Shown: positions 1 through 64,000 of the stretch, one piece after another
Position numbering within the stretch: position 1 is the first letter of the stretch
Layout of the letters: every line of letters starts with the position of its first letter
DNA from: Nitrosopumilus sp.
Lineage (GTDB): Archaea; Thermoproteota; Nitrososphaeria; Nitrososphaerales; Nitrosopumilaceae
NCBI GenBank assembly: GCA_965207445.1
Contig: CBDBLX010000002.1
Location: 1,463,849-1,527,848, forward strand
Direction: 5' to 3'
Length of the DNA stretch: 64,000 bases
The notes under the pieces: generated by a model
Told to the model about the DNA's origin: nothing
Database searches by the model: none
Seen by the model: only the letters and a program-made list of their open reading frames with translations
Made by a program: the position numbers and the translations under genes

Positions 1-167
1 TCCAAATTTAGGCACAAATTCACCGCCTAACGTCTGGCGTAGGTACGGTAAGTCCAGTAGGCAGTCGTGCTTTATATTGTGGACACAAATTCACCGCCTA
101 ACGTCTGGCGTAGTCTTGTAGCAAAAAATCAAAACAAAGACGAGTTGATAGAGAGTTGAACGGTTAC
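1..167 (+). mobile_element. Rearranged copy of the GTAACC-MITE (left end outside window)
   Basis: 1-48 matches the MITE interior at 12545-12592. The segment cacaaattcaccgcctaacgtctggcgtag is duplicated at ~84-113. The right TIR gttgaacggttac ends at 167. Confidence 0.75.
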
Positions 168-425
168 GGCTTGAAATTGGTGTATTAACTAGTTAATATA
201 TATAATTGTGAATCAAGTATATAATTCTCGAACCCGATAATGTTATCTACATCATTGAACCTTTTATCTACATCATTCTTCATTTCATTTATGTTTTTAT
301 TTACATTTTTGAATGCAGTTAATATATAATCTTTATCTGCTTGATAGGTTTCATTCTTAACATAACCATCATTATTTGATGTTAGTTAGACATAGTCCTA
401 TATAATTGGTTTCTAATTCATAGCC

Positions 426-889
426 GTAACCGTTCAACCCTTTCCCAAATCAATATGAGAGATGGTCATATTCCCGTAAGCAGATTCTGGGCATGTTTTT
501 TTGCTAGTTCGATCTTTGCACTGTTGTGGACACAAAAGATGAAAAAGACACGTCGGTGGATGAAAAAGACGTGATCATGTTCGCTCCGACGACGATCATG
601 ATAGTCGTGCCTGCCATAGTGGTCAGCTACATGACTGGAATGGACATGTTCGCCACACCTGAGGACATGTGGGATACCAATGCCTTATTTACCATATTCG
701 GTTTCCTAATCTACATACCGGTCGGGATTGCAGTGCCTATCTATTTTATGTTCAAGTGGGCTACCGAATACAATCTGTTAAACTTTGGCTACAAGTCAAA
801 GTATGAATGGGAACAGGCAAACGACACAAACGAGTCGTGACGGACATATTAACAATCTATTGGCGCGGGCACAAGAGTTGAATGGTTAC
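426..889 (+). mobile_element. Expanded GTAACC-MITE carrying cargo DNA
   Basis: Left end gtaaccgttcaaccctttcccaaat (426-450) and right end tggcgcgggcacaagagttgaatggttac (861-889) match the two ends of the 81-bp MITE. About 410 bp of unrelated DNA lies between them. Confidence 0.7.
526..840 (+). CDS. Small membrane protein (2 hydrophobic segments), possibly the 3' part of a frameshifted gene starting at ~455
   Basis: 104-aa ORF with two hydrophobic stretches. An upstream hydrophobic frame starts at ATG 455, and gatgaaaaagac is duplicated (538, 559) at the junction. Confidence 0.5.
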   Translation: MDTKDEKDTSVDEKDVIMFAPTTIMIVVPAIVVSYMTGMDMFATPEDMWDTNALFTIFGFLIYIPVGIAVPIYFMFKWATEYNLLNFGYKSKYEWEQANDTNES

Positions 890-1113
890 AATTGGCGTGT
901 TGTACATCTTTTGAATACTTTATCCAAAAATCATACTCGTATGAGTATTACAACAAGTCTTTTCATTTGTCTCATTGATTCAAGGTACAAACGACTTTGC
1001 GGCGGTGTGTAGTTTGGCTGTTTTTATTTTAATAAAAAGTGCCAGTTAACTAGAATGTATAACTCTGTATTTCCACTAAAACAGTATAATGATTATATAT
1101 AATGTAAAAAATA

Positions 1114-1983
1114 TTACATCCGCGCAATACGTCTAAACTGTGAATCATTATGCAATGGTACAAATGCAGGTTCCTCTCGCGCCCACTTTCTTATTGACTT
1201 TGATTTTGATGATGCTGCAAGTTTTAGATATTCCAAGGATTCAGAGTATCGCCCCAATGCAGCAAGGCTACGTGATTTTGCATACGTAAGATTGACATTA
1301 CGATCATGTGATTTTAACAGATGATCATACACCACAAGTGCTTCTTCGTGACGACCAACTTCTGCAAGTTCAATTCCCTTGTGAAAGTACGCATCTTTAT
1401 TATTTTGATCTTTTTTTAATATCTGCTCAAAACAGTCTAAAGACTCTTTATGACGTTTTAGTTTACCAAGTACAATTCCCTTGTAAAATACGGCATTTTG
1501 TTTTTTTGGCTCTAGTTTGTGGGCTTTTTCTAACATTTCAATTGCATCATTATGTTCTTTTAAACGGTCAAGTAATACACCCATGTTAAAATAAGATGCT
1601 GCATGTTTAGGATCAGCATCAATTGCCCTTTGATAGTATTCTGCTGCATCCTGTATGTTTCCCATCTCAGCTAGCGCTATACCTCTGTTATTCAAGGCTT
1701 TGACATCATCAGGTGTAATAGCAAGTAGTTGATCAAAACATGTCACAGCATCAGAATATTTTTTGAGTACATTGAGCACCATACCCTTACCATACAATGC
1801 ACGTGTATTTTTAGAATCATGTTTTAAGATGTGGTTGTACAATGCAACTGCATCTTTGTGTTTACCTGAATCTACAAGTGATGATGCGCGATGCAACAAC
1901 ATAGGTGTATTCGTAGAGTCACTTTTATTTTGATCAGTATTACGATTAGTCTTAAAAAAACGCATAGTTATATCACAAAACAA
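1114..1983 (-). CDS. Tetratricopeptide repeat protein
   Basis: Tandem 34-aa TPR consensus repeats (ALYGKGMVL, ALNNRGIAL, SYFNMGVLL, AVFYKGIVL, AYFHKGIEL). Confidence 0.9.
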   Translation of the reverse strand: MFCDITMRFFKTNRNTDQNKSDSTNTPMLLHRASSLVDSGKHKDAVALYNHILKHDSKNTRALYGKGMVLNVLKKYSDAVTCFDQLLAITPDDVKALNNRGIALAEMGNIQDAAEYYQRAIDADPKHAASYFNMGVLLDRLKEHNDAIEMLEKAHKLEPKKQNAVFYKGIVLGKLKRHKESLDCFEQILKKDQNNKDAYFHKGIELAEVGRHEEALVVYDHLLKSHDRNVNLTYAKSRSLAALGRYSESLEYLKLAASSKSKSIRKWAREEPAFVPLHNDSQFRRIARM

Positions 1984-2000
1984 GGTAAATTTACATTTTG

Positions 2001-2201
2001 TTAATTACTACTATTAGCGCCTAACATCTTGAATTTTTTGATCGACTCTTTTGCCATATCTTCTTGCTCTAATGCAGACGTGGCTAGTGGATCAGATGTG
2101 GCATATGCTTCCGTGGTTTGCTCATTTTCATTGCCATTATTGTGGTTGTTATTATTATTATTATTATCATCAATGGATGTTTGTTCTTTCATATGTAACA
2201 T
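2001..2201 (-). CDS. Small hypothetical protein with poly-Asn tract
   Basis: 66-aa ORF directly upstream of and co-oriented with the TPR gene; low complexity. Confidence 0.3.
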   Translation of the reverse strand: MLHMKEQTSIDDNNNNNNNHNNGNENEQTTEAYATSDPLATSALEQEDMAKESIKKFKMLGANSSN

Positions 2202-2365
2202 GTCATATGTAATATGTCATATAAATATATACAGTATAAAAATTAGTATTTTTATATCATTATTGGCAGATATTTAGATGATGGTGTATAGAGGTATAGT
2301 ATACTAGTTGTAGGTATTTTTTACATATTTGAAAGTAAATTTTGTTTGTAAAGTGATATCAATGC

Positions 2366-2432
2366 ACAACTCATACAAACACGCACCTCATACAAACACA
2401 CAACTCATACAAACACGCACCTCATACAAACA
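2366..2432. repeat. 17-bp minisatellite, 4 copies (ctcatacaaacacrcam)
   Basis: Directly visible tandem repeat with no spacers. Confidence 0.85.
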
Positions 2433-2583
2433 TGACTCAAAATACAACAAACTTTTTTTTCAATTTATAGCACTAAATGCCAAATAATTATCTGCACGAC
2501 TAATTTGAGCAGAATATCAAGATTAAACAACACATGACAACCAACTCCAAACACAAAATAACCATTGCATATTATAAAATTTA

Positions 2584-3606
2584 ATGGGTGTAAACATCAA
2601 AGACATCATTACAAAAGAAAAGACGACTGTTGAATACTTTGCATCAAAGACAATAGCCATTGATGCATACAATGCAATATACCAATTTCTAGCAAGTATA
2701 CGAGGTGTAGATGGTCAACATTTATCAGATTCAAGAGGAAATGTAACTAGTCATCTTAGTGGATTATACAACAGAAACATTAGTTTTCTTACAGCAGGAA
2801 TAAAGCCAATCTACGTATTTGATGGCAAATCCCCATCGTTAAAATCAGCAGAGATAGAGCGACGGGCTCAGATCAAAAAAGATGCGGCCATCAAATACGA
2901 AATAGCAATCAAAGAAGGTAACATGCAAGATGCCAAAAAATACGCCCAACAGACAACATCACTACAAGATCACATGATAGACGAGGCAAAACAACTGTTA
3001 GATTTACTAGGTATTCCATATGTTAATGCACCATCTGAAGGAGAGGCAACAGCAGCTTTTATGTCAAATAACGGATTAGCATATGCAGCTGCAAGTCAAG
3101 ATTATGATTCTGTGCTGTTTGGCGCAAAGCGTTTAATCAGAAATTTTACAAATAGTGGAAGACGTAAAGTCCCAAATAAAAATACGTACATAGATGTTGT
3201 ACCAGAGATCATAGAGACACAAAAGGTACTAGACAACCTAGAATTATCTCAAGGGCAATTAATTGACGTTAGTATATTGGTCGGTACTGACTTTAATCCA
3301 AATGGTTTTAGGAGAATAGGTCCAAAAACTGCACTCAAGTTGATCAGAAAATATAATAAATTAGAAGAGATTCCAGATATACAAGAACAATTAAACAAAG
3401 TAGATTATGAACAAATACGTGAGATATTTTTAAACCCCAAAGTACCAGATACAATTGATATAAAATTTGATACAATAAATACAGATGGGGTAATAGAGTA
3501 TTTAGTAGAACAAAAAGAGTTCAAGCGTGATAGAATACAGAATTCACTTGATAGACTCAAAAAAGCACAAGAGAGACATAATGAAAATCTTGACAAGTGG
3601 TTTTAG
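2584..3606 (+). CDS. fen: Flap endonuclease 1
   Basis: MGV start, [48 protein letters not shown] helix-3-turn-helix, and a C-terminal PIP-box-like LDKWF. Confidence 0.97.
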
Positions 3607-3969
3607 TTAACAAAGATGTAACAAACAACAACAACAACAACACGCAATGTGTTTTATATGATTTTATTTAAACAATCTATAATATCGTTTAACGTCGATA
3701 ATTATACTTGATCAGATCAAATAGAAAATATGTATATAGGAATATTCTAGTACCTTTGAATAGATATAAAAATATGTACTAGAACATCAATATTAATTAG
3801 GACTGACAAAAAACGAGTTTGCATCAGATCAAAAGTACTAGAATCGATCAAGACCAGTGTCAATGTGATAGAGTTGTTGACAGATGGCTAAATTTGACCT
3901 AAATTTATATCAAAACCATAATCTCAACATTACATTAACAGTTATTTACCAACATGTGTAGACTAACTC

Positions 3970-4503
3970 GTGAGACAAACAAAAGCTAGAATGGTTCTCA
4001 AAGATGCACCACTTATGTGGAGAAGAATAAACTCAATAGGCATTATAATAGATTGTAACAGTACATATGCTGCAAAATTAAAGTATACAAAATCAGAAAT
4101 AATAGGCAAGCCCATATTTGCTCATGTGCCTAAAGCATCATGGAATACAATGACAGAGTCACTTACAAAATGGTTTGAGACAGGTCAAGTGACGGACCAA
4201 AAGATTACATTTCTTAAAAACGATGGAACCACATTTCCAGGGTTGCTTCAAGCTGTAAGTATATATGATCATAGAGGGGCACTTTTAGGTAGTAATACTG
4301 TCATATTTGATCTAAATGAGATGGATGACACACATATTACAACATATGAGAACTTTATTAAAAATGCAAATAAATCTCTTTTAGAGATAAAAATAGATGA
4401 TCATAATAGAATGGAGAAGATCTCAAAATCAGAATGTGAAGGACTAAAAGCAATGTTTGAGATGCTTGCAGAAGTAGACATTGCAGGATTAAAAAATCAA
4501 TAA
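3970..4503 (+). CDS. Stand-alone PAS-domain protein
   Basis: PAS motifs GIIIDCNSTYAAKLKYTKSEIIGK, LKNDGTTFP and YDHRGALLG; no output domain recognised. Confidence 0.8.
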   Translation: MRQTKARMVLKDAPLMWRRINSIGIIIDCNSTYAAKLKYTKSEIIGKPIFAHVPKASWNTMTESLTKWFETGQVTDQKITFLKNDGTTFPGLLQAVSIYDHRGALLGSNTVIFDLNEMDDTHITTYENFIKNANKSLLEIKIDDHNRMEKISKSECEGLKAMFEMLAEVDIAGLKNQ

Positions 4504-4935
4504 TATGGTTGATGTAATTTCCAAGCCAGTCACATATTATTGTTAATAATAGTAATAATAAATTATAGTTTTAAATGATATTTTTGATATAATTTAACAA
4601 ATAAGAGAACAACACATGGAGAACAACACATAGAGAACAATACATAGAAAAAATTTCATATTAATATGTGATTGAATATGAATATGTTGTGAATTGAATA
4701 TAATGTTTGAATATAGTGGTTTGAATATAGCGTACTTATGAGGATAAAAATATCACAAAGTAAAGATTAAGAGATAGTAATTAAATAGTATGTTTTTGTG
4801 TGGATGTGACATGGGAGTGTGACATGAGAGTGTGACTATAAATATACAAAAATGCATTTAATTTTCTATTTAAAGGAGAATATAATAAAAGAAAAAACAA
4901 TATAGTATATCAAAAATACACGCCTCTCTCATGCA

Positions 4936-7035
4936 TTATTGTATAAATTCAGATATTATATTACGAATCTCATCTACCACATTTGCATCCTCAATAGTAC
5001 TTGTATCACCTATTTGTTCACCAAGTACAAGTGAGCGCAATAGTCGTCGCATGATCTTGCCACTTCGAGTCTTGGGTAATCGAGATACCACATACACCGC
5101 ACTTGGAGTCGCAATTGCACCAATATCATCACGTATTTTTTGTATGATTTCAGATTTCAACTGTGTATTAGTAGTGTGATGTGAATCATCAGTTATCTTT
5201 GGTACTGCAAATGCCACTATACTTGCACCCTTTATTTCATCAGGTATCTCACATACAGCAGATTCAGCAACATTATTGTGAGATACTATACAACTCTCAA
5301 CTTCTGCAGTACCAATACGATGCCCTGCGATTTTCAAGACATCATCGGCGCGTCCCAAAATCCACACATAGCCATCCTCATCAATACGAGCATAATCCCC
5401 AGAGTGGTACAGTCCAGGATAACGAGTCCAATATGCAGATTTGTATCGGTCATCATCATTCCACAGTGTAAGTAGCATCCCAGGCCATGGATTTCGAATT
5501 ACCAATTGTCCTCTTGTATTTACAGGCACAGATTCTCCATTATCATCAAGTATGTCAAGATCAATTCCAGGTATTGGTAGAGTAGCTGAGCCAGGTTTTA
5601 GTAAGGTGTTTTCGATTGCAGGTAATGGAGATATCAACATTCCACCAGTCTCTGTCTGCCACCACGTATCTACGATTGGGCAACGTTCTTGGCCCACTCT
5701 CTTGTGATACCACCTCCACACTTCAGGATTTATGGGCTCACCAACTGTTCCAAGTAATCGTAATGTATCAAACATTTGAGATGATGGTTGTATGGTGTTA
5801 GGATGATCATGTGTACTAGTAGCATTATCATAATTGTCAAATCTCATCAACATACGCAACAGAGTCGGTGTAGTGTAAAATATCGTAACTTTATGATCTT
5901 GTATTATCTTCCACATTCGTGTATGGTCTGGATAGTCTGGTGCCCCCTCATACATTACAGATGTGAGCCCATGCATTAGTGGAGCATATACCACATAACT
6001 GTGCCCCGTAACCCATCCGACATCAGCAGTGCAAAAGTAGACATCATTAGGTAGTGTGTGTGGCACATCTTTACCATCATTGTTTTTAGTGTTATTATCA
6101 CCACCACTATCTGCATCAGTATTACTATCTGCATCAGTATTACTATCTACATCAGTATTACTATCTGCATCAGACATTTCATTATTATTCACACCAAAAG
6201 CCCATCCAAATGTAGCATACACATGTGTCAAATATCCACCCGTTCCGTGTAAAACACCTTTTGGCTTGCCAGTTGTCCCAGAGGTATATAATATGAATAA
6301 TGGATGAGTACTCTCAAGAGGTAGTGGCTTGCATTCAGATGGCATAGCACTCATAATATCATCCCAATACTTGTCCCGAGGTATGGTCATGGGTACGTCA
6401 CGACCAGTCCGACGAAAAACTATCACATGTTCTACATCATCAATATCAGATATAGCATCATCAACTATGGACTTTAACTCTACAATCTTACCACGTCTAT
6501 ATCCACCATCAGCAGTAATTATCACCTTTGAGCCAGAATCAGACACACGATCTTTGATTGATGTAGAACTGAATCCAGAGAATATGACAGTATGAGTAGC
6601 TCCTATTCTAGCACACCCTAGCATTGCAATTACCAATTCAGGTATCATCGGCATGTATATCGTCACACGATCACCACTCCTCACACCAAGTGAACAAAGT
6701 GCATTTGCAAAACGTCGAGTCTCATTATACATATCCCCATATGTAATCACGCGGTTTGTTCCATCTTCTGCCACCCATATTATAGCAGGTTTCTCAGAGT
6801 GTTTTGGTATATGTCTGTCCACTGCATTATAACAAGCATTTGTTTTGCCACCAACAAACCATCTAGCAAAAGGAGGATTCCAATCCAGTGTATGTTCAAA
6901 TGGCTCAAACCATTCAATTCCACGTCGTGATTGTTCTGCCCAAAATGAAACTAGATCAGATAAAGCCCATTTACGAATATAATTATTATAATTATTATTA
7001 TTACTTGATTTTGTGAGATTAATACGCTCACGCAT
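4936..7035 (-). CDS. acs: AMP-forming acetyl-CoA synthetase
   Basis: YTSGTTGKPKG, TADVGWVTGHSY, VGEPINPE, DTWWQTETGG, LPKTRSGKIMRR. Confidence 0.95.
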   Translation of the reverse strand: MRERINLTKSSNNNNYNNYIRKWALSDLVSFWAEQSRRGIEWFEPFEHTLDWNPPFARWFVGGKTNACYNAVDRHIPKHSEKPAIIWVAEDGTNRVITYGDMYNETRRFANALCSLGVRSGDRVTIYMPMIPELVIAMLGCARIGATHTVIFSGFSSTSIKDRVSDSGSKVIITADGGYRRGKIVELKSIVDDAISDIDDVEHVIVFRRTGRDVPMTIPRDKYWDDIMSAMPSECKPLPLESTHPLFILYTSGTTGKPKGVLHGTGGYLTHVYATFGWAFGVNNNEMSDADSNTDVDSNTDADSNTDADSGGDNNTKNNDGKDVPHTLPNDVYFCTADVGWVTGHSYVVYAPLMHGLTSVMYEGAPDYPDHTRMWKIIQDHKVTIFYTTPTLLRMLMRFDNYDNATSTHDHPNTIQPSSQMFDTLRLLGTVGEPINPEVWRWYHKRVGQERCPIVDTWWQTETGGMLISPLPAIENTLLKPGSATLPIPGIDLDILDDNGESVPVNTRGQLVIRNPWPGMLLTLWNDDDRYKSAYWTRYPGLYHSGDYARIDEDGYVWILGRADDVLKIAGHRIGTAEVESCIVSHNNVAESAVCEIPDEIKGASIVAFAVPKITDDSHHTTNTQLKSEIIQKIRDDIGAIATPSAVYVVSRLPKTRSGKIMRRLLRSLVLGEQIGDTSTIEDANVVDEIRNIISEFIQ

Positions 7036-7094
7036 GTAATTGGTACATATTTACATTATCTAAATGTTAAAAAAAATATAGTGTTGGCAGTAGT

Positions 7095-8492
7095 TTATTG
7101 AGATTCCATTCTAGATAACCAGTCATCATCGTTTTTTGGTGATGATGGTGATGGTGTTGTTGTTGCTGTTGCTACAGATGGTGTTTGTGATGATTGTGTT
7201 TGTGATGGTGTTTGTGGGGCCAAATTCTTTGGGGGTTCTGGAAACACGACCTCTTCATCATGTTGCTGGACATGATCAAATGTATTTGGTGAGGGTTGTG
7301 TCTGCGGCACACCTTGCAGCTGTTGTGAAACATACGGTACCTCAATATACGAGGGCGTCTGTTGTTGCAACGGCTGTTGTTGTTGTTGTTGTTGTTGCAG
7401 GTATGATTGTGTGTTTGGCACCGAGTTGGGTTGTTGTACAATAGTGTCAGTCTCTGTTGTATGCAAATCCGATACATCTTTTGATGTATTTACATTCGAT
7501 ACATTTGCATCTGCAATTGGCGCTGTGTTTGGTGCTTTTGCATCTACTGCTGGAGTAGGCACAATCACGGGCTCTTGTGGCACATTTGTATCAACAATAG
7601 TATTGCCACTACCCTCAGCACCAGTTGCCACAGTATCGTTTGTTGTGGACTGCGTTGAGATGACATCTACATCAGAGGCTTCCACTGCCTGTGTTATAGT
7701 CTCTGAATCTGTGTTTGGTATATGATTTGGTTTCTGATCCATTAAAGGATCTTTGACATCTGCCACCTGTTGTTCCATCAAATTTGGTACACCGCTAGGT
7801 GATGATATGAGAGGTGCTTCCATAGGTGCCACTATAGATGAAGTATGTTCATCTTCAGTAGCCGTAGCACTTATCATGTCATTTACTTCTTGCACCTGAG
7901 TCTCCAATCCATCGAGTCTAGTCTTTATGTTTTTGATCTCTTTGATCTCATGAGACATGTGTTCTATCAAATTACCTGTTGATAATTTTACTGTCTCAAG
8001 AGTCTCTTCTGAAATCTCGTTGCTCTTGTATCGAATCTTTGCATCAAAGAAGAGCATTTTACTAGATCGCAGTTGATCGTCGAGTTCTTCTAGTCGTGTA
8101 TCAAGAGTCATCTTGAGGGATACTGCTAGACTTTGTAATGAGGCCAGTTTGCTACGGTATTGGTCCTGAACAATCTCCGCATCAACATGCATCTCATCAG
8201 TATCGTCTTCTGCCATAATCTCAACTAATGCTCTCAGACGACTTAGAGTGTATTTCTTCTCTCGAATTAATCTCTGCGAGTCGAGTCTCCATTGTGGAAT
8301 GTAGATGACAATGTCTTCCTGAGTCACCAGATGCTCATCAAGTATCATCTGTAACCCCTGGGTGCCGCAGTCAACACCAACTGATTTGATGGTACCATCA
8401 ATGTCAGTTATTGTTCCTACAACCTTACCCATGTAAGAGCCATAGATATTCTTGACAGATTTGCCGATGATCTCAGCATTATCATGTGTCAT
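7095..8492 (-). CDS. cdvA: CdvA-like cell division protein with long low-complexity C-terminal linker
   Basis: N-terminal PRC-barrel-like region (IIGKSVKNIYGSYMGKVVG..SVGVD), coiled coil, Q/P/T-rich tail and terminal WLSRME motif, as in thaumarchaeal CdvA. Confidence 0.8.
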   Translation of the reverse strand: MTHDNAEIIGKSVKNIYGSYMGKVVGTITDIDGTIKSVGVDCGTQGLQMILDEHLVTQEDIVIYIPQWRLDSQRLIREKKYTLSRLRALVEIMAEDDTDEMHVDAEIVQDQYRSKLASLQSLAVSLKMTLDTRLEELDDQLRSSKMLFFDAKIRYKSNEISEETLETVKLSTGNLIEHMSHEIKEIKNIKTRLDGLETQVQEVNDMISATATEDEHTSSIVAPMEAPLISSPSGVPNLMEQQVADVKDPLMDQKPNHIPNTDSETITQAVEASDVDVISTQSTTNDTVATGAEGSGNTIVDTNVPQEPVIVPTPAVDAKAPNTAPIADANVSNVNTSKDVSDLHTTETDTIVQQPNSVPNTQSYLQQQQQQQQPLQQQTPSYIEVPYVSQQLQGVPQTQPSPNTFDHVQQHDEEVVFPEPPKNLAPQTPSQTQSSQTPSVATATTTPSPSSPKNDDDWLSRMESQ

Positions 8493-8847
8493 GTCACATA
8501 ATCATAGGTTTTGTATAACAAGTTGCGTGTAAAAAATGTTAAACCATTTTGTCAAATTACGTGTACCAAATATAGACAACAAGCACGCAATTGTGGCAAA
8601 TAGATGCAAAATTGGTGCAAAAATACTCCAAAGGTAGATTTTACACTCAAATCAATTTAGTACGTATAGTAAAATAACTTGCTCACTGTATATTTTAGGC
8701 ACATTTGATCATATTGTCACGTCTTTTTTGTTTGTTTGTTTGTTTTTTTTTTTGATGTATATAGTTCAGCATACCACCTAGAATGTATGCTGCCTATGGT
8801 ATGTACTGCCTAGGGCAATGCTGTATGTAGTTTTTTTAAAAAAGATG

Positions 8848-8910
8848 TAATCTCTTTGGACGCAATAATGAAATTAACGTCTGGCGCAAACACAGTTGAT
8901 GAACGATTAG
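8848..8910 (+). mobile_element. Highly degenerate GTAACC-MITE remnant
   Basis: taacgtctggcgca core (~8875-8888) followed by tgaacgatta, resembling the right TIR. Confidence 0.4.
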
Positions 8911-8922
8911 AGAATGCATTGG

Positions 8923-9519
8923 TTAGTTGTGTGTTGCATATATTGTGCGCGGCTTTACATCTCCGGTTTGATATATCTCTGTTTTGAGTTGAATGTTACC
9001 GAATTCAGGATGTACCATATCAATTACAATAGGATGTACTACCCAACCATACTTTGGTACAGAATTAAATTCCACATGAGTGACAAAAAAAGGTCCCGGC
9101 ATTACCTCCCTGTATGATTGAGATAGTCCGAGTACCTCTAAATTCACAGGAATCTCTGCGCCTGTTTTATCATTAAAAGTTACAACAACAAATTTTTCTA
9201 AAGGGTGATACACTGCATCAACTGACAATGCTTTTTTTGCACCTTCAATTGAATCCTGATCATACCCAGTATTTGATGCATGCAATACAAAAGCAGTAAT
9301 AATTATCGCTGTAATTAAAAGTACAATGATAAATGCGCGTAATCTATTATAATTATATGAATTATTAATATTATTTTTACTATTATGGTTGTGATTGTGA
9401 TTGTGATTGTGATCATCATTAATACTAGCATTATTTTTATGATCGTCTAAGTGATCATTAGTATGATCACCATTATAATTATTATTCTTCAACTTTATGA
9501 CCTTGTTTTTATTTATCAT
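8923..9519 (-). CDS. Membrane-anchored hypothetical protein with Asn/His-rich N-terminus
   Basis: Single TM segment (AFIIVLLITAIIITAFVL) followed by a beta-rich domain; lies downstream of the M1 peptidase on the same strand. Confidence 0.75.
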   Translation of the reverse strand: MINKNKVIKLKNNNYNGDHTNDHLDDHKNNASINDDHNHNHNHNHNSKNNINNSYNYNRLRAFIIVLLITAIIITAFVLHASNTGYDQDSIEGAKKALSVDAVYHPLEKFVVVTFNDKTGAEIPVNLEVLGLSQSYREVMPGPFFVTHVEFNSVPKYGWVVHPIVIDMVHPEFGNIQLKTEIYQTGDVKPRTIYATHN

Positions 9520-9540
9520 TCATCATATTGTAATTACACA

Positions 9541-12318
9541 TTACTTGGAATTATCTTTTGCAAACTCAATTTTGATCCTCTTTTTCATATTATCAGATAT
9601 TTGAATTCTCTCAATTGTTTGCAAAAGTGTGCGTTCGGTTCCAGGTGTAGGGTTTGATTTGAAAAATCTTTGTATTTGAGGTATATCAGATACACAACAA
9701 GTATTTGCAAGTGATGATATAATTCTACCAAGTAGTGGATTGCCGTGCCCAACTTTGCGCGATATCTTTTTCCAGTTCTTTTGAACCCATGGCCACAATA
9801 TATCAACAGCATTTGGGTTTTCTGATACTCTAGATACAAGCAAAAAGAAATTTTGTGAGCGCACATTAGATGATAGTGCATATTGTAATGTACGCAAAAG
9901 AATATCAGTATATTGAAATTTGCACATTGCAGATACAAATCGCATCTTTTTCTCAGTAGAGTCTGCACACTCATGCATCTCAACTAGTTGTGTATACATG
10001 ACACGTGCATCAGATTTTGATTTACAATTCCATGCAGCAACTGCACACACATACTCTATCACATCAGGGGACAACACACGAGGATGCACATTATTACCAT
10101 TACGATTATTCTCAGAGAGTATTTTATAAAACTCGTAAGATTTGGCAACCACATCAGCATCACCTAGTAATCCCAATGACCATATTATAGGGCCACGTAG
10201 TAGAGACATTGCATGAGGTTCATTAGATTTAGAGTTCCATCCGGTGACTGTCTGGTGTACACGTTTGTAAAAGTTCATTGAGTGTTTCTTTATTATATGA
10301 TTAGCAGTGGGTAATCTAAATGAGAGCATGTAAAGACGAGACATATTCATGTTAATATCATGTAAAATTGCATAATCATCAATAGTATCATACATATTTA
10401 GTATCTGCAGATACTCATTTACAGTAGAGTATCCACGCACACACATTGCAAATAGATCATTTTGCAGAGCCCATAAATCAGGCATCTCAATGCTAGGTTT
10501 TTGAAGTGTTTTTGAGCTGTGTGATGATTGTGCACTAGTAGAAGCATCAAGTAATGTGAGTTTTGCAAACGATATCACACTAGACATCAAACTAGCATCA
10601 TAGTGAACTCGATAAAAACAGGTACGGCCAGGATTTGCAAGTATGACAGGTAATTTTTTGTTTGTGTTTTGTTTAGTAGATGTAATATCAATTGATGTGG
10701 TTCTAGTTGAAAATAGTATAGTGGTGATAATCTTTTTTTTGCCCAGCACTTTGAGTGAGAGTGGGATTATCCATTTTGTAGTCGTTTTTTTATCTGTGTG
10801 TAGTAATACATACTGTTCTTGTCGCGCAGATAATGCATCTTTGTGTATTTTTAGATGAACTACAGGAAAACCAGGTGTATCTAGCCACGACTTTATCATA
10901 TGAGATACAGGTTTACCAGACTTTTCTTCTATGCACTGCCACAGATCATTGCCCTTTGCATTTGCATACTTGAATTTTTTGAGATATGCAACCAATCCCC
11001 GTTTAAATGAACGCTCACCTACATAGTATTCTAGCATACGTAGTACACATCCACCCTTTTCATATGATATTGGATCAAATATCTCACGTATTTGAGATGG
11101 TGAATCAACAGGCACATCGATAGGATGTGTTGATTGTAATGAATCAAGTGCCATTGCAGTGTTCATGGCATCTGTAAGAAATTGTTTCCACAGATCCCAT
11201 TCAGGGTGCATTTTATCCAAGAGTTTTGTTGCCATAAATGTAGCAAAGCTCTCATTGAGCCACAAATCATTCCACCATTTCATGGTAACCAAATTGCCAA
11301 ACCATTGGTGTGCCAATTCATGGGATATTACCTCAGCAATTAGTTGTTTTGTGCGTGCAGATGATGTGTTCTTATCATATAACAGTAGGTTTTCTCTAAA
11401 TGTTATGGCACCCCAGTTCTCCATAGCACCTGCAGCAAAGTCAGGTATTGCGATCAAGTCTAGTTTCGGTAGCGGGTAGGGTATCTCAAAGTACGACTCA
11501 TAAAGCTCTAAGAGTTTTTGTCCGTATTTGAGTGCAAATTTTGCAAGGTCTTTTTTGATTGCACTAGTAGTTATAACGCGCAGTTTTATATCACGCTCCC
11601 TTAGACTACAAGTGGTCTGAGTAAAAGAAAACTCACCGACTCCCATGTATACCAAATATGTAGACATTAGTGGAGTGGCGTCAAAGTAAAATGTTCTATT
11701 ATTCTTTGATCTTTTGATTCTAGATGTGGGCATGTTTGATATTGCAGTGTGTTGTGCATCATATACTACAAGTTGTATTGCAAAAGTAGCCTTTGCATCA
11801 GGTATATCCCAACATGGAAATGCACGTCGTGCATCTGCTGCTTCAAATTGTGTTGTGGCAAGATGTTTTGTAATACCATTAGAATCAGTATAACTACTGC
11901 GATAAAATCCCAATAGTCTGTCATTTAGTATACCATCAAAATCCAGCCTGATTGTAGCATCTGTATTTATCTCTAGTCCAGATGGCAAACGAATTAAAAG
12001 ACGCTCTTGTGTATTATGTGTAGATATACGAGATAAAGGAATTTTGATCAGACGACTAGTAAGAGGATTGATATAATTAAATATGTTTTTGTCATATATG
12101 GGATCATCTTGCAATAATGTCAAGTCTGGTTTGTCATCAGTATTGGTCAAGAATACATAGCATGCAGTTATGGTTAATTCAGAGCAGTCTAGTTCTATTA
12201 TATTGGTAGGGTGATTGCATTTTACATGTATGTGTGCAACGCCACGAAATGTAGCTTGTTTGAGATTAGGCTCAAATCGTAGTGTATAGTGAGCAGGCCT
12301 CAGGTCATCGTATCCCAT
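9541..12318 (-). CDS. M1-family zinc aminopeptidase (aminopeptidase N / tricorn-interacting-factor type)
   Basis: TQFEAADARRAFPCWD, GAMENWG, HELAH-x18-E zinc motif, YEKGG. Confidence 0.95.
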   Translation of the reverse strand: MGYDDLRPAHYTLRFEPNLKQATFRGVAHIHVKCNHPTNIIELDCSELTITACYVFLTNTDDKPDLTLLQDDPIYDKNIFNYINPLTSRLIKIPLSRISTHNTQERLLIRLPSGLEINTDATIRLDFDGILNDRLLGFYRSSYTDSNGITKHLATTQFEAADARRAFPCWDIPDAKATFAIQLVVYDAQHTAISNMPTSRIKRSKNNRTFYFDATPLMSTYLVYMGVGEFSFTQTTCSLRERDIKLRVITTSAIKKDLAKFALKYGQKLLELYESYFEIPYPLPKLDLIAIPDFAAGAMENWGAITFRENLLLYDKNTSSARTKQLIAEVISHELAHQWFGNLVTMKWWNDLWLNESFATFMATKLLDKMHPEWDLWKQFLTDAMNTAMALDSLQSTHPIDVPVDSPSQIREIFDPISYEKGGCVLRMLEYYVGERSFKRGLVAYLKKFKYANAKGNDLWQCIEEKSGKPVSHMIKSWLDTPGFPVVHLKIHKDALSARQEQYVLLHTDKKTTTKWIIPLSLKVLGKKKIITTILFSTRTTSIDITSTKQNTNKKLPVILANPGRTCFYRVHYDASLMSSVISFAKLTLLDASTSAQSSHSSKTLQKPSIEMPDLWALQNDLFAMCVRGYSTVNEYLQILNMYDTIDDYAILHDINMNMSRLYMLSFRLPTANHIIKKHSMNFYKRVHQTVTGWNSKSNEPHAMSLLRGPIIWSLGLLGDADVVAKSYEFYKILSENNRNGNNVHPRVLSPDVIEYVCAVAAWNCKSKSDARVMYTQLVEMHECADSTEKKMRFVSAMCKFQYTDILLRTLQYALSSNVRSQNFFLLVSRVSENPNAVDILWPWVQKNWKKISRKVGHGNPLLGRIISSLANTCCVSDIPQIQRFFKSNPTPGTERTLLQTIERIQISDNMKKRIKIEFAKDNSK

Positions 12319-12526
12319 GATCTGTTTTGAGTGAGTATTGTCTTAAGTATATTTCGTACTTTTAACAAATGTCATTATTATTATGGTGGTGGCGGGTATT
12401 GAGTTCCAAAAAGTGTAGCAAATTTTAGCCATATTTTTTACAAGATGGGTAATAGAAATAATCAGTAGTCATAAAATTTGGATGAAAAGACACTACTTGT
12501 TCATCTATTTGTTAATCTACTTGTCC

Positions 12527-12607
12527 GTAACCGTTCAACCTTTTCCCAAATTTAGGCACAAATTCACCACCTAACGTCTGGCGCAGGTACGGGGGTTGAA
12601 CGGTTAC
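12527..12607 (+). mobile_element. Intact 81-bp MITE with 14-bp TIRs GTAACCGTTCAACC and 9-bp target duplication
   Basis: Perfect TIRs at 12527-12540 and 12594-12607. tacttgtcc flanks both sides (12518-12526, 12608-12616). Confidence 0.92.
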
Positions 12608-13204
12608 TACTTGTCCATCTACGTAGTAATTAAAACACTGATCCAAAAGTTTTTGGTCTTTTATATCCATTTATTGTTCTTGATCTATAGATATTTGTTG
12701 ATTGTGTTTTCAATTTTTTATTTAAAAAAAATATTATACATATCCATCTATACATGTCCATCTATACATATTCATCTATACATATCCATCCACCCTATGA
12801 CACTACAACACCAAACTTTGGTATCAACCCCGATTAACTAGTTAAATTAAAACTTGACTTTATAATCATATAGAACTGATAAACTCTGACTGAAGATGTG
12901 TAGGCAGTCTACCAAACGGCAAGGTCGTGCTGAAACGAGCAGATGACGAAAAATCCGAATCCATAATAAAGGCGAGTCGTGATGATATCAAAACCAGTGA
13001 CTGTGGGTTAATTATAATGACGGCAAAAAATGTACCGGGATGCTTAAGATCCTTGGCCCATTTTTTATTAATTATTTAGTTTACAAAGTATTTATGACAT
13101 ATGGTACATTATGATCTTAATTTCTATCTAGATTTAGATGATGTTGATTTATGTCTCGTGTTGTGTAGGTAAATAGATAAAATGTACAATGCTGGTAACT
13201 AATT

Positions 13205-13345
13205 ATGGTAAGATTAGAAGAGCTTACTGTCAGTACATATGCTAACAGATTATCATTTGATGGCCCTGTGGAAATCATAGCCGTCAAGTGGTTTGGAGAC
13301 ACTATAGATACTTACAGAATAGCACAACGTCAAAACCGACGTGCC
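13205..13345 (+). pseudogene. Truncated 5' fragment of a putative SNF2/DUF3883-type helicase gene
   Basis: MVRLEELTVSTYANRLSFDGPVEIIAVKWFGD resembles, from memory, the N-terminus of these helicases. A near-identical copy sits at 63911-64000. The frame then decays into low-complexity DNA. Confidence 0.5.
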
Positions 13346-13817
13346 TTATCCACGAGTGTGTGTATGTATGTGTTGGGGGTTGTTGGTGTTGGTAGTGGTA
13401 GTAGTGGTAGGGGGGGGGGGGGGGTTGGGGGAAAGGATACGATTACGATTCAGTCCCAGATGTCAAGACTAGTCTTGAGCACGAACGCATATTGTACAAA
13501 ACACCGCAACGTAACGGGCATCTTGGGATCGTCTCACCGAAGATGGGAGTTAATGTACACATGACCTTCGGAACTGGAATCGTTCAGAGTCCGAGAAGAT
13601 CATGGTGGGTGGATTTTTCGACTACAAAGCGAGTCTGCTCTGCTCAGTTATCTGATAAATGGTGGAGAGTTGGCCGAGTTTGCGGCCAAATATGGGAGGA
13701 TGACTCACGTCCGGCAGTGTCTCCATTTTACTCCAAAAAACCATCTCAATTGGGAAATGGGGATAGTAACGCATCTCACTTTGATCAGTCTTGTTGGATA
13801 AATGGACGTGAAATGCA

Positions 13818-16800
13818 ATGGTGAGAATAAACGCATGTGTGTGGAGAAAAATCACACCAAACTACAACAAACCACACCACTACATTGCATTATTGTTCAT
13901 AATTGTATTGTTTTCCTCACTTTATTTCACATCTACTTGTTTTGCACCATCAGATGAGTGTAAAATCATGCATGTTATGGACAAATTTGTTTGGATGGAT
14001 TCTGTTCTAAAATCCACTATACGTGACATCCCTCATGCATACGGACAGACTCCAGATTTCTCAGATAAAACAGGGTTTGTGTATGTGACAGATACCATTG
14101 AGATAAATCATCTCAACGTGAGTGGCGGCTTGTCTAATTTTGATGCGTTTGGAAGATCTGTTACATCCGCAGGAGACTTAGACGGTGATGGTGTGCCTGA
14201 GATTATAGTAGGCGCAAATCAACCCAATGCGGATAGAAAAGAAGCTAGTGGCGATGTTTATGTTGTGTTCATGAACTCTGATGGCACTGTACGTAATGCA
14301 CGTATAATGGATCAATTATCAACAAATACTAATACAGTCAACGCGATTCACCGTGGAACTTCTGTGGCCTCGCTAGGTGATCTTAACGGTGATGATATAC
14401 CCGACATTGCCATCGGCGCCAGTGGTGATACCAATACAACTAATGACCGCGGTACAATCTATATATTGTTAATGAATCGTGATGGAACAACAGATCGAAT
14501 TATTCCGATAACCCACAACACCCCAAATGGCCCGACCTTGGACATTGGAGATTTTTTTGGTAATTCGATAGCTCTTGTAGACGATCTTGATGGCAATAAT
14601 GTGCCAGATATTGCCGTCGGTGCCATTGGTGATGATGCAGGAGGAGATAGCCGCGGCGCAGTTCACATCTTGCTCATGAATTCCGACCTCACAATACGCA
14701 ACACCATCGAAATAAACTCTACGACTCCACGCGGCCCGATTTTGAACGATAAGGGTGTATTTGGGCAGTCCGTCGCATCTACAGATCTCAACAATGACGG
14801 AACTCCTGATATCATAGCTGGTACATATTTAGACAGTAATAATGGATATAGCCGCGGCGCAGTTCATATAATGTTCATGAATTCAGATGGAACCATTCAA
14901 AATACTGTAAGAATCGACGAGAGTACTACCAACGGACCGCGTCTCTCCAATGAGGCCCATTTTGGCGTTTCTGTGGCCTCTGCAGGTGATCTAGATAATG
15001 ACGGAGTTGATGATGTTCTGGTGGGCTCTTTTGAAAATAGGTCGAATACAGGATCAGTCTACATCATGCTTATGAATCCAGACGGTTCTATAAAGAGCAC
15101 ATCGAAGATAAATAGTGCTACTAGTGGCGGACCAGTTCTGTCTGCCAGGGATCGATTCGGTATCTCGGTGGCCTCAATAGGAGATCTCAATGGTGACGGA
15201 ATGCCTGATATTGTAGCAGGCGCGTCTTGGGACGATGCAGGAGGCAGAGACCGCGGTGCAGTTCATTTGATGCTACTAGATCCGATCAGGCCTGTACCCA
15301 ATTATAAAGTTCATGATACTGCGAAAATAAACATCCAAGCGGTGCAAGGATCGGGATATAACAACCAAACTTTCTTTGGAACTGTGTCCTCGATAGGTGA
15401 TATAGACTCCGACGGTACGCCGGACATTGCAGTGGGGGCCAACCAAGATAGTTCAGGAGGCAGAGACCGCGGTGCGGTCTATATATTATTGATGAATAAT
15501 GATGGAACAGTAAAGAGGGCCACTGCGATAAACTCTGCTACCCCCAGAGGACCGACCCTATCTGACGATGATTTTTTTGGAGCATCTATTGCATCAATAG
15601 GTGACATCAACGGAGATGGTACGCCGGACATTGCAGTGGGGGCCGAAGGTGATGATTCAGGAGGCACAAACAGCGGTGCGGTTTACATATTATTGATGAA
15701 TAATGATGGAACAGTAAAGAGTACAGTTAAGATAAACTCTGCTACCCCCAGAGGGCCTGCCCTGTCTTTTGGTGATCGTTTTGGAGCATCTGTTGCATCA
15801 ATAGGTGACATCAACGAGGATGGTACGCCGGACATTGCAGTTGGGGCCGAAGGTGATGATTCAGGAAGCAGAAACAGCGGTGCGGTTCACATATTATTGA
15901 TGAATAATGGTGGAACAGTAAAGAGTACAGTTAAGATAAACTCTGCTACCCCCAGAGGGCTTGCCCTGTCTAACGGTGATCGTTTTGGAGTATCTGTTGC
16001 ATCAATAGGTGACATTAACGGAGATGGTACGCCGGACATTGCAGTGGGGGCCGAAGATGATGATTCAGGAGGCACAAACCGGGGTGCGGTTCACATATTA
16101 TTGATGAATAATGGTGGAACAGTAAAGAGGACAGTTGAGATAAACTCTGCTACCCCCAGAGGGCCTGCCCTGTCTAACTATGATCGTTTTGGAGCATCTA
16201 TTGCATCAATAGGTGACATCAACGGTGATGGTACGCCAGACATTGCAGTGGGGGCACGTGATGACAGCAAAATCAAAACCCAACAGGGCGCCTTTTACAT
16301 ACTGTTGTTAAATGACGATGGAACAGTAAAGAGGTCCGTCAAGATGGATTCCAATACTCCAAACATACCGGACATGCCCGCTGATGGTCGTTTTGGAGTA
16401 TCTATTGCATTAGTAGGTGACATTAACGGAGATGGTACGCCGGACATTGCAGTGGGGGCCGACCAGGATAATTCAGGAGGCTCAAACCGTGGTGCAGTAT
16501 ACATCATATTCTTAGATAAAACTGTGGTTATACAGGGCATCACATCTAGCGCAGATGATAAAAGGTACACTCAAGGTCAAATTGATATTGACGTATTGTT
16601 TTCTGAGCCAGTCGGTGTTGTCGGCTCCCCGTATCTGACTCTGGAGACTGGTTATATTGACCGTAATGCAGTTTATGTCTCCGGTAACAATACTACAGTA
16701 CTTACATTTCGTTATACCATACAAAGGTATGATGTAACAAACGATCTTAATTATCTGTCAAAATCCTCATTGTCGTTGAACAAAAGCAAGATATTTGCAT

Positions 16801-19800
16801 CACAATCACCTCATGATCCTGCAGTACTTGAACTACCTGTACCATCACTTAAAATAGAGGTGAATCCTAGCGGTGTTTACGGGCCGCTTGCACTTAACAA
16901 GGACATTATGATATGGGCACAGTTTCCACCAAACAAGCCAATTAATCTAATAGCTGCTCCATTAAACAAACAAGTTTCACTGAAATGGTCTGCACCGATT
17001 GGTTCTTTTCTTTCTGTCATAAATTATACTGTACAGTATCGTGTCAATGACGGCATAACGCATGTATGGGAGACATTTCCAGACACGTTTTTGAACACAA
17101 CTGGTATAGTCACAGGTTTAACCAACGGAGTGCAGTATCAATTCAGGGTAAATGCCACAAATTGGGTAGGAACAGGGCCTGCTTCTGATGTCGTCCTTGC
17201 CACACCACGTACAGTTCCAGAGGCCCCGTCTAATCTGACTGCCGATCCGGGCAACGAGCAAGTGGATTTATCATGGACTGCGCCTCGTGATGGCGGCTCT
17301 CCGATAACAGGTTATATCGTAGAGTACACATCAAACAACGGCGCTTCGTGGAGTGAGTTTGCAGACATCACTGACACATATGCCAACGTCACGGGCCTAA
17401 CAAACGGACAACAGTATCATTTCAGAGTAAATGCCACAAATTTGGCCGGGATAGGGCCTGCTTCTGATGTCGTCCCTGCCACACCCGTGACTCACCCAGG
17501 GGCCCCAGAAAATCTGATAGCGACAGTAAACGGCACCACCATAGAACTCACATGGGATCCGCCTGCAAACGATGGAGGCGCTACAATTACATCATATACT
17601 GTCCAACAAAGTACAGATGGCATAACATGGGATACGGTACCTGATTTGAACAGTGCAGATACCAAAGCAACTACACCCAACGTGCTACTTAACACAAAAT
17701 ACAGCTTCCGCGTGAATGCCACAAATGCAATAGGGACAGGGCCTGCTTCTGACATTGTTATGTCACTTATTGACACTAAACCCTCCGTCAGGCTTTCGAC
17801 GAATATTATAGGTCCCACATCTTTGGACGCTATACCGTTTACGATCTCCGTTAATGAACGCGTAACTGGGCTCGAAGCATCTGAGATTTCTACATCTTCT
17901 GGCATCGTAAAGAATCTTGTTTTAGGAAACTATACATTTGGTGAACTGGGTAGTGGTGACGGAGAGTTTCTCGTCCCGTTTGGAATTGCCATAAATGGTA
18001 CAGGGCATGTGTATGTTACTGATTCAGATAACCACCGCGTCCAGATATTTGATGCAGCAGGCGCGTACTTGGGCGAGTTTGGTGAACCGGGTAGTGGTGA
18101 CGGAGAGTTTCTCTACCCGTTTGGAATTGCCATAAATGGTACAGGGCATGTGTATGTTATTGACTTCGCTGGCGACCGTGTCCAGATATTTGATGCAGCA
18201 GGCGCGTACTTGGGTGAGTTTGGTAGACGGGGTAGTGGTGACGGAGAGTTTGACGGACCGATTGGGATTGCCATAAATGGTACAGGGCATGTGTATGTTA
18301 CTGACAATCGTGTCCACCGCGTCCAGATATTTGATGCAGCAGGCGCGTACTTGGGTGAGTTTGGTAGACAGGGTAGTGGTGACGGAGAGTTTGAGAGACC
18401 AAGTGGAATTTCCATAAATGGTACAGGGCATGTGTATGTTGCTGATTCAGGTAACCGCCGCGTCCAGATATTTGATGTAGCAGGCGCGTACTTGGGTGAG
18501 TTTGGTAGTGAGGGCAGCGGCAACAGTGAGTTTAGAAACCCGTATGAAATTGCCATAAATGATGCAGGACATGTGTATGTTGCCGATACAGTTAACGACC
18601 ACGTCCAGATATTTGATGCAACAGGCATGTATCTTGACAAAATCGTCAGTTCAGACTTGACACGTGATCTTGACAATCCAATTGCTGTGGCGATTCGTGG
18701 CATGTCTTTGTATATTATAGACTCGGGTACTAGTCACGTTCATGTATTGCGCAACTTTTACACCTTTGAAGTACACAATCCTTCCGTTGGAACTCTTCAG
18801 GTCCATATACCTGCAGATGTGGTACAGGATGATGTAGGCAACAATAATACCGCATCCAATATAATCCGAATTTCAATCGTTACGGTTCCAGGTGTTCCGC
18901 AGAATTTGGTAGCTACTCCAGGTGATGCTACAGTCACCCTCGCATGGGACCCGCCTAAAAATGACGGTGGTGCTGCTATAATATCATATGTTGTACAGCA
19001 GAGTATTGACGGTGTCATATGGACTCTGGTGCCTGATTCAGATAATAGTGATACGACTGCAACACCTATCGAATTGACAAATGACAGTCAATATCAATTT
19101 CGCGTTAATGCCACAAACATTGCCGGAACAGGTCCTGCATCTATCGTCTCTGCCACCCCTACGGACACCACTCTGCCATCTGTTACCATCAACAACGTAA
19201 CAATGGAAGCAACAGGTGCCGCAACTAGTGTCAACATTGGCTATCCAGAGATAACTGATGCATCAGGTGGCCCATATACCGTAACACACAACGCAACTGG
19301 AAATGTACAGACCACATCAGGTGCTAGTAATGTGACCGTATCACTTGGTGTGGGTATGATTATAGTGCAGTGGAGCGTCACGGATCCCTCAGATAACATA
19401 GGTACTGCTCTCCAAATGGTGGACGTCACAGACACCACCCCGCCTACTATCACCCTGACTGGGTCGGCTTCTGTCACCGTGACGCTGGGCGGCACATATG
19501 AAGAAGAGGGGGCAGTCTGCTCTGATATTGTGGATGCTGACAAGTCAGCCACTAACTGTAGGGGGCGACACAGTTAACACTGACTCGACTGGTCAATACA
19601 CCATACAGTATACCTGCACAGATACAGCAGGTAATGAGGCCACACCTGTAGATCGTACCGTGACCGTCCATGATCCGACAGCTCCGTCTATTTCCATCAA
19701 CGACGTAACAATGGAAGCAACAGGTGCCACAACTAGTGTCAACATTGGCTATCCAGAGATAACTGATGCATCAGGTGGCCCATATATCGTAACACACAAC

Positions 19801-22800
19801 GCAACTGGAAATGTACAGACCACACCAGATACTAGTAATGTGACCGTATCACTTGGTGTTGGTAGGATTATAGTGCAGTGGAGCGTCACGGATCCCTCAG
19901 ATAACATAGGTACTGCGCTCCAAATGGTGGACGTCACAGACACCACCCCGCCATCTGTTGTTATAGACAACATAACAATGGAAGCAACAGGTGCCACAAC
20001 TAGTGTCAACATTGGCTATCCAGAGATAACTGATGCATCAGGTGGCCCATATATCGTAACACACAACGCAACTGGAAATGTACAGACCACACCAGATACT
20101 AGTAATGTGACCGTATCACTTGGTGTGGGTATGATTATAGTGCAGTGGAGCGTCATGGATCCCTCAGATAACATAGGTACTGCTCTCCAAATGGTGGACG
20201 TCACAGACACCACCCCGCCTACTATCACCCTGACTGGGTCGGCTTCTGTCACCGTGACGCTGGGCGGCACATATGAAGAAGAGGGGCAGTCTGCTCTGAT
20301 ATTGTGGATGCTGACAAGTCAGCCACTGTAGGGGGCGACACAGTTAACACTGACTCGACGGGTCAATACACCATACAGTATACCTGCACAGATACAGCAG
20401 GTAATGAGGCCACACCTGTAGATCGTACCGTGACCGTCCATGATCCGACAGCTCCGTCTGTTGTTATAGACAACATAACAATGGAAGCAACAGGTGCCAC
20501 GACTAGTGTCAATATTGGCTATCCAGAGATAACTGATGCATCAGGTGGCCCATATATCGTAACACACAACGCAACTGGAAATGTACAGACCACACCAGAT
20601 ACTAGTAATGTGACCGTATCACTTGGTGTGGGTATGATTATAGTGCAGTGGAGCGTCACGGATCCCTCAGATAACATAGGTACTGCGCTCCAAATGGTGG
20701 ACGTCACAGACACCACCCCGCCATCTGTTGTTATAGACAACATAACAATGGAAGCAACAGGTGCCACAACTAGTGTCAACATTGGCTATCCAGAGATAAC
20801 TGATGCATCAGGTGGCCCATATATCGTAACACACAACGCAACTGGAAATGTACAGACCACACCAGATACTAGTAATGTGACCGTATCACTTGGTGTGGGT
20901 AGGATTATAGTGCAGTGGAGCGTTATGGATCCCTCAGATAACATAGGTACTGCTCTCCAAATGGTGGACGTCACAGACACCACCCCGCCTACTATCACCC
21001 TGACTGGGTGGCTTCTGTCACCGTGACGCTGGGCGGCACATATGAAGAAGAGGGGCAGTCTGCTCTGATATTGTGGATGCTGACAAGTCAGCCACTGTAG
21101 GGGGCGACACAGTTAACACTGACTCGACGGGTCAATACACCATACAGTATACCTGCACAGATACAGCAGGTAATGAGGCCACACCTGTAGATCGTACCGT
21201 GACCGTCCATGATCCGACAGCTCCGTCTGTTGTTATAGACAACGTAACAATGGAGGCAACAGGTGCCACAACTAGTGTCAATATTGGCTATCCAGAGATA
21301 ACTGATGCATCAGGTGGCCCATATACCGTAACACATAACGCAACTGGAAATGTACAGACCACACCAGATACTAGTAATGTGACCGTATCACTTGGTGTGG
21401 GTAGATTATAGTGCAGTGGAGCGTCACGGATCCCTCAAATAACATAGGTACTGCTCTCCAAATGGTGGACGTCACAGACATTATAGACAACATAACAATG
21501 CAACAGGTGCCACAACTAGTGTCAACATTGGCTATCCAGAGATAACTGATGCATCAGGTGGCCCCGTAACACATAACGCAACTGGAAATGTACAGACCAC
21601 TCCAAACTAGTAATGTGACGTATCACAGATTATAGTGCAGTACGGATCCCTCAGATAACATAGGACTGTCGGCTTCTGTCACCTCCAAATGGTGGACGTC
21701 ACAGACACCACCCCGCCTACTATCACCCTGACTGGGCTTCTGTCACCGTGACGTTGGGTGGCACATATGAAGAAGAGGGGAGCAGTCTGCTCTGATATTG
21801 TGGATGCTGACAAGCCAGCCACTGTAGGGGGCGACACAGTTAACACTGACTCGACGGGTCAATACACCATACAGTATACCTGCACAGATACAGCAGGTAA
21901 TGAGGCCACACCTGTAGATCGTACCGTGACCGTCCATGATCCGACAGCTCCGTCTGTTGTTATAGACAACGTAACAATGGAGGCAACAGGTGCCACGACT
22001 AGTGTCAATATTGGCTATCCAGAGATAACTGATGCATCAGGTGGCCCATATACCGTAACACATAACGCAACTGGAAATGTACAGACCACATCAGGTGCTA
22101 GTAATGTGACCGTATCACTTGGTGTTGGTAGGATTATAGTGCAGTGGAACGTCACGGATCCCTCAAATAACATAGGTACTGCTCTCCAAATGGTGGACGT
22201 CACAGACACCACCCCGCCATCTGTTGTTATAGACAACGTAACAATGGAAGCAACAGGTGCCACAACTAGTGTCAATATTGGCTATCCAGAGATAACTGAT
22301 GCATCAGGTGGCCCATATACCGTAACACACAACGCAACTGGAAATGTACAGACCACATCAGGTGCTAGTAATGTGACCGTATCATTTGGTGTTGGTAGGA
22401 TTATAGTGCAGTGGAGCGTTATGGATCCCTCAGATAACATAGGTACTGCTCTCCAAATGGTGGACGTCACAGACACCACCCCGCCTACTATCACCCTGAC
22501 TGGGTCGGCTTCTGTCACCGTGACGTTGGGTGACACATATGAAGAAGAGGGAGCAGTCTGCTCTGATATTGTGGATGCTGACAAGCCAGCCACTGTAGGG
22601 GGCGACACAGTTAACACTGACTCGACGGGTCAATACACCATACAGTATACCTGCACAGATACAGCAGGTAATGAGGCCACACCTGTAGATCGTACCGTGA
22701 CCGTCCATGATCCGACAGCTCCGTCTGTTGTTATAGACAACGTAACAATGGAGGCAACAGGTGCCACGACTAGTGTCAATATTGGCTATCCAGAGATAAC

Positions 22801-25800
22801 TGATGCATCAGGTGGCCCATATACCGTAACACACAACGCAACTGGAAATGTACAGACCACATCAGGTGCTAGTAATGTGACCGTATCATTTGGTGTTGGT
22901 AGGATTATAGTGCAGTGGAGCGTTATGGATCCCTCAGATAACATAGGTACTGCTCTCCAAATGGTGGACGTCACAGACACCACCCCGCCTACTATCACCC
23001 TGACTGGGTCGGCTTCTGTCACCGTGACGTTGGGTGACACATATGAAGAAGAGGGAGCAGTCTGCTCTGATATTGTGGATGCTGACAAGCCAGCCACTGT
23101 AGGGGGCGACACAGTTAACACTGACTCGACGGGTCAATACACCATACAGTATACCTGCACAGATACAGCAGGTAATGAGGCCACACCTGTAGATCGTACC
23201 GTGACCGTCCATGATCCGACAGCTCCGTCTGTTGTTATAGACAACGTAACAATGGAGGCAACAGGTGCCACGACTAGTGTCAATATTGGCTATCCAGAGA
23301 TAACTGATGCATCAGGTGGCCCATATATCGTAACACACAACGCAACTGGAAATGTACAGACCACATCAGGTGCTAGTAATGTGACCGTATCACTTGGTGT
23401 TGGTAGGATTATAGTGCAGTGGAACGTCACGGATCCCTCAAATAACATAGGTACTGCGCTCCAAATGGTGGACGTCACAGACACCACCCCGCCATCTGTT
23501 GTTATAGACGACGTAACAATGGAAGCAACAGGTGCCACAACTAGTGTCAATATTGGCTATCCAGAGATAACTGATGCATCAGGTGGCCCATATATCGTAA
23601 CACACAACGCAACTGGAAATGTACAGACCACATCAGGTGCTAGTAATGTGACCGTATCATTTGGTGTTGGTAGGATTATAGTGCAGTGGAGCGTTATGGA
23701 TCCCTCAGATAACATAGGTACTGCTCTCCAAATGGTGGACGTCACAGACACCACCCCGCCTACTATCACCCTGACTGGGTCGGCTTCTGTCACCGTGACG
23801 CTGGGTGACACATATGAAGAAGAGGGAGCAGTCTGCTCTGATATTGTGGATGCTGACAAGCCAGCCACTGTAGGGGGCGACACAGTTAACACTGACTCGA
23901 CGGGTCAATACACCATACAGTATACCTGCACAGATACAGCAGGTAATGAGGCCACACCTGTAGATCGTACCGTGACCGTCCATGATCCGACAGCTCCGTC
24001 TGTTGTTATAGACAACGTAACAATGGAAGCAACAGGTGCCACAACTAGTGTCAATATTGGCTATCCAGAGATAACTGATGCATCAGGTGGCCCATATATC
24101 GTAACACACAACGCAACTGGAAATGTACAGACCACATCAACTAGTAATGTGACCGTATCACTTGGTGTTGGTAGGATTATAGTGCAGTGGAACGTCACAG
24201 ATCCCTCAAATAACATAGGTACTGCGCTCCAAATGGTGGACGTCACAGACACCACCCCGCCATCTGTTGTTATAGACAACATAACAATGGAAGCAACAGG
24301 TGCCACAACTAGTGTCAACATTGGCTATCCAGAGATAACTGATGCATCAGGTGGCCCATATATCGTAACACACAACGCAACTGGAAATGTACAGACCACA
24401 CCAGATGCTAGTAATGTGACCGTATCACTTGGTGTTGGTATGATTATAGTGCAGTGGAGCGTTATGGATCCCTCAGATAACATAGGTACTGCTCTCCAAA
24501 TGGTGGACGTCACAGACACCACCCCGCCTACTATCACCCTGACTGGGTCGGCTTCTGTCACCGTGACGTTGGGTGACACATATGAAGAAGAGGGAGCAGT
24601 CTGCTCTGATATTGTGGATGCTGACAAGCCAGCCACTGTAGGGGGCGACACAGTTAACACTGACTCGACGGGTCAATACACCATACAGTATACCTGCACA
24701 GATACAGCAGGTAATGAGGCCACACCTGTAGATCGTACCGTGACCGTCCATGATCCGACAGCTCCGTCTGTTGTTATAGACAACGTAACAATGGAGGCAA
24801 CAGGTGCCACAACTAGTGTCAATATTGGCTATCCAGAGATAACTGATGCATCAGGTGGCCCATATATCGTAACACATAACGCAACTGGAAATGTACAGAC
24901 CACATCAGGTGCTAGTAATGTGACCGTATCACTTGGTGTTGGTAGGATTATAGTGCAGTGGAACGTCACGGATCCCTCAAATAACATAGGTACTGCTCTC
25001 CAAATGGTGGACGTCACAGACACCACCCCGCCATCTGTTGTTATAGACAACGTAACAATGGAAGCAACAGGTGCCACAACTAGTGTCAATATTGGCTATC
25101 CAGAGATAACTGATGCATCAGGTGGCCCATATACCGTAACACACAACGCAACTGGAAATGTACAGACCACATCAGGTGCTAGTAATGTGACCGTATCATT
25201 TGGTGTTGGTAGGATTATAGTGCAGTGGAGCGTTATGGATCCCTCAGATAACATAGGTACTGCTCTCCAAATGGTGGACGTCACAGACACCACCCCGCCT
25301 ACTATCACCCTGACTGGGTGGCTTCTGTCACCGTGACGTTGGGTGACACATATGAAGAAGAGGGAGCAGTCTGCTCTGATATTGTGGATGCTGACAAGCC
25401 AGCCACTGTAGGGGGCGACACAGTTAACACTGACTCGACGGGTCAATACACCATACAGTATACCTGCACAGATACAGCAGGTAATGAGGCCACACCTGTA
25501 GATCGTACCGTGACCGTCCATGATCCGACAGCTCCGTCTGTTGTTATAGACAACGTAACAATGGAAGCAACAGGTGCCACAACTAGTGTCAATATTGGCT
25601 ATCCAGAGATAACTGATGCATCAGGTGGCCCATATATCGTAACACACAACGCAACTGGAAATGTACAGACCACATCAGGTGCTAGTAATGTGACCGTATC
25701 ATTTGGTGTTGGTAGGATTATAGTGCAGTGGAGCGTTATGGATCCCTCAAATAACATAGGTACTGCTCTCCAAATGGTGGACGTCACAGACACCACCCCG

Positions 25801-28800
25801 CCTACTATCACCCTGACTGGGTCGGCTTCTGTCACCGTGACGTTGGGTGACACATATGAAGAAGAGGGAGCAGTCTGCTCTGATATTGTGGATGCTGACA
25901 AGCCAGCCACTGTAGGGGGCGACACAGTTAACACTGACTCGACGGGTCAATACACTATACAGTATACCTGCACAGATACAGCAGGTAATGAGGCCACACC
26001 TGTAGATCGTACCGTGACCGTCCATGATCCGACAGCTCCGTCTGTTTCCATCAACGACGTAACAATGGAGGCAACAGGTGCCACAACTAGTGTCAATATT
26101 GGCTATCCAGAGATAACTGATGCATCAGGTGGCCCATATATCGTAACACACAACGCAACTGGAAATGTACAGACCACATCAGGTGCTAGTAATGTGACCG
26201 TATCACTTGGTGTTGGTAGGATTATAGTGCAGTGGAGCGTCATGGATCCCTCAGATAACATAGGTACTGCTCTCCAAATGGTGGACGTCACAGACACCAC
26301 CCCGCCTACTATCACCCTGACTGGGTCGGCTTCTGTCACCGTGACGCTGGGTGACACATATGAAGAAGAGGGAGCAGTCTGCTCTGATATTGTGGATGCT
26401 GACAAGCCAGCCACTGTAGGGGGCGACACAGTTAACACTGACTCGACGGGTCAATACACCATACAGTATACCTGCACAGATACAGCAGGTAATGAGGCCA
26501 CACCTGTAGATCGTACCGTGACCGTCCATGATCCGACAGCTCCGTCTATTTCCATCAACGACGTAACAATGGAAGCAACAGGTGCCACAACTAGTGTCAA
26601 TATTGGCTATCCAGAGATAACTGATGCATCAGGTGGCCCATATATCGTAACACACAACGCAACTGGAAATGTACAGACCACACCAGATACTAGTAATGTG
26701 ACCGTATCACTTGGTGTGGGTATGATTATAGTGCAGTGGAACGTCACAGATCCCTCAAATAACATAGGTACTGCTCTCCAAATGGTGGACGTCACAGACA
26801 CCACCCCGCCATCTGTTGTTATAGACAACATAACAATGGAAGCAACAGGTGCCACAACTAGTGTCAATATTGGCTATCCAGAGATAACTGATGCATCAGG
26901 TGGCCCATATATCGTAACACACAACGCAACTGGAAATGTACAGACCACACCAGGTGCTAGTAATGTGACCGTATCACTTGGTGTTGGTAGGATTATAGTG
27001 CAGTGGAGCGTTATGGATCCCTCAGATAACATAGGTACTGCTCTCCAAATGGTGGACGTCACAGACACCACCCCGCCTACTATCACCCTGACTGGGTCGG
27101 CTTCTGTCACCGTGACGCTGGGTGACACATATGAAGAAGAGGGAGCAGTCTGCTCTGATATTGTGGATGCTGACAAGCCAGCCACTGTAGGGGGCGACAC
27201 AGTTAACACTGACTCGACTGGTCAATATACTGTGCAGTATACCTGCACAGATACAGCAGGTAATGAGGCCACACCTGTAGATCGTACCGTGACCGTCCAT
27301 GATCCGACAGCTCCGTCTGTTGTTATAGACAACGTAACAATGGAGGCAACAGGTGCCACAACTAGTGTCAATATTGGCTATCCAGAGATAACTGATGCAT
27401 CAGGTGGCCCATATATCGTAACACATAACGCAACTGGAAATGTACAGACCACATCAGGTGCTAGTAATGTGACCGTATCATTTGGTGTTGGTAGGATTAT
27501 AGTGCAGTGGAGCGTCACGGATCCCTCAGATAACATAGGTACTGCTCTCCAAATGGTGGACGTCACAGACACCACCCCGCCTACTATCACCCTGACTGGG
27601 TCGGCTTCTGTCACCGTGACGCTGGGTGACACATATGAAGAAGAGGGAGCAGTCTGCTCTGATATTGTGGATGCTGACAAGCCAGCCACTGTAGGGGGCG
27701 ACACAGTTAACACTGACTCGACGGGTCAATACACCATACAGTATACCTGCACAGATACAGCAGGTAATGAGGCCACACCTGTAGATCGTACCGTGACCGT
27801 CCATGATCCGACAGCTCCGTCTATTTCCATCAACGACGTAACAATGGAAGCAACAGGTGCCACAACTAGTGTCAATATTGGCTATCCAGAGATAACTGAT
27901 GCATCAGGTGGCCCATATATCGTAACACATAACGCAACTGGAAATGTACAGACCACATCAGGTGCTAGTAATGTGACCGTATCACTTGGTGTTGGTAGGA
28001 TTATAGTGCAGTGGAGCGTCATGGATCCCTCAAATAACATAGGTACTGCTCTCCAAATGGTGGACGTCACAGACACCACCCCGCCTACTATCACCCTGAC
28101 TGGGTCGGCTTCTGTCACCGTGACGCTGGGTGACACATATGAAGAAGAGGGAGCAGTCTGCTCTGATATTGTGGATGCTGACAAGCCAGCCACTGTAGGG
28201 GGCGACACAGTTAACACTGACTCGACGGGTCAATACACCATACAGTATACCTGCACAGATACAGCAGGTAATGAGGCCACACCTGTAGATCGTACCGTGA
28301 CCGTCCATGATCCGACAGCTCCGTCTATTTCCATCAACGACGTAACAATGGAAGCAACAGGTGCCACAACTAGTGTCAACATTGGCTATCCAGAGATAAC
28401 TGATGCATCAGGTGGCCCATATATCGTAACACACAACGCAACTGGAAATGTACAGACCACACCAGATACTAGTAATGTGACCGTATCACTTGGTGTGGGT
28501 ATGATTATAGTGCAGTGGAACGTCACGGATCCCTCAAATAACATAGGTACTGCTCTCCAAATGGTGGACGTCACAGACACCACCCCGCCATCTGTTGTTA
28601 TAGACAACATAACAATGGAAGCAACAGGTGCCACAACTAGTGTCAACATTGGCTATCCAGAGATAACTGATGCATCAGGTGGCCCATATATCGTAACACA
28701 CAACGCAACTGGAAATGTACAGACCACACCAGATACTAGTAATGTGACCGTATCACTTGGTGTGGGTATGATTATAGTGCAGTGGAGCGTCACGGATCCC

Positions 28801-31800
28801 TCAGATAACATAGGTACTGCTCTCCAAATGGTGACGTCACAGACACCACCCCGCCTACTATCACCCTGACTGGGTCGGCTTCTGTCACCGTGACGCTGGG
28901 CGGCACATATGAAGAAGAGGGGGCAGTCTGCTCTGATATTGTGGATGCTGACAAGCCAGCCACTGTAGGGGGCGACACAGTTAACACTGACTCGACTGGT
29001 CAATATACACCATACAGTATACCTGCACAGATACAGCAGGTAATGAGGCCACACCTGTAGATCGTACCGTGACCGTCCATGATCCGACAGCTCCGTCTGT
29101 TGTTATAGACAACGTAACAATGGAAGCAACAGGTGCCACAACTAGTGTCAATATTGGCTATCCAGAGATAACTGATGCATCAGGTGGCCCATATATCGTA
29201 ACACATAACGCAACTGGAAATGTACAGACCACATCAGGTGCTAGTAATGTGACCGTATCACTTGGTGTTGGTAGGATTATAGTGCAGTGGAGCGTCACGG
29301 ATCCCTCAGATAACATAGGTACTGCTCTCCAAATGGTGGACGTCACAGACACCACCCCGCCTACTATCACCCTGACTGGGTCGGCTTCTGTCACCGTGAC
29401 GCTGGGCGACACATATGAAGAAGAGGGGGCAGTCTGCTCTGATATTGTGGATGCTGACAAGCCAGCCACTGTAGGGGGCGACACAGTTAACACTGACTCG
29501 ACGGGTCAATACACATACAGTATACCTGCACAGATACAGCAGGTAATGAGGCCACACCTGTAGATCGTACCGTGACCGTCCATGATCCGACAGCTCCGTC
29601 TGTTGTTATAGACAACGTAACAATGGAAGCAACAGGTGCCACAACTAGTGTCAATATTGGCTATCCAGAGATAACTGATGCATCAGGTGGCCCATATATC
29701 GTAACACACAACGCAACTGGAAATGTACAGACCACATCAGGTGCTAGTAATGTGACCGTATCACTTGGTGTTGGTAGGATTATAGTGCAGTGGAGCGTCA
29801 CGGATCCCTCAGATAACATAGGTACTGCTCTCCAAATGGTGGACGTCACAGACACCACCCCGCCTACTATCACCCTGACTGGGTCGGCTTCTGTCACCGT
29901 GACGCTGGGCGGCACATATGAAGAAGAGGGAGCAGTCTGCTCTGATATTGTGGATGCTGACAAGTCAGCCACTGTAGGGGGCGACACAGTTAACACTGAC
30001 TCGACGGGTCAATACACTATACAGTATACCTGCACAGATACAGCAGGTAATGAGGCCACACCTGTAGATCGTACCGTGACCGTCCATGATCCGACAGCTC
30101 CGTCTATTTCCATCAACGACGTAACAATGGAAGCAACAGGTGCCACAACTAGTGTCAACATTGGCTATCCAGAGATAACTGATGCATCAGGTGGCCCATA
30201 TATCGTAACACACAACGCAACTGGAAATGTACAGACCACACCAGATACTAGTAATGTGACCGTATCACTTGGTGTGGGTATGATTATAGTGCAGTGGAGC
30301 GTCACGGATCCCTCAGATAACATAGGTACTGCGCTCCAAATGGTGGACGTCACAGACACCACCCCGCCTACTATCACCCTGACTGGGTCGGCTTCTGTCA
30401 CCGTGACGCTGGGCGGCACATATGAGGAACAAGGAGCCGTCTGCTCTGATATTGTGGATGCTGACAAGTCAGCCACTGTAGGGGGCGACACAGTTAACAC
30501 TGACTCGACGGGTCAATACACCATACAGTACACCTGCACAGATACAGCAGGTAATGAGGCCACACCTGTAGATCGTACCGTGACCGTCCATGATCCGACA
30601 GCTCCGTCTATTTCCATCAACGACGTAACAATGGAAGCAACAGGTGCCACAACTAGTGTCAACATTGGCTATCCAGAGATAACTGATGCATCAGGTGGCC
30701 CATATATCGTAACACACAACGCAACTGGAAATGTACAGACCACACCAGATACTAGTAATGTGACCGTATCACTTGGTGTGGGTATGATTATAGTGCAGTG
30801 GAACGTCACGGATCCCTCAGATAACATAGGTACTGCTCTCCAAATGGTGGACGTCACAGACACCACCCCGCCATCTGTTGTTATAGACAACATAACAATG
30901 GAAGCAACAGGTGCCACAACTAGTGTCAACATTGGCTATCCAGAGATAACTGATGCATCAGGTGGCCCATATATCGTAACACACAACGCAACTGGAAATG
31001 TACAGACCACACCAGATACTAGTAATGTGACCGTATCACTTGGTGTGGGTATGATTATAGTGCAGTGGAGCGTCACGGATCCCTCAGATAACATAGGTAC
31101 TGCGCTCCAAATGGTGGACGTCACAGACACCACCCCGCCTACTATCACCCTGACTGGGTCGGCTTCTGTCACCGTGACGCTGGGCGGCACATATGAAGAA
31201 GAGGGGGCAGTCTGCTCTGATATTGTGGATGCTGACAAGTCAGCCACTGTAGGGGGCGACACAGTTAACACTGACTCGACGGGTCAATACACTATACAGT
31301 ATACCTGCACAGATACAGCAGGTAACGAGGCCACACCTGTAGATCGTACCGTGACCGTCCATGATCCGACAGCTCCGTCTATTTCCATCAACGACGTAAC
31401 AATGGAAGCAACAGGTGCCACAACTAGTGTCAACATTGGCTATCCAGAGATAACTGATGCATCAGGTGGCCCATATATCGTAACACACAACGCAACTGGA
31501 AATGTACAGACCACACCAGATACTAGTAATGTGACCGTATCACTTGGTGTGGGTATGATTATAGTGCAGTGGAGCGTCACGGATCCCTCAGATAACATAG
31601 GTACTGCGCTCCAAATGGTGGACGTCACAGACACCACCCCGCCTACTATCACCCTGACTGGGTCGGCTTCTGTCACCGTGACGCTGGGCGGCACATATGA
31701 GGAACAAGGAGCCGTCTGCTCTGATATTGTGGATGCTGACAAGTCAGCCACTGTAGGGGGCGACACAGTTAACACTGACTCGACGGGTCAATACACCATA

Positions 31801-34800
31801 CAGTACACCTGCACAGATACAGCAGGTAATGAGGCCACACCTGTAGATCGTACCGTGACCGTCCATGATCCGACAGCTCCGTCTATTTCCATCAACGACG
31901 TAACAATGGAAGCAACAGGTGCCACAACTAGTGTCAACATTGGCTATCCAGAGATAACTGATGCATCAGGTGGCCCATATATCGTAACACACAACGCAAC
32001 TGGAAATGTACAGACCACACCAGATACTAGTAATGTGACCGTATCACTTGGTGTGGGTATGATTATAGTGCAGTGGAACGTCACGGATCCCTCAGATAAC
32101 ATAGGTACTGCTCTCCAAATGGTGGACGTCACAGACACCACCCCGCCATCTGTTGTTATAGACAACATAACAATGGAAGCAACAGGTGCCACAACTAGTG
32201 TCAACATTGGCTATCCAGAGATAACTGATGCATCAGGTGGCCCATATATCGTAACACACAACGCAACTGGAAATGTACAGACCACACCAGATACTAGTAA
32301 TGTGACCGTATCACTTGGTGTGGGTATGATTATAGTGCAGTGGAGCGTCACGGATCCCTCAGATAACATAGGTACTGCGCTCCAAATGGTGGACGTCACA
32401 GACACCACCCCGCCTACTATCACCCTGACTGGGTCGGCTTCTGTCACCGTGACGCTGGGCGGCACATATGAAGAAGAGGGGGCAGTCTGCTCTGATATTG
32501 TGGATGCTGACAAGTCAGCCACTGTAGGGGGCGACACAGTTAACACTGACTCGACGGGTCAATACACTATACAGTATACCTGCACAGATACAGCAGGTAA
32601 CGAGGCCACACCTGTAAGCCGCACCGTGACCGTCCATATGGCGCCCGATACCACCTCACCGTCTATTTCCATCAACGACGTAACAATGGAAGCAACAGGT
32701 GCCACAACTAGTGTCAATATTGGTTATCCAGAGATAACTGATGCATCAGGTGGCCCATATACCGTAACACACAACGCAACTGGAAATGTACAGACCACAC
32801 CAGATACTAGTAATGTGACCGTATCACTTGGTGTGGGTATGATTATAGTGCAGTGGAGCGTCACGGATCCCTCAGATAACATAGGTACTGCGCTCCAAAT
32901 GGTGGACGTCACAGACACCACCCCGCCTACTATCACCCTGACTGGGTCGGCTTCTGTCACCGTGACGCTGGGCGGCACATATGAAGAAGAGGGGGCAGTC
33001 TGCTCTGATATTGTGGATGCTGACAAGTCAGCCACTGTAGGGGGCGACACAGTTAACACTGACTCGACGGGTCAATACACTATACAGTATACCTGCACAG
33101 ATACAGCAGGTAACGAGGCCACACCTGTAAGCCGCACCGTGACCGTCCATATGGCGCCCGATACCACCTCACCGTCTATTTCCATCAACGACGTAACAAT
33201 GGAAGCAACAGGTGCCACAACTAGTGTCAATATTGGTTATCCAGAGATAACTGATGCATCAGGTGGCCCATATACCGTAACACACAACGCAACTGGAAAT
33301 GTACAGACCACACCAGATACTAGTAATGTGACCGTATCACTTGGTGTGGGTATGATTATAGTGCAGTGGAACGTCACGGATCCCTCAAATAACATAGGTA
33401 CTGCTCTCCAAATGGTGGACGTCACAGACACCACCCCGCCTACTATCACCCTGACTGGGTCGGCTTCTGTCACAATAACCATAGGAAACTCATATGTGGA
33501 TGCAGGGGCCGTCTGTACAGACTTGGTGGACGGTGATATTGTTCCAGTTCAACTAGGTACGGTAAACGCATTTGCCATAGGTCAGTACACCATACAGTAC
33601 ACATGCACAGACGCAACAGGTAACGAGGCCACACCAGTAAACCGTACCGTGACTGTCAATATGGCGTCCGATACCACCTCACCGTCTATTTCCATTGACG
33701 ACGTAACAATGGAAGCAACAGGTGCCACAACTAGTGTCAATATTGGTTATCCAGAGATAACTGATGCATCAGGTGGCCCATATACCGTAACATATAACGC
33801 AACTGGAAATGTACAGACCACATCAGATGCTAGTAATGTGACCGTATCACTTGGTGTGGGTATGATTATAGTGCAGTGGAGCGTTATGGATCCCTCAAAT
33901 AACATAGGTACTGCGCTCCAAATGGTGGACGTCACAGACACCACCCCGCCTACTATCACCCTGACTGGGTCGGCTTCTGTCACCGTGACGTTTGGTGGCA
34001 CATATGAGGAACAGGGAGCCGTCTGTACAGACTTGGTGGACGGTGATATTGTTCCAGTTCAACTAGGTACGGTAAACGCATTTGACATAGGTCAGTACAC
34101 CATACAGTACACCTGTACAGACGCAGCAGGTAATGAGGCCACACCTGTAAGCCGCACCGTGACTGTCAATATGGCGTCCGATACCACCTCACCGTCTATT
34201 TCCATCAACGACGTAACAATGGAAGCAACAGGTGCCACAACTAGTGTCAATATTGGCTATCCAGAGATAACTGATGCATCAGGTGGCCCATATACCATAA
34301 CACACAACGCAACTGGAAATGTACAGACCACACCAGATACTAGTAATGTGACCGTATCACTTGGTGTTGGTAGGATTATAGTGCAGTGGAACGTCACGGA
34401 TCCCTCAAATAACATAGGTACTGCGCTCCAAATGGTGGACGTCACAGACACCACCCCGCCTACTATCACCCTGATTGGCTCGGCTTCTGTCACCGTGACG
34501 TTGGGCGACACATATGAAGAAGAGGGGGCAGTCTGCTCTGATATTGTGGATGCTGACAAGCCAGCCACTGTAGGGGGCGACACAGTTAACACTGACTCGA
34601 CTGGTCAATACACCATACAGTATACCTGCACAGATACAGCAGGTAATGAGGCCACACCTGTAAGCCGCACCGTGACCGTCCATATGGCGTCCGATACCAC
34701 CTCACCGTCTATTTCCATCAACGACGTAACAATGGAAGCAACAGGTGCCACAACTAGTGTCAATATTGGCTATCCAGAGATAACTGATGCATCAGGTGGC

Positions 34801-36261
34801 CCATATACCGTAACACATAACGCAACTGGAAATGTACAGACCACATCAGGTGCTAGTAATGTGACCGTATCACTTGGTGTTGGTAGTATTATAGTGCAGT
34901 GGAGCGTTATGGATCCCTCAAATAACATAGGTACTGCGCTCCAAATGGTGGACGTCACAGACACCACCCCGCCTACTATCACAATGATTGGCTCGGCTTC
35001 TGTCACCGTGACGTTTGGTGGCACATATGAGGAACAAGGAGCCATCTGTACAGACTTGGTGGACGGTGATATTGTTCCAGTTCAACTAGGTACGGTAAAC
35101 GCATTTGCCATAGGTCAGTACACCATACAGTATACCTGCACAGATACAGCAGGTAATGAGGCCACACCTGTAAGCCGCACCGTGACCGTCCATATGGCGT
35201 CCGATACCACCTCACCGTCTATTTCCATCAACGACGTAACAATGGAAGCAACAGGTGCCACAACTAGTGTCAATATTGGCTATCCAGAGATAACTGATGC
35301 ATCAGGTGGCCCATATACCGTAACACATAACGCAACTGGAAATGTACAGACCACATCAGGTGCTAGTAATGTGACCGTATCACTTGGTGTTGGTAGTATT
35401 ATAGTGCAGTGGATCGTTATGGATCCCTCAAATAACATAGGTACTGCGCTCCAAATGGTGGACGTCACAGACACCACCCCGCCTACTATCACCCTGACTG
35501 GTTCGGCCTCTGTCACAATAACCATAGGAAACTCATATGAAGAACAGGGAGCCGTCTGTACAGACTTGGTGGACGGTGATATTGTTCCAGTTCAACTAGG
35601 TACGGTAAACGCATTTGCCATAGGTCAGTACACCATACAGTACACCTGCACAGACACAGCAGGTAACGAGGCCACACCAGTAAACCGTACCGTGACTGTC
35701 CATATGGCGCCCGACACCACCTCACCGTCTATTTCCATTGACGACGTAACAATGGAAGCAACAGGTGCAACGACTAGGGCCAATATTGGCTATCCAGAGA
35801 TAACTGATGTATCAGGTGGCCCATATACCATAACACATAACGCTACTGGAAATGTACAGACCACATCAGATGCTAGTAATGTGACCGTATCACTTGGTGT
35901 TGGTAAGATGATCGTGCAGTGGATCGTTATGGATCCCTCAAATAACATAGGTACTGCGCTCCAAATGGTGGACGTCACAGACACCACCCCGCCTACTATC
36001 ACAATGATTGGCTCGGCTTCTGTCACAATAACCATAGGAAACTCATATGAAGAACAGGGAGCCGTCTGTACAGACTTGGTGGACGGTAATATTGTTCCAG
36101 TTCAACTAGGTACGGTAAACACATTTGCCATAGGTCAGTACACCATGAAGTACACATGCACAGACACAGCAGGTAATGAGGCCACACCTGTCGGCCGCAC
36201 CATGACTGTCCATATGGCGCCCGACACCACCTCACCGTCTAATTATTCACAATGCAGATAG
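13818..36261 (+). CDS. Giant secreted adhesin-like protein (~7,400 aa if ~10 frameshifts are corrected): FG-GAP x12, FN3 x4, NHL x5, ~39 HYR-like plus ~28 DUF5011-like Ig modules
   Basis: ORFs 13818-19577, 19498-20331, 20304-21026, 21073-21411, 21758-25336, 25318-28869, 29069-29563 and 29572-36261 are collinear pieces of one repeat array, broken mostly by 1-4 bp indels relative to sister repeats. There is an N-terminal hydrophobic signal segment. Confidence 0.85.
14160..16510 (+). repeat. 12 FG-GAP / integrin-alpha beta-propeller repeats; the second set is near-identical with a 204-bp period
   Basis: Repeated FG.SVASIGDINGDGTPDIAVGA...GAV.ILLMN motif with Ca-binding DxNGDG loops. Confidence 0.9.
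17938..18620 (+). repeat. NHL repeats (141-bp / 47-aa period, ~5 copies)
   Basis: FG..GSGDGEF..P.GIAINGTGHVYV.D...RVQIFD consensus. Confidence 0.9.
19180..36240 (+). repeat. 17-kb tandem array of Ig-like modules A (267 bp) and B (~237 bp), arranged as AB (504 bp) and AAB (771 bp) units
   Basis: Counted by eye: ~39 A (VTMEATGATTSVNIGYPEITD..WSVTDPSDN) and ~28 B (TITLTGSASVTVTLG..AVCSD..YTCTD). Confidence 0.92.
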
Positions 36262-36698
36262 CATCTCAGGATTTCAGTCGTAATTGAAATCATGATTTAT
36301 ACTCCTGCCGTGGTTACGGCTGTGTAATCTATAAAAACCATATGTGATATACATGGTACAACAAAACTGGAAATTAGGTGGTAAGAATCATGATGGTAAC
36401 TGTTAACTCCGTGCCTAGATTTTTGCACTATTTTTTGATCCTATCTTGAGTTTGTGCCTAAAAATGTCTATGATTTCAAAATTATGTTAGCTGTTAACCA
36501 TATGTGATAAGCGAAGCGCGGTAAAGTCGGAAATTAGATAGTATTAGTTGTGATTGGGCATAAACTCATCAAATTTTTAGCCATATGGCAACGACCCTAC
36601 CGCCACATTGACATTACATGTAGGGGACTAAACAAGACTATGTATTATGAGCGTTGTTGGGTTTTTGTTTTTTTGTATAAAGTTTCGTGATCTATATA

Positions 36699-36830
36699 AT
36701 CATTCAAAAATAACGCCTAGTCAAATGCAGCGCATGTACAATACTCTATACGAAAACAAAATGTGACCAAATATAAGTATGTGATTTTATTATTATGTCC
36801 AAAGAGCTTGATTCACACAAAAAATACGCG
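36699..36830. repeat. Diverged ~130-bp dispersed repeat, copy 1
   Basis: Aligns with 39328-39458 (tcattcaaaaa..cctagtcaaatg.agcgcatgt..ccaaagag.ttg.ttcacacaa). Confidence 0.8.
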
Positions 36831-36990
36831 CTTTTCATATCAGTTGTAACCGTGCACCTATGTTAATCCCATGAGGCGTTGACAAGGCAACTATTTTGTC
36901 GTTACACTTTCATTTCATGCCTACGGATACGCAGAGTCGTTGATATCTTACGCTAGGAGTGTGTAAGATGCCAAGATCTAGGACTGCCAG

Positions 36991-38179
36991 TTATTGTTTC
37001 TGGCTTGTCTTTGCGATCTTGTCCAGCTTGCGTCGATACAGATCCTCGTTACGTGACTTGTACGGTTCCTACGTGATCAGGATGTGCCACATTATCGTGA
37101 CCGTCTTGTGTGACACGGTTATTATGCCAAGTGGATGTTTGCCTGCATGACGTCACTTGACTGACTCGTAGACAAGCTTCATCTTCGAGTCGTGCATCAC
37201 AGATATCTGCGCAGCATCGCGTATTGCCCAGTTGACTAGGTCGCAGGTGTTCTGCTTTTTGATGCGGCTCTTGTGCGATACGTCGCCTGATTCGCTTATC
37301 CTTGGGCAGAGACCCGTAATTGAGACCATTTTTTTGGATTCTTGAATCGCGCTACACCATCTATCTCAACTTGCAGCCATCAACAGTACGATAAATGCAC
37401 CAACATCGGGCATACTCATCAAAAGTATTGCATCCTTGTTCGGGTATGCTTTTTTTGTAAAATACCTGTCAGTATCTGCCAAGGACTATAAGATGCGGCA
37501 TATGTCTGACGTGCTTTTGTAGCACAAACGTCTCATGTGCAGTACCGAGCTTGATCCATTTTAACTGCTCAATTCCCTTGGCGCGAGTACATCTTTGTTG
37601 CATCGATGGTTAGTTCATACCCATCAAGAAGAGCATGAATGCGGTTTATCGCCTCTGTCCTTTTCTGGTCGCCTGAGATGGTTACCCACATATTACACAT
37701 GGCAGGCATGGATGCGGTTTATCTCCTCTGTTCTTTTCGGGGTCAGTCTGACATAATGTCGTATATGTTCTGATACTGCGTATGTATTCTTCTGGAACGT
37801 GGGTCTTGTGCATCATGCCAGCCAGGAGAAAGGTTGCCAGTTTGTACGCATCTTCCTTGTCGGTCTTTTTGGCGCTCTTTGTGATGTGCTAGTCTGTATG
37901 GATTTGTAAGAATAATTCGGATTCCCGTGTTATTGAATGCGTTGTGTGTGGAACGCCACATGTTAACAGTTGATTCGTAGACTGCTGCTGCAGCAGTTAA
38001 CATTTTTTGTACCGTACTTGCGTATCATGCCCTCTGCGATTTGTTTTGCATCATGTATTGTATTTGTATACTGTCCTTTTTTGAGGATGTTGCCATTATG
38101 TCCCAGTACACAATAGTCACACTTTTTTTTTGCTGATGTTGATTCCCATGTATGTGGTCGCTGTCACATATTTGTCCAT
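36991..38179 (-). pseudogene. IS110-family (DEDD recombinase) transposase, multiply frameshifted
   Basis: N-terminal YMGINISKKK..YCVL and AVYEST RuvC-like motifs; C-terminal GLCPRISESG serine motif and IMWHIL...EPY. Internal stops and frameshifts. Confidence 0.85.
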
Positions 38180-38199
38180 TTTTTTATCATATCCTTTTG

Positions 38200-38484
38200 G
38201 ACGTTTGATGTTGACAGAACGAAAGCTGCAATCACCCATCAGGGCGCAAAGCCCAGTCATATAGCAGTTCTGATTCCCCCGTGTTATCAGAGTTGGTAAC
38301 AGCAGCAGTAGTAGTAGTAGTAGTAGGTGGAAGGCGCAAAGCCCAGTCATATAGCAGTTCTGATTCGCCCATTTAACCCCAAGAGTGTACGAACTGATTA
38401 GAGTCCGTGTTCCATGAACGGCGAAGGATCGCTCCATCACCCTAGCTACGCCAGAGGGAGGAGAAATGGTGTGGTTATCATGTA
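38200..38484 (-). ncRNA. Candidate IS110 bridge/seek RNA in the 5' non-coding end
   Basis: GC-richer ~290-nt segment upstream of the transposase. It contains a stem / internal loop / hairpin (cagaac-tgc..gggc-tttgc-gccc..gca..gttctg, 38215-38272) and a second stem ttcgcc/ggcgaa (38364-38425). Confidence 0.55.
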
Positions 38485-38560
38485 TGCAACCCCTATGCCT
38501 GCTCCAGATGTTAGGCAACGAATCTGTGCCTAAATTTGAAAAAAAAAGTCAAAAGGTTAC
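38485..38560 (-). mobile_element. Degenerate GTAACC-MITE, remainder after IS110 insertion
   Basis: caacccctatgcctgctccagatgttaggc..tgtgcctaaattt...aaggttac aligns with the reverse complement of 12527-12607. Confidence 0.75.
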
Positions 38561-38609
38561 GCTATCATACACACAATACTTTAAAACGTCATACATATTA
38601 CAACATACA

Positions 38610-39035
38610 ATGAGTAAACAAAAATCAGTACCACGAAGCATAAAGATTCTTGTTGCAAAACTAGGTCTTGATGGACACGATAGAGGTGCACTTGTCTTGT
38701 GTAGAGCATTTAGAGATGCAGGGATGGAAGTCATATACTCTGGACTCTTTGCAACGCCACAAAGAATAGCACAGATTGCAGAAGATGAGGATGTGGATGC
38801 AGTTGCCATGAGTTTACTCAACGGAGCACATGGGACATTATTTCCAAGAGTTGTAAAAGAGATAAAGAAAAAAGGCATTAATGATGTACTAGTTGTAGGA
38901 GGGGGAGTAATCCCAGAGGCAGATCATGCAGATTTGCTAAAAGCAGGCATCAATCATGTGTTTGGTCCAGGTACCCCACTTCCAACCATCATAAGTCACA
39001 TAAATACAGGTGTGGGAAATCTTCGAAAGTTGTGA
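38610..39035 (+). CDS. Methylmalonyl-CoA mutase small (cobalamin-binding) subunit
   Basis: AKLGLDGHDRGA (DxHxxG), GMEVIYSGL, VGGGVIP. Start moved to the in-frame ATG at 38610. Confidence 0.92.
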   Translation: MSKQKSVPRSIKILVAKLGLDGHDRGALVLCRAFRDAGMEVIYSGLFATPQRIAQIAEDEDVDAVAMSLLNGAHGTLFPRVVKEIKKKGINDVLVVGGGVIPEADHADLLKAGINHVFGPGTPLPTIISHINTGVGNLRKL

Positions 39036-39327
39036 TTTACATCAATACGCAATAGTATTTTACAAACGTTTTTTCAAAAATACAACTCTGCACAATTTAG
39101 ACATACATTATGTTGTTTTTCTTACAATAACAAGCAGTACATATTTTTCTAACAATACAATTATTAAAATAGTAGAGTTTGACACGATGTAATTTTTGGA
39201 AAAAGTATATGAAACTACAATCATGAACTTTTTATAATTATTTTAAAAATACAGATTATACATAATATCCATTGTATGTAAAATTGATTCAATAAAACGT
39301 GTAAAGTAAGTTCTATTACTGATATGA

Positions 39328-39458
39328 TCATTCAAAAACAGATCCTAGTCAAATGTAGCGCATGTGTGATACTCGATATGCAGACAAGAGTATGGCCAAA
39401 TACAACTATATGATTTCATTATTGTATCCAAAGAGTTTGGTTCACACAATAAAACACA
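39328..39458. repeat. Diverged ~130-bp dispersed repeat, copy 2
   Basis: Aligns with 36699-36830. Confidence 0.8.
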
Positions 39459-39554
39459 TCTAGTTTAATTCTGTGTATGATGAATGCCAAAGATCAATGA
39501 TTATTTCATATCAAAATAATCATGCTATAAATAGCAACAATATCATATACCAAT

Positions 39555-39704
39555 ATGCCAGTTGTTGATCCCGTATGCGGAATAGAACTTGATGATGACT
39601 TGGCACTACCACACGATTACAAAGGTACAACATACTATTTTTGTTGTAATGGATGTCGTAGAATATTTATCAAAAAACCACGCAAATATAAAAATAACGT
39701 CTAG
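39555..39704 (+). CDS. YHS/TRASH metal-binding small protein (49 aa, absent from the ORF track)
   Basis: Manual translation MPVVDPVCGIELDDDLALPHDYKGTTYYFCCNGCRRIFIKKPRKYKNNV shows the DPVCG..YKG..YYFC..C signature. Confidence 0.9.
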   Translation: MPVVDPVCGIELDDDLALPHDYKGTTYYFCCNGCRRIFIKKPRKYKNNV

Positions 39705-41056
39705 ATAGGAAATGCAGCACACATTCTACAAAAGCGAACATTGTCGGGTATTTTGATTTTACAAAAAGGACATAATCGATGTGCTGTTTTTGTTTTATTA
39801 GTTTTTGTTGTATTGTGTATATCATCACCATCACCATCATCATCATTATAATTATTATTATTATTATTATCATATAAAACACCCTGTGTAGAATCAGATA
39901 CATCATTGCAAGCATCATTGCAAGCATCACTATAACTATCAATCCCCTCAAAATCAAACTTTGCAGGTATACCATAAAGATCTCTGAATATTTCATAATA
40001 GTAAAGAGACTCTCTATTTCTAATTACAACACCATCATTATCTTTAATCTTGAGTATTTTTTCAACATATGATTCTTCATCTATACGCATAATTGAATTA
40101 AACATGTCTGTAAGCCCAACTGTACCAGAGCCGTCTTGCATTGCATATTTAGGTCTCCATGCAATTTTGTTATCCAAGACATCCTCAAAAGATTTACGAA
40201 GAATCCATTTACCATATCGAATATTTGTATTGTGATCATTGTTGTGATCATTGTTGTGATCATCATCATTATCAATACCATCACCACCACCATTATCACC
40301 ACCATTACCACTAATATCATCAACACCAACAGAATCAATTTCCTCAGCACACCTATCACTAGCACGATCGTTGAAAAAGTTAATTTGATTATATTTTACT
40401 TTAAGTTCGGGTGCAATCTTTTTTGCAAGTTCTAGTACATCAGAATCCAAAAATGGAGATATCGGTTCGATACCAAATGACTTGCATATTACATGAGATG
40501 GGAAATGCATAGAATCACATACACGTTGAATCTCATCAGACAATTTGTCAAGCGGCGTTTGTATTAGAAATTTGTATCCTGCAAACAGTTCATCTGCACC
40601 ATCACCAGTTGCCATAGACGTATACCCATTTTCAGAGGCCCATTTTGCTGCCAAATATATCACCACGCTGTTTCGAATCTCAATCTCATTGAAATTTCGA
40701 AGTATCTTTATCGTCTCTTTTGTTCCATCAAGAATATCATCAATAGACACATTCAATATCACAGGTGAAATACCGAGATTATTTGATGCTATTTGAGAGT
40801 ATACAAGATCCGGTGAGACAAAGTCATTTGCCACGACCGTAATTGCACTTACTTGTTTGCTTTGTTGTTGTGTAGCATACCATGCAACAATACTAGAGTC
40901 AAGTCCTCCCGAAAAAGCTACCAAGTCAATCTGGTGCTTTGAGCACGCAATACTCAAAGTGTACTTGAGATCATCGATCACATGTGAAATAGCATCACTT
41001 GTTAAATTGTTTGTGATAGATTTAGATGAAAATGTAGGTGATGATATTTCTGGCAA
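39701..41056 (-). CDS. Asparagine synthase C-terminal-domain protein (PP-loop ATPase) with C-terminal CxxC..CxxC
   Basis: AFSGGLDSS, TGDGADELFAGY, SPFLD, KWILR, WRPK. No glutaminase domain. Confidence 0.88.
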   Translation of the reverse strand: MPEISSPTFSSKSITNNLTSDAISHVIDDLKYTLSIACSKHQIDLVAFSGGLDSSIVAWYATQQQSKQVSAITVVANDFVSPDLVYSQIASNNLGISPVILNVSIDDILDGTKETIKILRNFNEIEIRNSVVIYLAAKWASENGYTSMATGDGADELFAGYKFLIQTPLDKLSDEIQRVCDSMHFPSHVICKSFGIEPISPFLDSDVLELAKKIAPELKVKYNQINFFNDRASDRCAEEIDSVGVDDISGNGGDNGGGDGIDNDDDHNNDHNNDHNTNIRYGKWILRKSFEDVLDNKIAWRPKYAMQDGSGTVGLTDMFNSIMRIDEESYVEKILKIKDNDGVVIRNRESLYYYEIFRDLYGIPAKFDFEGIDSYSDACNDACNDVSDSTQGVLYDNNNNNNYNDDDGDGDDIHNTTKTNKTKTAHRLCPFCKIKIPDNVRFCRMCAAFPI

Positions 41057-41503
41057 TAATTTGTATGTGCAAGTCTACAAAATAAAGTAATTATTTGCAC
41101 ATTATAATATCACATAACAACTATTACAAACATAACTAATAAAAATAAACATATAAAATAATATTAGTTAAATATTTTATAAAATATATTGAGCGTTTTG
41201 ATGTAACACATCTAACCTAAATGTTCAAAAAAGAAATAAAAAATTACACATATTATATCAAATTGTATAAATGCATATCTTAACTGTCTATAAGCCAAGA
41301 TATTGTATTTAGATAAGTTTGATCATCCATACCACCTTCTGCCCAAAAACTTGCTACTCTAATCTAGTCTGGTATCTCTGCATATGCAATTCCTGTAGTT
41401 GACAGACGTGTAATTATCATAATACTTGTAAAAATTGTTATTGTTTGTTTATCCTTTATTACATAAGGGACAAATTTGATACTTTATGACTTTGATTTAC
41501 GTA

Positions 41504-42127
41504 TCATTTTTTACGCTTTTTGCCTTTCTTGCTCTTTTTACCGTTCACTGCTTTTAGTATACTATTGAGACATTCTTTTTGTGTTTGTAATGTTGTGCCT
41601 ACCGTATCCAGTCTACCATTCACATTTTCTAATGTTGTGCCTACCGTATCCAGTCTACCATTCACATCTTTTATTGCTGTGTCTACCGTATCCAGTCTAC
41701 CATTCACATTTTCTAATGTTGTGCCTACCGTATCCAGTCTACCATTCACATCTTTTATTGCTGTGTCTACCGTATCCAGTCTACCATTCACATCTTTTAT
41801 TGCTGTGTCTACCGTATCCAGTCTACCATTCACATCTTTTATTGCTGTGTCTACCGTATCCAGTCTACCATTCACATCTTTTATTGCTGTGTCTACCGTA
41901 TCCAGTCTACCATTCACATCTTTTATTGCTGTGTCTACCGTATCCAGTCTACCATTCACATTTTCTAATGTTGTATCTACCTTATCCAGTCTACCATTCA
42001 CATTTTCTAATGTTGTATCTACCTTATCCAGTCTACCATTCACATTTTCTAATGCATTTCTCATATAGTCTCTATCTTCTTTCCACTCACTATGCATAAC
42101 TGGTCTATCATCTTTTTCACGTACCAT
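41504..42127 (-). CDS. Coiled-coil protein of ~11 tandem 14-aa repeats with a basic C-terminal tail
   Basis: (E/K)(N/D)VNGRLDTVDT(A/T)(I/L) double-heptad repeats; tail KKSKKGKKRKK. Confidence 0.75.
   Translation of the reverse strand: MVREKDDRPVMHSEWKEDRDYMRNALENVNGRLDKVDTTLENVNGRLDKVDTTLENVNGRLDTVDTAIKDVNGRLDTVDTAIKDVNGRLDTVDTAIKDVNGRLDTVDTAIKDVNGRLDTVDTAIKDVNGRLDTVGTTLENVNGRLDTVDTAIKDVNGRLDTVGTTLENVNGRLDTVGTTLQTQKECLNSILKAVNGKKSKKGKKRKK
41586..42053. repeat. 42-bp coding tandem repeat (~11 copies)
   Basis: Unit tatccagtctaccattcacat.. repeated head to tail without unique spacers. Confidence 0.92.
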
Positions 42128-42166
42128 GTTTTATCTATATTATTTTGGTTATATAAGAGATTATAA

Positions 42167-42562
42167 TTATTGTGTCACTTCCAGTACGGGCTTTTCTGTA
42201 TCTGAAATTGCAGGTATTACATGATCTAGAACGGCATGTCTAACAAAGTTAGTCTTCTCGATTCCTTCCTTTTTTGCAAAATTATCGATCATGGTATATT
42301 CTGCATCTGTAACACGTATTGTAATTGAGCGTGTCTTTGGAATTGGTTTGTGGGTTACATTGTAATACATTTTTTCAACTCTATCAAGTCTGGATTTTGT
42401 CAACTCTTGTTCATACTTTATCTTTGTTAGTCAGTCTGTATCCTTGAGAGCATCTACTAGTACGTCTGTTAAAGTCATGTCTGCACGTTTGGCACGTGTT
42501 TTGAGATCGTCTATTACATCTGCATCAAGTCTGAAATTTACAACATCTTTTTTGTCATACAA
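42167..42562 (-). pseudogene. Tandem ribbon-helix-helix (CopG-like) protein interrupted by an in-frame TGA at 42431-42433
   Basis: VVNFRLDADVIDDLKTRAKRADMTLTDVLVDAL is in frame with SITIRVTDAEYTMIDNFAKKEGIEKTNFVRHAV; both have the RHH pattern. Confidence 0.6.
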
Positions 42563-42767
42563 TGTCTTACAAAACTTTGTTTATAACGTGTATTACACTG
42601 TCTTACATTTTTTGTCTTACAGTAGACCTTATACACAATCAATATATTATAAGAACAAATAAAAATCAAAGTAAATTTCAATAAAAAATCATATTTCTAT
42701 ATGATTTATTATAGATGGAAAATAATAATAAAAGCATGCCCGGGTAGAATGAATCTTTAATTACTGC

Positions 42768-43948
42768 TCAGAGATCAAACTTTAATTTTTTCTCTTTAGA
42801 ATCCCAAAGTATACGGTGGTTAACTAATCCGATATAATCTGCAAGTCACGGTCAAGACAATCATCAGATCTGATGTATATATTTCGCAGCACTGAAAAAT
42901 GTTTTAGTTTTCCTATTACATGCTCTACTTTGATTCGAATTTTACTGATGAATTTGTTGTATTTTCTCTCATCTTCTGCTAACTCTTCTTTTGATTGTTC
43001 TTTTTTCTTTCGAGGTTTTTTTATTGGCTGCATTAAAATTATTCAAGGATAAAAGTCATCAATACCCACATGTCCAAGATCCGACCAACTTTTGGGCTTG
43101 TCTTCATCTGCAGTCTGTGTTGATTTCATACGCTCAGATATAACACCCAAATCAGGATCATCTAAACGAAGCATAGCCATGTCATGTTTCTTGCCATTGT
43201 GGATATATCCTGCATAGATTATTAATCCATGTTTGTTTATAACGATCGTCGATTTTACAGTATGTCGTTTTTTCTTTCTTTCCAGAATAGTATTCTTTTT
43301 GTACGTCATTGTCGTGTGGACGTTTCATTGTAAACTCGGCGCTATCAATCATATGTTCATTATCAGGCATAAATTGATCAAGTGTGGTTGCATCTGCGTC
43401 TTTGATCTTTTGCTGTATAACATTGGCAGTAGGTAGTGCTTTGACAAGTATACAATCGATGTATTCGATTGCCCTTGAGATGGTACTTTGGTTTATGCCA
43501 AGCCACATCTCAAAGTCTACCTGTCTTGTGGCAGACTTTTTCGATAAAATTGACATGTGTATAGTCTGATTTCGTGACAGTTTGCATCTGTTGCCATGTC
43601 GAGGACTGCCATCTTTATAGTACAATGTCATCTTTACAAGATGACTTGGAAACTTTGAGACATACATCATTGAATCTTTCTTTTGACATTGAGATGGTAC
43701 ATCTTAATTAGACGCCCACCATTTATCATAGTCTCGATGTTGTGTTGAGCATGCATGAATTGTAAGTTCCCGCCACGTTTGAGAACATCAGAATTCCACA
43801 TAGATTCAAGTTCATTTATCGTTTTGGTGGCTTTTTCTATTGTCTTGTCTTTTTTCTGAATTGTGTCGTCTTTTACTTGTAACTGTATTTTTGTTTTTTA
43901 AAATTTTTTTCTTAAATCTCTTATAATTTGCTCTTGTTGTGCTGTCAA
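42768..43948 (-). pseudogene. IS5-family (DDE_Tnp_4-type) transposase, fragmented
   Basis: INQSTISR HTH, IDSAEF..KRP, YYSGKK/KRHTVK, HD, DLGHVG and RIKVEHVIGKLK are spread over three ORFs. Ends approximate. Confidence 0.85.
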
Positions 43949-44205
43949 GTGTGTGACCTAAATGCGACCATATATTAAATGTTTGGATAAATTTTTATAA
44001 ATGATTATAAATAATTTTAAAACTAACTGATCAAAAATATTTAATATAATCTTTTAAACATAAAAAATAATACGTACTGATAAAATATTGATTATGGATA
44101 AAGTCTACTGATATTAAATATGATCAAACAACGAAATAAATACGCATTGTTGATGCAATAGGATTAGTTTTTATCATTTTTATAAAGAGTCAAATTACGT
44201 CATAT

Positions 44206-45069
44206 GTGAAAGAACAGACGCGACTTTTTCCTCAACCAAAACCATTTGTGAAATGGGCAGGAGGCAAGCGTCAACTATTACCAGTGTTATGCGATAACAT
44301 GCCTAAAATGTTTAACAAGTACTATGAGCCATTTTTAGGTGGTGGTGCGCTTTTTTTTAATATTGTAGGCAAGGGTCAACACTCTTACCATATATCTGAT
44401 CTTAATTGCAATATTGTGTTGGCATATACGACAATTCGAGATCATGCAGAAGAACTGATAGATGCTTTGATTACTCATAGCAAAGAATACAATGTGGACT
44501 CAAAATCATATTATTACCATGTACGAGATGATTATGATGATACAAATGCAGATGCAATTGAGACTGTCTCGAGGTTGATATTTTTAAACAAGACCTGTTT
44601 TAATGGGTTGTATCGTGTGAATAGTAGTGGCAAGTTTAATGTTCCAATTGGCAGATATGTGAATCCGACCATTGCAGACGCTCAAAATATACGCGCAGTC
44701 AGTGATGTGTTAAATCAGCATGACGTGCACATCAAATGTCAAGACTTTGGCCATATTATCAAGTATGCACAAAAAGGTGACTTTATCTACTTTGATCCGC
44801 CGTATCTGCCTGTCAGCAAAACTGCTAGTTTTACAATGTATACTGGAGTTGACTTTGATATTGATGATCAAAAAAAAATGGCAGAGTTGTGTGCGGCGTT
44901 GGATGAAAAGGACTGCCATGTGTTGGTATCAAATTCTGACTCTGATGTAATATCCGATATGTTTACTACACGTAATTGGACAATTGAGCATGTGGATGCA
45001 GTTCGCTGTATAAATTCTAATTCACGTAAACGGCATGGCCACCGCGAGTTGTTAATTAAAAATTATTAG
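44206..45069 (+). CDS. dam: Dam-family (D12 class) N6-adenine DNA methyltransferase, orphan
   Basis: KWAGGKRQL, YYEPFLGGGA, LNKTCFNGLYRVN..GKFNVP, DPPY, ELLIKNY. Confidence 0.92.
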   Translation: MKEQTRLFPQPKPFVKWAGGKRQLLPVLCDNMPKMFNKYYEPFLGGGALFFNIVGKGQHSYHISDLNCNIVLAYTTIRDHAEELIDALITHSKEYNVDSKSYYYHVRDDYDDTNADAIETVSRLIFLNKTCFNGLYRVNSSGKFNVPIGRYVNPTIADAQNIRAVSDVLNQHDVHIKCQDFGHIIKYAQKGDFIYFDPPYLPVSKTASFTMYTGVDFDIDDQKKMAELCAALDEKDCHVLVSNSDSDVISDMFTTRNWTIEHVDAVRCINSNSRKRHGHRELLIKNY

Positions 45070-45522
45070 GCTTTAAATGGAATCTAAATATGAATTTTCT
45101 TGTAAACGCAGTTAATGTAAAGTTTATGATGTAAGTGTACATGTTAAAACCTTGAGTCCACTAGAATCTTGCCACATATTATGCTAAAAGATATACTTTA
45201 AGTTTTTTTAGATTTTCAAGAATCGGTTTTAAAATGTATATGAAGCTAGTATCACTTTACATCACGTGTGACACGTAATCCTAACCCGTGGTATTAGTTG
45301 AACACTTGTCAGTGACAGTTTGTCTGCATTTATTGATGCTGCCGGAAGTATATTTTAGAGAAATAAATGTAACCCATCATCACAGTACAGTTTAACCCTC
45401 ACGCCTGAGCCGGATTAGTCAATAAACTTGCATCTAAATTTGAGGGAGAGAATTAAACTTACTAGCAATGCGTACTAGCAATACTTTGCAAGCTATAAAT
45501 TCTTGTAATTAAAAATACATAC

Positions 45523-45936
45523 ATGTTACTACCGGCTGAAATAGAGTCAAAAACTCTAATACCAGCGCTACGCGCAATTATTGCAAAGAAACTTGCAGTT
45601 GATTACAATATACGCGAAGATGTCATATCAAAGATGCTCGGAGTCACACAAGCGGCTATTAGCAACTACATACGAGGTGCACGTGGTGACCCTGTTCTGA
45701 TCGGCAAACTACTCTCACAAGAAAAGGTATCAGATATGATAGATGAGTTGTGTTATAATTTATCATCTGATATGGCATACACACCATCGAGTCTCTCAAA
45801 ATTTATCGGATTGTGTAACTATATCAAATCAAGTCTTTTGATATGTGAGATTCATCACAATATTGAAACTAACATTGATGAAGAAATATGCAAAGAGTGC
45901 GAGAATATGTTGTTAAAGGGACCAGGCGGGTTTTAA
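45523..45936 (+). CDS. Archaeal HTH transcriptional regulator
   Basis: P.EI...IPALRA and ISKMLGVTQAAISNYIRGARG HTH, with C-terminal Cys/His residues. Confidence 0.85.
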   Translation: MLLPAEIESKTLIPALRAIIAKKLAVDYNIREDVISKMLGVTQAAISNYIRGARGDPVLIGKLLSQEKVSDMIDELCYNLSSDMAYTPSSLSKFIGLCNYIKSSLLICEIHHNIETNIDEEICKECENMLLKGPGGF

Positions 45937-45966
45937 CCACAACATCAATTACATTTATTTTTTCAG

Positions 45967-46329
45967 TCACTTTTTTTCCAATTGTATCTCTACTGTAGAT
46001 ATCATACGACCTATACCAGGTTCATCAGTAGTATCAAGCAGTATCTTTCGTACTCGAGATTCATTCTTCATTATCTCATAGGTGACCATATTTGCAACCG
46101 TAACTGCAATAGGTATATTTCTGCCTTTGGAGCGAAGCGTCACAGTACCAGTCTTTGATAGTGCAGAGATTGCATCCATTGCATAAGTATCAACACGATT
46201 ATGTTCAATATAGATTACAAAGGTATCCTGTACAGTAGTTGCGGCATTGTTCTCAACCATAATATCATCAGAATACGGTTCTTGTTCGTATATTTTATTC
46301 ATTTGTAATATTTCGAACACTATTAGCAA
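45967..46329 (-). CDS. Alba-family DNA/RNA-binding protein (true start probably downstream)
   Basis: VTLRSKGRNIPIAVTVA and GRMISTVEIQL fit the Alba pattern. Confidence 0.75.
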   Translation of the reverse strand: MLIVFEILQMNKIYEQEPYSDDIMVENNAATTVQDTFVIYIEHNRVDTYAMDAISALSKTGTVTLRSKGRNIPIAVTVANMVTYEIMKNESRVRKILLDTTDEPGIGRMISTVEIQLEKK

Positions 46330-46647
46330 TTGTATTAAGTTTTACCTGTTTTGATATAATTTTAGAAAATAATAAAATATACTAGTACCACAGAATGATT
46401 ATTATTTTTTCCTTTCAAAAACAAGAGATTCTGAGAGAGGCACTAATTTATTATACCAATTGCAAAAAAAAAAGATGATTTGCAGTGAGGTGTGTCCATC
46501 TCCAAAAGTCACATCTAATGATGGATAATTAATCACTAGAGGCAAATAGTCTTTGAGGGTTTTACAACAAATACTCAATAATCATCCACAACATGAACAA
46601 AGTGAAATACGGTCAATAAACCACTAAAAGAGAGAGAGGTGACTAGG

Positions 46648-47229
46648 TTATTTTTCAAAATAACTGATTGGTATATTTTGATAGTCACCGTTTGGGAGGA
46701 CACGGCGTATGGTAATTGGGATTGCACGTTGGTTGAGTTCCTCCATTGAGATATCAAGTGATATTCTAGCTGATTTTGGTATAGGTATGAAGGGAGGTGC
46801 GCCTTGCGATAATTGTAGTGCACGAGCGCCCATAATTCGTGCCTTTTCAAATCTTGTCAAAGTCGGTGGTCCTACTATATCTTTTTGACCCTCACAAGGC
46901 ATCTCAGTAGGTGTATGCTTGACAACATTTTCTACAACATCACGATTCTTTATAGCATCAAGTTGCGCCTCTAGCCGTTCCTTTTCCTCATCAGTGAGTT
47001 GTACATCACTACTTTTCTTTTCTACAAGTTTACGGTATGTATTGAGCGCCTTGTCAAGTCCAACATTTTCTTCATCTTCGCTAACAGTACGAGGGTTATC
47101 ATTATCAGGTGCAAATTCAGCGACAAATTCATCATCAAATGAATCAGATTTTACCTGATCACTATTATTTTCATTTTTAGTAGTGGGATTTTGAGAATTA
47201 TCTATCTCATTCTCTATAACATCTGACAA
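46648..47229 (-). CDS. rpoK: RNA polymerase subunit K / Rpo6
   Basis: LTRFEKARIMGARALQLSQGAPP..EL....IPITIRRVLP. Confidence 0.95.
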   Translation of the reverse strand: MSDVIENEIDNSQNPTTKNENNSDQVKSDSFDDEFVAEFAPDNDNPRTVSEDEENVGLDKALNTYRKLVEKKSSDVQLTDEEKERLEAQLDAIKNRDVVENVVKHTPTEMPCEGQKDIVGPPTLTRFEKARIMGARALQLSQGAPPFIPIPKSARISLDISMEELNQRAIPITIRRVLPNGDYQNIPISYFEK

Positions 47230-47283
47230 TTAAAAACAAGCCCATTAAAACGTTATATATTCTATGCAATAGACATATTTGAG

Positions 47284-47676
47284 TTGAGTGAGACTGCATT
47301 GTCATCAGTATCACGAAAAAATCTCATACTAGAGATTGGATCAAAGGATAATCGTCTAGAGTGTGATTTACGTCGTCATTTATCACCACGAACAGTAGGT
47401 ATAATAATACGATCATTACCATTACAGGGAAATGCACATAAAATGAGTGAAAATATAGTATACATTGAAACGTCAATAGATTCAGGATTAGAACGAGCAC
47501 GAACAGAATTCAAAAAAGGAGATATTGCATTTTTGCCAGCAACAGAGAGTATATGCTTTTTTCTAGATGATGTAAATACTACAAAAAAGATGACACCAAT
47601 AGGACATCTAAGGGGTGATATGGATTTACTAAAATTAATAAAAACTGGCACAGTATTATCAATATTAGAAAATTGA
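47284..47676 (+). CDS. Cyclophilin-like fold protein
   Basis: SPRTV..I.RSLP..G and KKGDIAFLP..SICFF pattern. Confidence 0.75.
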   Translation: MSETALSSVSRKNLILEIGSKDNRLECDLRRHLSPRTVGIIIRSLPLQGNAHKMSENIVYIETSIDSGLERARTEFKKGDIAFLPATESICFFLDDVNTTKKMTPIGHLRGDMDLLKLIKTGTVLSILEN

Positions 47677-47735
47677 TGTTGTAAAAATGATTTGGATGTG
47701 TGTTTGTAGAGTAAGCATACTTGTAAACAAAATTA

Positions 47736-49895
47736 GTAACGTGTCACCTCCCCCCACCGCATCGTGCCTAAATAAGTTCATACTAACACGAATATCATCT
47801 TAGTGAACATATATATTATCTGCGGAAAAACACATCTCACAGGAAATGTACCCGTCTACAACACTGTACGCGCATTATGATGTAACGTAATTTGAGATAT
47901 TACTAGTACTCTAAACAAGTGACAAACGTAAAGTTAACGTGGTTGGGCATTTACGTTTTCATTGTGGTGCATATACAGGGGGCATTTTATGGACATGTGG
48001 ATAAAGCCAACCTTGTGAGGTTTACATCGTGGTGCAATGACAACAAGTATAGTAGAAACTGCAACATGCGGATAAAACCAAACCTGTTAGGTTCTCATGT
48101 ATTATCGATTCATGCTGAAAAGAGTCGCAACAATTCTATATTTGGATCTTTGTCTTGAGCTTTCCATGTCATCAGAACACTTGCAATGACACAGTATCTT
48201 TTGGCCCCCTCCATCCCCCAAAACCAAAAACTCGAATTCCGTTTGAGTACAAATGGACGTATTCCTCGCTCTGCTATGTTATTTGTAAGTGACATCTCGG
48301 GGTATTGTACTGCAGTAAACAAGTGATCGGAGCAGTTGAATAAATATCTGCCAGATTTAGCTCCACGGTCTAGTAATTGTTCACCGATAGTTTTCACAAG
48401 TTTGATGAGTTTGTTTATTTTAGTTGTGGGTGTGTCTGGTGGCAGTGTTTTTGTGTAGTGGTATATGGCCATAACTATTCCATACAGGTATGTTGCAGTC
48501 GAATCCTTTAGCTTTACAGTGTTGTTTTTAATCTTGGTCTTTACATGCGCCCAGCATAATTGATACGTATCAAAGCAATTGTATGATGGTGCTGCATCAC
48601 GTGTCACTTTCAAGTGGGGATACGGATTGGCTTGTTTTACATCATCCATTGAGCGGGATGATAGGGCTTGATATTGAATCCATATTTTGTCACCGATTGT
48701 AATTCCTAGCCTGCCACTCTTTTTGCCAATCTTTACTGGTGTGTCATCAATATTTCCTGCTGCACTATTTCCGATCTCTTTGCCTATACGCTCGTACTCA
48801 GAAGTAAGCTTTGCAGCTGCTGCCTTTAGTCCTTTTCGTAAAGTATCATGAGCAAATCTTTTGTGATAGTGTATCTCGACATCATCAGCAAGTTGGTTCA
48901 TTGTGTGGACATTAAGTGATGCGCGCGTGAGTTTAACAAGAAAGTGTTGTCCAAATGAAGTATCGGGTATTATAGAATCGTGCATACAGTTTATGCTACC
49001 ACAATTCTCACACCAATATACGCGTGTGTGACACCATATCTCCTCTAGTTCATTATGATCGTCGAGTTCATGTAATGTCTTGTATTCTTCATAAGCTTGC
49101 TCTATTTCACAATCACATTCAGGGCATGTGTCTAGTTCAATATCAAATGTTTTGCCTGGATTAAATGGTCTAAATGATGGATCATGTTTTAAAGGCGGTC
49201 CCAGTTTGGCAGGTGGCTTGTCTTGTGCTGCTTTTTCTGCACGGTCTTGTTTCTCTTTTTGTATCTGTTTTTGTGTCACTGTTTTGTGAGATGTAGGCGT
49301 GGCGCCATCGTCATTTGCAGCATCTCTGCGCTCTAAATCTGCATTGTGTCGCTTGTATTCTTCTAGTTGTGCTAATAGTTCTTGATATTTGTCTGTAATA
49401 ATTTTGCATTCATTTCTCATCATGTCTCCATACTGTGCGGTAGATTTTGCCAAATCTTCAAGTATCAGCTCACGTGATGTATGCCTGCCAGTCTGCGCCA
49501 TAAATGCCAATTTCTGATTTAGTAGTATGATGTCAAGTTCCCTTCCACCTAATCTATCAAGCAACTCCATACACTTTTCCTTCCACATGTTTTTCTCTTT
49601 TCGGTCCTCTTTCATGGCCTTTCGTAAACTAGCATTTTCATTCAAAACTTGGGACATTGCCTCGTCATAGCTGATCGAATCTACATCGACTTTGTTAAAT
49701 AATTCATCTGTAACTATCTTTTGTTGCTGCATACATTTACTCATTTTTTCTCTATATGAGTAAATGGCAGTATACGTATTTAACTACCCGCATACTTTTT
49801 TTGCATTATCTTACAATTTCAGTGATTTGTGATGGTGGTGGTGTGCGTCCATGCCTAGTCCACGTGGTATAAAGAGGGGGGAGGTGACACGTTAC
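47736..49895 (-). mobile_element. Intact IS66-family element (single-ORF, ISBst12-like), 2160 bp
   Basis: Perfect 20-bp TIRs gtaacgtgtcacctcccccc (47736-47755, 49876-49895) and 8-bp TSD caaaatta (47728-47735, 49896-49903). Confidence 0.95.
48110..49744 (-). CDS. IS66 TnpC transposase
   Basis: Coiled coil, CPEC..CENC zinc finger, IDDTP, TRD..PSY, QLCWAH, TNNIAERGIRPFV. Confidence 0.92.
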   Translation of the reverse strand: MSKCMQQQKIVTDELFNKVDVDSISYDEAMSQVLNENASLRKAMKEDRKEKNMWKEKCMELLDRLGGRELDIILLNQKLAFMAQTGRHTSRELILEDLAKSTAQYGDMMRNECKIITDKYQELLAQLEEYKRHNADLERRDAANDDGATPTSHKTVTQKQIQKEKQDRAEKAAQDKPPAKLGPPLKHDPSFRPFNPGKTFDIELDTCPECDCEIEQAYEEYKTLHELDDHNELEEIWCHTRVYWCENCGSINCMHDSIIPDTSFGQHFLVKLTRASLNVHTMNQLADDVEIHYHKRFAHDTLRKGLKAAAAKLTSEYERIGKEIGNSAAGNIDDTPVKIGKKSGRLGITIGDKIWIQYQALSSRSMDDVKQANPYPHLKVTRDAAPSYNCFDTYQLCWAHVKTKIKNNTVKLKDSTATYLYGIVMAIYHYTKTLPPDTPTTKINKLIKLVKTIGEQLLDRGAKSGRYLFNCSDHLFTAVQYPEMSLTNNIAERGIRPFVLKRNSSFWFWGMEGAKRYCVIASVLMTWKAQDKDPNIELLRLFSA

Positions 49896-49949
49896 CAAAA
49901 TTAAACAAAGACTAAAAATTACATAGATTAAAAGTAGAAAAATAAAGTA

Positions 49950-50672
49950 CTAGATAGAAGAATTATCAGAATTTTGAGTAGAACTTTCAGGTGATGTTTG
50001 TGATTCAGAGTCATTTACAGAGGGTGTAGATGTTGTGATAGTGTCTTGAGTAGTATCTGTTGTGGTATTAGGGGTATTGTCTTGAGTAGTATCTGTTGTG
50101 GTATTAGGGGTATTGTCTTGAGTAGTATCTGTTGTGGTATTAGGGGTATTGTCTTGAGTAGTGTCTTGAGTAGTGTCTGTTGTGGTATTAGGGGTATTGT
50201 CTTGAGTAGTATCTGTTGTGGTATTAGGGGTATTGTCTTGAGTAGTATTATCTGTCTTTACAGCATCATTACCTTTGGAATCACTTTTTTGTTCGACTGA
50301 TGTTGTTTTTTTGCGTTTTGACTTTAAATCAGATTCACGTTTTTCTTTCTCTGCTTTGGCAAGTTCGGCATCTTGATACAGATAGTGACCAGAGTATCCA
50401 CCAATTACACTTACAGTGCCCTCTGATAATGCATTTTTGAGAAACTTGTTGGTAGCGGAGATCTTTACTCCAAGATGTCTTGCAAGATCTTGTGCAGTGA
50501 TTACCTTTGAATTTTTTACTATTTTGAGTGCTTGCTCACCATTAACTTTGACTACAATCTCTGCTTTTTTTGGACCAGACTCTTGTCCAGCATCTTTTTT
50601 GCCTTTTTTAGAGACCTTGGCAGAAGAAGATTTGTCTTTACTTGCAGCCGTAGGTTTTTTTGCGCCACCCAT
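49950..50672 (-). CDS. rps25e: 30S ribosomal protein S25e with a long repetitive C-terminal extension
   Basis: MGGAKKP lysine-rich N-terminus and KVITAQDLARHLGVKISA..GGYSGHYLY. Start set at the in-frame ATG 50672. Confidence 0.85.
   Translation of the reverse strand: MGGAKKPTAASKDKSSSAKVSKKGKKDAGQESGPKKAEIVVKVNGEQALKIVKNSKVITAQDLARHLGVKISATNKFLKNALSEGTVSVIGGYSGHYLYQDAELAKAEKEKRESDLKSKRKKTTSVEQKSDSKGNDAVKTDNTTQDNTPNTTTDTTQDNTPNTTTDTTQDTTQDNTPNTTTDTTQDNTPNTTTDTTQDNTPNTTTDTTQDTITTSTPSVNDSESQTSPESSTQNSDNSSI
50043..50246. repeat. 36-bp coding tandem repeat (~5 copies, TTQDNTPNTTTD)
   Basis: Unit gtcttgagtagtatctgttgtggtattaggggtatt. Confidence 0.9.
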
Positions 50673-51044
50673 ATACATAATCAAATATGCTCTATTTATA
50701 AACCAACAGTGATTAACTAAATCAGTCATTTTTAAAAAAAAGTATTGCATAGCATCATGATGTTAATTGTAATTTACACCATTGCTCAATGCCTCGTGTT
50801 CTCACATCACATGAAACCAACTCATATACACCCAGAGACTAGTCATCCAAATGCTCAACAAGTACATTGATGTCCGATGGTAGTTTGCCGGATTATTTTG
50901 TTTTAGTATTATTATTATTAGGATCTGCAATAGACACAGTACAACTCGGAAATTCTTTGATAAATCACATCTCATGCCATCATGTAATGAGCATATCAAT
51001 TATCAACTCTAGGAGAATTTTACCTGTCCATTTTACACTACATA

Positions 51045-51559
51045 CTAAACAAAAGAGATTGTAGAGAATCTCTGCTCGCAATCAAGATGGTTCACCCACA
51101 GGCGCTCAATTAAGATAAACGATTTGGAAAAGATAAGAGGTGAAAATCACCGACTATCGAAATAACGACCAACTAAACTGTGCCATAACTCATCATTACA
51201 TCCTGCTGAAGATGAGTTTTGAAGTCTCTTTGATATACAAGATCTTTGAGACCGTAAACTCGCAAATCTACCGGTTCATTGCGCCAGTACAACCGGCCCA
51301 ACAAAGCCCAAGGAGCCTCACCATAGATAGTTCATGCCTAAAATGCAAGCACAAGCTTAAAGTTCAAACAAACCTAGAAAAGAACGGGCCACTGAGAGCC
51401 GACTCTATAGCATATCCTGTCTTGACTGACTCAGTTGAATGCCCAGAGTGCAGAGAAATGATAAACTTTGTATCGTGGCGCCAAAAAAGATTCACAGATG
51501 GAAAAAATGGAGGTCAGATAGGACAGATGACACGTTCAAGGAGATATTTGAGCAGATGA
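51045..51559 (+). pseudogene. 3' fragment resembling SDH-family Clp-fold serine proteinase with C-terminal zinc ribbon
   Basis: LCSQSRWFTHRRSIKINDLE, a frameshift, then KITDY..YKIFETVNSQIYRF..CLKC..CPEC. Recognised from memory only. Confidence 0.45.
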
Positions 51560-51772
51560 AAAAAGGAGAGTCGGAGCAAGGGCACTGGTGACGGAATATG
51601 AGAGATGCACTCAAACAAAGTAACGAGATAATGGAACTAATCAATCTCATCGAAGAGGCAACACCTGCCAACGATCCTATTCTTTATTCTGGCTCTTGAT
51701 GCATGTCCATTTGTAATAGTTAGGTTTGCCACACCCCAGTATTCAATTACAGACACGACACTAATTTACAAT

Positions 51773-51851
51773 GTAACTGTTCAATCCTCGCACCTACACC
51801 AGATTAGACGATGAATCTATGCCTAAATTTGAAAAGGGGTCGAACGGTTAC
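51773..51851 (-). mobile_element. Degenerate full-length GTAACC-MITE
   Basis: gtaactgttcaatcc..gcctaaattt..ggggtcgaacggttac; flanks atttacaat/tattacgat match at 6 of 9 positions. Confidence 0.85.
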
Positions 51852-51901
51852 TATTACGATCTCAAAAACATAAATAAATACGATACATTCTACTCATATA
51901 C

Positions 51902-52114
51902 ATGGGCATTGTATCAAAAGGTGCAAAATGCGACGTAGATGGCTGTGACAAGGATGGCGTTCGATCAATTAACACTCTCAAAGTTCAAAGTGCAGGATTA
52001 CGTGTCAGTAGTGCCGGAAAAAAAGCTATTCTATGTAAAGAATGCTACAAAGAATGGAAGAAAGAGTCAAAAGAAGACCGCGACCTTGAAAGGGCAAGAT
52101 ATGATCGATTTTAA
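51902..52114 (+). CDS. Small Cys-rich (CxxxxC..CxxC) conserved archaeal-type hypothetical protein
   Basis: 70-aa ORF with a clean ATG, AT-rich promoter-like upstream DNA and a zinc-ligand pattern. Confidence 0.75.
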   Translation: MGIVSKGAKCDVDGCDKDGVRSINTLKVQSAGLRVSSAGKKAILCKECYKEWKKESKEDRDLERARYDRF

Positions 52115-52137
52115 TCATATATGACATATTTACAAAA

Positions 52138-53202
52138 TCACTCTAAATAGTCTGATCTCAGTTTTTCATACATTGTATTTAATTTATCATATAGTCTCTT
52201 TGGTTTTTTAGATTTTTGATTCGATATTACATAAAGTGCCAAAAGTGGAAACGCAATAGTCGTGTCTGCATATACCGTAACGACTCCACTATGAGCATCT
52301 TGTATCTTTCCCCAACTCTTACCTTCTTGCAATGTAGCCCCCGACAGTCCACCAGTATCAGGACGTGCATCAGTTATCTGTATTATGTAATCATGACCAC
52401 CATCATTTCTTCGTAAAATTTGATCTAGTAATGGTCCTGTCTGTTGTGCAGTATTCTTTGGCACACCTCCACCAAGCTCAATTATTCCGGATTTATCAGA
52501 ATCATACAAGATCGCTGCCTGCTCTAAAATCTCACGTGTAAAATCAAGATTGTACTTTTTACCCTGTAGTCGATATGCTGCTAAATTGAGTGCTAGTGAC
52601 GAGTCTTTTATTGTCGATATGTACAAGGGCACACCACACCTGTATGCAGATGCAACAAAACTCTTTTCAGGATATGTAGCATGCTCAAAACTCGCCTTGC
52701 CCATTGCATTGCAAAACTCTGCAGTGGTAAATGATCTTTCTGTAAATTTACTATCTGTTGCAAACATCTTTTGGATAATTTGATCTTCTGCCTCTAGTGT
52801 CTCGTAAAATTTAATGTAAATGTCACGTATTCGTACAATCTCATTTTCATACAATTGCGCATCATCGACATTAAAACTTCCTTGTTTTATTGGCAGTCCC
52901 CATGCAAAATGATCTTCATGATACACATTAGCACCAGTCGATATTATCCAATCCACAAAACCACGCTCAATGAGTGTCTTTACAATACCACCCAACCCCA
53001 CAGGTGTAAGTGCACCAGATATGGTCAAACATATGATCGCATCATTATCAATCATTGTATTGTATAATTTGGCAGATTCACCTAGTGCTCTTGCATTATA
53101 TCCAGACCCCGCATAAAGTTCAATTAGATCAGATATGCTCATATTAGAATCTATATTCATATGCGATATATCCTTGCCACAAAATTTATGAGGATCATGC
53201 AT
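52138..53202 (-). CDS. Deoxyhypusine synthase-family protein (DHS / homospermidine synthase-like)
   Basis: GYNAR.L, SGALTPVG, STGANVYHE, LGGGVPKN, DTGGLSGATLQEGKSWGK, DTTIAFPL. Confidence 0.9.
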   Translation of the reverse strand: MHDPHKFCGKDISHMNIDSNMSISDLIELYAGSGYNARALGESAKLYNTMIDNDAIICLTISGALTPVGLGGIVKTLIERGFVDWIISTGANVYHEDHFAWGLPIKQGSFNVDDAQLYENEIVRIRDIYIKFYETLEAEDQIIQKMFATDSKFTERSFTTAEFCNAMGKASFEHATYPEKSFVASAYRCGVPLYISTIKDSSLALNLAAYRLQGKKYNLDFTREILEQAAILYDSDKSGIIELGGGVPKNTAQQTGPLLDQILRRNDGGHDYIIQITDARPDTGGLSGATLQEGKSWGKIQDAHSGVVTVYADTTIAFPLLALYVISNQKSKKPKRLYDKLNTMYEKLRSDYLE

Positions 53203-53247
53203 GGAATTGAGTTTACATATATGTAATTATCCCTTGCGAATTTTCAA

Positions 53248-54574
53248 TGTGCTATCCTGTAAGTACTTCCACTTATGATTTGACATATGCATGACTCTCC
53301 ATTTCTTTTGCTGTTATGTCTTTTGGTGCTTGTTTGCGTTTATAGGCTTCTATAGGCGTTTCTTTACCGTCTTTTAGTGACATATGTGGGAGATTATTGT
53401 ACCAGTTGACGAGTCTTGTTATTGGGTCTGTTATACCCATAGTATGGAATGGATTCCCCACATGGTCACCGGGTTTGGAACCACGAACTGTATTACATGC
53501 AGACTCTTCTTCAAATGATTTTAGATGTTGTTCAATCTCAGAGTGGAATCGTTCTAATTTACCATTGGTTTGAGGGTGTTTTATACGTGCCATGACTTGT
53601 TTGATACCAAGCTCGACTAACTTGTTCTCAAATACTGCTACACCACGCTCAGAGTTCTTTTTCTCATTTGCATAGAACTGAGATCCATGATCCGTTAGTA
53701 TTTGGGCAGGTTTGCCATATTTCTTGATGGCACCTTCAAGCACCTTTATTGCATGATCACTTGTAGGTTCATTATACACTCCAAAGCCCATAATCATCCT
53801 AGATGCATCGTCCTGATAGGACACAAACCATCTACCATCGTAAATCTGCTTAAAATCAGTATGCCATAAAGAATTTGAGAATCTTCTCTCATACCTAACC
53901 CACTTTCGCTGCTTTGCTTTTTTTGGTTGGTTTTCTACTAACTCCTCATCTTTCAATATCTTATATATGATATTGTGAGAAATATGGATTCCTATTTCTT
54001 CTTCTATTATAGTCTCGAGTCTGACTGCCATACGTCTGTTCTGCTTGCAACAAGATATCACAGCAGAATGTTCTCGACGGCCTGGTAATCCATTAGAAGG
54101 ACGTCCCATCTTTGGAGGATATGTGATATCTTTTGGCTGTAAATGACCATATCGTGAGAACAATTCTCTAACCCATCGTGCAGACACACCCACTAATTTT
54201 GCAATCTGGGCGTCACTCATCTCATCATTGTGCTTTTGCTGAACTATCCACCGTACCTGTTCCTCATCAAGTTTATGTATTACACGAAGTTTTTTACCAT
54301 TTTTGAGCCTAGTTTTGATCTTTGTACGAGGATCATGATTGGACCCACACACCTTCATTTCCACTCCGCACGCGGATATATGAGGATCTACACCACTAGT
54401 AGCCAATTTTCTTTTCTCTCCAAGTGGGCTTAAAAGCTAAACTCATCATACGCTTCATATTAAATATGATTATATCTAGGCGTACACTCAAGGCGGAAGT
54501 ACTTACATTGACGATTATTCCTATGATCATATCTAGGCGTACACTCAAGGCGGAAGTACTTACAAGACAACTTA
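53248..54574 (-). mobile_element. IS481/IS1202-like element, 1327 bp, with 15-bp flanking direct repeat
   Basis: Imperfect 23-bp TIRs with a perfect core tgtaagtacttcc (53258-53270, 54552-54564). cttgcgaattttcaa occurs at 53233-53247 and 54575-54589. Confidence 0.85.
53273..54406 (-). CDS. IS481-type DDE transposase (integrase core)
   Basis: HTH IAKLVGVSARWV, LWHTDFK, DDASR, ILTDHGSQF, HPQTNGKLERFH, YN..PHMSL...TP. Confidence 0.93.
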   Translation of the reverse strand: MATSGVDPHISACGVEMKVCGSNHDPRTKIKTRLKNGKKLRVIHKLDEEQVRWIVQQKHNDEMSDAQIAKLVGVSARWVRELFSRYGHLQPKDITYPPKMGRPSNGLPGRREHSAVISCCKQNRRMAVRLETIIEEEIGIHISHNIIYKILKDEELVENQPKKAKQRKWVRYERRFSNSLWHTDFKQIYDGRWFVSYQDDASRMIMGFGVYNEPTSDHAIKVLEGAIKKYGKPAQILTDHGSQFYANEKKNSERGVAVFENKLVELGIKQVMARIKHPQTNGKLERFHSEIEQHLKSFEEESACNTVRGSKPGDHVGNPFHTMGITDPITRLVNWYNNLPHMSLKDGKETPIEAYKRKQAPKDITAKEMESHAYVKS

Positions 54575-54623
54575 CTTGCGAATTTTCAAAGACATATCAA
54601 TAATATACAATACAACTAACATT

Positions 54624-55001
54624 ATGAGAATAATAGAGGTTCGAGATCAACGTGTGTTAAGTGACGGTCCCACAGATACATCAGTAATAATTAAACAAGG
54701 GCAGATCAAACAAGATGAATTCATCATTACGAGAATAGAGTTGCGACATTACATTGACAACAACAGCAATAACAGCAATAAAACACAACAACATAACAAG
54801 CCAGGGTACGATCTAAGGCAAAAAACATACTCTGTGATTACTGCATATGTAGAGACTAACAAGGGGTCAGTTGAGATGACATATGATGAGGGGTTTTTAG
54901 GCAACAGCCCACTAACAACAGCATCCAAACTCTTAACTGAAAATATAGGACTATCTGCACTAGTACTGCGATGTGTGATTGCAATCAAGAGTAAATTATG
55001 A
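54624..55001 (+). CDS. Hypothetical protein
   Basis: ORF from the in-frame ATG at 54624, co-oriented upstream of thrS. Confidence 0.65.
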   Translation: MRIIEVRDQRVLSDGPTDTSVIIKQGQIKQDEFIITRIELRHYIDNNSNNSNKTQQHNKPGYDLRQKTYSVITAYVETNKGSVEMTYDEGFLGNSPLTTASKLLTENIGLSALVLRCVIAIKSKL

Positions 55002-55079
55002 CAAGAGGTAAAACACCAAAGAAGAAGAGGAAGATGATGATGGTAAACATTTAATTCAACTCTGATTTTTTTGTGCACT

Positions 55080-56980
<1,901 letters not shown>

Positions 56981-56981
<1 letters not shown>

Positions 56982-57913
56982 TGAGTTATGCAGAACTATA
57001 CTTGGGTGCAAGTGGCCCTCTGATATCAGGTGGAAAAAATGAATATACATCTGATGAAAATAGTAATGGAAACATACAACAAAATCAACAAGACTATACA
57101 TGCTCCATATTTGGCGTGCCATTTGATGCAACACACTCATACAAACCCGGCTGCAGGTTCGGCCCCGATGCCATCCGAACTGCATTTAACAACATTGAGG
57201 TATTTCATCCCGAATTAGGGGTAGACTTGGAGTCTGTTATAGTCAATGATATGGGAAACATACCACATACAGCATCATCTGCCAAGATGCTAGATATGAC
57301 AAAACATGTGACAAGTGATTTGATCAAAAGAGATAAACCAGTATTCATATTGGGAGGAGAACATCTTTTGACATATGCTACATATTTGGCATTTCCAAAA
57401 GATGTTGCGTATATAGTATTTGATGCTCATTATGACCTACGTGATGAATATGGAGATGTTGCGTATAATCATGCTACATATTTGAGACGGATAGTAGAAC
57501 AGCGAGATGCAAACAATATACTTCACATAGGAGCAAGAGCATTTGCAGCAGAAGAGTTGATATTTTTGAGGGATTCTAAGATTAATCATATAACAAATTC
57601 AGATATTGTACATCATTACGACAGAGTATCCAAAACGTTAAGGGATTTTGCATCAATGTATGATGCCATATATGTCAGTTATGACCTCGATGTTCTTGAT
57701 CCTGCATTTGCACCAGGTGTTGGTAATCCAGAAGCAGAAGGAATAACATCAAGAGAACTCTTTGATATGATACGTGTACTAGCAGATATAGACGCTCGTA
57801 TAGTAGGATCAGATATAGTAGAGATGAACCCTACATATGATACAGGTGCAACATCAGCACTAGCTGCCAAGATACTCTCAATGATGATAGCGATGACCAC
57901 TAATCAGCATTAA
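56981..57913 (+). CDS. speB: Agmatinase (ureohydrolase family)
   Basis: GVPFD..PGCRFGP.AIR, GGEH, DAHYD, DLDVLDPAFAPG; start overlaps the thrS stop. Confidence 0.93.
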
Positions 57914-58087
57914 CAATAACATAAACAACAACAGTAGCAGTAATAGTAGCAGTGGTGGTGGTGGCGGTAGCGGTGGCAACAACGAGAATAATATCTGCTG
58001 TAAGATGCAATTTTACTGTTTTTATGTCATGGCAAGATCAGTACACATTGACTACTTTATAATGATGAGCCACAATGTTATTTTATC

Positions 58088-58729
58088 ATGCTAAATAATT
58101 TACGTGAATCATTAAAACCAGTACTTGAAAAGATTGGCAGAGGTTTTGCTGCAACAAAACTCTCACCTAACTTTTGGACATGTGTTGGTTTGATATTTTC
58201 TATAGCGGCTGCCACATCATATGGGTTAGAGTCAATCATAATTGAAGAGATTACATTACAACAACAACAACAAACACCATTATTTGAGACAATACTACAA
58301 CACACACCTAGTTATGCATTGTTAGTAGGAGGGATACTATTACTGATATCAGGATTCTTTGATATTGTGGACGGACAGGTAGCACGAGTGACAAAAAAGA
58401 CATCACAAAAGGGCGCGTACCTTGATTCAGTATCAGATAAAATTGCAGAGTCTGCCATATTTGTAGGAATTGTAATAGGCGGATATGTAGAACCATGGCT
58501 AGTCATACTAGCAGCCACACTTTCATTGCTTGTAGGATATGCAAGAGCCAAATCCGATGCACTAAACATAAAGATGCAAGGTGTTGGAATTGGCGAGCGT
58601 GCAGAGCGACTTTTGATAATTGCCATAATTGGCATGGTAGGATTCATGCAGATTGCACTTTTGATCGTAATTATAATATCTGCAATCACACTAGTACAAC
58701 GAATGATCAGTACATCAAGACAACTATAA
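58088..58729 (+). CDS. CDP-alcohol phosphatidyltransferase (archaetidylinositol phosphate synthase-like)
   Basis: DIVDGQVAR...GAYLDSVSD signature, SPN..T, ERAER. Confidence 0.92.
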   Translation: MLNNLRESLKPVLEKIGRGFAATKLSPNFWTCVGLIFSIAAATSYGLESIIIEEITLQQQQQTPLFETILQHTPSYALLVGGILLLISGFFDIVDGQVARVTKKTSQKGAYLDSVSDKIAESAIFVGIVIGGYVEPWLVILAATLSLLVGYARAKSDALNIKMQGVGIGERAERLLIIAIIGMVGFMQIALLIVIIISAITLVQRMISTSRQL

Positions 58730-58757
58730 ACAAGAGTTTGTAATTGATCATGTATAA

Positions 58758-59045
58758 TTATCGGAGTTTGCCGCGTTTGCGTCTGCTGTCTGCAGACCGT
58801 ATCTTTAAGATCTTAAAATGAATTGCACATGATACACAATACCACTTTAAGACAGTCGGAGATGCAATGTATGCGCCTTGTGCACGTAGTTCTTTTGCAA
58901 GGGTGTGCTCCACCAAATTGAGTCGTGATGTCACCTTTTTTGCTTTGTCTTTTGGCACAGTCTGGCCACAATTTGTACATTGGACCACACCAGAGTATCC
59001 CTTACCGCCCTTTGTGCGTCCACGACTAGCGCGTTTTAATGGCAT
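58758..59045 (-). CDS. rps26e: 30S ribosomal protein S26e
   Basis: MPLKRASRGR..VQCTNCG..VPKDKA..YCVSCAIH. Confidence 0.96.
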   Translation of the reverse strand: MPLKRASRGRTKGGKGYSGVVQCTNCGQTVPKDKAKKVTSRLNLVEHTLAKELRAQGAYIASPTVLKWYCVSCAIHFKILKIRSADSRRKRGKLR

Positions 59046-59089
59046 GTATTTTTGATATTGAACTTACTTATAATCTTGCGCATATGTCC

Positions 59090-60761
59090 GTGGTTGGTGC
59101 GTAATTCATCAAATCGCCATCTGCATCGTACTTGCAAAATCATCTGCAAATATCGCCAGAGTTTTATGTACATATATTTAATAAGCTCATATATAAAAGT
59201 ATATGCGCGCATACCAAAAGTTACTTATAGGGGCATCCCAAATGAATAATTGTAATGTCACCAAAGGGGATGCTAAACAACGTTGACTAGCCAATGTTAT
59301 CAACGTATCGTTTGTGAAGTGTGGTGGAACGACGACATATGGTGGGTTGCCACAACATGCTATACTACACAGAATGTCGCCCATTACAATGCATGGTTTG
59401 TGATGAATGTGGCGCCTGCTTGTTGTTTGTGTAAATTTAGTGTGTGGGTTTCAAATAAGAACAAATTATGGAGGCAGACCGTACAGTGACAGAGCAGCAC
59501 AAGCGACGCGAAGGTTACTGGCAGTATTACGAACAGGCACGCAAATCTGAGCCGGATTTTATGCGCAAGACCTTGCTGTCGGCGATACGAAAAAACCCAC
59601 ATCCGTGCAAGGAAAAGAAAACAAATAGAGGATGCAAGCCGGTACACTCTCGTGACAAGATGGATTTTTTGTGTCTTTTAAAAGTTGCAAAAAATATTCC
59701 TTTTCGTGACGTGGTAAATGATCTTGGACATATGCATGATGAAGGGGTTGACGAGCCGAAGCCTGATTATAGTTGGGTAACCAAACATATGCAAACAATT
59801 GATCTCGACTGGCTTGATTCTATTTTGGCATATACTGCCAATATGTGTCTAACTGAACTTGAAAAATCTGGGACAGATCCGGTACCGATAAAAGGTAAAG
59901 AGACCATACTTACGCACGGATCCGAGGATTTTGAGAGCGGTAAACAAGACGTAAAACAAGAACCTACAGCTCCAATTGGGATAGACAGTAGTGGGGTAGA
60001 GACTGACAGGTACGAAAAACAAGAAAGACCTAATCATGTACTACAAGACTTTGAGCCGACACGCATCAAGATGTACCTAAAATATCACATTACTGCGATA
60101 ACCGGACATCAGATCATACTTGCATCATACACAACTCCAAGCAATGTGAGTGACACGTCAATGCTTCCATATATGGTCAGCTTTCTCGTAAAAAACTATA
60201 CACAGATTGAAAAACGCTTATTCAACGGAGACAAGGGATATGACTCGGATCAAAACTGTGAGATAATATTCAATGCAAACATGAAACCGAACATAAAGCA
60301 GCGCAATCACACAGATGGCGCAGGTCATACAAACCGTGGCAAACCAAGTAGAAAAAAGGCAGCAGAGATCTTTGACCAAGATGCATACAAACAACGCGCA
60401 CTTATCGAGGCAATATTTGGAGCAGAAGAGACAAAGAATCACAGGCTACACTGTCGCATGCGTCTGGCCAAAAACCAAAAGCGGTTTGGCAAAATACTAT
60501 CAATTGCATGGAATATCAACGTCCTGAACAGATTTATCTGCGCTCATGAAAAAGGGCAAAAGATTCCATCATACCAATGATAGTGACTGCTATCCCACTT
60601 GCACGTTTCATGTTCTATAATCTGTCTGCTAAAACACACATGTATATTCAAAAACAAAACGCACTATAGATAGATTCCAGTCTTTTGTAGATTGAATGTG
60701 CAATAAGCCAAGCTCACAGAAGGGTCACAGGCAGGCCAAATGTCAATTACGCACCAACCTC
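59090..60761 (+). mobile_element. IS5-like element, 1672 bp
   Basis: 17-bp TIRs g(t/a)ggttggtgcgtaatt (59090-59106, 60745-60761) and 9-bp TSD catatgtcc (59081-59089, 60762-60770). Confidence 0.9.
59468..60580 (+). CDS. IS5/IS4-clan DDE transposase
   Basis: PDYS, GIDSSG, YLKYH, GDKGYDS, YKQRALIEAIFG (YREK-like). Confidence 0.9.
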   Translation: MEADRTVTEQHKRREGYWQYYEQARKSEPDFMRKTLLSAIRKNPHPCKEKKTNRGCKPVHSRDKMDFLCLLKVAKNIPFRDVVNDLGHMHDEGVDEPKPDYSWVTKHMQTIDLDWLDSILAYTANMCLTELEKSGTDPVPIKGKETILTHGSEDFESGKQDVKQEPTAPIGIDSSGVETDRYEKQERPNHVLQDFEPTRIKMYLKYHITAITGHQIILASYTTPSNVSDTSMLPYMVSFLVKNYTQIEKRLFNGDKGYDSDQNCEIIFNANMKPNIKQRNHTDGAGHTNRGKPSRKKAAEIFDQDAYKQRALIEAIFGAEETKNHRLHCRMRLAKNQKRFGKILSIAWNINVLNRFICAHEKGQKIPSYQ

Positions 60762-60770
60762 CATATGTCC

Positions 60771-60851
60771 GTAACCGTTCAACCTCCGTACTTGCGCCAG
60801 ACATTAGACGGTGAATTTGTGCCTAAATTTGGGAAGGGGTTGAACGGTTAC
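60771..60851 (-). mobile_element. Full-length 81-bp GTAACC-MITE
   Basis: Perfect TIRs gtaaccgttcaacc / ggttgaacggttac; interior is the reverse complement of 12527-12607 with a few substitutions. Confidence 0.92.
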
Positions 60852-61023
60852 ATAGTCTATATTCAAAGTCACCACGGAGACTGTGCTCCTCCTCCTCTAC
60901 AATCACTTTATTTGAGAATGATTTCCACAGAATAGTGCTTGTGTAAGATTATAAAATATTAAGATTTTACCATCATTACTAATTAACAACAACTTTTATT
61001 AGCATTCAAGAATATTACTTGTT

Positions 61024-61182
61024 ATGAGCGACAGAGAATATGATGAGGAATTTGAACAAATACGAAAATCTACCATTTCTGCACTACAAGACATTTATAA
61101 CAGTCTACCTGATAGTGATGAACCGCTTACAGAGAACGAAGTGGCTGACTTTCAAAAACGGTGTGAAAATGCTGTGGGTTAA
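61024..61182 (+). CDS. Small acidic hypothetical protein (52 aa)
   Basis: Manual translation MSDREYDEEFEQIRKSTISALQDIYNSLPDSDEPLTENEVADFQKRCENAVG. Confidence 0.4.
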   Translation: MSDREYDEEFEQIRKSTISALQDIYNSLPDSDEPLTENEVADFQKRCENAVG

Positions 61183-61318
61183 GGTGAATACACTTGGACC
61201 GTGATGAGATTATAGAATTTTTACGAGAATCAATACGGAATAATTTTATTGCATATGGTTAAGTTGCAACTGTTGCAGTTTTAAAGATTGATTGGAACAA
61301 CTATAGAGGCGATTAAGA

Positions 61319-61747
61319 ATGCTTGAAAAATTATTAGAACTTGTCTGTATTAGTCTCGTTCTTATAGGAATCATTACATTACTTTTATTACCATTTGATT
61401 ATTATACTACACCACTACTTGTCATTATCGGACTCGGTGCAATGTTTTGGTTATCTCCACTTTTAACCTACAAAATGCAATTACCAATAAGATTAATTGA
61501 TGGATATTCCTTTACAAATGATGACCCGAGAACGCGCATATCTCGGATTTTTAATTTATGTGTGTGGAGTTGTGTTTTAATAGGAGTCAGTATTTTATGG
61601 ACGCTTGTAATGTTTGATGAGGTTGAAGCTGGAATAGATGAGTTTCCTAGTCTAATTCTTGGTATGATTGGCACATTGACATTATGCGTACGACTCGTGG
61701 TATTATATTATGAATACTTTAAGCAGACTAGTTTGCATTACCAGTAA
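61319..61747 (+). CDS. Hypothetical membrane protein (4 TM)
   Basis: Four hydrophobic segments in a 142-aa ORF. Confidence 0.65.
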   Translation: MLEKLLELVCISLVLIGIITLLLLPFDYYTTPLLVIIGLGAMFWLSPLLTYKMQLPIRLIDGYSFTNDDPRTRISRIFNLCVWSCVLIGVSILWTLVMFDEVEAGIDEFPSLILGMIGTLTLCVRLVVLYYEYFKQTSLHYQ

Positions 61748-62068
61748 ACACCTACTAATATCTCCCGAGATCTCAAAGATAGTACCATAACGTGTCACCT
61801 CCCCTTCTTCTCTCTCTCTCTCGCTCTCTATCACGTGGGCTAGACATGTGCATACACTACTATCATCACAAATCACTGAAATTGTTAGATATTGCAAAAA
61901 AGGGGAATTGTATACTTGATTTACAAATATATGACTAATTAAATACTTTGCAGGTGATACAGATTCAAATACAGATAGTCCAGATCCATGCACCCCTACA
62001 CAAAATAGGGTGCGTACACTAAAGCTGCGCGGATCATTTAACATAATCAACCATCGTTTTAACCGATT

Positions 62069-62260
62069 TCAGCCCACAATGACTTTGCCCGTTATCCGAG
62101 GATGTATCGCACAATACCAATCATGCTCTACCTTGTTTGGCATCGAGAAAGTGTGAGTTGATCCTGTCAATATAATGCAACTATCAAACACACCGTCGGG
62201 ACCCGTCTCAGTGGTGCCAGATGTCATAGTATGCGCCGCATCATCGTCGTTTAACAATAT
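62069..62260 (-). pseudogene. Plastocyanin/cupredoxin domain fragment
   Basis: NDDDAAHTMTSGT..GPDGVFDS..YCAIHPRITGKVIV; the axial Met is replaced by Ile and the N-terminus is missing. Confidence 0.7.
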
Positions 62261-62303
62261 CTGGTATTTACCCACTCCGATCCTCTTTATGGGTACTAAT
62301 ATG

Positions 62304-62393
62304 ATTAAAGATCCGATATTTTGATTGATGTTCATCTCGAAGTTGAGCACAGATTATGAATACAAAATATTAGAAAACTATCGGATCTTTAAT
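62304..62393. mobile_element. Candidate second MITE (90 bp)
   Basis: Perfect 15-bp inverted repeat attaaagatccgata (62304-62318) / tatcggatctttaat (62379-62393). Confidence 0.5.
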
Positions 62394-62400
62394 GAAACTA

Positions 62401-63349
62401 TTATGGATTAGAGTCGTGTCGTACTAGTCCCGTGTATTTTGGCAAGAATTTTTTGAGAGGGGATATTGTTTTATCGTCAGTTATCTCTATTAAACAACAG
62501 TCGTCTCCGAGCGCAATTAAACCGCACGTATGTTTTTTGTTTGCTCCAGGCCAGTCAAACTCATCACAGCCTAACGTGTTTTTGCTTAAAATTTTTTGTT
62601 TGATCTCATCGTGTTTTTGTTTTTGTGCTTTGGCATGTGATATCTTGTCACGATATGCCGCTGATGGGGAGATCTCAACTTGCATGATATCCTTGCTAAA
62701 TTCTGCAGTCTTTACGTGTGATAGACCTTTCATGTTTAGTGTGACTGTGGTTACAGAATGTAGTCGAACGACGCGCAAAAGTCCTTACATTTGAAATGGG
62801 TTGCTGCATTTGTTTTTTGCATTTACTACACCGGCGACGTTTGACAACATCAAACTTGACATACTCTTTGATTATTGTAATGATTTGGACCACCACCCGG
62901 TCATACGCGCCTGTTGTGGTCGATGAGAGTGGGTTTTTGCATTGTGGGTACGTAGGGCCATCTATCACACCCCTCTGTTCTAGCTATGTTTACAGGGCGT
63001 TCGTTTTTGGTATCTTTTTGCCCCTTTGGTCTGCCTAGTTTTTGGTTTATTTTCTCCTGGTGTTTTGTCAGGTTTATCAGTAGCAGTGACTGCCTTGATG
63101 CCGTTTTTCTTGGCCCTTGACTCTGTTGATCTTTTGATATTTTTTATTGTCTTGGATTAATTCTTCATTCTGTGTCTTTAACGTGGTGGTATCTTGTAAC
63201 ATCTCAGACATACCATTAGTTGTTATTTTTATTTTTGAATTCGATGACTCTTGCAATATCTTGTCAATCGGTATTGTACAACCACCATTTGCAACAATCG
63301 CAATCATTTTTGAGACATGGTTTTTTTGCATGTTGTGTGTTTTTGTCAC
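62401..63349 (-). pseudogene. Second, divergent IS66 transposase, frameshifted and 3'-truncated
   Basis: PQCKNPLS..RRRCSKCKK zinc finger, LGCDE..W and YTGLVRHDS across three ORFs. Confidence 0.7.
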
Positions 63350-63910
63350 GAGGTTTTGAGCAGTACAACTATGTTTCCCCCTCCTGCAATAATTGACACT
63401 TGTATTCAGTCACACTGATCGCTTAAATCATGTTTGCGCGATGAACTAATATCGTTCCTGTCTATCATTTTATTCATCCTTAATGATAGATGGAAGTGTT
63501 TTGATTTAACACCCTAACGCCAAATTATTCGAGTGTTTGATCAATTTTTTTAAACCAAAATTATCATGGTATGTAATCATAAGAATTTAAGTGTCTACTT
63601 CAAAAAGAAAAATAGTTACCAACCACGTTAACTTTACTTTTGTCACTTGTTTAGAGTACTAGTAATATCTCAAATTACGTACAACAGTGCCTCACACAGT
63701 ATTATCGACGCGTATGATTCTTGTGAGGTGTGTTCTTCCACAGACGACACATGTGTTCACTAAAATAATATTCTGGTTAGTATGATCTTATTTAGGCACA
63801 GTGCTGGGGGGGGGGGGGGGTGACATGCCACATATAAATGCCAATCAACTGCGTTTGCAAGAGAACCCTTACAAATTAACTTAATAATATATACAATACT
63901 GCAACTAATT

Positions 63911-64000
63911 ATGGTAAGATTAGAAGAGCTGACTGTCGGTGCATATGTTAACAGGTTATCATTTGATGGCCCTGTGGAAATCATAGCCGTCAAGTGGTTT
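63911..64000 (+). CDS. 5' end of a putative SNF2/DUF3883-type helicase gene (runs off window)
   Basis: MVRLEELTVGAYVNRLSFDGPVEIIAVKWF is open to the window edge; paralogous to 13205. Confidence 0.45.
   Translation, partial: MVRLEELTVGAYVNRLSFDGPVEIIAVKWF

What the first reader, a model, noticed from the sequence alone, without database searches (positions are those of the whole stretch)
36846..38560. IS110 element inserted exactly inside a MITE terminal inverted repeat
Seen: removing 36857-38488 rejoins gtaaccgtgca|acccctatgcctgctccag...ggttac into a full copy of the 81-bp MITE, with tgca at both junctions. Known: IS110/IS1111 recombinases are RNA-guided and often target repeats (IS621 targets REP elements, IS4321 targets Tn21 TIRs). 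Inference: this archaeal IS110 is programmed against an abundant MITE TIR, which would act as a safe-harbour target. The transposase copy here is dead.
Basis: partly seen in the sequence, partly recalled or inferred. Interest (0 to 1): 0.8.

Follow-up and report, generated by a model that had tools for sequence, protein, structure and literature searches.

The report
Dead RNA-guided IS inside a MITE end
A decayed IS110/IS1111-type insertion sequence sits precisely inside the terminal inverted repeat of an abundant IS66-derived miniature transposon in an ammonia-oxidising archaeon, and its own guide RNA is written to recognise that repeat: a clear archaeal example of an already known strategy.

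Summary
Taking out 36857-38488 rejoins an 83-bp copy of a real MITE. That MITE has 90 complete copies in this genome, a 16-bp TIR (GTAACCGTTCAACCCC) and 8-bp target duplications. Its TIR also ends 2.1-kb IS66-family elements.

The insert is a 1632-bp IS110-family element on the minus strand. Its core dinucleotide is TG (CA on the + strand). The recombinase gene is dead, with at least 11 in-frame stops and frame changes.

Four more right-end remnants and two more left-end remnants of this lineage lie at the same TIR position elsewhere in the genome. The left end encodes a two-loop bridge RNA. In the best-kept copy, its target-loop segments spell 13 contiguous bases of the TIR (GGGGT-TG-AACGGT). 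In intact relatives from related archaea, the same two segments covary with their own flanks: 56/65 and 45/66 matches, and 0 of 20000 permutations did as well.

The ends and the guide order are IS1111-type (7-bp and 3-bp terminal extensions, subterminal repeat). The RNA, however, lies upstream of the recombinase gene, which is a minority arrangement already on record.

Targeting of transposon TIRs (IS4321/IS5075) and of MITEs (IS1111 in QMITE2) is published. This is therefore a new archaeal member of a known kind, and it is extinct in this genome.

The parts
36846..36856 (+). Outer 11 nt of the MITE left TIR (gtaaccgtgca). Its last two bases, CA (36855-36856), are one copy of the core.
36857..38488 (-). 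IS110-family (IS1111-type) insertion sequence of 1632 bp, counted with one core copy. The recombinase reads on the minus strand, outward from the MITE.
36857..36993 (-). Right non-coding end. It terminates in GGGATTAACATAGG (36857-36870): a subterminal repeat (36860-36869) followed by a 3-nt extension.
36994..38179 (-). Recombinase pseudogene. It is 41% identical to the intact 371-aa protein of the G253 relative when read through 11 stops, with frame changes. Transposase_20 (PF02371) matches at 37168-37425.
38180..38488 (-). Left non-coding end encoding the bridge RNA. It starts with core TG (38488-38487), a 5-nt extension, then the subterminal repeat ATGATAACC (38481-38473).
38328..38441 (-). 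Target-binding-loop half of the bridge RNA (decayed). The 5' guide is GCCGUUCA (38422-38415) and the 3' guide is GGGGUUAAA (38380-38372).
   Evidence: covariance model, 14.9 bits, E 0.061
38220..38307 (-). Donor-binding-loop half of the bridge RNA. Its 3' side, GAUGGGUGA (38240-38232), matches right end + core with one mismatch.
   Evidence: covariance model, 49 bits, E 4.9e-10
38243..38370 (.). 90-bp tandem duplication that splits the bridge RNA. The 38-nt repeats lie at 38243-38280 and 38333-38370, with a (CAG)n(TAG)n microsatellite at 38300-38326.
38489..38560 (+). Rest of the MITE: the inner 5 nt of the left TIR (acccc), the body, and the degenerate right TIR.

Best explanation
An IS110-family element of IS1111 type was guided by a bridge RNA encoded in its own left end. 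It recombined as a circle into the TIR of an IS66-derived MITE.

The target loop of the RNA carries two segments. The 5' segment is complementary to the top strand of core + right target (TG-AACGGT). The 3' segment has the sequence of left target + core (GGGGT-TG) plus two bases of the element's own left end. Together they read 13 of the 16 TIR bases.

The donor loop reads the joined right end/left end of the circle. Exchange at the TG core places the element between base 11 and base 12 of the TIR, always pointing out of the MITE. This splits, and probably disables, that transposon end.

The window copy later decayed. It acquired stops and frameshifts in the recombinase, one substitution in each target guide, and a 90-bp duplication through the RNA.

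Shown here: the position of the element, its ends, the shared flanks of other remnants, the RNA scaffold, and guide-flank covariation in relatives. Inferred from the IS621/IS1111 literature: the circle intermediate, RNA expression and the chemistry of exchange.
For: (1) Flanks. Five right-end junctions lie at the TIR: the window, C2:159646, C2:1249413, C2:61101 and C2:589310. There are three left-end junctions: the window, C2:1629909 and C2:1629836. The outer flanks are otherwise unrelated.

(2) Guides. The left-end copy at C2:1629836 has ..ACCGTTCA and GGGGTTGAA at the two loop positions. These equal rc(TG-AACGGT) and GGGGT-TG-AA. The window copy has one change in each.

(3) Same positions, other words, in homologues. 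Group A in this genome, K in G253 and ten other related elements each match their own flank. The 3' guide matches the left flank at 56/65 nt, against a non-cognate mean of 1.25/5. The 5' guide matches the right flank at 45/66, against 1.64/6. In both tests 0 of 20000 permutations reached the observed sum.

(4) Scaffold. RNAalifold on 12 intact left ends gives two internal loops between stems, with compensatory changes in both inner hairpins. A covariance model built from them hits the window at 38220-38307 (49 bits) and 38328-38441 (14.9 bits).

(5) Protein. PF02371 matches in the window element. The closest intact relative carries PF01548 + PF02371.

(6) Target abundance. The 13-mer occurs 112 times exactly, and 220 times at <=1 mismatch against 1 for the reversed control.

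(7) Published mechanism. This was read in passages of PMC11208160, PMC13626964 and PMC11187229.
Against: No intact copy of this lineage was found in the genome, in 40 relatives searched by DNA, or in the genome/metagenome word scans. Activity and RNA expression are therefore untested.

PF01548 itself does not score in the window copy.

The window's own guides each carry a mismatch. The target-loop half scores only 14.9 bits, and E-values from the shortened calibration are rough.

In the covariation test two elements fit poorly on the right side (L044 0/6, L037 2/6). L046 and L048 were dropped because no right end lay within the locus.

The elements compared are related, so the permutation counts overstate independence.

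The left-end junction at C2:1629836 has only a degenerate MITE-like flank.
Confidence: 0.85

Rival explanations
1. The repeated junctions do not come from independent targeted insertions. One ancestral IS-in-MITE composite was instead copied around the genome, either by segmental duplication or by the IS66 transposase acting on the MITE ends.
For: All extra copies are short end-fragments, not whole elements. The outer 11 nt of the TIR survive next to each right end, so some mobilisation of a composite cannot be excluded. IS66-family transposase genes with this TIR are present.
Against: Sequences outside the TIR differ at every junction. The fragments are 80-87% alike, no better than separate old insertions would be. 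The split TIR leaves only 11 of 16 nt at the outer end. The guide words in the left end independently predict this exact site.
Confidence: 0.07
2. The recombinase recognises the TIR by protein-DNA or DNA-structure contacts, and the RNA matches are incidental.
For: A 2026 preprint listed reports, in its abstract, an additional structure-dependent layer of target recognition for an IS110 element. Only the listing and abstract were seen. TIR pairs of an 81-bp MITE can form a hairpin.
Against: Guide words change with flanks across 13 and 11 related elements while the scaffold stays constant. The match covers 13 contiguous bases.
Confidence: 0.05
3. A single chance insertion landed in a MITE, with no specificity.
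For: Only one near-complete copy exists.
Against: Eight junctions lie at the same base of the TIR.
Confidence: 0.01

Closest known systems
[quoted passage not shown]
   Same: An IS1111-type element inserts at one fixed position and orientation inside the TIR of another transposon family.
   Different: Those are bacterial elements with 38-bp Tn3-family TIRs and the non-coding RNA region downstream of the gene. Here the host is archaeal, the target is a 16-bp IS66-family TIR that is mostly present as an 81-bp MITE, and the RNA lies upstream.
IS1111 in the QMITE2 elements of its bacterial host (PMC5896051; abstract and passages read)
   Same: An IS1111-family element uses an abundant MITE as its insertion site; 20 of 21 copies lie in the MITE.
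   Different: There the target is a REP-like palindrome inside the MITE, not the TIR itself. The IS copies are intact, and the host is bacterial.
IS621 and its bridge RNA (PMC11208160, PMC13626964; passages read)
   Same: The RNA is encoded in the left end and has two internal loops, target loop first and donor loop second. [quoted passage not shown] Extra bases match the product junction, like the handshake guides. The target is repetitive DNA.
   Different: [quoted passage not shown] The core is TG, not CT. A 9-bp subterminal repeat is present. The RNA is about 115-130 nt.
ISMtsp17 and a few other IS1111 relatives with an upstream non-coding region (PMC11187229; passage read)
   Same: IS1111-type features combined with the long non-coding region upstream of the recombinase gene.
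   Different: Whether they are close relatives of this clade was not tested, because no ISfinder sequences were available here.

Membership tests
IS110 family in the wide sense (DEDD recombinase) | C-terminal Transposase_20 domain (PF02371) | tested here: met
   36.9 bits (cut-off 21.3) at window 37168-37425, with one TGA inside.
IS110 family in the wide sense (DEDD recombinase) | [quoted passage not shown] | tested here: inconclusive
   no hit in the window element at E<=0.001; the region aligns to residues 1-19 and 16-370 of the intact G253 protein, which has PF01548 at 4.3e-26, at 41% identity through 11 stops.
IS110 family in the wide sense (DEDD recombinase) | Sequence-specific insertion with only a short core repeated at both junctions and no terminal inverted repeats | tested here: met
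   TG core, with the same site at 8 junctions.
IS110 family in the wide sense (DEDD recombinase) | Non-coding end encoding an RNA with a target loop and a donor loop that match the flanks and the joined ends | tested here: met
IS1111 group | Subterminal inverted repeats (usually 11-13 bp) | tested here: inconclusive
   ATG(A/T)TAACC is present at both ends, but it is only about 9 bp and imperfect (7/9 in the window copy).
IS1111 group | Terminal extensions of 7 bp (left) and 3 bp (right) beyond the subterminal repeats | tested here: met
   TGCATAC precedes the left repeat and AGG follows the right repeat, counting the core with the left end as PMC11187229 does.
IS1111 group | [quoted passage not shown] | tested here: met
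   the rule was read in PMC11187229.
IS1111 group | Long non-coding region downstream of the recombinase gene | tested here: not met
   the RNA lies upstream. The downstream end is about 140 nt. The paper records a few such exceptions.
IS110 group proper (IS621-like) | [quoted passage not shown] | tested here: not met
   Searches give the rule; searches show the order is swapped here.
MITE derived from an IS66-family element | Short, non-coding, many copies, terminal inverted repeats, target-site duplication, and an autonomous element with the same ends | tested here: met
   81 bp, 90 complete copies, 16-bp TIR, 8-bp duplications; 2.1-kb elements with the same or a near-identical TIR, one with a 549-aa ORF matching PF03050 (DDE_Tnp_IS66) at 1.9e-29.

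The most novel reading that the evidence does not exclude
The Nitrosopumilaceae elements found here form a distinct architectural class of bridge recombinases. They combine IS1111-type ends and guide order with a compact, upstream-encoded two-loop RNA of about 115-130 nt. They are naturally reprogrammed many times within one archaeal family, and intact copies (group A here, K in G253) may still be active. One lineage of this class specialised as a parasite of IS66-family transposon ends. Each insertion cuts a TIR, so it would have limited the spread of the very MITE it lived in.
Probability: 0.3. Interest if true: 0.55.

Novelty: new member of a known kind. Interest (0 to 1): 0.4.

Why it matters
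The locus shows, from sequence alone and with internal controls, that RNA-guided target choice by IS110/IS1111 elements operates in ammonia-oxidising archaea, and that it has been reprogrammed onto the end of another transposon.

It also supplies a set of small archaeal bridge-RNA/recombinase pairs with readable guide-to-flank rules. Such pairs could be tested as programmable recombinases.

For genome annotation, it explains a 1.6-kb 'ORF-less' stretch and several short orphan fragments next to MITE ends.

Tried and rejected
- Rfam scan of 36500-38900 at E<=1 gave only a chance miRNA match outside the element.
- DNA search of 40 relatives with the whole element matched only the microsatellite.
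- Scan of genome contigs for the 19-nt right-junction word gave 0 hits.
- The same scan of metagenome contigs gave 2 contigs. Both are the end of a high-GC bacterial IS110 element, which I judged a chance match.
- Scan of genome contigs for the 16-nt TIR gave mostly single chance hits. Multiple hits occurred only in records titled Nitrosopumilaceae.
- Sequencing runs: four runs of one sample and one study hold the stretch as contigs, and no RNA holder is listed.
- Laid contigs bridge both junctions (for example 36700-36924 and 38377-38900). A variant with 47 differences over 36933-38291 also carries the element.
- No contig joins 36856 to 38489. Contigs drop rare variants, so this says nothing about excision.
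- One joint, 36825->38362, has only 21 nt on one side and coincides with a loose end that reads like the paralogous left-end fragment at C2:1629704. I treated it as cross-mapping.
- Earlier notes of this scan returned nothing.
- Minimum-energy fold of the whole 299-nt left end was not better than shuffles (z -0.54), because of the internal duplication.
- Group B IS110 elements (about 410 aa) in this genome and the G152 elements do not use this TIR.
- The idea that the swapped guide order is new was dropped after reading that it is the IS1111 rule.

Full report
**What is in the sequence**

The window is G000:C2:1463849-1527848. At 36846 the + strand reads gtaaccgtgca. A 1632-bp stretch follows (36857-38488), beginning CCTATGTTAATCCC and ending CATGTATGCA. 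After it comes acccctatgcctgctccag...ggttac, up to 38560. No ORF longer than 133 codons lies in the 1632 bp.

**The MITE is real**

A script joined 36846-36856 to 38489-38560 (83 bp) and ran it by BLAST against the genome.
- There were 49 hits at E<=1e-3.
- 22 of them start at query base 1-3 and run to 59-62, so they cross the joint.
- With flanks printed (73 hits at E<=1e-2), the family shows a perfect 16-nt TIR (GTAACCGTTCAACCCC) and 8-bp direct repeats of flanking DNA at many copies.

A count of the TIR at <=2 mismatches gives 284 sites, 90 complete elements of 72-85 bp (58 of exactly 81 bp) and 104 unpaired TIRs. Some TIR pairs lie 2.1 kb apart.
- C2:1010206-1012334 has a near-identical TIR, a 9-bp flanking repeat and a 549-aa ORF that matches DDE_Tnp_IS66 (PF03050, 1.9e-29).
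- C2:1189820-1191918 has the exact TIR and a broken ORF.

The MITE is therefore a derivative of an IS66-family element.

The window copy is an old member: 63/83 identical to the majority sequence, left TIR 15/16, right TIR degenerate.

The TIR is almost confined to this genome among those sampled.
- There are 211 sites at <=1 mismatch here.
- Only 8 of 301 genomes of the class have any match.
- One other genome of the same genus has a single site.
- A different genus has 33, 7 and 2 sites in three genomes.

Records that hold several copies are titled Nitrosopumilaceae. One of them coincides with G152, which genome search labels 'same family'. The host is thus an archaeon of that family.

**The insert is an IS110-family element on the minus strand**
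- Transposase_20 (PF02371) scores 36.9 bits at window 37168-37425, with a stop inside.
- DEDD_Tnp_IS110 does not score.
- Of the transposases collected from 301 related genomes (52 have a match at E<=1e-20), the closest is a 371-aa protein of G253, here called K.
- K aligns over residues 16-370 at 41% identity through 11 in-frame stops, with further pieces in other frames.
- K and the 364-aa 'group A' protein of this genome carry both Pfam domains.

The recombinase gene of the window copy is dead.

**Ends, core and other copies**

BLAST of the 1632 bp against the genome finds no second full copy. It does find fragments that stop exactly at base 1 or base 1632. In element orientation the left end is TG|CATACATGATAACC and the right end is GGGATTAACATAGG|TG.

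Right-end junctions:

| Locus | Sequence after the right end |
|---|---|
| window | TGCACGGTTAC |
| C2:159646 | TGAACGGTTAC |
| C2:61101 | TGAACGGTTAC |
| C2:589310 | TGAACGGTTAC |
| C2:1249413 | CAAACGGTTAC |

Left-end junctions:

| Locus | Sequence before the left end |
|---|---|
| window | ...CATAGGGGT (MITE interior) |
| C2:1629909 | ...GAGAAGGGGT (MITE interior) |
| C2:1629836 | degenerate ...GGAATTGGT |

DNA beyond the TIR differs at every site. The uninterrupted TIR reads GGGGT-TG-AACGGTTAC in this orientation and holds a single TG. The element therefore carries a 2-nt core that appears at both junctions, as in other IS110-family elements. The recombinase always reads out of the MITE.

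The window TIR has TGCA where the consensus has TGAA, and CA are also the first two bases of the element's left end. PMC13626964 (passage) states that the two bases 3' of the core are mismatched after strand exchange in IS621. A donor-derived base is therefore possible, but with one case a plain mutation is as likely.

**The guide RNA**

The left ends of the window copy, of group A and of K align over a constant scaffold with variable words at fixed places.

RNAalifold on twelve intact left ends gives two internal loops. The twelve are group A, K and ten elements from other genomes of the family.
- The first loop lies between an outer stem (GAyCGACCCC / GGGGCAAUCC) and an inner hairpin.
- The second lies between GAGCUGC / GCAGCUU and another hairpin.
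- Both inner hairpins show compensatory changes (GC, UA, AU and GU at the same pair).

A covariance model built from this alignment gave these hits (E-values from this model are rough):
- window 38220-38307(-) at 49 bits (E 4.9e-10) and 38328-38441(-) at 14.9 bits (E 0.061);
- the three group A copies at 111-112 bits;
- an orphan left end at C2:1978381 at 100.7 bits;
- a decayed one at C2:1088818 at 51 bits.

The two window hits are the two halves of one RNA. It is split by a 90-bp tandem duplication that contains a microsatellite.

**Guides match flanks**

In the first loop, the word on the 3' side equals left flank + core + the first two bases of the element. The word on the 5' side is the reverse complement of core + right flank.
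- K: CGACCTGAA against ..GGCGACC-TG-A.., and TCTGTACTCA against TG-AGTACA.. at both K copies.
- G002: CGTTGGTGAA against GGTTGG-TG-AA, and TGATTACGCA against TG-CGTAAT.

Covariation tests:
- Over 13 elements, the five bases next to the core match the cognate left flank at 56 of 65 positions. The non-cognate mean is 1.25 of 5. The window copy itself was left out as decayed.
- Right ends were located without reference to the guides, by the unique word TTAACATAG(G/A)+core.
- Over 11 elements, six bases match the cognate right flank at 45 of 66 positions. The non-cognate mean is 1.64 of 6.
- L046 and L048 were dropped because no right end lay in the locus. L044 scores 0/6 and group A 2/6, the latter apparently shifted by one base.
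- No permutation out of 20000 reached either sum. The elements are kin, so these figures overstate independence.

For the W lineage, the best-kept left end (C2:1629836) has ..ACCGTTCA and GGGGTTGAA. Together these are GGGGT-TG-AACGGT, 13 contiguous bases of the TIR. The window copy has GCCGTTCA and GGGGTTAAA, one change each. That 13-mer occurs 112 times exactly in the genome, and 220 times at <=1 mismatch against 1 for the reversed control.

In the second loop, the 3' side equals right end + core: GATAGGTGA in K, GATAGGAGT in group A with core AG, and GATGGGTGA in the window. The 5' side covaries with bases 3-7 of the left end: UGUGU with ACACA, UGUAU with ATACA.

**Which kind of IS110 element**

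[quoted passage not shown] Here the order is the reverse.

PMC11187229 (passages) states four things about IS1111-type RNAs and elements:
- the top-strand complement comes first;
- IS1111 elements have subterminal repeats with 7-bp and 3-bp terminal extensions;
- the non-coding region is usually downstream;
- there are a few exceptions with it upstream, such as ISMtsp17.

The present clade has the IS1111 order and the 7/3 extensions (TGCATAC... and ...AGG). It has a short (about 9 bp) imperfect subterminal repeat and an upstream RNA. It is best filed as IS1111-type with the minority upstream arrangement. No tree against ISfinder references could be made.

**What is already known**

IS110/IS1111 elements that target repeats are published.
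- REP for IS621.
- TIRs of Tn21-family transposons for IS4321/IS5075 (title seen in the reference list).
- A MITE for IS1111, where 20 of 21 copies lie in QMITE2 (PMC5896051).

My searches for IS110 + MITE + archaea and for IS1111 + TIR + IS66 listed no paper on an archaeal element aimed at an IS66 or MITE TIR. I read only listings and the passages cited, and opened no supplements.

**State of the lineage**

All eight junction remnants are decayed or truncated. Contigs from four runs of one sample bridge both junctions. A variant about 3.5% different also carries the element, so the insertion is shared by related strains. No empty site was seen, which says nothing about excision because contigs drop rare variants.

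Three intact group A copies with a different target persist in the same genome.

**Verdict**

The observation and the interpretation hold. The locus is a well-documented but extinct archaeal member of a known class, with a modest architectural twist that is itself on record.

Noticed in passing
window 29572-36261 (+): A 2229-aa ORF built of tandem units of about 190 aa (..TTPPTITLTGSASVTVTLGGTYEE..) lies directly upstream of the MITE. A similar repetitive protein lies next to the K elements in G253 (L067 10027-12411).
   Followed up: no
L067 (G253:C1:678000-690500) 2522-5391 and 7030-9899: The closest intact relative (K) carries another 1385-bp IS inside its right end, with TIR TAGTTAGTTGCGCAAC and flanking repeat CCCCCAGC. 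The composite occurs twice in inverted orientation around an IS66-like ORF. Both K copies have similar right flanks for about 25 nt, so K may also target a repeat.
   Followed up: partly
G000 C2:1978352-1978720: An orphan left end has a well-preserved bridge RNA (100.7 bits), but its recombinase gene is cut after about 70 codons. Its 3' guide GCAACAGAA matches its own left flank TACAAC-AG-AA.
   Followed up: partly
G000 C2:1275126-1276528, 2063194-2064596, 1165858-: There are three intact 'group A' IS110 copies (364-aa protein, core AG) whose guides predict a target near TGCAT-AG-TAATTCA. That word has 5 sites at <=1 mismatch and 50 at <=2 in the genome. Whether it belongs to another repeat family was not resolved.
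   Followed up: partly
window 38300-38326: The (CAG)n(TAG)n microsatellite inside the duplicated part of the left end is the only part of the element that matches other genomes of the order by DNA.
   Followed up: no
L056 (G152:C1:2071522-2075574): In another genus of the family, a small element with TIR-like ends (GGTAACTGTTCACGTC...) sits between the bridge RNA and the recombinase gene of an IS110 copy. That genome also holds 33 copies of the MITE TIR, but its IS110 guides do not match it.
   Followed up: no
window 152-442, 12500-12632, 51746-51878: Further copies or fragments of the same MITE lie in the window (genome coordinates C2:1463832-1464290, 1476348-1476480, 1515594-1515726). The first group looks like nested or broken copies.
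   Followed up: no
L003 168-1301 (G000:C2:1748703-1749836): A 377-aa ORF with an integrase-like DDE region (..LTDHGSQFYA..) lies immediately upstream of a group B IS110 copy. It was not examined.
   Followed up: no

What the first reader, a model, noticed from the sequence alone, without database searches (positions are those of the whole stretch)
38200..38484. Candidate archaeal bridge RNA with guide-like matches to the MITE TIR and to the element's own ends
Seen (minus strand): one loop region contains ccgttca (38415-38421) and ggggttaa (38373-38380), matching opposite strands of the MITE TIR ggggttgaacgg. A second stem / internal loop / hairpin (38215-38272) carries tatatg and atgggtg on its two loop sides, matching the donor junction ataggtg|cataca at 5/6 and 6/7. 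Known: this target-loop plus donor-loop layout is the bridge RNA architecture. Caveat: the matches are only 6-7 nt, and the target-side segments could instead pair within the RNA stem.
Basis: partly seen in the sequence, partly recalled or inferred. Interest (0 to 1): 0.8.

Follow-up and report, generated by a model that had tools for sequence, protein, structure and literature searches.

The report
Dead archaeal jumping gene's guide RNA
This is the decayed remnant of the guide ("bridge") RNA of an IS110-family jumping gene that once homed to the ends of a small repeat in an ammonia-oxidising archaeon; the mechanism is known from bacteria, and intact relatives show the same RNA at work across this archaeal group.

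Summary
Alone they are weak: both repeat-end matches arise together in 81 of 5000 resampled sequences. Relatives settle it.

The region is the 5' non-coding end of a dead 1632-bp IS110-family element (36855-38486, minus strand). Its gene has 12 stops. It sits inside the terminal inverted repeat of a 78-bp MITE.

Twenty-three intact relatives from Nitrososphaeria share a ~124-nt RNA: a closing stem and two stem/internal-loop/hairpin arms. 91% of cells pair, and 16 of 24 pairs show compensatory changes.

In 31 copies of 16 families, loop 1 matches each copy's own flanks. Identity is 4.7 and 4.4 of 7, against 1.7 and 1.9 for other families' flanks (0 of 5000 permutations). Loop 2 tracks the element's ends.

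A model built without window sequence finds the window's RNA in two pieces, 50.4 and 17.3 bits, split by a 90-nt tandem duplication.

The guide order and long subterminal repeats are IS1111/seekRNA-like, but the RNA lies upstream of the gene. No transcript data exist.

This scan found archaeal bridge RNAs before on other DNA. Verdict: a real relic and a new member of a known kind.

The parts
36855..38486 (-). Decayed IS110-family insertion sequence ('W'), 1632 bp counted with one TG core (about 1542 bp without the 90-nt duplication)
   Evidence: Ends were set from the subterminal inverted repeat and end motifs, independently of the guides. The flanking DNA is MITE on both sides.
38487..38564 (+). 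Body and degenerate far end of the 78-bp MITE into whose terminal repeat the IS inserted. In element orientation this is the left target ...GGGGT plus core.
   Evidence: More than 100 BLAST matches start exactly at 38487. Alignment of MITE copies.
36846..36854 (+). Other part of the split MITE terminal repeat (gtaaccgtg). In element orientation this is the right target, CACGGTTAC, decayed from AACGGTTAC.
   Evidence: Intact MITEs read AACCGTTCAACCCC. Sister right-end relics are followed by AACGGTTAC.
36994..38149 (-). Transposase relic. It is colinear with the intact 364-aa copy P0001 at 31% identity and has 12 in-frame stops. The catalytic GIDIS motif reads GINIS.
   Evidence: tblastn E 1.2e-46. 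PF02371 scores 36.9 bits at window 37168-37425. 12 stops. PF01548 was not found in the window.
38468..38486 (-). Left end (right donor): CATAC plus the subterminal inverted repeat ATGATAACCACACC
   Evidence: Homologous to (G)AAYRCATGATAACC of relatives.
36855..36873 (-). Right end (left donor): subterminal repeat GGGATTAACAT, then AGG, then core TG (36856-36855)
38314..38444 (-). Closing-stem 5' strand, the whole target-binding arm, and the first (orphaned) copy of the donor arm's 5' half. Parts, in minus-strand order: outer stem 38430-38424; 5' guide CGCCGTT 38423-38417; core complement CA 38416-38415; inner hairpin 38413-38383; 3' guide TTGGGGT 38382-38376; core TA (was TG) 38375-38374; AAT 38373-38371.
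   Evidence: Covariance model R1 hit, 17.3 bits, E 0.011. Guide table.
38243..38332 (-). 90-nt tandem duplication/insertion. It holds a 38-nt repeat of the donor arm's 5' half plus about 52 nt with (GTA)n. It breaks the RNA.
   Evidence: Direct repeat D3, 97%. R1 aligns the RNA as two separate hits. Short-read contigs of one study break at 38292-38336 and do not bridge it.
38213..38309 (-). Donor-binding arm and closing-stem 3' strand. Parts, in minus-strand order: outer stem 38270-38264; 5' loop TATATGACT 38263-38255; hairpin 38254-38242; 3' loop TGATGGGTGATT 38241-38230; outer stem 38229-38221; closing stem to 38213.
   Evidence: R1 hit, 50.4 bits, E 2.1e-11. Guide table.

Best explanation
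Window 38213-38444 (minus strand) is the remnant of the bridge/seek RNA gene of an IS110-family insertion sequence.

In working relatives the element excises as a circle whose joined ends form the donor site. A ~124-nt RNA encoded just upstream of the recombinase gene folds into a closing stem and two arms.
[quoted passage not shown] - In arm 2, the 3' loop strand matches the element's right end plus core, and the 5' loop strand is complementary to the first 5-6 nt of the left end.

The DEDD/serine recombinase bound to this RNA then exchanges strands at the 2-nt core. The core is TG here and AG in the sister family.

The W lineage was programmed for GGGGT-TG-AACGGTT, the terminal inverted repeat of an abundant 78-bp MITE.

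The window copy is dead: broken gene, duplicated and split RNA, mutated guides.

Shown: homology, conserved structure, guide-flank covariation, and the insertion sites. Inferred: that the RNA is made, binds the recombinase and guides recombination. This rests on analogy with IS621 and ISEc11.
For: 1. Element and target. The W ends abut the two halves of a MITE terminal repeat. Sister left- and right-end relics elsewhere in the genome sit at the same position of other MITE copies.

2. Structure. Alignment A1 of 23 RNAs from intact elements, with 31-58% protein identity among hosts. RNAalifold finds both arms, and 9 of 16 pairs have compensatory changes. My 24-pair structure has 91.1% of 552 cells paired, 16 pairs changed on both sides, 0 of 500 shuffles as high, and slid controls at 29-50% paired. 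About 26 G-U cells would be A-C on the other strand, which fits the strand of the gene.

3. Guides. Ends were set without using the guides. In 31 copies of 16 families, the 3' strand of loop 1 against the left target gave 4.71 of 7 identities, against 1.68 for other families' flanks (0 of 5000 permutations). The 5' strand against the right target (29 copies, 15 families) gave 4.38 against 1.87 (0 of 5000). The 5' strand of loop 2 against the left end gave 4.74 of 6 against 3.69 (0 of 5000).

4. Core. The core covaries in all four strands: TG families against AG families.

5. Loop 1 varies between near-identical copies while loop 2 stays fixed. Guide positions are enriched for differences in 3 of 8 copy pairs (p 0.0009-0.011).

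6. Model R1, built without window sequence, hits the window only here: 50.4 and 17.3 bits. The next hit scores 6.3 bits. It also hits five more distant elements that were not in the training set, at 30-50 bits, each upstream of its gene.

7. Intact recombinase in the same genome: NF033542 226.9 bits. The catalytic D/E/D/D/S positions align with ISCro4 in the PDB.
Against: - No RNA-seq run holds this DNA, so no transcript, 5' end or 3' end is shown for any member.
- The window copy folded alone is no better than shuffles (z 0.15 as it stands, -0.3 with one repeat unit left out), and its minimum-energy fold does not give the consensus arms. Intact relatives are also unremarkable thermodynamically (z -0.8, -0.2, -2.4, +1.3).
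- Misses in the guide table: L062 right target 0 of 7; A1-A3 right target 2-3 of 7 in the common register (better if shifted by 1 nt); L070 left target 2 of 7; L077 sits at a site that fits its guides poorly; L017, L019 and L021 have loop 2 5' strands that do not fit their left ends (2-3 of 6).
- The core is not paired by the 5' strand of loop 2.
- The loop 2 versus end test has little room, because both are conserved (non-cognate 3.69 of 6).
- Copies within a family are not independent. Permutations were done at family level, but the families are related too.
Confidence: 0.87

Rival explanations
1. The conserved structure is an ordinary 5' leader of the transposase mRNA, for translational control or as an antisense-RNA target. 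On this reading the guide-like words are carried-over target sequence without a guiding role.
For: The RNA lies directly upstream of the start codon and Shine-Dalgarno-like GGAGGTG. The 3' strand of loop 1 is a direct repeat of the left junction, including the first 2-3 nt of the element, and could in principle arise by copying. No transcript data exist.
Against: The 5' strand of loop 1 independently tracks the right flank, about 1.3 kb away, as a reverse complement (4.38 against 1.87 of 7; 0 of 5000 permutations). A leader has no reason to do this. Rhizobium relatives carry the same word grammar downstream of the gene, where it cannot be a leader. This is the published behaviour of bridge and seek RNAs (PMC11208160, PMC11187229).
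Confidence: 0.05
2. The loop words act at the DNA level, as internal copies of the junctions used as protein-binding or synapsis sites in the non-coding end, and not as RNA.
For: Sequence alone cannot tell DNA from RNA. No RNA evidence is available here.
Against: Compensatory changes keep six helices, which points to a folded single strand. G-U cells fit only the gene's strand. Homologous systems were shown to use RNA (PMC11208160 sections 5-8; PMC11187229 passages).
Confidence: 0.04
3. In this window the matches are chance words in a decayed non-coding stretch. The W copy never had MITE-directed guides.
For: Both repeat-end matches arise together in 1.6% of resamples. The donor matches are only 5/6 and 6/7. 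W's fold has z about 0.
Against: The words sit in the exact loop columns of model R1. The sister fragment has 8- and 9-nt perfect matches in the same columns. Several W-type end relics lie at the same position of other MITE copies.
Confidence: 0.02

Closest known systems
seekRNA of IS1111-family elements (ISEc11, ISPa11, ISKpn4; Siddiquee et al. 2024, PMC11187229; abstract, section 6 and passages read)
   Same: - Long subterminal inverted repeats: 11-13 of 14 complementary in most copies.
- The guide complementary to the top strand lies 5' of the one complementary to the bottom strand.
- The two matches overlap at the insertion point.
- Natural reprogramming between close relatives.
- Rhizobium relatives at about 29% protein identity have the long non-coding region downstream (264-266 against 131-135 nt) and the same 'left target + core + AATGGG' and 'right end + core + AATGG' words.
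   Different: Here the RNA lies upstream of the recombinase gene (left end about 180-250 nt, right end about 115-140 nt). This holds in all 23 aligned loci and the 5 further model hits. The paper says almost all IS1111 members have it downstream, with few exceptions (ISMtsp17 upstream; ISHvo10 and ISAcp5 both) whose RNAs it does not describe. Whether the recombinase falls inside the IS1111 clade was not tested.
IS621 bridge RNA (IS110 group; Durrant et al. 2024, PMC11208160, sections 5-7 and 12 and passages; Hiraizumi et al. 2024, PMC11208158, passages)
   Same: - Encoded in the left end upstream of the recombinase.
- Two stem/internal-loop/hairpin arms, target loop first and donor loop second.
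- Each loop reads the left half on one strand and the right half on the other, overlapping on a 2-nt core.
- A 9-nt 5' strand that ends on the core.
- If both DNAs are turned by 180 degrees the pairing scheme is IS621's, and the cores read CA or CT.
   Different: [quoted passage not shown]
- Long against 2-3-bp subterminal repeats.
- About 124 nt with a closing stem, against 177 nt.
- Protein only remotely alike (E 2e-7 to IS621, 1e-9 to ISCro4).
- The 5' strand of loop 2 does not pair with the core.
- The AA after the core in loop 1 is invariant, so a handshake role cannot be tested.
[quoted passage not shown]
   Same: An IS of this family homing to a fixed position inside the terminal inverted repeat of another mobile element.
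   Different: Here the host element is a 78-bp archaeal MITE. I did not read that paper.
Asgard archaeal IS1111-type element with two-loop bridge RNA
   Same: An archaeal element with readable target and donor guides, judged a new member of a known kind.
   Different: Another phylum and other DNA.

Membership tests
Bridge/seek RNA of IS110-family elements (general) | Encoded in a non-coding end of an element that carries a DEDD (RuvC-like) plus Transposase_20 recombinase gene | tested here: met
   In W a gene relic lies directly downstream. Intact genes follow the RNA in relatives.
Bridge/seek RNA of IS110-family elements (general) | Conserved fold with internal loops that carry the guides | tested here: met
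   on relatives. In W only as two model hits of 50.4 and 17.3 bits. W's own fold is not supportive.
Bridge/seek RNA of IS110-family elements (general) | Two loop strands complementary to opposite strands of the target, overlapping at the core, and covarying with the insertion site | tested here: met
   (0 of 5000 permutations for each side). For W: 6 of 7 and 4 of 7 against its own flanks. The sister fragment has 9 and 8 nt perfect.
Bridge/seek RNA of IS110-family elements (general) | A second loop matching the element's joined ends (donor) | tested here: met
   The 3' strand equals the right end plus core, with G/A and core T/A covarying. The 5' strand is complementary to left-end positions 1-6 in most families, with exceptions L017, L019 and L021.
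Bridge/seek RNA of IS110-family elements (general) | Transcribed, bound by the recombinase, and needed for transposition | not testable with these tools
   No RNA run holds the stretch.
IS110 group, IS621-like bridge RNA | [quoted passage not shown] | tested here: not met
   The order is the reverse in all 16 families.
IS110 group, IS621-like bridge RNA | RNA in the long left end; subterminal repeats only 2-3 bp | tested here: inconclusive
   The location is met. The repeats are long, 11-13 of 14, so that half is not met.
IS1111 family | Subterminal inverted repeats of 7-17 bp | tested here: met
   W itself scores 9 of 14 (decayed).
IS1111 family | [quoted passage not shown] | tested here: met
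IS1111 family | Longer non-coding region, and the RNA, downstream of the gene | tested here: not met
   Upstream in all loci examined. The paper allows a few exceptions.
IS1111 family | Transposase related over its full length to that of IS1111 | not tested
   No IS1111 reference protein was compared. The best plasmid relatives (about 29% identity) have the downstream layout.
Rfam families | A hit at or near a family's gathering score | tested here: not met
   0 hits at gathering thresholds over the window. Only a 17-bit CRISPR-DR4 chance hit at E 3.6 in 36800-38600.

The most novel reading that the evidence does not exclude
Nitrososphaeria, and probably haloarchaea, carry a third layout of IS110-family RNA-guided elements. 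It combines an IS1111-type RNA grammar (top-strand guide first, long subterminal repeats, the conserved 'core-AAT-GGGG' motif) with a position upstream of the recombinase gene, as in the IS110 group. The RNA is a compact ~124-nt three-way junction.

Because each copy's loop 1 fits its own flanks even among 96-99% identical copies in one cell, the RNA would act mainly on the circle that made it. The A/T-rich subterminal repeat, about 25 nt upstream of the closing stem, might serve as an archaeal TATA box. If so, no junction-built promoter would be needed.
Probability: 0.4. Interest if true: 0.55.

Novelty: new member of a known kind. Interest (0 to 1): 0.45.

Why it matters

It also gives a ready comparative set for archaeal RNA-guided recombinases:
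- 31 copies in 16 families, with defined ends, targets and guides.
- A calibrated covariance model.
- Intact copies in the same genome.

These elements are compact (364-aa protein, about 124-nt RNA). They have a mixed IS110/IS1111 layout that bears on how the RNA module moved between the element's ends.

For genome annotation, it explains several MITE-associated relics in this archaeon. The window copy itself is dead and has no function.

Tried and rejected
- Rfam search of the whole window at gathering thresholds and of 36800-38600 at E up to 10: nothing relevant.
- Earlier notes near this place: none.
- The search for related loci with one protein gave only 6 loci. The genome search over the order gave the working set.
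- An unconstrained search for inverted repeats to set the ends gave spurious pairs. It was replaced by a motif-anchored search. L018 (left end missing), L063 and L064 (odd left end) and the right end of L019 (absent) could not be set and were left out. L070's right end (repeat score 5) was left out of the right-target test.
- No RNA holder is listed for the stretch.
- DNA contigs of one study (4 runs, one sample, possibly the source of the assembly) cover the locus with two alleles. They break at 38292-38336, so they neither confirm nor deny the 90-nt duplication. A 'skips 1536' joint has only 21 nt on its shorter side and was dismissed as repeat noise.
- Folding W alone: no support.
- Model R1 does not reach the Rhizobium or haloarchaeal elements. 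Their likeness rests on word matches only.
- Plasmid tblastn names gave only 'IS110 family transposase', so the subgroup was not resolved.
- Handshake guides: the AA after the core equals the first two bases of the left end in 12 of 16 families (my count). Both are invariant, and the Rhizobium elements do not fit, so no claim is made.
- Searches for print on thaumarchaeal bridge or seek RNAs: searches listed no paper holding both kinds of term among those shown. The preprint 10.64898/2026.08.14.744561 has no mention of archaea or IS1111.

Full report
**The observation.** The 12-nt repeat word is real and abundant. It has 5 matches with at most 1 mismatch in the window against 0.10 expected, and 112 exact copies in the genome against 0.1 expected, with 95 paired repeats. 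Taken alone the words are weak. In 5000 Markov resamples of the 285-nt region, both repeat matches arose together 81 times. The 5/6 and 6/7 donor matches mean nothing by themselves.

**What surrounds it.**
- The stretch is the 5' non-coding end of a decayed IS110-family element on the minus strand.
- A 364-aa intact recombinase from the same genome (P0001) aligns colinearly to 38133->36994 at 31% identity, E 1e-46, through many stops; the frame has 12 stops.
- PF02371 scores 36.9 bits at window 37168-37425. PF01548 was not found in the window.
- BLAST of the region against the genome shows that more than 100 copies of a short repeat begin exactly at 38487.
- Aligned copies show a 78-bp MITE with the ends AACCGTTCAACCCC...GGGGTTGAACGGTT.
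- In element orientation the junctions read GGGGT-TG|CATACATGATAACC (left) and TTAACATAGG-TG|(C)ACGGTTAC (right). So the element split the MITE's terminal repeat at GGGGT-TG-AACGGTT, with a TG core.
- Other decayed W-type ends in the genome sit at the same position of other MITE copies. Two left ends lie near C2:1629830-1629900. Right ends lie at C2:159654, 1249421, 61079 and elsewhere.

**Relatives.**
- The genome holds three near-identical intact elements of a sister family A, with core AG.
- A protein search of 401 genomes of the order found matches at E <= 1e-20 in 62, many of them multi-copy.
- I fetched 40 further copies.
- I set element ends from the subterminal inverted repeat and end motifs, without using the guides.
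- All share the same end grammar. The left junction reads core | 5 nt + ATG(A/T)(T/A)AA... The right junction reads ...(T)TAACAT + AG(G/A) + core |. The subterminal repeats are 11-13 of 14 complementary in most copies.

**Structure.**
- Twenty-three RNAs from 16-odd families are nearly length-constant, 118 nt between my anchors.
- RNAalifold finds two stem/internal-loop/hairpin arms, and 9 of 16 pairs show compensatory changes.
- I added a closing stem that encloses both arms, giving 24 pairs in six helices. Of 552 cells, 91.1% pair, and 16 pairs have changes on both sides. 0 of 500 shuffles reach any of the five measures. Sliding the partners by 1-3 columns drops pairing to 29-50%.
- About 26 cells are G-U, which fits only the gene's strand.
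- Single-sequence folds reproduce the architecture in L053 and L066 but are thermodynamically ordinary (z -0.8 to +1.3, best -2.4). This is expected of RNAs made largely of big internal loops.

**Guides** (table; 31 copies, 16 families).
- Arm 1 reads ...CCCC-T-[7 nt]-[2 nt]-T-hairpin-T-[7 nt]-[core]-AAT-GGGG....
- The first 7+2 nt are the reverse complement of core plus right flank. The second 7+2 nt equal left flank plus core.
- Left target: cognate identities 4.71 of 7, against 1.68 for flanks of other families.
- Right target: 4.38 of 7 against 1.87 (29 copies, 15 families).
- Family-level permutations reached the observed mean 0 of 5000 times for each side.
- The first two of the seven 3'-strand positions are mostly T and unpaired, so most copies match 5 of 5 plus the core.
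- In arm 2, the 3' strand equals the right end plus core (ATAGGTG, ATAGATG, ATAGGAG, ACAGATG, each with its own family's end). The first six nt of the 5' strand are complementary to left-end positions 1-6 (4.74 against 3.69 of 6; 0 of 5000).
- The core covaries in all four strands between TG and AG families.
- Within families arm 2 is constant while arm 1 differs between copies and follows each copy's flanks (G092, G325, G235). Guide positions are enriched for differences in 3 of 8 copy pairs.
- Misses:
  - L062 right target 0 of 7.
  - Family A right targets 2-3 of 7 in the common register.
  - L070 and L077 fit poorly.
  - L017, L019 and L021 have arm 2 5' strands that do not fit their left ends.
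  - The 5' strand of arm 2 does not pair with the core.

**The window copy.** Model R1, built from the 23 relatives with no window sequence, hits the window only here, on the minus strand. Positions 38309->38213 score 50.4 bits (E 2e-11; donor arm and closing stem). Positions 38444->38314 score 17.3 bits (E 0.011; target arm plus an orphan half of the donor arm). The split is caused by a 90-nt tandem duplication with a (GTA)n run. Short-read contigs of one study break there, so the duplication has no independent check. W's guides are worn. The 3' guide TTGGGGT-TA has lost the core G, which the sister fragment keeps as TG. The 5' guide is CGCCGTT-CA. The donor strands read ATGGGTG (end ATAGGTG) and TATATG (for CATACA). 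W alone does not fold convincingly. In the whole genome R1 finds four A-type RNAs at about 111 bits, one other decayed copy at 57 bits, and W. It also finds five distant elements outside the training set at 30-50 bits.

**Comparison with what is known.**
- Durrant et al. (PMC11208160, sections 5-7 and 12 read) place the IS621 RNA in the left end. [quoted passage not shown] Here the order is the reverse.
- Siddiquee et al. (PMC11187229; abstract, section 6 and passages read) report just this reversal as the difference between IS1111-type seekRNAs (top-strand complement first) and an IS110-type one. They list long subterminal repeats and a downstream non-coding region as IS1111 traits, with a few upstream exceptions whose RNAs they do not analyse.
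- The archaeal family therefore has IS1111-type grammar and repeats, but an upstream RNA.
- The best plasmid relatives, Rhizobium elements at about 29% identity, have the long non-coding region downstream (264-266 against 131-135 nt). There they carry 'left flank + core + AATGGG' and 'right end + core + AATGG' words. This is the same grammar at the other end of the element.
- A haloarchaeal relative has a 12-nt repeat of its left junction in its upstream region.
- If both DNAs are turned by 180 degrees the pairing scheme equals IS621's, with cores CA or CT. This is geometry, not a test.
- The protein is a clear IS110-family member (NF033542, 226.9 bits), but it is remote from the solved ISCro4 and IS621.

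**Novelty.** RNA-guided IS110/IS1111 recombination is established. Archaeal IS110 recombinases are catalogued (10.1101/2024.06.21.599552, passages read). This scan has already reported an archaeal bridge RNA on other DNA. My searches listed no paper that treats thaumarchaeal bridge or seek RNAs, but I read only parts of five papers and no supplements. Durrant's covariance-model survey of ISfinder may already include such elements. I file it as a new member of a known kind, with an unusual mixed layout, seen here as a dead relic. No transcript evidence exists.

Noticed in passing
window 36694-36825 and 39322-39453: A second, about 130-nt, dispersed repeat family with roughly 95 BLAST matches across the genome at 72-96% identity. 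One copy lies 20 nt from the split MITE end. Its nature was not studied.
   Followed up: no
window 38487-38564; genome-wide: A 78-bp MITE with 14-bp terminal inverted repeats. There are 95 paired copies, and 112 exact 12-mers against 0.1 expected. It served as a landing pad for the W-type IS.
   Followed up: partly
L063 and L064 (G038:C1 about 1328200 and 1541480), left ends: In two copies the usual first 8 nt of the left end (AACACATG) are replaced by ATTCATTTG, which repeats the copy's own loop 1 3' guide word (TTCATTTG). This looks like an aberrant event between the guide region and the end. It is unexplained.
   Followed up: no
G000:C2:1978378-1978501 (L093): A fourth A-type RNA (111.6 bits) with its own guides (TTGCAAC-AG against flank TTACAAC-AG). 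The recombinase gene after it reads into an early stop. The family and protein searches did not list it.
   Followed up: partly
G000:C2:1750036, 1284550, 1189009, 1401710 (L003-L006): A second, unrelated-looking IS110 family (409-410 aa) in the same genome with different ends (GGAACTAACCATATG... / ...ACTTACAGGA). Its RNA was not looked for.
   Followed up: no
window 29572-36261 (+): A very long open frame (2229 aa listed) made of about 170-aa near-identical repeats (TPPTITLTGSASVTV...), right upstream of the repeat cluster.
   Followed up: no
window 41504-42127 (-): A 207-aa frame made of 14-aa tandem repeats (VNGRLDTVDTAIKD).
   Followed up: no
L070 (G325:C1 about 1456900): A decayed relative with a poly-G/GA-rich insertion in the linker between the two RNA arms, and poorly fitting guides.
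   Followed up: no
window 36933-38291: Contigs of one metagenome study show two alleles of the relic, one identical and one with about 47 differences per 1.36 kb, so strains differ at this dead element.
   Followed up: no
left ends of G325, G092, G200 and G038 copies: The A/T-rich subterminal repeat (ATGTAAAAAC, ATGATAACC) lies about 25 nt upstream of the RNA's closing stem, where an archaeal TATA box would sit. This is read by eye and was not tested.
   Followed up: no
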